DNA from: Caedimonas varicaedens
Lineage (GTDB): Bacteria > Pseudomonadota > Alphaproteobacteria > Caedimonadales > Caedimonadaceae
Reading direction: 5' to 3'
Assembly (NCBI GenBank): GCA_001192655.1
Contig: BBVC01000020.1
Coordinates: 50,204 to 82,203, forward strand
Length of the DNA stretch: 32,000 nucleotides
Positions 1 through 32,000 of this stretch are shown in pieces; the stretch's first letter is position 1; every line of letters begins with the position of its first letter. The notes under the pieces are model-generated. The model ran no database searches, was not told the origin of the DNA, and worked only from the letters and a program-made list of their open reading frames with translations. Made by a program: the position numbers and the translations under genes.

Positions 1-604
1 ACGATGGAAATAAAAATATTACGCCGACAAGGCAAGAGTCTAAGAAGGATCGCTCATGAGGTTGGTATGGCCGTGAATACAGTTCGTAAATATCTCCAAC
101 ATGAAGGCAGACCTTTTTATAAGAAGAGAGAAACGGTTGAGACTAAACTTGATCCATATAAACCTTATTTGCAAGAAAGGGTCAAACAGGCTCGCCCTTT
201 TTGTCTTCCTGCAACGGTTTTGCTACGGGAGATACGCGATCAAGGATATAGGGGTGGCGTGACACAATTAAGGTTATATCTGAATTCTTTAACCCCTGTG
301 GTCTGTGAGGAAGTCGTTAGACGTTGAAACAGAACCAGGCGCACAAATGCAGATGGATTGGATTGAATTTCGAAAAGGGAAAAACCCTCTATCCGCTTTT
401 GTCGCAACCCTTGGTTATAGTCGGGTCAGCTATGTCTGCTTTGTGGAGAATGAGAAATTATCGACATTACTTCAATGCCATGAAGATGCATTTGATTATT
501 TTGGCGGTATCCCCTCTCAAGCCCTTTATGACAATATGAAGACTGTTATTCTGGCAAGAGATGCCTATGGTTTAGGGAAGCATCGCTTTAATTCTGGGAT
601 GTTA
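1..604 (+). mobile_element. IS21-family element, 5' part (window opens ~107 bp inside the element), cut at its istA TA site by an IS630-family insertion
   Basis: Near-identical to 10356-10955 and 11712-12316. It ends at TA 603-604, where the IS630 terminus TAGCTA begins. Confidence 0.9.
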
Positions 605-607
605 TAG
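4..607 (+). pseudogene. istA: istA (IS21-family transposase) N-terminal fragment, frameshifted and truncated
   Basis: ORFs 4-327 and 305-607 together match the first ~200 aa of the ~340-aa IstA reading frame at 28353-29386. One extra base near 322-324 (agacgttgaa versus agatttgaa in the other copies) splits the frame. HTH-like string RRQGKSLRRIAHEVGMAVNTVRKYL. Confidence 0.85.
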
Positions 608-626
608 CTAACAACATATAAAACGG

Positions 627-1452
627 TCATATTTTATTATCCTGAAATAATTGCTCGATAGAACACCTTTTTTTGCGTCTAATTGCTTTTGCTTGTGCCC
701 ATTTATGCTCGATGGGATTAAAGTCTGGAGAATAAGGAGGCAGATACAGCACGATATGCCCTGCCTCAGCAATTGCTTTTTGCATCGCTTTTCCCTTATG
801 AAAGGTGGCATTATCCAAAATAAGGACGCTTTTAGGAGGCAGTTTCGGAAGTAAATCGTCAATGATCCATTGTGTAAACACCTCGGTATTAATCGAGAAG
901 CAGAACAAGCTCACGGTCAATAGCAGACCTTGGAATAAGGCGCCGATGACATTCGTTCGTCCCTTTGCTCCCCAATCATGAATCCCCTCACATCTCTTTC
1001 CTTTTGGAGAATAACCATGAGTGCGTGGCATATGGTGTGCAAATCCAGATTCATCAAGAGAAATGATAGGATGCCCTGCTTCTTCATAAGCTTTCAGCTC
1101 TTGACAAAAAGTAGCACGCTTTTCTGGATCGGCCTTGGGATGTTTGAGCGTTTTTTTTATAGGTCACATTCAAGCGTTTTAAAGCGTGCCATATCCCCAT
1201 AGAGCTCACACCAAGACGTTCTGCTCTCTCGTACTGATAAGCATCAGGATAAAGCTGTATATCTTCTTTAAGGGCATCCATATTAAGCTTAGTGGCTGGT
1301 TTATGACGATGTGTCTGAGGCTCAGGCTTCTTGACCCATCTGACAAGACTGGTCACTCCAACACCAAAGAGATCCGCCGTTTCAGCAAAACTCAAATTTT
1401 TCTTCTTTTTTACAGATAAAACACGAAGTCTAAAATCTAATGAATAGGTCAT
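627..1452 (-). CDS. IS630-family DDE transposase, orfA (HTH, 1084-1452) plus orfB (DD35E, 627 to ~1150); the fusion needs a +1 shift at the A8 tract
   Basis: orfB contains ISLDESGF, ILDNATFHK and PPYSPDFNPIEHKW, and I counted 35 residues from the second D to E. Upstream of the annotated Met, the orfB frame stays open back to the A8 tract (LKHPKADPEKRATFCQELKAYEEAGHP). Confidence 0.8.
1151..1158 (-). promoter_or_regulatory. A8 (T8 on + strand) slippery tract at the IS630 orfA/orfB boundary
   Basis: orfB is in the +1 frame relative to orfA. Removing one A gives the continuous reading TYKKTLKHPKADPEK. The tract is exactly 8 nt in all 8 copies that retain this region. Confidence 0.55.
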
Positions 1453-1552
1453 GGAATAATCCTCTTAAAAATTATCCATAATATAACCATTTTAAAGGTT
1501 TTTAGCTATAGATTTTGAACGTCAACAAAGTTTAGGGGGCAGCGAGGTCGCT

Positions 1553-2389
1553 GTGGCTCTGGGTCTTTCCCCTTGGAAAAGTCCCTATGAGCTTTATATC
1601 GAAAAAACCACCAACGATCCTCTGTCTCTTCAGACTGCAACAACAACCCTTCAAGAATGGGGACATCGCTTGGAAAATATTGTTGCCCTTAAATATCAGA
1701 ATGAAACAGGGTATGCGGTCGTACCAGGATTTAAGTGTCACTACCTTAAATACCCCTTTCTCACCGCCAGCCCTGACCGCCTTGTTTATACCAAAGATGG
1801 ACATGGCAAGGCTCTTAGAGGTTTGGAGATCAAGACAGTGGATGCCTTCTGCCGAGAAAAATGGGGAACTTCGGGAACAACTTGGGACGGGGTAGATATC
1901 AACCAATGTCCCATCCCCTACCATTACTATATCCAAGTGGTCGCTTATATAGCGGTTCTGGGCATGGACACCTGGGACTTGGCTGTTCTGATCGGGGGTA
2001 ACGATTATCGGGTTTATACCTTTATGCGTAATCTTGACGTTGAAGACAAGATTCTCGAAGAAGCCCGCGCTTTTTGGGAAGGCTTCGTGGTTCAAAAGGT
2101 TGCTCCTCCCATCGACTTTATGTCCGAAGGGGTTCAGCGCTTGATTTCTAAACTCAACACCCCTTTGCAAGATGTGGAAACCTTTCTTGACCAGCATTGG
2201 ACAGACAAGGTGAAGCATCTCATGGATACCTCTGAAATGGCAACCCTTGCCACCAAGAAAGTCAAGGAAATGAAAGCCGAGCTTCGTCATTTTATGGGGG
2301 ACGCCTCTATCGCCAAGTTGCAAGGGGGTGGGGCTGTCTGCGTCAAGATCGCACGGGATGGCTCTGCTCGAATGAGTTTTAAAGTGTAA
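1553..2389 (+). CDS. YqaJ-like (lambda Exo-type PD-(D/E)XK) recombination exonuclease, 5'-truncated
   Basis: GGSEVAVALGLSPWKSPYELY N-terminal signature; SPDRL ... GLEIKT matches a D...ExK nuclease motif. The frame is open upstream to the breakpoint at 1517/1518 with no credible native start; the ORF-track start at 1553 is GTG. Confidence 0.75.
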   Translation: MALGLSPWKSPYELYIEKTTNDPLSLQTATTTLQEWGHRLENIVALKYQNETGYAVVPGFKCHYLKYPFLTASPDRLVYTKDGHGKALRGLEIKTVDAFCREKWGTSGTTWDGVDINQCPIPYHYYIQVVAYIAVLGMDTWDLAVLIGGNDYRVYTFMRNLDVEDKILEEARAFWEGFVVQKVAPPIDFMSEGVQRLISKLNTPLQDVETFLDQHWTDKVKHLMDTSEMATLATKKVKEMKAELRHFMGDASIAKLQGGGAVCVKIARDGSARMSFKV

Positions 2390-2421
2390 CGGAAATATAA
2401 AATAGGAAAGGAATAGAAAAA

Positions 2422-2982
2422 ATGACGCAAAATATCGAACAAGCTCTTGAGTCCATCAGCTTGGAAAAGCAAGCGCTGGAACAAAAGCAATCGGCTCTTC
2501 AACAAGAACATTCTGCTCTGGCAGGACAACTCAAGACGTTATCGCTGAGTTATCGTCAACTCTCGAAGGTCTGCGGAAAAGAGCAGAACGGAGAAGTGGG
2601 AATTTATACAGGCATGACTCTTACCGATGCCGTCCAAGATGTTCTCTCAACATGGGACAAGCCGATGACCACTGCCCAGATTGCCCATGCGTTGACTGAA
2701 GGGGGATATCTGTCAACATCAAGTCGGTTTAACAGCATGGTGCATTCTATTATTAAACGCCGAGACGAAACCTTTAAGCGTACGCCTGACGGAAAATGCT
2801 GGATGCTGTGCTCTCAAGTTTTGGAAATAGAAGAAGAAATAGAAGAGACCGACATAGCGGAAATTGATGATACAGAAATTGAGCAACAAGCAACGGAACC
2901 TGACAAGGCAGAAGACGATGAGACCGTTGAAAAGTTAGCTCAAGTGTTTGTCAAAAACAAGACGCTCACACTCTCTCTCTAA
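2422..2982 (+). CDS. Hypothetical protein: N-terminal coiled coil, central winged-helix (HARE-HTH-like) region, acidic tail
   Basis: ATG preceded by aggaaaggaa. The central stretch TLTDAVQDVLSTWDKPMTTAQIAHALTEGGY...FKRTPDGKCWML resembles HARE-type winged-helix domains. The C-terminus is Glu/Asp-rich. Confidence 0.6.
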   Translation: MTQNIEQALESISLEKQALEQKQSALQQEHSALAGQLKTLSLSYRQLSKVCGKEQNGEVGIYTGMTLTDAVQDVLSTWDKPMTTAQIAHALTEGGYLSTSSRFNSMVHSIIKRRDETFKRTPDGKCWMLCSQVLEIEEEIEETDIAEIDDTEIEQQATEPDKAEDDETVEKLAQVFVKNKTLTLSL

Positions 2983-3000
2983 AGAAAAGGATGGTGAATA

Positions 3001-3951
3001 ATGTTACAGAATAAAATACAAGCGATTGCGTCAATGCCTGAAGACAAAACTGTCTTCGGCAATATAGACGAGGTCTTTAAATTGGCTCAGTTTATAGCTA
3101 AAAGCGAATTCTTCCCTGCTTGGAAGAACAAGCCCCATGATGCGGCGGTGGCGATCCTGTTTGGTCAAAGTATTGGTCTTTCTTGGGGGCATAGCCTTCT
3201 CAATATTTCCATGATTAACGGAAGACCTACAGTGTGGGGGGATGCCATGCTGGCGTTGTGTAAAAAGTCCCCTTCGTTTGAAGATATGGACGAAGAGTAT
3301 AACGAAGAAACCAAGACGGCGATCTGCCTTGTCAAAAGAAAAGGATACAAAGAACAAGTCCGTACTTTTTCTTACGAGGACGCTCAACGGGCAGGACTGG
3401 TTAAAAAAGATAACTGGGTTAAGTATCCCAAGCGGATGCTTCAGATGCGCGCCAGAGCTTTTGCTTTACGGGATGTGTTCCCTGATATTCTGCAAGGGTT
3501 AAGTAGCGCTGAAGAAGTGATGGACTATCCTGATTCAGCGAAGCTTAAAGAGGCATCTACTTCTAATGTGGTCTCGTTCCCCATACAGGATAATTCTGTA
3601 ACGGAATTACCGCAGGAATCGCCTCGTGAAGCACCAAAGGCAATCCCTTATCAACGTCCTGAATGGATTGAGGGGGGTCTGCCTGTAACGCCTCGGTTAG
3701 AAAAGAAAGAAACGACTACTGAAGTCAGCGAAGTCAAGCCTGCTTCCCTCTCTCTCCAGCAATTTGAAGAGAATCTGGCAAAGGTCAGCAAGGGAATTTC
3801 TGTTACACCTGTTGTCAAACCCAAGACATCTGTTGATATGATGCGCGAACGCATGGAAGAGCAGAAGCGTCATCAGCAAGTAAAAGGCATGGAAGTTCTG
3901 GCACGATTGAAGCAAATGACAGCTTCTTTTCAATCTCAGGGGCAGGTGTAA
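3001..3951 (+). CDS. RecT/Red-beta (Bet) superfamily single-strand annealing protein
   Basis: NWVKYPKRMLQMRARAFALRDVF parallels the lambda Bet string PWQSHPKRMLRHKAMIQCARLAF as I recall it. It sits next to a YqaJ-type exonuclease. An aaggatgg Shine-Dalgarno lies upstream. Confidence 0.75.
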   Translation: MLQNKIQAIASMPEDKTVFGNIDEVFKLAQFIAKSEFFPAWKNKPHDAAVAILFGQSIGLSWGHSLLNISMINGRPTVWGDAMLALCKKSPSFEDMDEEYNEETKTAICLVKRKGYKEQVRTFSYEDAQRAGLVKKDNWVKYPKRMLQMRARAFALRDVFPDILQGLSSAEEVMDYPDSAKLKEASTSNVVSFPIQDNSVTELPQESPREAPKAIPYQRPEWIEGGLPVTPRLEKKETTTEVSEVKPASLSLQQFEENLAKVSKGISVTPVVKPKTSVDMMRERMEEQKRHQQVKGMEVLARLKQMTASFQSQGQV

Positions 3952-3952
3952 G

Positions 3953-4129
3953 ATGGACGTTTTAATGGTGCCCCGTGCCGAGGTTCGGCAAGTCCTCGTT
4001 GATCTGGAAACCTTCCTTGATCTGGGACTTTGGGGCTATCTCTATCAAGCCATGGCAGAGCTTGAGGAAATATTGGGTGAGGATGCCATCTCGTCAAAAA
4101 AGAACGAAAATCATGACTTTTCGACTTGA
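3953..4129 (+). CDS. Small hypothetical protein (58 aa), below the ORF-track cutoff
   Basis: ATG lies 1 nt after the annealing-protein stop (taa 3949-3951). Translation: MDVLMVPRAEVRQVLVDLETFLDLGLWGYLYQAMAELEEILGEDAISSKKNENHDFST. This composition is more protein-like than the overlapping 3975-4157 ORF. Confidence 0.35.
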   Translation: MDVLMVPRAEVRQVLVDLETFLDLGLWGYLYQAMAELEEILGEDAISSKKNENHDFST

Positions 4130-4232
4130 CGAGGTCTTGCGAGGCATATTAACGTGATAAAAATCAAGGGGGAAGCTCCTACAAAGAAAACTTCCCTCTC
4201 AATCTCGTATCATTCTAATGGAGTAAACATCA

Positions 4233-6806
4233 ATGAATGAATCAATAATGTTTATAAAAGAAAAACTAAGCCAAAAATTTTCATTTGGCAAGCGCTTTGA
4301 TAAAAAATCTGTCAAGCGCCTGATCACACACCTTGTTCTGCTGGCGTTCATCAACCAGAATCTGGCGTTTGCAACCAACGGCATCATCGAACTGGATTTT
4401 GAAGGGTCTGAGAACCCTCAACGACTTCATACTATTATTCCCTCTTCCAAGATTCAGGATGTGAGCTATATAGAAATTGATGCCGAACAGAAACAAGCCA
4501 CCCTTTATAAAAAAGGTGACGGTGAAGAAGTTCACCCGCTTGCGCCTTTTTCTCTTCCATCTGTTGCCGTTTATCAAGGAGATGTTGCTCATAACCTCTG
4601 GGGCTTGGAACAAGAGACGATCAAACTCTTTTTGCAAGCCAGTTCGGCTTGGCTTATCCCTTTAGATGAAGACGGCTATAAGCTGGAATTTAAGGGACGA
4701 CTGTTGGGGGGGATGAAGCAATCAGGAGGCAATCAAAAAAACATGATTTACCCATGTAGTAAAGCTCCAAAAACAGATACTTCCTGCTGGGTGAAAGGAG
4801 GAAATTTCTATGCTCCAGATTCTAGCTGGATTGGAAAAAATCCTGGAAACATCAGTATTATTTCTAATCCAAATTATAGCCAAACAGGTGGTGGCGGTGG
4901 CTCTAAAGGGACAAGGTCTGGAGGCTCTGGATGGCAGGGTATCTTAGGCAGGGGTTGGGCAGAAATAAAAGCGAATGGTGACAAAGCCAGAGATAGAATG
5001 CGCCAACAGCAAGAAAATCTTAAAAAGCTGAGTACTGTTGGTCAATCTGTTGAAATTTATAAACGACCAGAGATTATTATCCCCGAAAGTCCTTTCCCGC
5101 GAGTACAAACCTATCAACCTTCTACCAAAGAACCCTTTCTAACGGGACCATCCTTGGAGGCTCAATACTCAAGACTCAGGGTGCTGTACAATATGGCCGA
5201 TCGTTGGGAATGGTCGGAAATTTACGAGTATGCAAAAGTAATCGGTGTTTCCAGAGAGGAAATTAAAAAATACAATTTAACCCAAAGACATGCAAAGGGT
5301 GCAGGATTTTCTTCAGAGTATTTTAAAGAAGTAACAGAAGAGGAAGAAAGAAATGCGCTGAAAAAGGAGGAGCAGGAGGAAGAGAGAAAAGAAACAATCA
5401 GACAATATGAACAAGAGTCATCTGAGGATGCTGCATCTTTGTTTCATCATGTTCCTTCTCAGTATGAAGTAACTCCTAAATATTTTGCACAATGCGCTTC
5501 TGATGCGGGCATGACACCTTCTCAAGCGCTTAACATTATCCTCAACCCAGACGCTGATAATTTTTATGATCGCGCTAGGCTTGCCTCTAGACAGAAATGG
5601 CTGGGAGGTCCACAGAATACAACGGTGTTTGAACTTGAGGGGATTACCAATGCACAAGCTCATGAATATATTAAGCAAGGTTATCATGAAGGCGACATGC
5701 CTAAGATTTCTAACAATCTCATTTCTCAAAGAGGAGCTTCTTTGTTTGAGGGCGTAACCCATGATTACTTTGTTGCACAAGCTGAAAAAGCAAAAATGAC
5801 GCCTTCTCAGGCGCTTAGAATGATCTTCAATCCTACACCTGACAACTTCTACGATCGGGTTAGGCTTGCATCACAACAGAACTGGCTAGGAGGGAAGAAT
5901 GATACGACAGCGTTTGAGTTTGAAGACCTAACCAATGCACAAGCCTATCAATATATCGTTGATGGCTACAAACCTCATGATTTTCCTACATTGTCTAACA
6001 GGCTTATCTCTCAACGAGGGGCTGCTTTATTTGATGTAGAACCTCAATATTTTAGCAGACAAGCTGAAAAAGCGGGCATGACCTCTATAGAAGCGTTAAA
6101 TATCCTCATGAATCCTGCGCTTGAGAATTTCTATGATCGCGTGATGCTCGTCTCAAGAGATAATTGGTTAGGAGGACCACAGGATGGCACAGCGTTTGAG
6201 CTTGAGGAGTTGACGAATGAAGAGGCTTACCAATATCTCTCTGAAGGCTATAAACCTCATGATTTTCCTACATTATCTCATAGGCTCGTTTCTCAACGCT
6301 TGGGCATTGAGGCAGATCAAACCTTTGACGATCAAGTGCTGGAAGATTGGGGAGTCAATGATTGGCGGGAGAATCCCCGTAATGAACTCGAAGTGCCTCA
6401 ATTTATGCGAGTCGGATTGACGGACTATTTAGCTAAAAAAGCTTTTGAAAAAATAGTACGGACCTTTACCCCTAAAACTCAAGAGCTTTTGAAGGGATTA
6501 CATAGATATAAGAGAGAGCTTTTTGCGAGAGAAAAGATGCCAAAGAGCAAAACAACCCTTAAAGCTGCCGAACAGGAGCTTAAAGGTAAACAAATTCCTT
6601 TAGCTGAACAAAGAGGTAGAATTTATGACCATGTTGAAAAAGTTAAATCTTCTCAAAATGGTCTTGTACGGCTTATAAACGATATTAAAGCTCGTCTTGG
6701 CTATCCTGAGCTTCCTCAAATTGAAAGACAGGCATTAGAAAACCAACTATCTAAAACCAGTAAATTACTTGATCATACGGAAAAATTTGTACCAAGGAGT
6801 AAATGA
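4233..6806 (+). CDS. Large secreted repeat protein (857 aa), candidate toxin or effector; no recognised catalytic domain
   Basis: Signal-like N-terminus KSVKRLITHLVLLAFINQNLAFA, Gly-rich linker GGGGGSKGTRSGGSG, Glu/Lys-rich coil, three ~95-aa repeats, and a distinct Lys-rich helical C-terminal ~170 aa. Confidence 0.8.
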   Translation: MNESIMFIKEKLSQKFSFGKRFDKKSVKRLITHLVLLAFINQNLAFATNGIIELDFEGSENPQRLHTIIPSSKIQDVSYIEIDAEQKQATLYKKGDGEEVHPLAPFSLPSVAVYQGDVAHNLWGLEQETIKLFLQASSAWLIPLDEDGYKLEFKGRLLGGMKQSGGNQKNMIYPCSKAPKTDTSCWVKGGNFYAPDSSWIGKNPGNISIISNPNYSQTGGGGGSKGTRSGGSGWQGILGRGWAEIKANGDKARDRMRQQQENLKKLSTVGQSVEIYKRPEIIIPESPFPRVQTYQPSTKEPFLTGPSLEAQYSRLRVLYNMADRWEWSEIYEYAKVIGVSREEIKKYNLTQRHAKGAGFSSEYFKEVTEEEERNALKKEEQEEERKETIRQYEQESSEDAASLFHHVPSQYEVTPKYFAQCASDAGMTPSQALNIILNPDADNFYDRARLASRQKWLGGPQNTTVFELEGITNAQAHEYIKQGYHEGDMPKISNNLISQRGASLFEGVTHDYFVAQAEKAKMTPSQALRMIFNPTPDNFYDRVRLASQQNWLGGKNDTTAFEFEDLTNAQAYQYIVDGYKPHDFPTLSNRLISQRGAALFDVEPQYFSRQAEKAGMTSIEALNILMNPALENFYDRVMLVSRDNWLGGPQDGTAFELEELTNEEAYQYLSEGYKPHDFPTLSHRLVSQRLGIEADQTFDDQVLEDWGVNDWRENPRNELEVPQFMRVGLTDYLAKKAFEKIVRTFTPKTQELLKGLHRYKRELFAREKMPKSKTTLKAAEQELKGKQIPLAEQRGRIYDHVEKVKSSQNGLVRLINDIKARLGYPELPQIERQALENQLSKTSKLLDHTEKFVPRSK
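5481..6300 (+). repeat. Three tandem intragenic repeats of 285/282/~255-282 bp (95/94/~94 aa) in the 857-aa protein
   Basis: Repeat starts at 5481, 5766 and 6048 (YFAQCASDAGMTPSQAL / YFVAQAEKAKMTPSQAL / YFSRQAEKAGMTSIEAL). Shared pattern: NP..DNFYDRV.LAS..NWLGG...T.FE.E.LTN.QAYQYI..GYKPHDFPTLS.RLISQRGA.LF. Confidence 0.9.
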
Positions 6807-7210
6807 TGAAACTAAAGAGTGTTAAAAAAATCAGAGATGAATGGTGTGATTCTGACGATGAGAATATCTCTAAAGAGTCTTTGGAAATGCTCAAACATCA
6901 TCTGGAAGGAACTGACGTAGATAATTTGTGTGAAGCTATAAGCCTAGTAACAGATGCGCGCATTATGCAATTTGTACCTTTGATGGCAAAGCACTTAACA
7001 AATGAATGGTCTATCGTCAGAGAGTTTACAATTGGTAAATTACTAGGATTACTCAAACTTCCTGAATATGCTGAGATTGGTTTAAAAATGGCACAAGAAG
7101 ATGAGAGTAGTGGAGTGAGGTGTTTGGCGGCGACTCATTTAGGAGATGTTTTAGACAAAACACCAGAAAATTTGCGGCATATAATTGCTTCTTATATGTA
7201 CGATGTATGA
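6803..7210 (+). CDS. HEAT-like repeat protein (135 aa), candidate immunity or partner protein
   Basis: ATG 6803 overlaps the upstream stop TGA 6804-6806, with aaggag at 6794-6799. EDESSGVRCLAATHLGDVL resembles HEAT/PBS-lyase-type repeats. No signal peptide. Confidence 0.65.
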   Translation: MMKLKSVKKIRDEWCDSDDENISKESLEMLKHHLEGTDVDNLCEAISLVTDARIMQFVPLMAKHLTNEWSIVREFTIGKLLGLLKLPEYAEIGLKMAQEDESSGVRCLAATHLGDVLDKTPENLRHIIASYMYDV

Positions 7211-7270
7211 CTACAGATATTATGCAGACGAAGTTAAACAAGTATATTTATCAATCGGTCATGTCAGTCA

Positions 7271-7666
7271 ATGGGTATTTCTATCATTGATAGACCAACA
7301 ACTGTAGGTAATCCGGAATATAAGAAGCATATAATCCTGCTTTGCTTAGTCAATTCAAAGAGAAATATGCCTTATAATCGTAACAAGAAAAGAGCTCACT
7401 CTATGCCCCAGCCCATCCCCCTCAAACAAAACACGATCTGGCTTCGCACATTGTGCGGTCTGATTGACGAGGGAAGTTTTATTACTTCTGTAGACTTACA
7501 ATCTCGCGGAGATACGCTGACGGTATCGCTGGTGGCACGTCAACGGGAGGGCAACAAGGCTGAAACGACTGACACGATGAAACGCCTGAAAAAGTCCTTG
7601 AATCGGTGGCAGGGAAAGGTAGAGAGGAAAGAAGAGGGAGCATTTGTAAGGTTGACAAATTATTGA
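7271..7666 (+). CDS. Hypothetical protein (131 aa; alternative start ATG 7403 gives 87 aa)
   Basis: Open frame only. Composition switches from AT-rich to GC-richer near 7400, so the shorter form MPQPIPLKQNTIWLRTLCGLIDEG... may be the real product or a gene fragment. Confidence 0.4.
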   Translation: MGISIIDRPTTVGNPEYKKHIILLCLVNSKRNMPYNRNKKRAHSMPQPIPLKQNTIWLRTLCGLIDEGSFITSVDLQSRGDTLTVSLVARQREGNKAETTDTMKRLKKSLNRWQGKVERKEEGAFVRLTNY

Positions 7667-7897
7667 TTGGTCATTACAAAATAAAGAATATATTTAAAGA
7701 GAAAGATATGCCCATTCAATAGACTTGTTGCGTAAGTCTAAAAAGACTATCTGAGATTGGCCCAAACCAATGGTTAAAAAATCAGAAAAATGACTTACGT
7801 AGCAGATCTAATTTGAAAAACCATATTTTATAATCTCTTCAAATACTTCGTCAAATACAAACAGGCTATCATCTTCAAGGACATTGCGTTACATAAC

Positions 7898-8899
7898 ATG
7901 AAATCTCTCAATGTAGTTTCATTATTCTCAGGAGCGGGAGGTCTTGATTTAGGCTTTAAAAAAGCGAGCTTTCATACAATATACGCTAATGAATACGATA
8001 AAACTATATGGGCAACGTTTGAGCATAATTTTCCTAATGTAAAACTTGATAAAAGAGATATAAGGAAAATTGAAAGTATTGAAATACCTGATTGTGTTGG
8101 CATTATTGGCGGTCCTCCTTGTCAAAGCTGGAGTGAAGCAGGTTCTTTACGTGGAATTAATGATCCAAGGGGTCAACTATTTTTTGATTATATAAGAATT
8201 ATTAAAGATAAAAAACCTTTATTTTTTCTGGCTGAAAATGTATCAGGAATTTTGCATGATAGAAATAAGAAAGCATTTCAAAGCATTATAAAAAACTTTG
8301 AAGAAATTGGTTATAATGTGCAGTATAGATTACTAAATGCCAAATATTACAATGTGCCACAAGATAGAAAAAGAGTTTTTATAGTTGGCTTTTTGAATGA
8401 TATTAATTTTGAATTTCCTACATTGGATAATAAATTTAAAACTCTTAAAGATACTATATTTGATTTGAAAGATAATGCAAAAAGTTATAATGCAAAAGAG
8501 TTGGATAAGTTTAATCACGAATACTATACTGGAGGATTTTCAACTATTTTTATGTCAAGAAATCGCGTAAGAAGTTGGCATGAACAATCTTTCACAATTC
8601 AAGCAGGAGGTAGACACGCTCCATTGCATCCACAAGCTCCCACAATGGAGTTCATAGAACAAAATAAGAGAGCATTTAACAGAGAAAAAGAGCATTTATA
8701 TAGGAGATTTTCAGTGCGTGAATGCGCTAGAATCCAAACTTTTCCTGATGATTTTCAGTTTATTTATAATAATATTTTAGATGGATATAAAATGATTGGC
8801 AATGCCGTCCCTGTAAATTTAGCTTATGCAATAGCAACTCAAATTTTAAAGTATCTGTCATTAACAATACTACCATTTTACATGCGATTAACAATATAA
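7898..8899 (+). CDS. DNA (cytosine-5)-methyltransferase, M.HaeIII/M.NgoPII-like (probable GGCC specificity)
   Basis: Canonical m5C motifs in order: [10 protein letters not shown] (I), GGPPCQSWS (IV), ENV (VI), QDRKRVF (VIII), GNAVPVNLA (X). Long stretches match my recollection of M.HaeIII ([45 protein letters not shown]). Confidence 0.9.
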
Positions 8900-9705
8900 T
8901 TAATAACAATTTATATAATCTTGATAAATATAAGAAAATTAGTTATAATATTCGCATTAATACTACTGGAGAGGCTTTAGAAAGCCTAATCAAGGATGCT
9001 TTATGCGGTCAATTTCATTTAAATGAAAGAGAAAGAATATTATTACAAAGCAAATATTTTTCTTATACTGGTAATCAAAATAATCCTCCAGATTTAATTA
9101 TCAGAAATAGCGATGCTTTTGAAATTAAAAAAATTGAAAGCAATGAAGGTTCAATTGCTTTAAATAGCTCTTTCCCAAAAGATAAGTTGTACAGCAATAG
9201 CAGTATGATCACACATGCTTGCAAATATTGAGGATAGCTGGAAAGCAAAAGATATATGCTATATTATAGGATGCGTTGATAAAAAACAGTCAATAAAAAG
9301 TTTATGGTTTATTTATGGAGATTGCTATTGTGCAAATTCGGGGATATACACGAAGATAAAAGAAAAATAACAAATAGCATTCAAGAATTTGGTATTGAAT
9401 TAAGCGAGACAAATGAAATTGCAAAAATAAAGAAAATTGATCCTCTTGGAATAACCGATCTAAGAGTGCGAGGAATGTGGCATATAAAACATCCAAGCAA
9501 GGTGTTTCAATATATAACCACAAAACAATCAAAACCTCACATTAAAGCATTAATGCTGACAAGCAAATTTGAATCATTTGAGATGGGAATAAGAAAGCAA
9601 ATAGCAACTAAATGTAATTTGCAAAATGTAAAAATACAAAATCCTAATAATCCTGCAAATTTACTTGATGCAACTTTAATTGAATATGAATTTAAAGCTA
9701 GCTAA
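8860..9705 (+). pseudogene. NgoPII-like type II restriction endonuclease, decayed (no start codon, two compensating frameshifts)
   Basis: Frame 1 reads ...GEALESLIKDALCG...NNPPDLIIRNSDAFEIKKIES...ALNSSFPKDKL...ACKY, then stops at TGA 9229-9231. The reading continues in frame 2 (EDSWKAKDICYIIGCVDKK...YGDCYCA...) to TAA 9368-9370. It then returns to frame 1 (KITNSIQEFG...RVRGMW...NPNNPANL...) up to 9705. PPD...EIK fits a PD-(D/E)XK core. Confidence 0.7.
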
Positions 9706-9809
9706 TTCTATCCCTAAAAGTCAACATTTCTGCCAAACGACAAGGGGGCGTTTATTTTTGGAGAGATGCGGTATAATGACGGGTAATCAAACATAGGGGA
9801 GTCCCTCTG

Positions 9810-9968
9810 ATGAATCTTCATGACCCTGAAACCCAAACCACCTTGAGCATTATGGGCTTGTTGCTGACCTCGATGCTTGTTCTGTTGACTCTTGCGGGCT
9901 GTGCGAATATTCCTGATGGAGATGCATCATCTCTGCCATTGCCCTGTTGCAGGAAGCAGAAACTTTAA
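9810..9968 (+). CDS. Small putative lipoprotein (52 aa), below the ORF-track cutoff
   Basis: ggggag lies 8 nt upstream of the ATG. Translation: MNLHDPETQTTLSIMGLLLTSMLVLLTLAGCANIPDGDASSLPLPCCRKQKL, with a hydrophobic core and lipobox LAGC. Confidence 0.4.
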   Translation: MNLHDPETQTTLSIMGLLLTSMLVLLTLAGCANIPDGDASSLPLPCCRKQKL

Positions 9969-10248
9969 CTCACACAGGCAATCTATTATTTGTCGAGTTC
10001 CTGTTTTGCAACATGAAATAAGTCATTTTATCAATATGTTATGCATGAGAAGGTCACTAGGAATGTCCAGAAGCTTGCGCCATACGCCCATCCTTCAAAA
10101 TTGTTGTTGTCGCAGTGAGAAAGACTCAAAGCGCCAGTGGCACAAAAGATTTAGAATCAAGGAAAGAATTAATTTATCTCAATCCTTTTCATTTAAAGAT
10201 TTTATCCCTGTCCATTTTAGAGACGTCAGTAACCCTTATGAAATGGAG

Positions 10249-10300
10249 TGTTAGCGCCGGAGGTAAAATGATACAGATCATCGGTTGAATTTTGATACAC
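10249..10300 (+). repeat. IS21 left terminal repeats L1 (10249-10277) and L2 (10278-10300)
   Basis: L1 tgttagcgccggaggtaaaatgatacaga matches the reverse complement of 14491-14519 at 20/29 positions. L2 catcggttgaattttgatacac repeats the GATACA core. Multiple terminal repeats are typical of IS21. Confidence 0.8.
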
Positions 10301-10309
10301 CCACGCATT

Positions 10310-10329
10310 AACTCCTTTTCAAAGGAGTT
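10310..10329 (+). promoter_or_regulatory. Perfect 9-bp inverted repeat overlapping the istA Shine-Dalgarno
   Basis: aactccttt-tc-aaaggagtt lies 9 nt upstream of istA ATG 10338 and is conserved in every IS21 left end in the window. Confidence 0.45.
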
Positions 10330-10337
10330 TAGGAATA

Positions 10338-10958
10338 ATGATTCAGTGGGAACAAACGATGGAAATAAAAATATTACGCCGACAAGGCAAGAGTCTAAGA
10401 AGGATCGCTCATGAGGTTGGTATGGCCGTGAATACAGTTCGTAAATATCTCCAACATGAAGGCAGACCTTTTTATAAGAAGAGAAAAACGGTTGAGACTA
10501 AACTTGATCCATATAAACCTTATTTGCAAGAAAGGGTCAAACAGGCTCGCCCTTTTTGTCTTCCTGCAACGGTTTTGCTACGGGAGATACGCGATCAAGG
10601 ATATAGGGGTGGCGTGACACAATTAAGGTTATATCTGAATTCTTTAACCCCTGTGGTCTGTGAGGAAGTCGTTAGATTTGAAACAGAACCAGGCGCACAA
10701 ATGCAGATGGATTGGATTGAATTTCGAAAAGGGAAAAACCCTCTATCCGCTTTTGTCGCAACCCTTGGTTATAGTCGGGTCAGCTATGTCTGCTTTGTGG
10801 AGAATGAGAAATTATCGACATTACTTCAATGCCATGAAGATGCATTTGATTATTTTGGCGGTATCCCCTCTCAAGCCCTTTATGACAATATGAAGACTGT
10901 TATTCTGGCAAGAGATGCCTATGGTTTAGGGAAGCATCGCTATGCTGGGATGTTATAG
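10338..10958 (+). pseudogene. istA: istA N-terminal fragment (206 aa) terminated by the IS630 end
   Basis: Same sequence as the N-terminal ~200 aa of IstA. The stop TAG 10956-10958 is the first three bases of the inserted IS630. Confidence 0.9.
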
Positions 10959-11604
10959 CTAACAACATATAAAACGGTCATATTTTATTATCCTGAAATA
11001 ATTGCTCGATAGAACACCTTTTTTTGCGTCTAATTGCTTTTGCTTGTGCCCATTTATGCTCGATGGGATTAAAGTCTGGAGAATAAGGAGGCAGATACAG
11101 CACGATATGCCCTGCCTCAGCAATTGCTTTTTGCATCGCTTTTCCCTTATGAAAGGTGGCATTATCCAAAATAAGGACGCTTTTAGGAGGCAGTTTCGGA
11201 AGTAAATCGTCAATGATCCATTGTGTAAACACCTCGGTATTAATCGAGAAGCAGAACAAGCTCACGGTCAATAGCAGACCTTGGAATAAGGCGCCGATGA
11301 CATTCGTTCGTCCCTTTGCTCCCCAATCATGAATCCCCTCACATCTCTTTCCTTTTGGAGAATAACCATGAGTGCGTGGCATATGGTGTGCAAATCCAGA
11401 TTCATCAAGAGAAATGATAGGATGCCCTGCTTCTTCATAAGCTTTCAGCTCTTGACAAAAAGTAGCACGCTTTTCTGGATCGGCCTTGGGATGTTTGAGC
11501 GTTTTTTTTATAGGTCACATTCAAGCGTTTTAAAGCGTGCCATATCCCCATAGAGCTCACACCAAGACGTTCTGCTCTCTCGTACTGATAATCATCAGTG
11601 ATAA
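10956..11604 (-). mobile_element. IS630-family element, orfB-side 649 bp, truncated by the next IS21 left end
   Basis: Collinear with 605-1252. The junction gataa|tgttagcgcc lies at 11604/11605. Confidence 0.9.
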
Positions 11605-11693
11605 TGTTAGCGCCGGAGGTAAAATGATACAGATCATCGGTTGAATTTTGATACACCCACGCATTAACTCCTTTTCAAAGGAGTTTAGGAATA

Positions 11694-12323
11694 ATGATTC
11701 AGTGGGAACAAACGATGGAAATAAAAATATTACGCCGACAAGGCAAGAGTCTAAGAAGGATCGCTCATGAGGTTGGTATGGCCGTGAATACAGTTCGTAA
11801 ATATCTCCAACATGAAGGCAGACCTTTTTATAAGAAGAGAAAAACGGTTGAGACTAAACTTGATCCATATAAACCTTATTTGCAAGAAAGGGTCAAACAG
11901 GCTCGCCCTTTTTGTCTTCCTGCAACGGTTTTGCTACGGGAGATACGCGATCAAGGATATAGGGGTGGCGTGACACAATTAAGGTTATATCTGAATTCTT
12001 TAACCCCTGTGGTCTGTGAGGAAGTCGTTAGATTTGAAACAGAACCAGGCGCACAAATGCAGATGGATTGGATTGAATTTCGAAAAGGGAAAAACCCTCT
12101 ATCCGCTTTTGTCGCAACCCTTGGTTATAGTCGGGTCAGCTATGTCTGCTTTGTGGAGAATGAGAAATTATCGACATTACTTCAATGCCATGAAGATGCA
12201 TTTGATTATTTTGGCGGTATCCCCTCTCAAGCCCTTTATGACAATATGAAGACTGTTATTCTGGCAAGAGATGCCTATGGTTTAGGGAAGCATCGCTTTA
12301 ATTCTGGGATGTTAGATTGCTAA
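11694..12323 (+). pseudogene. istA: istA N-terminal part, interrupted by IS630
   Basis: 209-aa ORF ending ...KHRFNSGMLDC, with its stop inside the IS630 end. Confidence 0.9.
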
Positions 12324-13220
12324 CAACATATAAAACGGTCATATTTTATTATCCTGAAATAATTGCTCGATAGAACACCTTTTTTTGCGTCTAATTGCTT
12401 TTGCTTGTGCCCATTTATGCTCGATGGGATTAAAGTCTGGAGAATAAGGAGGCAGATACAGCACGATATGCCCTGCCTCAGCAATTGCTTTTTGCATCGC
12501 TTTTCCCTTATGAAAGGTGGCATTATCCAAAATAAGGACGCTTTTAGGAGGCAGTTTCGGAAGTAAATCGTCAATGATCCATTGTGTAAACACCTCGGTA
12601 TTAATCGAGAAGCAGAACAAGCTCACGGTCAATAGCAGACCTTGGAATAAGGCGCCGATGACATTCGTTCGTCCCTTTGCTCCCCAATCATGAATCCCCT
12701 CACATCTCTTTCCTTTTGGAGAATAACCATGAGTGCGTGGCATATGGTGTGCAAATCCAGATTCATCAAGAGAAATGATAGGATGCCCTGCTTCTTCATA
12801 AGCTTTCAGCTCTTGACAAAAAGTAGCACGCTTTTCTGGATCGGCCTTGGGATGTTTGAGCGTTTTTTTTATAGGTCACATTCAAGCGTTTTAAAGCGTG
12901 CCATATCCCCATAGAGCTCACACCAAGACGTTCTGCTCTCTCGTACTGATAAGCATCAGGATAAAGCTGTATATCTTCTTTAAGGGCATCCATATTAAGC
13001 TTAGTGGCTGGTTTATGACGATGTGTCTGAGGCTCAGGCTTCTTGACCCATCTGACAAGACTGGTCACTCCAACACCAAAGAGATCCGCCGTTTCAGCAA
13101 AACTCAAATTTTTCTTCTTTTTTACAGATAAAACACGAAGTCTAAAATCTAATGAATAGGTCATGGAATAATCCTCTTAAAAATTATCCATAATATAACC
13201 ATTTTAAAGGTTTTTAGCTA
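12317..13220 (-). mobile_element. IS630-family element, essentially complete, nested in istA (variant orfB-side junction)
   Basis: IRL-side junction ...tttttagcta|TA|gattttgcc at 13220-13222. The orfB-side junction reads gttagatt|gctaacaac instead of gtta|tagctaacaac. Confidence 0.85.
12339..13164 (-). CDS. IS630-family transposase orfA/orfB (apparently intact; needs the A8 shift at 12863-12870)
   Basis: Encodes the same proteins as 627-1452. Confidence 0.8.
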
Positions 13221-13222
13221 TA

Positions 13223-14436
<1,214 letters not shown>

Positions 14437-14454
14437 ACCCTTATTTTTTTATCT

Positions 14455-14519
14455 CAGGTGTATCAATTTTCATCCGAGGATTTTTAAAAATCTGTATCAA
14501 ATTTCAGCCGATGTTGACA
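14455..14519 (+). repeat. IS21 right terminal repeats R2 (14455-14479) and R1 (14491-14519)
   Basis: Reverse complements cctcggatgaaaattgatacacctg and tgtcaacatcggctgaaatttgatacaga share the GATACA core with L1 and L2. Confidence 0.8.
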
Positions 14520-14800
14520 ACATCAAGACAAACAAGAATTCCTAATGCAATGGGGAGATCGTAATGGCTGCCTTCCTTGGCAAGGTCAGCAGGAGATAAA
14601 TTCACGATAATGCGTTTGGGCGGCAGGGAAATTCCCATGGCATAAAGGGCGGATCGGACGCGCTCGCGCGATTCGGCAACAGCTTTATCTGGCAGTCCTA
14701 CAATTTGAAAAGCAGGCAATCCCGAAGCCATTTGAACTTGTACATCAACCGGAAGAGGATCAATTCCCGCAAAGGCAACGGTATTAATGCGTGCAACCAT
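14504..14800 (-). pseudogene. comM: comM/yifB (Mg-chelatase-like ATPase) N-terminal fragment, truncated by the IS21 right end at 14519/14520
   Basis: MVARINTVAFAGIDPLPVDVQVQMASGLPAFQIVGLPDKAVAESRERVRSAL...NLSPADLAKEGSHYDLPIALGIL is the typical ComM/YifB N-terminus. The last codons and the stop come from IS21 sequence. Confidence 0.8.
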
Positions 14801-14839
14801 AAAAAATTATACTCTTTGCTTTTTAAACTGTGAGAAATA

Positions 14840-15790
14840 TTAAAAGGTCTTGCTCTTCTTTTCGAGAGCATCCCAGATCAGGGAAGCGGAATTCATATCA
14901 TAAAGTCGATCCAGAACCCGAAGCCCTGTGGGAGAAGTTACATTAATTTCAATTAAATAGGAACCGATAATATCGATGCCAACAAAAAAGAGTCCTCGCT
15001 TTTTAAGGATGGGGCCAATATGTCGGCAAATTTCTTGATCGCGAGCGTTGGGCTTATAGGCTGTGGCTGATCCACCGCGCGCGGCATTACTGCGGATACT
15101 ATTGTGAGCAGGAATTCTTGTGTATCCAGCCATCAGTTCTCCATCAAGGAGAAAAAGTCGATGATCTCCCTCTAAAATTTCAGGAAGAAACTTCTGGATC
15201 ATCCAGGGCTGATGGGGATAAGCCTTGCGAAAAAGGTCAATGGCCGCCATGATGTTTTGATCATTTTTTTTCAAACGCAGAACACCTTCTCCCCCAAATT
15301 CATAAAGAGGTTTCATCACAACATCATGATGTTGATCCAGAAAATCCTGAATTTCTGGGGCTTCTTGCGTAATAAGTGTTGGGGGCATCAAATCAGGAAA
15401 ATGCGTAATAAGAATTTTCTCAGGACTCTGTCGTATGCCCTGGGGGTCGTTCACCATGAAGACTTTTCCTGAAAGATGATCCAGTAAGTGAGTCGTTGTA
15501 ATATACCCCATATCAAAAGGCGGATCCTGACGGATAAACAGAGTATCAAAGGTTTCAAGCTCTAAATGTTCTGAAGCGCCTGAAACAAGAGATTCTTGAT
15601 TGCTTTTACCCGTTTCCAGTTTTGCGCCCCAGGCACGCAGATGTCCTTCTCTCCAACTCAACGTAGAGGGCGTATAATAATAAATCTCATGTCCACGTCT
15701 TTGACCTTCTTCAATGAGGGCAACAGTTGAATCTCTTTGAAAGTTCAAGCAAGAGAGTGGATCCATTTGAAATACAACGCGAAGAGACAT
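14840..15790 (-). CDS. gshB: Glutathione synthetase
   Basis: Collinear with E. coli GshB as I recall it (VFQMDPL, RQDPPFD, FVGIDIIGSYLIEINVTSPTG). I prefer ATG 15790 over the GTG at 15793. Confidence 0.9.
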   Translation of the reverse strand: MSLRVVFQMDPLSCLNFQRDSTVALIEEGQRRGHEIYYYTPSTLSWREGHLRAWGAKLETGKSNQESLVSGASEHLELETFDTLFIRQDPPFDMGYITTTHLLDHLSGKVFMVNDPQGIRQSPEKILITHFPDLMPPTLITQEAPEIQDFLDQHHDVVMKPLYEFGGEGVLRLKKNDQNIMAAIDLFRKAYPHQPWMIQKFLPEILEGDHRLFLLDGELMAGYTRIPAHNSIRSNAARGGSATAYKPNARDQEICRHIGPILKKRGLFFVGIDIIGSYLIEINVTSPTGLRVLDRLYDMNSASLIWDALEKKSKTF

Positions 15791-15809
15791 CACTGATTAT
15801 CCTGTTAGC

Positions 15810-16595
15810 TTATTGGAAAGACGAACCTGTATTGGGCGCATCCAGCGGTTGTGACTCGATCATATCGTTCGCAGCAGGCGCTTCTGTTCTGATGGGTTGA
15901 TCTGTCAAGGGTATCTGCTCGACAGGAGAATCAGAAGAAGGAAAGGTATTATTTCCATTTTGAGGGGGCTGGTTTCCTGTTGGATCAGAGGCTGGAGTCT
16001 GTTGGGGCGCCATATTTTCCTGTGATTTGATCGTGACATAACTCGTCACTTTCTTGACACCATTGATGTGTCGGGCGTGATCGATTACCTTATCCAGCTC
16101 TTGTTTGCTTTGAGCAATTCCCATAAGGTAAATAATCCCGCCTATGGTTTGGATATTATAGTTAAGTGAGCGAATATCATCATCTCCAAGGAGCCCTGAT
16201 TTGAGTTGAGTAGAGATCCAGGAATCTTTTACATAATCTGTGAAGCTTTCTCCCTCTCCAATGGTTGTTTCATCAATAATTTCCTTGATGCCGTGGACTT
16301 TCCATGCCAAACGAATAGCCTCGATTTGAGATTGGGGCTTATCAACAATTCCTGTTAATAAGACGCGTCCCTGATGCACAACAACGTCAATTTTATTCAC
16401 AAGTTCAGGTTTGTGCTGGTGCCACTGAAACTGAATTTTTGTTTTGATCTCTGTATCTGAGAAAGCACCCTGAAAACCTCGTTCTTCACTGGCTGAGGTT
16501 GCCACAGTGACCGCTCCCCCCATAAAAAGGACAGGGGCACATCCTGAAAGAGCAATCAAACTTCCAAGAGCTGAGATAGACATCATATGTTTCAT
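15810..16595 (-). CDS. BON-domain lipoprotein (DolP/YraP/OsmY-like) with a Pro/Gln-rich tail
   Basis: aggag Shine-Dalgarno, signal peptide with lipobox LSGC, and two BON-like segments. It sits next to yraN, as in the enterobacterial yraN-dolP neighbourhood. Confidence 0.7.
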   Translation of the reverse strand: MKHMMSISALGSLIALSGCAPVLFMGGAVTVATSASEERGFQGAFSDTEIKTKIQFQWHQHKPELVNKIDVVVHQGRVLLTGIVDKPQSQIEAIRLAWKVHGIKEIIDETTIGEGESFTDYVKDSWISTQLKSGLLGDDDIRSLNYNIQTIGGIIYLMGIAQSKQELDKVIDHARHINGVKKVTSYVTIKSQENMAPQQTPASDPTGNQPPQNGNNTFPSSDSPVEQIPLTDQPIRTEAPAANDMIESQPLDAPNTGSSFQ

Positions 16596-16604
16596 TTTAA
16601 ACTC

Positions 16605-16949
16605 CTATATTTCATTCCACGCATTCTGCAAATGTTGCCATCTCCAAGGCCAAAAGGCGATGACATCAAACCGTATTTCTCCCGTGATCCACCGAGGGTG
16701 TTTCGCAAGATACATTTTGGCAGCCTGAACAATTCTTTTGCGTTGTAAAAGAGAAAGCGAATCCAGGGCTTCTGAAAGAGAAGGGCGATTTTTAACTTCT
16801 ACAAAGACAAGCTGTTTTCTTTTTGAGGCAATCACATCAATTTCTCCTACAGGGGTTTTAAACCGCTCTGCCAGGATTTTATATCCCTTGAGACGAAGGA
16901 TGACAATGGCTCGTTTTTCTGCCCATCGTCCTTTCTTATAGGGGGTCAT
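16605..16949 (-). CDS. yraN: YraN family (UPF0102) endonuclease-like protein
   Basis: GEIDVIA...LVFVEVKNR motif, about 114 aa. The start overlaps the rsmI stop by 1 nt (TAATG). Confidence 0.8.
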   Translation of the reverse strand: MTPYKKGRWAEKRAIVILRLKGYKILAERFKTPVGEIDVIASKRKQLVFVEVKNRPSLSEALDSLSLLQRKRIVQAAKMYLAKHPRWITGEIRFDVIAFWPWRWQHLQNAWNEI

Positions 16950-17848
16950 TATGTTTTCTCCTGAATTTTCAGAGCTTTTTCATAAATATGTTTCCTTGAA
17001 ATTCCTGAAAAAAGGCTTATTTCCTGGACAGCATCTTTTAGACTAAGAGTTTTTAATGCTGTGCGGAGACCTTTTTCCAGCGTTTCGTCATCCCATAGAT
17101 TTTCTTCTTCTGAAGGGGGAGCGACCAACAGGACAATTTCACCACGCGGTTGACTCTCCTGAAAATGGTCTGTGACCTCTTTTAAAGATCCCCGAATAAT
17201 TTCTTCAAATTTTTTAGTCATTTCCCTTACGACAACAATTTCTCGCATTGAAAAACCATGTTGTAAATCCTGCAAAGTTTCCTTGAACCTTTGGGGAGAT
17301 TCATAAAAAATTAGGGTTCCCGGGATTTTTTTCAGATTGTCGAGGTCTTTCACGCGAGACGCCGATTTGGCAGGCAAAAATCCTGCAAAAAAGAAGCGGT
17401 GTGTGGGCAGCCCTGATAAAACCAGGGCATTGATGACGGCGGAAGGCCCAGGAAGTCCTGTTATAAATAATCCGGCTGTCAGGGCAGCTCTGACAAGCTT
17501 ATACCCAGGGTCAGAAATCAGGGGAGTACCAGCGTCGCTGATCAGCGCCAGACGTTTTCCCTCTTGAACCTGAACCAAAAGGGAAGGGATCATTTTTGAT
17601 TCGTTATAATCATGAAGAGCCTTCAGAGGCGCAGAAACACTATAGTGCATCAAAAGCGTTCGGCTTACGCGGGTATCCTCACATAAAATCAGATCAACAG
17701 AATGAAGAATCTCCAGCGCCCGCACCGTTATATCCTTAAGATTGCCCAGAGGGGTTGCCACGATATAAATCCCTGCTTGAAGATCACGCTTTTCCACAGT
17801 AGGCTTGGCATCATGATGAAAAGGATAAGGAGTGTTTGATTGTGTCAC
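16949..17848 (-). CDS. rsmI: 16S rRNA (cytidine1402-2'-O)-methyltransferase
   Basis: GIYIVATPLGNL, ILCEDTR and SDAGTP.ISDPG are tetrapyrrole-methylase-fold RsmI signatures. Conserved rsmI-yraN linkage. Confidence 0.85.
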   Translation of the reverse strand: MTQSNTPYPFHHDAKPTVEKRDLQAGIYIVATPLGNLKDITVRALEILHSVDLILCEDTRVSRTLLMHYSVSAPLKALHDYNESKMIPSLLVQVQEGKRLALISDAGTPLISDPGYKLVRAALTAGLFITGLPGPSAVINALVLSGLPTHRFFFAGFLPAKSASRVKDLDNLKKIPGTLIFYESPQRFKETLQDLQHGFSMREIVVVREMTKKFEEIIRGSLKEVTDHFQESQPRGEIVLLVAPPSEEENLWDDETLEKGLRTALKTLSLKDAVQEISLFSGISRKHIYEKALKIQEKT

Positions 17849-19011
17849 GACGCTATCTCTTCAATATAAGGAACATGGTTGTTTTGGCTGCAATTCTTGC
17901 GGGTTGTAGCGACATGATATCGGATGACACCCTGAAAACTCAAGCCCCTTCTGTTCAGATACAACCCAAAAAAATTAAACCCCAGCCTAAAATAAAAAAG
18001 CAGACAGGACAGAAAGTTGCTCTTTTGTTGCCTCTTTCAGGAAAAGAAGCGACTTTGGGGCAGGCAATGAAAAATGCAGCTGAACTCAGTCTTTTTGAAA
18101 ATGCGGACGATCATCTTGAATTATTGGTGAAAGATACAAAAAACACACCCGAAGGCGCTGTGGTTGCGGCGCAAGCTGCACTTGACCAAGGTGCTCAACT
18201 CATTCTGGGTCCTGTGTTTGCACAAGAAGTTCGAGCTGTGCTGCCGTATGCCCAGATGCGCAATGTGCCTGTGATTTCATTCTCCAGCGATCGGAGTGTT
18301 GCGGGTCGGGGAAATTATATTATGGGCTTTTCGCCTCAGGAACAAATTAAACGCGTGGTGAGTTTTGCAAAATCGAAAGGCATCGATCGTTTGGTTGTTT
18401 TGGTGCCTTCTACGCCCTATGGCTTATTAGTGACCTCTTGTTTGAAGGAGTTATCAGAAGCAGGAGAGACGACCATTGTTACCGCGGTTACCTATACTGG
18501 AGGAGGAGAAAAACTAGTAGATGAACTGAAACGGATAAACACACTTTCTTTTAATGGTGTTCTTTTGCCGGTGGGAGGAGAAAATCTGAAAATTCTGCTT
18601 GCGAATATGCAGGCTTTTGGATTTGATTTCTCAAAAGTGCAGCTTTTAGGAACTGGGCTGTGGGATACTGCTGAGACACAGGAAATTCCTCTTTTGGTAG
18701 GCGCGTGGTATGCTTCTGTAGAACCATTGCAGCGACTGCCTTTTGAAGCGCATTTTCGAGAGAGTTATGGCACCTTGCCCGCACGTATTGCAACATTGGC
18801 ATATGACAGCGTTTATCTGGCGGCGGCTCTTAGTAAAAATAATCCGTCACGTCCCTTTCAAAAGGAAATGTTGACGCAACCAGAAGGTTTTAAGGGGATT
18901 GATGGTTTATTTCGCCTGAAATCGCAGGGAGAAACGGAACGATCCCTGGCAATCCTTGAAATAACCCCCCAGGGGACACACGTTATATCCCCTGCCGAGA
19001 ATCATTTTTAG
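17836..19011 (+). CDS. LpoA/LppC-like penicillin-binding-protein activator (periplasmic-binding-fold lipoprotein)
   Basis: Lipobox LAGC after RRYLFNIRNMVVLAAI, followed by a type-I periplasmic binding fold. It is divergent from rsmI, as lpoA is in E. coli. The start is uncertain (TTG 17836, GTG 17842 or ATG 17875). Confidence 0.7.
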   Translation: MIVSRRYLFNIRNMVVLAAILAGCSDMISDDTLKTQAPSVQIQPKKIKPQPKIKKQTGQKVALLLPLSGKEATLGQAMKNAAELSLFENADDHLELLVKDTKNTPEGAVVAAQAALDQGAQLILGPVFAQEVRAVLPYAQMRNVPVISFSSDRSVAGRGNYIMGFSPQEQIKRVVSFAKSKGIDRLVVLVPSTPYGLLVTSCLKELSEAGETTIVTAVTYTGGGEKLVDELKRINTLSFNGVLLPVGGENLKILLANMQAFGFDFSKVQLLGTGLWDTAETQEIPLLVGAWYASVEPLQRLPFEAHFRESYGTLPARIATLAYDSVYLAAALSKNNPSRPFQKEMLTQPEGFKGIDGLFRLKSQGETERSLAILEITPQGTHVISPAENHF

Positions 19012-19017
19012 GTTTTT

Positions 19018-19608
19018 TTATGCTTTGGTTTCTTTAGCCGCTTTTGCTTTTGCAACCCCTACCATAGCAGGTCGCAGCAGGCGGTCATGAATGACATAGC
19101 CATCCTGCAAGACTTGGGTGATAATACCCGCTTCCTGGTCTTCAGTTTCTGTCTCAAACATGGCCTGGTGAAAATTATGGTCGAACTTCTCACCCAGTGG
19201 AGAGATTCGCTTGATTCCCTGACGGTTGAAAATTGCTTCAAGCTCTCGTTGAGTCAGTTGAACACCTTCCATAAGGCTTTTGACCGCAGGTAGAACTTCT
19301 TCCTGTTCGCTAGGCATGACTTGTAAGGCACGATTAAGGTTATCAGCGATATTCAAAAGGTCGCGAGCAAAATTTGTAACTGCATATTGGCGCGCTTCTT
19401 CTTTCTCTCGTTGAGTCCGTTTGCGTATGTTTTCGGCTTCTGCCAAGCTTCGAAGCAATTGATCCTTCATATGATTGATTTCTTTTTGCAATGTTTCCTC
19501 GATAGAAAGCGCTTGCTCAATAGAGGAAGGTTCATTTTCTGTGTTTTCTTCTATTACATTTTCATTTTTTTCTGGCAATGCAGTGGCTTGATCTTTTTCT
19601 GATAACAT
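19018..19608 (-). CDS. grpE: Nucleotide exchange factor GrpE
   Basis: aaggag Shine-Dalgarno before ATG 19608 (MLSEKDQ...). Typical GrpE C-terminus F.P..H.A.......G.I..V...GY....R.LRPA.V.V. The longer ORF-track start would overlap hrcA. Confidence 0.9.
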   Translation of the reverse strand: MLSEKDQATALPEKNENVIEENTENEPSSIEQALSIEETLQKEINHMKDQLLRSLAEAENIRKRTQREKEEARQYAVTNFARDLLNIADNLNRALQVMPSEQEEVLPAVKSLMEGVQLTQRELEAIFNRQGIKRISPLGEKFDHNFHQAMFETETEDQEAGIITQVLQDGYVIHDRLLRPAMVGVAKAKAAKETKA

Positions 19609-19619
19609 TTTTTTCTCCT

Positions 19620-20654
19620 TTAGCCTAATGAGCGGCTTAATAATTGTGACGTATAGTCTACCATGGGAATGATGCGTGCGTAATTGATATGGGTAGGGCC
19701 AATCACGCCAATAGCCCCAACGATTTGATGTCGCCGATTGCGATAGGGCGCAACAACCATTGAACAACCTGTGTGATTAAAAAGTGAATTGGCAGAACCA
19801 ATGAAAATCTGTATCCCTTCTGCCTGACAACAAGCATCCAGAAGTTTCATAAGATTTCCCTGTGTTTCAAGCTCTTCAAAAAGATATTGAAGTTTTTCCA
19901 GCCCTTCCCCTTCTTCCACTTCTTTTAAAAGCTGAGATTGTCCACGGATGATAAGTTGCCCAGATTCAAGATCTCCTGCCCAAATACCAAGACCTGTTTC
20001 GACGATTGTTTGCACAAGCGTATCAATTTCATTCCGACAATTCTGCAGTTCATTCCTGACAGTTTCCAGTATTTCTGGCAACAATCGATTGGCCAGACGC
20101 ATATTAATAAAATTTGTCGCCTGCACTAAAGCTGAGAGAGGGGTTCCCAGGGGGATTTCAATAATACGATTTTCCACAATACCATCCGTCGTGACAAGGA
20201 TAACGAGCGCACGTCCAGGATCCAGAGCAATAAATTCAATATGCCTGAGTGTTGATTCACACTTGGGGGCAAGCACAAGACTCGCACAGCGGGAAAGGGC
20301 TGAGAGTGTTCCCATGGATTCGTGCAGAAGGGAAGGTAGACTTTTTCCGATGGGGTCGCATTGCGTTTCCAGGCTTTGTCGATCGTCTGGGGCAAGGGTT
20401 CCTATTTCCAGCAACCCGTCAATAAAAAGGCGCAACCCTGCATCTGTTGGAAGTCGTCCTGCAGAAGGATGGGGAGAATAAAGAAGCCCAAGGTCTTCCA
20501 GTTGAGACATGACATTACGAATGGTTGCTGGCGACAATGAAAGCCCCATATGCTCTGCCACAGTGCGTGAACCTATAGGTTCGCCGCTTTGGCAGTAGGC
20601 ATTTACCAGAAGTCGAAAAATTTCTCGTGATCGTTCGTTGAGTAGGCTCAGCAT
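19620..20654 (-). CDS. hrcA: Heat-inducible transcription repressor HrcA
   Basis: LNERSREIFRLLVNAYCQSGEPIGSRT winged-helix N-terminus and an hrcA-grpE operon arrangement. I prefer ATG 20654 over TTG 20693. Confidence 0.85.
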   Translation of the reverse strand: MLSLLNERSREIFRLLVNAYCQSGEPIGSRTVAEHMGLSLSPATIRNVMSQLEDLGLLYSPHPSAGRLPTDAGLRLFIDGLLEIGTLAPDDRQSLETQCDPIGKSLPSLLHESMGTLSALSRCASLVLAPKCESTLRHIEFIALDPGRALVILVTTDGIVENRIIEIPLGTPLSALVQATNFINMRLANRLLPEILETVRNELQNCRNEIDTLVQTIVETGLGIWAGDLESGQLIIRGQSQLLKEVEEGEGLEKLQYLFEELETQGNLMKLLDACCQAEGIQIFIGSANSLFNHTGCSMVVAPYRNRRHQIVGAIGVIGPTHINYARIIPMVDYTSQLLSRSLG

Positions 20655-20729
20655 TAAATCGTTTCCATTTCTTTTTAGAATGTAGTAATCCAAAAGGGAA
20701 ACGTCAATATTTTGATGAAAAGGAAAAAA

Positions 20730-21446
20730 ATGCGCCCCTCAGGACGAAGCTTAAGCCAGTTGCGCGACATACGGTTTGAACCCGGTTTTTCAAAATATGC
20801 AGAAGGTTCCTGTATGGTGCGATTTGGCGGTACTCATGTATTATGTACAGCAACCATAGAAGAGAAAGCCCCCCCTTTTTTAAAGGGAACAGGTTCGGGA
20901 TGGATCACGGCAGAGTACGGAATGTTGCCCCGTGCCACGCATACACGTACGGATCGCGAAGCCGCTCGTGGGAAACAAACGGGAAGAACTCAGGAAATAC
21001 AACGCCTTATTGGGCGATCCTTGCGTGCTGTTATGGATCTTAAAATTTTGGGTGAACGACAGATTAGGATTGATTGTGATGTTATCCAGGCAGATGGGGG
21101 AACCCGCACAACTGCTATTACAGGGTCTTATGTGGCACTTTATCAGGCGCTTTCAAGTCTGGTGGAAAAAGATATTTTAAAACAGCTTCCCATGACAGAT
21201 CAGGTTGCCGCTGTATCGTGTGGCATTTATGAAGGGCATCCTGTGCTGGATTTAGATTATGCTGAAGATAGCACAGCCGAAGCTGATGCAAATTTTGTTT
21301 TGACAGGACGAGGCGGGATTGTGGAAATTCAGGCAACAGCTGAGAAAAGTCCTTTTAGTGAACCTGATTTCCATGCGCTTTTAGAGTTAGCGCGAGAGGG
21401 CGTAGATGTTTTGGTAGGCTTGCAGCGCAAGGCGCTGGGGATTTAA
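20730..21446 (+). CDS. rph: Ribonuclease PH
   Basis: [17 protein letters not shown]..., GWITAEY.MLP..T and [11 protein letters not shown]. At 238 aa it matches E. coli RNase PH. Start taken at ATG 20730. Confidence 0.9.
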
Positions 21447-21554
21447 TTTGTTGCTTATGAGTGGTACAACGAATTAATTTGTGTTTATTGTTAAAATTTC
21501 TCTTGAAATTACCCTCTCTTTACCTTTATTAAACGAAGGACATTGTTCGAATGT

Positions 21555-21641
21555 GCGGTCGTGGCGGAATTGGTAGACGCGCAGCGTTGAGGTCGCTGTG
21601 GGGGAAACTCCGTGGAAGTTCGAGTCTTCTCGACCGCACCA
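21555..21641 (+). tRNA. tRNA-Leu (anticodon GAG), class II with long variable arm, CCA encoded
   Basis: Acceptor GCGGTCG/CGACCGC, anticodon stem CAGCG/CGCTG with loop TTGAGGT, T-loop TTCGAGT, 3' ACCA. Confidence 0.9.
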
Positions 21642-21678
21642 ATATTTCTCCTGAGTACAACTCAAAGAATTATTTCAT

Positions 21679-21697
21679 TTCCTTCATTTTGAAGGAA
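21679..21697. terminator. Short hairpin between tRNA-Leu and the fos-like fragment
   Basis: ttccttc-atttt-gaaggaa (7-bp stem) lies 8 nt past the fos-like stop. There is no clear U-tract on either strand. Confidence 0.3.
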
Positions 21698-21704
21698 GTG
21701 TACC

Positions 21705-21935
21705 TCATATAAACCATTCCACATTTTTCCAATTCCCAAGATTGGCTTTTTTGGCTGCGATGCGCGTTTTCCAGTCTCCCACATGAATTTCAAGCTTGTG
21801 ACCATCAGGATCAAGGAAATACAGAGATTCTCCCGGAGATGTGTTTTCCTTAAAGACAGCAGAGCCTGATGCCAGAATTTTTTCTGCCAATGATTTGAAA
21901 TCTTTTTCAGAAACAGAAAAAGCGATATGAGTGTT
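21705..21935 (-). pseudogene. FosA/FosX-like VOC (glyoxalase-fold) protein, C-terminal ~77 codons only, truncated by IS630
   Basis: NTHIAFSVSEKDFKSLAEKILASGSAVFKENTSPGESLYFLDPDGHKLEIHVGDWKTRIAA parallels the FosA C-terminal half as I recall it. The frame runs into TA 21935-21936 and the IS630 end at 21937. Confidence 0.7.
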
Positions 21936-21936
21936 A

Positions 21937-22345
21937 TAGCTAAAAACCTTTAAAATGGTTATATTATGGATAATTTTTAAGAGGATTATTCCATGACCTA
22001 TTCATTAGATTTTAGACTTCGTGTTTTATCTGTAAAAAAGAAGAAAAATTTGAGTTTTGCTGAAACGGCGGATCTCTTTGGTGTTGGAGTGACCAGTCTT
22101 GTCAGATGGGTCAGGAAGCCTGAGCCTCAGACACATCGTCATAAACCAGCCACTAAGCTTAATATGGATGCCCTTAAAGAAGATATACAGCTTTATCCTG
22201 ATGCTTATCAGTACGAGAGAGCAGAACGTCTTGGTGTGAGCTCTATGGGGATATGGCACGCTTTAAAACGCTTGAATGTGACCTATAAAAAAAACGCTCA
22301 AACATCCCAAGGCCGATCCAGAAAAGCGTGCTACTTTTTGTCAAG
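21937..22345 (+). mobile_element. IS630-family element, first 409 bp (orfA side), split by an IS21 insertion at GTCAAG
   Basis: Starts tagctaaaaacc and ends ...ctactttttgtcaag. The IS21 right end tgtcaacatcgg follows directly. Confidence 0.9.
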
Positions 22346-23534
<1,189 letters not shown>

Positions 23535-24411
23535 TATGGATAATTTTTAAGAGGATTATTCCATGACCTATTCATTAGATTTTAGACTTCGTGTTTTTAT
23601 CTGTAAAAAAGAAGAAAAATTTGAGTTTTGCTGAAACGGCGGATCTCTTTGGTGTTGGAGTGACCAGTCTTGTCAGATGGGTCAAGAAGCCTGAGCCTCA
23701 GACACATCGTCATAAACCAGCCACTAAGCTTAATATGGATGCCCTTAAAGAAGATATACAGCTTTATCCTGATGCTTATCAGTACGAGAGAGCAGAACGT
23801 CTTGGTGTGAGCTCTATGGGGATATGGCACGCTTTAAAACGCTTGAATGTGACCTATAAAAAAAACGCTCAAACATCCCAAGGCCGATCCAGAAAAGCGT
23901 GCTACTTTTTGTCAAGAGCTGAAAGCTTATGAAGAAGCAGGGCATCCTATCATTTCTCTTGATGAATCTGGATTTGCACACCATATGCCACGCACTCATG
24001 GTTATTCTCCAAAAGGAAAGAGATGTGAGGGGATTCATGATTGGGGAGCAAAGGGACGAACGAATGTCATCGGCGCCTTATTCCAAGGTCTGCTATTGAC
24101 CGTGAGCTTGTTCTGCTTCTCGATTAATACCGAGGTGTTTACACAATGGATCATTGACGATTTACTTCCGAAACTGCCTCCTAAAAGCGTCCTTATTTTG
24201 GATAATGCCACCTTTCATAAGGGAAAAGCGATGCAAAAAGCAATTGCTGAGGCAGGGCATATCGTGCTGTATCTGCCTCCTTATTCTCCACACTTTAATC
24301 CCATCGAGCATAAATGGGCACAAGCAAAAGCAATTAGACGCAAAAAAAGGTGTTCTATCGAGCAATTATTTCAGGATAATAAAATATGACCGTTTTATAT
24401 GTTGTTAGCTA
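23535..24411 (+). mobile_element. IS630-family copy lacking its first 28 bp, with an orfA frameshift (T5 versus T4 near 23583-23587)
   Basis: Begins tatggataattt and ends ...gttgttagcta at the istA TA site (TA 24412-24413). orfB 23985-24389 carries SPHFNP instead of SPDFNP. Confidence 0.9.
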
Positions 24412-25121
24412 TAACATCCCAGAATTAAAGCGATGCTTCCCTAAACCATAGGCATCTCTTGCCAGAATAACAGTCTTCATATTGTCATAAAGGGCTTGAG
24501 AGGGGATACCGCCAAAATAATCAAATGCATCTTCATGGCATTGAAGTAATGTCGATAATTTCTCATTCTCCACAAAGCAGACATAGCTGACCCGACTATA
24601 ACCAAGGGTTGCGACAAAAGCGGATAGAGGGTTTTTCCCTTTTCGAAATTCAATCCAATCCATCTGCATTTGTGCGCCTGGTTCTGTTTCAAATCTAACG
24701 ACTTCCTCACAGACCACAGGGGTTAAAGAATTCAGATATAACCTTAATTGTGTCACGCCACCCCTATATCCTTGATCGCGTATCTCCCGTAGCAAAACCG
24801 TTGCAGGAAGACAAAAAGGGCGAGCCTGTTTGACCCTTTCTTGCAAATAAGGTTTATATGGATCAAGTTTAGTCTCAACCGTTTTTCTCTTCTTATAAAA
24901 AGGTCTGCCTTCATGTTGGAGATATTTACGAACTGTATTCACGGCCATACCAACCTCATGAGCGATCCTTCTTAGACTCTTGCCTTGTCGGCGTAATATT
25001 TTTATTTCCATCGTTTGTTCCCACTGAATCATTATTCCTAAACTCCTTTGAAAAGGAGTTAATGCGTGGGTGTATCAAAATTCAACCGATGATCTGTATC
25101 ATTTTACCTCCGGCGCTAACA
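24412..25121 (-). mobile_element. IS21-family 5' part (left end plus istA N-terminal 207 codons)
   Basis: Reverse complement of the 11605-12316 type sequence. ORF 24409-25032. The left end ...ccggcgctaaca finishes at 25121. Confidence 0.9.
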
Positions 25122-25600
25122 GTCAAGAGCTGAAAGCTTATGAAGAAGCAGGGCATCCTATCATTTCTCTTGATGAATCTGGATTTGCACACCATATGCC
25201 ACGCACTCATGGTTATTCTCCAAAAGGAAAGAGATGTGAGGGGATTCATGATTGGGGAGCAAAGGGACGAACGAATGTCATCGGCGCCTTATTCCAAGGT
25301 CTGCTATTGACCGTGAGCTTGTTCTGCTTCTCGATTAATACCGAGGTGTTTACACAATGGATCATTGACGATTTACTTCCGAAACTGCCTCCTAAAAGCG
25401 TCCTTATTTTGGATAATGCCACCTTTCATAAGGGAAAAGCGATGCAAAAAGCAATTGCTGAGGCAGGGCATATCGTGCTGTATCTGCCTCCTTATTCTCC
25501 AGACTTTAATCCCATCGAGCATAAATGGGCACAAGCAAAAGCAATTAGACGCAAAAAAAGGTGTTCTATCGAGCAATTATTTCAGGATAATAAAATATGA
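25070..25600 (+). CDS. Chimeric ORF: 17 codons read outward from the IS21 left end, fused in frame to the IS630 DDE domain (176 aa)
   Basis: GTG 25070 lies inside the IS21 terminal repeat. The reading MYQNSTDDLYHFTSGAN then continues as SQELKAYEEAGHPIISLDESGF... to the normal transposase stop. Expression is unknown. Confidence 0.3.
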   Translation: MYQNSTDDLYHFTSGANSQELKAYEEAGHPIISLDESGFAHHMPRTHGYSPKGKRCEGIHDWGAKGRTNVIGALFQGLLLTVSLFCFSINTEVFTQWIIDDLLPKLPPKSVLILDNATFHKGKAMQKAIAEAGHIVLYLPPYSPDFNPIEHKWAQAKAIRRKKRCSIEQLFQDNKI

Positions 25601-25622
25601 CCGTTTTATATGTTGTTAGCTA
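25122..25622 (+). mobile_element. IS630-family last 501 bp (from GTCAAG to the orfB-side end)
   Basis: Starts gtcaagagctgaaagc, repeating the 6 bp that end the 409-bp fragments. 409+501-6 = 904, the length of a complete copy. Confidence 0.9.
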
Positions 25623-26332
25623 TAACATCCCAGAATTAAAGCGATGCTTCCCTAAACCATAGGCATCTCTTGCCAGAATAACAGTCTTCATATTGTCATA
25701 AAGGGCTTGAGAGGGGATACCGCCAAAATAATCAAATGCATCTTCATGGCATTGAAGTAGTGTCGATAATTTCTCATTCTCCACAAAGCAGACATAGCTG
25801 ACCCGACTATAACCAAGGGTTGTGACAAAAGCGGATAGAGGGTTTTTCCCTTTTCGAAATTCAATCCAATCCATCTGCGTTTGTGCGCCTGGTTCTGTTT
25901 CAAATCTAACGACTTCCTCACAGACCACAGGGGTTAAAGAATTCAGATATAACCTTAATTGTGTCACGCCACCCCTATATCCTTGATCGCGTATCTCCCG
26001 TAGCAAAACCGTTGCAGGAAGACAAAAAGGGCGAGCCTGTTTGACCCTTTCTTGCAAATAAGGTTTATATGGATCAAGTTTAGTCTCAACCGTTTTTCTC
26101 TTCTTATAAAAAGGTCTGCCTTCATGTTGGAGATATTTACGAACTGTATTCACGGCCATACCAACCTCATGAGCGATCCTTCTTAGACTCTTGCCTTGTC
26201 GGCGTAATATTTTTATTTCCATCGTTTGTTCCCACTGAATCATTATTCCTAAACTCCTTTGAAAAGGAGTTAATGCGTGGGTGTATCAAAATTCAACCGA
26301 TGATCTGTATCATTTTACCTCCGGCGCTAACA
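25623..26332 (-). mobile_element. IS21-family 5' part, second tandem unit
   Basis: Same as 24412-25121 with a few substitutions (for example GAQTQMDW, FVTTLGY in ORF 25620-26243). Confidence 0.9.
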
Positions 26333-26831
26333 GTCAAGAGCTGAAAGCTTATGAAGAAGCAGGGCACCCTATCATTTCTCTTGATGAATCTGGATTTGCA
26401 CACCATATGCCACGCACTCATGGTTATTCTCCAAAAGGAAAGAGATGTGAGGGGATTCATGACTGGGGAGCAAAGGGACGAACGAATGTCATCGGCGCCT
26501 TATTCCAAGGTCTGCTATTGACCGTGAGCTTGTTCCGCTTCTCGATTAATACCGAGTGTTACACAATGGATCATTGACGATTTACTTCCGAAACTGCCTC
26601 CTAAAAGCGTCCTTATTTTGGATAATGCCACCTTTCATAAGGGAAAAGCGATGCAAAAAGCAATTGCTGAGGCAGGGCATATCGTGCTGTATCTGCCTCC
26701 TTATTCTCCAGACTTTAATCCCATCGAGCATAAATGGGCACAAGCAAAAGCAATTAGACGCAAAAAAAGGTGTTCTATCGAGCAATTATTTCAGGATAAT
26801 AAAATATGACCGTTTTATATGTTGTTAGCTA
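26333..26831 (+). mobile_element. IS630-family last ~499 bp, second tandem unit, frameshifted
   Basis: Same as 25122-25622, except accgagtgttacac replaces accgaggtgtttacac (two 1-nt deletions). This splits orfB into ORFs 26281-26577 and 26618-26809. Confidence 0.9.
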
Positions 26832-27059
26832 TAGTTGTTCTAAAGTAAATTTCATTTTAAGGTCTCCTATAACCGAATACTGGTGTAATAATCGTCTTGC
26901 CATTCTTGCTCGTCTGAAGAGCTTTCCAATTCCCCGCAACTAAGGCCGAGCTTGCTGGAGGGCTCCTCGTCTTCTTCAGGGAAGTCCCAGTGAATCAACG
27001 ATTCTTGGGATTCTTGAACAGAAGGCATCCAGTTTTGTATGAACAGAAAATTTGACGTA
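26832..27059. other. 228-bp orphan chromosomal remnant between two IS630 ends
   Basis: On the minus strand it holds the 3' end of an ORF open to the IS boundary (...NWMPSVQESQESLIHWDFPEEDEEPSSKLGLSCGELESSSDEQEWQDDYYTSIRL, stop at 26867-26869). An aggagacc Shine-Dalgarno then precedes 8 codons (MKFTLEQL) that run into the IS end. Confidence 0.5.
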
Positions 27060-27468
27060 TAGCTAAAAACCTTTAAAATGGTTATATTATGGATAATTTT
27101 TAAGAGGATTATTCCATGACCTATTCATTAGATTTTAGACTTCGTGTTTTATCTGTAAAAAAGAAGAAAAATTTGAGTTTTGCTGAAACGGCGGATCTCT
27201 TTGGTGTTGGAGTGACCAGTCTTGTCAGATGGGTCAAGAAGCCTGAGCCTCAGACACATCGTCATAAACCAGCCACTAAGCTTAATATGGATGCCCTTAA
27301 AGAAGATATACAGCTTTATCCTGATGCTTATCAGTACGAGAGAGCAGAACGTCTTGGTGTGAGCTCTATGGGGATATGGCACGCTTTAAAACGCTTGAAT
27401 GTGACCTATAAAAAAAACGCTCAAACATCCCAAGGCCGATCCAGAAAAGCGTGCTACTTTTTGTCAAG
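27060..27468 (+). mobile_element. IS630-family first 409 bp, split by IS21 at GTCAAG (same junction as 22345/22346)
   Basis: Same as 21937-22345 apart from point differences. TA at 27058-27059. Confidence 0.9.
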
Positions 27469-27551
27469 TGTCAACATCGGCTGAAATTTGATACAGATTT
27501 TTAAAAATCCTCGGATGAAAATTGATACACCTGAGATAAAAAAATAAGGGT

Positions 27552-28352
<801 letters not shown>

Positions 28353-28356
<4 letters not shown>

Positions 28357-29386
28357 GCTGCCTCCAGAATTCTGTCGTAAACAGAAAGAGGATGCTGAAG
28401 GGGGTTGTGAGGAGCCCATTCAGGAGCTTTAATCTCTGGCTCTTTAACACAACGAGCTAATGAAACATCTCCTCGATAAGGAAGCCCAAGAGGCTGCAAA
28501 GTCGAACGTTCTCTTTCTAACCTTTCAAGAGGAACCTCTTTTGTGGTGCCGTGAACACGCTGATTAGCTGTTTCTTTTAACCACTTTAAAACTTCCATAT
28601 TAGCGGTTTGAACATCGAGTGTTAGACCTGCACTTTTAAGCCGAGAAGCAAGAGGGTTATAAAAGCTGTAACGCAAGTAACGATTAAATCTCTCTACTTT
28701 TCCTTTCGTCTTGGCGCGATAAGGACGACACACTTTCAGTTGAAATCCATGATGCTTGGCAAAATCTAACATCCCAGAATTAAAGCGATGCTTCCCTAAA
28801 CCATAGGCATCTCTTGCCAGAATAACAGTCTTCATATTGTCATAAAGGGCTTGAGAGGGGATACCGCCAAAATAATCAAATGCATCTTCATGGCATTGAA
28901 GTAATGTCGATAATTTCTCATTCTCCACAAAGCAGACATAGCTGACCCGACTATAACCAAGGGTTGCGACAAAAGCGGATAGAGGGTTTTTCCCTTTTCG
29001 AAATTCAATCCAATCCATCTGCATTTGTGCGCCTGGTTCTGTTTCAAATCTAACGACTTCCTCACAGACCACAGGGGTTAAAGAATTCAGATATAACCTT
29101 AATTGTGTCACGCCACCCCTATATCCTTGATCGCGTATCTCCCGTAGCAAAACCGTTGCAGGAAGACAAAAAGGGCGAGCCTGTTTGACCCTTTCTTGCA
29201 AATAAGGTTTATATGGATCAAGTTTAGTCTCAACCGTTTTTCTCTTCTTATAAAAAGGTCTGCCTTCATGTTGGAGATATTTACGAACTGTATTCACGGC
29301 CATACCAACCTCATGAGCGATCCTTCTTAGACTCTTGCCTTGTCGGCGTAATATTTTTATTCCATCGTATGTTCCCACTGAATCAT
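28353..29386 (-). pseudogene. istA: istA, full-length reading frame but the start region is frameshifted
   Basis: The normal start ATGATTCAGTGGGAACA at 29386 hits TAA after 9 codons (gaataaaaat versus gaaataaaaat elsewhere). The long ORF only opens from a TTG inside the terminal repeat. The body shows the DDE-type core (MDWIEF..., YDNMKTV..., RPYRAKTKGKVER). Confidence 0.8.
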
Positions 29387-29475
29387 TATTCCTAAACTCC
29401 TTTGAAAAGGAGTTAATGCGTGGGTGTATCAAAATTCAACCGATGATCTGTATCATTTTACCTCCGGCGCTAACA

Positions 29476-30140
29476 GTTTCGGAAGTAAATCGTCAATGAT
29501 CCATTGTGTAAACACCTCGGTATTAATCGAGAAGCAGAACAAGCTCACGGTCAATAGCAGACCTTGGAATAAGGCGCCGATGACATTCGTTCGTCCCTTT
29601 GCTCCCCAATCATGAATCCCCTCACATCTCTTCCTTTTGGAGAATAACCATGAGTGCGTGGCATATGGTGTGCAAATCCAGATTCATCAAGAGAAATGAT
29701 AGGATGCCCTGCTTCTTCATAAGCTTTCAGCTCTTGACAAAAAGTAGCACGCTTTTCTGGATCGGCCTTGGGATGTTTGAGCGTTTTTTTTATAGGTCAC
29801 ATTCAAGCGTTTTAAAGCGTGCCATATCCCCATAGAGCTCACACCAAGACGTTCTGCTCTCTCGTACTGATAAGCATCAGGATAAAGCTGTATATCTTCT
29901 TTAAGGGCATCCATATTAAGCTTAGTGGCTGGTTTATGACGATGTGTCTGAGGCTCAGGCTTCTTGACCCATCTGACAAGACTGGTCACTCCAACACCAA
30001 AGAGATCCGCCGTTTCAGCAAAACTCAAATTTTTCTTCTTTTTTACAGATAAAACACGAAGTCTAAAATCTAATGAATAGGTCATGGAATAATCCTCTTA
30101 AAATTATCCATAATATAACCATTTTAAAGGTTTTTAGCTA
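29476..30140 (-). mobile_element. IS630-family copy lacking the first 237 bp of the orfB side, with 1-nt deletions
   Basis: Begins gtttcggaagtaaatcg (equivalent to 842 in the 605-1508 copy) and ends at the terminus tttttagcta at 30140. An orfB frameshift occurs at cacatctcttcc versus cacatctctttcc. Confidence 0.9.
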
Positions 30141-30389
30141 TATCTTCTTTAAGGGCATCCATATTAAGCTTAGTGGCTGGTTTATGACGATGTGTCTGAG
30201 GCTCAGGCTTCTTGACCCATCTGACAAGACTGGTCACTCCAACACCAAAGAGATCCGCCGTTTCAGCAAAACTCAAATTTTTCTTCTTTTTTACAGATAA
30301 AACACGAAGTCTAAAATCTAATGAATAGGTCATGGAATAATCCTCTTAAAAATTATCCATAATATAACCATTTTAAAGGTTTTTAGCTA
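30141..30389 (-). mobile_element. Second copy of the IS630 orfA-side 249 bp (direct repeat of 29893-30140)
   Basis: Starts TAtcttctttaagg, the internal TA site of orfA, and ends at the terminus tagcta at 30389. ORF 30124-30333. Confidence 0.9.
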
Positions 30390-30550
30390 TATACAGCTTT
30401 ATCCTGATGCTTATCAGTACGAGAGAGCAGAACGTCTTGGTGTGAGCTCTATGGGGATATGGCACGCTTTAAAACGCTTGAATGTGACCTATAAAAAAAA
30501 CGCTCAAACATCCCAAGGCCGATCCAGAAAAGCGTGCTACTTTTGTCAAG
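30390..30550 (+). mobile_element. IS630-family internal segment in the opposite orientation (from the orfA TA site to GTCAAG)
   Basis: TAtacagctttatcctgatgc...ctacttttgtcaag, followed by the IS21 right end at 30551. Contains the A8 tract at 30493-30500. Confidence 0.9.
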
Positions 30551-31843
<1,293 letters not shown>

Positions 31844-31914
31844 TAGCTAAAAACTTTAAAATGGTTATATTATGGATAATTTTTAAGAGGATTATTCCAT
31901 GACCTATTCAAGAT
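31844..31914 (+). mobile_element. IS630-family stub (~70 bp of the orfA-side end) left at the istA TA site after an internal deletion
   Basis: tagctaaaaactttaaaatgg...ccatgacctattca then jumps into istA sequence. The exact breakpoint is ambiguous within 31911-31917. Confidence 0.75.
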
Positions 31915-32000
31915 TTCATATTGTCATAAAGGGCTTGAGAGGGGATACCGCCAAAATAATCAAATGCATCTTCATGGCATTGAAGTAATGTCGATAATTT
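31915..32000 (-). mobile_element. IS21-family istA internal segment, continues beyond the window
   Basis: catattgtcataaagggcttgagagggg... equals 24480-24560 and 28829-28910. Confidence 0.85.

Follow-up and report, generated by a model that had tools for sequence, protein, structure and literature searches.

The window analysed here, a stretch of 32,000 nucleotides from Caedimonas varicaedens, carries on its forward strand a gene for an 857-aa repeat protein (Cva_00546), identical to the NCBI- and UniRef-named protein P0001, and immediately downstream an open reading frame (ORF) of 135 aa. Both ORFs lie where the earlier note had placed them (4233-6806 and 6803-7210), and its description of their join was equally accurate: the stop codon TGA at 6804-6806 is overlapped by an ATG at 6803 (ATGA), with a second ATG at 6806 and an aaggag at 6794-6799. 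A phage-type recombination module upstream assigns the locus to a mobile-element remnant, and the adjacency of RecT and the large gene is conserved in a syntenic related locus (L001). A promoter and terminator scan gave no enrichment over shuffled sequences and no promoter-like site between recT and the start of the large gene, and a tblastn search against phage genomes returned no match. The features of the locus are as follows.

1553-3951, +: phage-type recombination module with a YqaJ exonuclease, a 186-aa ORF and RecT (Pfam and PHROG), upstream of the putative toxin gene
4233-6806, +: putative toxin gene Cva_00546, 857 aa (ORF)
4233-4373, +: predicted Sec-type signal peptide, residues 1-47, read from the sequence, with a cleavage motif conserved in most of the family
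4374-4721, +: family-defining N-terminal domain, about residues 47/48-163, with the motif IIELDF...RLH...YKLEFKGxLLGG (alignment of homologues)
4722-4937, +: variable linker with two Cys and a Gly-rich tract, residues 164-235, low pLDDT
5148-5345, +: diverged internal copy of a ~60-aa helical "pre-junction" module, residues 306-371 (BLASTP)
5436-6302, +: three tandem ~95-aa helical repeats, residues 402-497, 498-592 and 593-690 (BLASTP)
6324-6365, +: junction motif FDDQVLEDWGVNDW, residues 698-711, the boundary between the shared body and the variable C-terminus
6456-6803, +: Ntox28 toxin module (PF15605), residues 742-857, with the predicted catalytic core Y798-D799-H800 at 6624-6632
6794-6799, +: Shine-Dalgarno-like aaggag for the downstream gene, in the final codons of the putative toxin gene
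6803-7210, +: putative immunity gene of a HEAT-repeat family, shortened, 135 aa (134 aa from the second ATG at 6806; ORF and family alignment)
7208-7377, +: out-of-frame remnant of the last ~55 codons of the putative immunity gene (fragments and DNA alignment)

Shared front of the large protein

The N-terminus of the 857-aa protein is Sec-like, as had been suggested, with a long basic n-region (KKSVKR), an h-region (LITHLVLLAFI) and a cleavage site at NQNLAFA/T (the slash marking the cut), and the NLAFA/T site is kept in most homologues. The domain behind it had been estimated at ~190 aa, but only ~117 aa (residues 47-163) are conserved, and residues 164-235 form a variable linker that is mosaic among homologues and occurs in two alternative versions. 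The AF2 model of the ~117-aa domain (pLDDT 73.9) has seven strands and one helix; the domain itself has no match in Pfam, and its model has no fold neighbour in the PDB (best E 0.65, TM<0.3). We presume that it serves as a trafficking or surface module. Matches to this domain number 28 among 1.84 billion cluster representatives, and the domain is at the protein N-terminus wherever the matched positions show it. These ~28 relatives have the signal peptide and the N-terminal domain in common, and most of them also carry the junction motif FDDQVLEDWG.

Further into the protein, the internal pre-junction copy resembles the corresponding modules of the relatives P0007, P0013 and P0035 (BLASTP E 6e-6 to 2e-5) and ends in YFKEV/TEEE, where the relatives have YMKEV/FDDQ. 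The three ~95-aa repeats reported earlier are real, with pairwise identities of 50-63% and BLASTP E values of 1e-36 to 1e-44; they were not seen at the DNA level by Tandem Repeats Finder and have no match in Pfam, PDB or BFVD, and a profile search with the repeat returned nothing, its own family included, and is therefore uninformative. In the AF2 model of the full-length protein (mean pLDDT 51), the repeats alone are confident (pLDDT 70-90, all helical), and a Foldseek search with this model against the PDB and BFVD gave no match at E<0.08. Additionally, a PDB sequence search with the 857-aa protein returned no match, NCBIfam gave no usable match for either protein (sub-threshold FlbB for the larger one only), and PHROGs gave only a weak match to phrog_2846 (unknown function, E 1e-4) inside repeat 3. 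A sub-threshold GH-E nuclease match in repeat 2 (E 0.03) was absent when the repeats were scanned alone and was rejected as chance.

Swapped C-termini and the downstream gene

The C-terminal ~160 aa, already singled out as distinct in the earlier note, are confirmed as a separate module, which starts at residue 698 with the conserved junction. Of the first 15 family members, 12 have this junction, with 134-202 aa between it and the C-terminus in 11; the junction-bearing protein P0004 stops 23 aa past the motif. A comparison of 24 longer relatives with a common N-terminal region revealed 12 unrelated C-terminal classes, among which Ntox28, PF09000 (the colicin-E3-like cytotoxic domain, found in P0010 at E 7e-9), Ntox37 and DUF4258 were identified, the others being unknown.

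A profile search of the C-terminus against the Pfam toxin models, a check proposed in the earlier note, placed the end of the window protein in Ntox28 (PF15605), above the gathering cut-off of 25 bits: the whole protein scores 37.4 bits and its C-terminal 168 aa alone 40.7 bits, and the match spans positions 16/19-112 of the 113 in the profile. Four other protein architectures end in this ~115-aa module. No catalytic motif had been recognised in the earlier reading, but one is present: hhalign places Y798-D799-H800 on W176-D177-H178 of the CdiA-CT of E. coli 536 (E 0.0039, 37 columns), and the His of this core is invariant in the Ntox28 clade. The Glu of the [DN]HxxE motif (Glu181 in the 536 toxin) is absent, and because its equivalent is K803, a Lys found without exception in the five clade members, the chemistry of the active site may not be that of the 536 toxin; the adjoining Glu802 is not conserved in the clade. 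A profile of the C-terminal clade matched no PDB chain by sequence, and the AF2 model of the C-terminus is of low confidence. CdiA-CT(536) has been named as an Ntox28 tRNase (PMC5562914, PMC9990079), and tRNA anticodon-loop nuclease activity of Ntox28 is known only for the E. coli relatives (PMC9990079, PMC5562914); judged by its sequence, the C-terminus of the window protein is a predicted tRNA-cutting domain.

The ORFs downstream of the family genes are homologous within one C-terminal class and unrelated between classes. The homologues of the 135-aa protein without exception come after Ntox28 ends, across five protein architectures and six locus types, including L001, an orphan cassette beside a SUKH_6 gene (L005), giant DUF637 proteins with an Ntox28 end (L007/L009), L010, and the plasmid CP008940.1 of Ca. 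Paracaedimonas acanthamoebae, which carries the same Ntox28 and HEAT-like module. The 4-nt overlap of the two genes is kept in L005, L007/L009 and L010. DUF637 is carried by L007 and L015, and in L007 an ALENN motif precedes the same Ntox28 toxin; the link to contact-dependent interbacterial delivery is nevertheless weak, because Pfam detects neither a TPS domain nor FHA repeats in the DUF637 giants with this module. A TolC-like gene follows the immunity gene in some related loci, and the window holds neither such a gene nor another secretion partner. Taken together, the Ntox28 end, the swapped C-termini and the co-varying downstream gene bear out the polymorphic toxin-immunity architecture that had been proposed, in all three of its comparative predictions. 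The description of the pair as undescribed stands only in part: UniProt labels both proteins automatically ("Bacterial toxin 28 domain-containing protein" and "HEAT repeat protein"), whereas the pairing, the N-terminal family and the junction motif are apparently undescribed, as we found no description of them anywhere.

The 135-aa ORF exists as first described but is not a full gene. Its product is 68% identical to the 195-aa protein that follows the Ntox28 toxin of L001, and the family measures ~190 aa in 15 of 16 relatives; the window ORF corresponds to the 5' two-thirds and ends at codon 135. It retains the first 134 codons, all detectable HEAT repeats included, and has lost the in-frame 3' third, the remains of which (MTTDI, IYQSVM, MGISIIDRPTTVGNPEYKK and LLSQFKEKYAL with a stop) are spread over three frames at 7208-7377. 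Aligning the DNA with L001, L005 and L010 brings out the indels. The earlier HEAT-like assignment is clear for the family but not for the single protein: alone, the 135-aa protein stays below threshold (E 0.04), whereas 14-15 of the 16 family members match HEAT/HEAT_2, at E 1e-8 for the best, and a profile of the family finds alphaRep/HEAT structures at E 6e-6.

Proposed function and rival readings

We regard the pair, with good confidence, as a polymorphic toxin-immunity system on a mobile-element remnant of C. varicaedens, in which a known toxin domain is combined with a new and rare delivery architecture. As its signal peptide suggests, the 857-aa protein would be exported through Sec, its N-terminal domain would bring the toxin to the cell surface or into the medium, and a TolC-like partner, as encoded after the immunity gene in some related loci, might help the export. 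By analogy with the E. coli 536 relative, the Ntox28 domain would then cut the anticodon loop of tRNA in the target cytoplasm via His800, and the cytoplasmic HEAT-repeat protein would bind and block the toxin in the producer cell. The targets would most likely be competing bacteria, for example related symbionts that share the host or the food vacuole, because the same toxin-immunity module is also found on the giant DUF637-bearing proteins.

Since the immunity gene is shortened, the pair may be unbalanced or non-functional here. That it has the same identity but is a relic, decaying along with an IS-ridden island, is rather unlikely, though decay would fit the at least three frame changes in the last 170 bp of the immunity gene, the adjacent restriction enzyme reduced to a 133-aa fragment, the crowding of the region with IS21 and IS630 copies and the lack of a secretion partner near by. 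The 2.6-kb toxin ORF, however, is intact and of full length compared with P0002, and dN/dS against L001 is well under 1 for both genes (toxin 0.35, immunity gene 0.08). The broken 3' end may reflect either decay or 454 sequencing error; some of the indels may be such errors because the genome is a 454/Newbler draft (PMC4645214). Further, the 134-aa product could still work, as the immunity protein of E. coli 536 has only 128 aa.

Relatives sit on RepA_C/HU/ResT-TelK elements. Family loci adjoin replication genes on small plasmid-like or linear elements, and the island in the window is bracketed by identical IS nests; both would suit a selfish addiction module that chiefly stabilises its mobile element, killing any cell or host from which the element is lost. 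For a Holosporales symbiont of Bodo saltans, an addiction role of polymorphic toxin systems has been put forward (PMC8163844). We nonetheless consider the addiction reading improbable, as an intracellular module would have no need of the conserved signal peptide and the ~700 aa of N-terminal and central modules (dN/dS 0.24, purifying), and C-terminal swapping with matched immunity is the signature of competition between strains.

The earlier note had raised a host-directed role as an alternative. In the form in which the protein is or contributes to the Caedimonas killer-trait toxin, delivered to sensitive paramecia on rupture of the food vacuole by R-bodies, and cuts eukaryotic tRNA, with the immunity gene only guarding the bacterium before export, this role is highly improbable. 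In its favour, C. varicaedens is the kappa killer symbiont (PMC4645214), and its killer toxin, not yet identified, is thought to be a protein whose determinants are associated with plasmids or phage particles (PMC11909080, PMC7297999). Every cell offers tRNA as a target, and the locus adjoins phage-type recombination genes and has relatives on plasmid- or phage-like elements. Against such a role, no match to reb (R-body) genes was found in the window ORFs or in the related loci scanned with Pfam, many contigs of freshwater metagenomes that have no known connection with killer strains carry the family, and the same toxin-immunity module lies on the plasmid of an amoeba symbiont; moreover, an immunity protein lacking a signal peptide would not explain host resistance, and polymorphic toxins with cognate immunity are typically interbacterial. 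The chance is very slim that the Ntox28 RNase or its polymorphic family, on a phage- or plasmid-derived element, is the protein toxin of the Paramecium killer trait, freed into a sensitive Paramecium by lysis of ingested kappa cells and R-body rupture of the food vacuole, in which case the different C-terminal modules would account for the different pre-lethal symptoms of killer stocks.

If the pair is the toxin-immunity system that we favour, it is in itself not surprising, because polymorphic toxins are common. The analysis does define a rare self-contained family (28 clusters in 1.84 billion) with an N-terminal domain and a junction of its own, and with at least 12 swappable ends, which is seen on plasmid- or phage-like elements at several loci and in two protist symbionts of the Caedimonadaceae. 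Several of the C-termini and their partner genes are candidates for new toxin and immunity domains, and a HEAT-repeat immunity family is linked to Ntox28, for which the founding survey gave no immunity protein (PMC3482391). The dataset also offers a concrete, cloneable candidate for the Caedimonas killer-trait toxin, albeit one of low prior probability.

Comparison with known systems

The pair resembles the CdiA-CT/CdiI system of uropathogenic E. coli 536 in its toxin family (PF15605), in the aligned aromatic-Asp-His core and in the 4-nt overlap of the immunity gene with the toxin stop, and in hhalign CdiI(536) is weakly similar to the HEAT-like family over the first half of the latter (E 0.0012, with LCRAI in common). 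Unlike CdiA, the 857-aa protein has no TPS domain, FHA repeats or VENN motif, for which reason membership in the CdiA group (contact-dependent inhibition, T5SS) was rejected; it has a Sec signal and another N-terminal domain, and no ShlB/FhaC-type cdiB partner gene is among the window ORFs. The 536 toxin ends in ...LKGYGI, and this GYGI tail inserts into the active site of CysK, whereas the window protein ends in FVPRSK and its clade in FVPR(S/G/N/K)xK; lacking the tail, the protein was also rejected as a member of the CysK-activated subfamily (536 type). Further differences are Lys803 in place of Glu181 and the Ntox28 score, 19 bits for the 536 toxin and 37-41 bits for the window toxin. CdiI(536) matches CdiI_3 (PF18616) at E 2e-28, in contrast to the HEAT-like family, in which none of the 16 proteins matches CdiI_3 at E<=1.

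With the nuclease colicins (E3, E5, D) the pair shares its association with mobile elements and, as predicted, a C-terminal RNase that a tightly linked immunity gene counters, and some members of its family, such as P0010, carry a colicin-E3-like cytotoxic domain. It differs from them in having a Sec signal instead of release by a lysis protein and no detected colicin translocation or receptor domains, and its Caedimonas producer is an obligate intracellular symbiont. The systems of the Bodo saltans Holosporales symbiont come from the same order and lifestyle and likewise comprise large secreted toxins, downstream immunity genes and orphan modules (PMC8163844). The toxins named there are an AHH nuclease and a metallopeptidase, with no Ntox28 (PMC8163844), and no sequence relationship was found here.

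No Pfam family fits the N-terminal domain, the ~95-aa repeats or the FDDQVLEDWG junction, which distinguishes the protein from the polymorphic toxins of the Sec-exported "T2SS class" in Zhang et al. 2012, whose table pairs Imm-HEAT with other toxins and leaves Ntox28 with no immunity protein (PMC3482391). According to the same survey, Ntox28 occurs in alphaproteobacteria with N-termini of T2SS and T5SS type, and Imm-HEAT is a recognised immunity class; the window pair is like the T2SS class in its signal peptide, its repeats, its variable C-terminal toxin and its adjacent immunity gene (PMC3482391).

Architecture of the gene pair

Judged from its sequence, the pair is a polymorphic toxin-immunity pair combining a predicted tRNase end of the Ntox28 family (PF15605) with a HEAT-repeat immunity protein, and the earlier note, which had proposed a toxin/immunity or effector pair, was thus correct in kind. 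Both ORFs exist as described there, and their products are identical to annotated proteins:

4233-6806, toxin gene, 857 aa (Cva_00546)
6803-7210, immunity gene, 135 aa (Cva_00547)

The toxin stop codon TGA (6804-6806) overlaps the immunity start at 6803 as ATGA, with an aaggag at 6794-6799 and a second ATG at 6806. In the Sec-like N-terminus, a basic stretch is followed by LITHLVLLAFI as hydrophobic core and by a cleavage-type site, A-F-A|T, which is kept in most toxin homologues. The three repeats of ~95 aa were likewise recovered (residues 402-690, identity 50-63%, E 1e-36 to 1e-44) and are all helical in the predicted structure (pLDDT 70-90), preceded by one diverged copy of a ~60-aa helical module (residues 306-371), while the N-terminal domain is modelled as seven strands and one helix (pLDDT 74). 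Searches of Pfam, PDB and BFVD returned no counterpart for the N-terminal domain and no match for the repeats, and because of this we can only infer how the toxin leaves its producer and enters a target. For the C-terminus, the Pfam search suggested in the earlier note returned a known toxin domain, as Ntox28 matches residues 762-854 at 37.4 bits, and at 40.7 bits when the last 168 aa are scanned alone, against a gathering score of 25.

Toxin family and linkage of the immunity gene

A word-indexed search found 14 relatives of the toxin, all metagenomic, and when residues 47-163, the N-terminal domain, were used as a profile, only 28 proteins among 1.84 billion cluster representatives matched. 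The domain lies at the protein N-terminus wherever the matched positions show this, and the longer family proteins span 491 to 1774 aa. Among 185,579 species-representative genomes scanned, a single family locus was found, on a 10.5-kb plasmid-like contig of a metagenome-assembled genome. The signal peptide and N-terminal domain are common to the family members, and the motif FDDQVLEDWGxKDW is present in 12 of the first 15, located 134-202 aa ahead of the C-terminus in 11 of these 12; one member (P0004) ends 23 aa past it. After this junction the sequences diverge, and the C-terminal variability expected of polymorphic toxins was found when 24 members were clustered by their last 110 residues, giving 12 classes. 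Four of these could be named, i.e. Ntox28, a colicin-E3-like cytotoxic domain (PF09000, E 7e-9), Ntox37 (E 1e-16) and DUF4258. The central regions are mosaic as well: the ~95-aa repeats occur in part of the family only, and other members carry one to three of the ~60-aa helical modules, ending in YMKEV directly ahead of the junction. In one 925-aa member (P0039) the C-terminus equals the C-terminal half of the 182-aa product of the gene behind the toxin in another locus (L004, 2222-2770), the cause being either a frameshift in the assembly or a fusion of toxin and immunity genes.

For the immunity protein, 17 relatives were found, and in every readable locus they directly follow a protein with an Ntox28 end, irrespective of how it is otherwise built. 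The relatives follow these proteins:

L001 (syntenic relative of the window): 871-aa toxin family member; immunity relative at 68% identity
L010: 945-aa toxin family member lacking the junction motif
L007 and L009: DUF637 proteins of 2159 aa and 1650 aa with Ntox28 ends
L005: 118-aa orphan Ntox28 cassette adjoining a SUKH_6 gene
L015 (CP008940.1, 25425-33227): 2406-aa DUF637 and Ntox28 protein; the immunity relative is a 190-aa HEAT-like protein

L005, L007/L009 and L010 also have the 4-nt overlap, and an ALENN motif stands ahead of the Ntox28 toxin in L007. The 190-aa protein of L015 aligns with the immunity family at E 2.6e-57 (hhalign). CP008940.1 is a mobilisable plasmid, 65 kb in size, from Ca. 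Paracaedimonas acanthamoebae, a symbiont of amoebae, and its annotation calls both proteins simply hypothetical. Where a toxin family member has a different C-terminus, the small ORF after it is unrelated (96, 121/127 or 182 aa). The downstream gene thus tracks the toxin end, as an immunity gene would, and the HEAT-like strings noted earlier are borne out by matches of the family to HEAT_2 (best E 1e-8) and of its profile to alphaRep/HEAT structures (E 6e-6). In the founding survey of polymorphic toxins, Ntox28 is entered without any immunity protein (PMC3482391).

Truncation, selection and genomic setting

The 135-aa ORF is real but is not the full gene, as its relatives measure 179-197 aa and the frame in the window ends after SYMYDV. 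The rest of the sequence is recognisable in other frames as far as 7377, as the pieces MTTDI / IYQSVM, MGISIIDRPTTVGNPEYKK and LLSQFKEKYAL*, and at least three frame changes are needed to read it; DNA similarity to L001 ends at 7242. The genome was drafted from 454 reads with Newbler (PMC4645214), which makes indel errors possible, but some of the indels lie outside homopolymers and the toxin ORF is free of them over its 2.6 kb. Loss of function is not certain, since the 134 retained residues hold all detectable HEAT repeats and CdiI(536), the immunity protein of E. coli 536, has only 128 aa. A 131-aa ORF (7271-7666) starting inside the remnant matches no family and is probably not a real gene, since immunity-gene sequence, read in the original frame, makes up its first ~25 residues. 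Nei-Gojobori dN/dS against L001 was 0.35 for the whole toxin, 0.22-0.30 for its individual domains and 0.08 for the retained immunity part, the last being approximate with dS near saturation; constraint has therefore acted on both genes.

Upstream of the toxin are genes for a YqaJ exonuclease, a 186-aa protein and RecT, the last also adjoining the toxin in L001. The 186-aa protein (2422-2982), encoded between the other two, is acidic, has a sub-threshold HARE-HTH match (E 0.009) and was not found in the other loci compared. Downstream of the pair lies:

7898-9705, C5 cytosine methylase gene, intact (PF00145, E 6e-100), then NgoPII-type endonuclease fragment

The fragment (133 aa) covers only the C-terminal third of the enzyme (profile positions 162-258 of 262), the GC content across the region is 0.30-0.34, and the methylase is an orphan of a decayed restriction-modification system. 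The island (about 1550-9700) is flanked by nests, identical to near-identical, each with an IS630-family element (HTH_Tnp_IS630 and DDE_3) inserted at one common site in an IS21-family istA gene. At least four copies stand in the window, directly repeated at 1-1500 and 10249-11690 and also at 11605-13200 and 21900-31900, an arrangement resembling a composite transposon or a recent IS bloom. The elements that carry related toxin loci encode RepA_C, two HU proteins, a cold-shock protein and, in some cases, a ResT/TelK telomere resolvase. Three of these loci have a TolC-like OEP gene after the immunity gene:

L002, 11732-13332
L003, 5687-7341
L004, 2794-4428

Such an OEP, on linear replicons of a plasmid-prophage-like kind, may be a dedicated partner for export; no such TolC-like partner is encoded in the window.

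Comparison with known toxin systems

Caedimonas varicaedens (formerly Caedibacter) is the kappa killer symbiont of Paramecium biaurelia. The toxin behind its killer trait is still being sought, and DNA derived from phages or plasmids is where its determinants are expected (PMC11909080, PMC7297999), which makes the window toxin a testable candidate. However, no reb match was found among the window ORFs or in those related loci for which Pfam data exist, and the family also occurs outside known killers. We regard this identity as very improbable. The sharing of the Ntox28 module with the DUF637 giants hints at interbacterial use, but Pfam detected no TPS domain in those proteins.

The CdiA-CT tRNase of uropathogenic E. 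coli 536 has been placed in the Ntox28 family, and its activity requires CysK (PMC5562914, PMC9990079). Compared with the cdiA-cdiI end taken from the 536 genome, the profile of the window toxin's clade aligned with CdiA-CT(536) at E 0.0039. The earlier note had recognised no catalytic motif, but Tyr798-Asp799-His800 align on Trp176-Asp177-His178 of CdiA-CT(536), whereas Glu181 is replaced by an invariant Lys (K803) in the clade. CdiA-CT(536) has the tail GYGI, which is tied to the CysK dependence of the 536 toxin, whereas the clade ends in FVPRxxK, and because of this CysK dependence is not expected for it. On the Pfam model CdiA-CT(536) reaches only 19.3 bits, below the gathering score, and the window protein is therefore the more typical member; the model is centred on sequences nearer the Caedimonas clade than the reference toxin. 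On the immunity side, a weak hhalign match to CdiI(536) (E 0.0012, common LCRAI) may reflect distant kinship. The family does not belong to CdiI_3, a model matched by CdiI(536) but by none of the 16 family proteins scanned.

Among the named delivery classes, CDI, Rhs, LXG, MafB and MuF, the window toxin is a member of none, and it represents a small new family with predicted Sec dependence.
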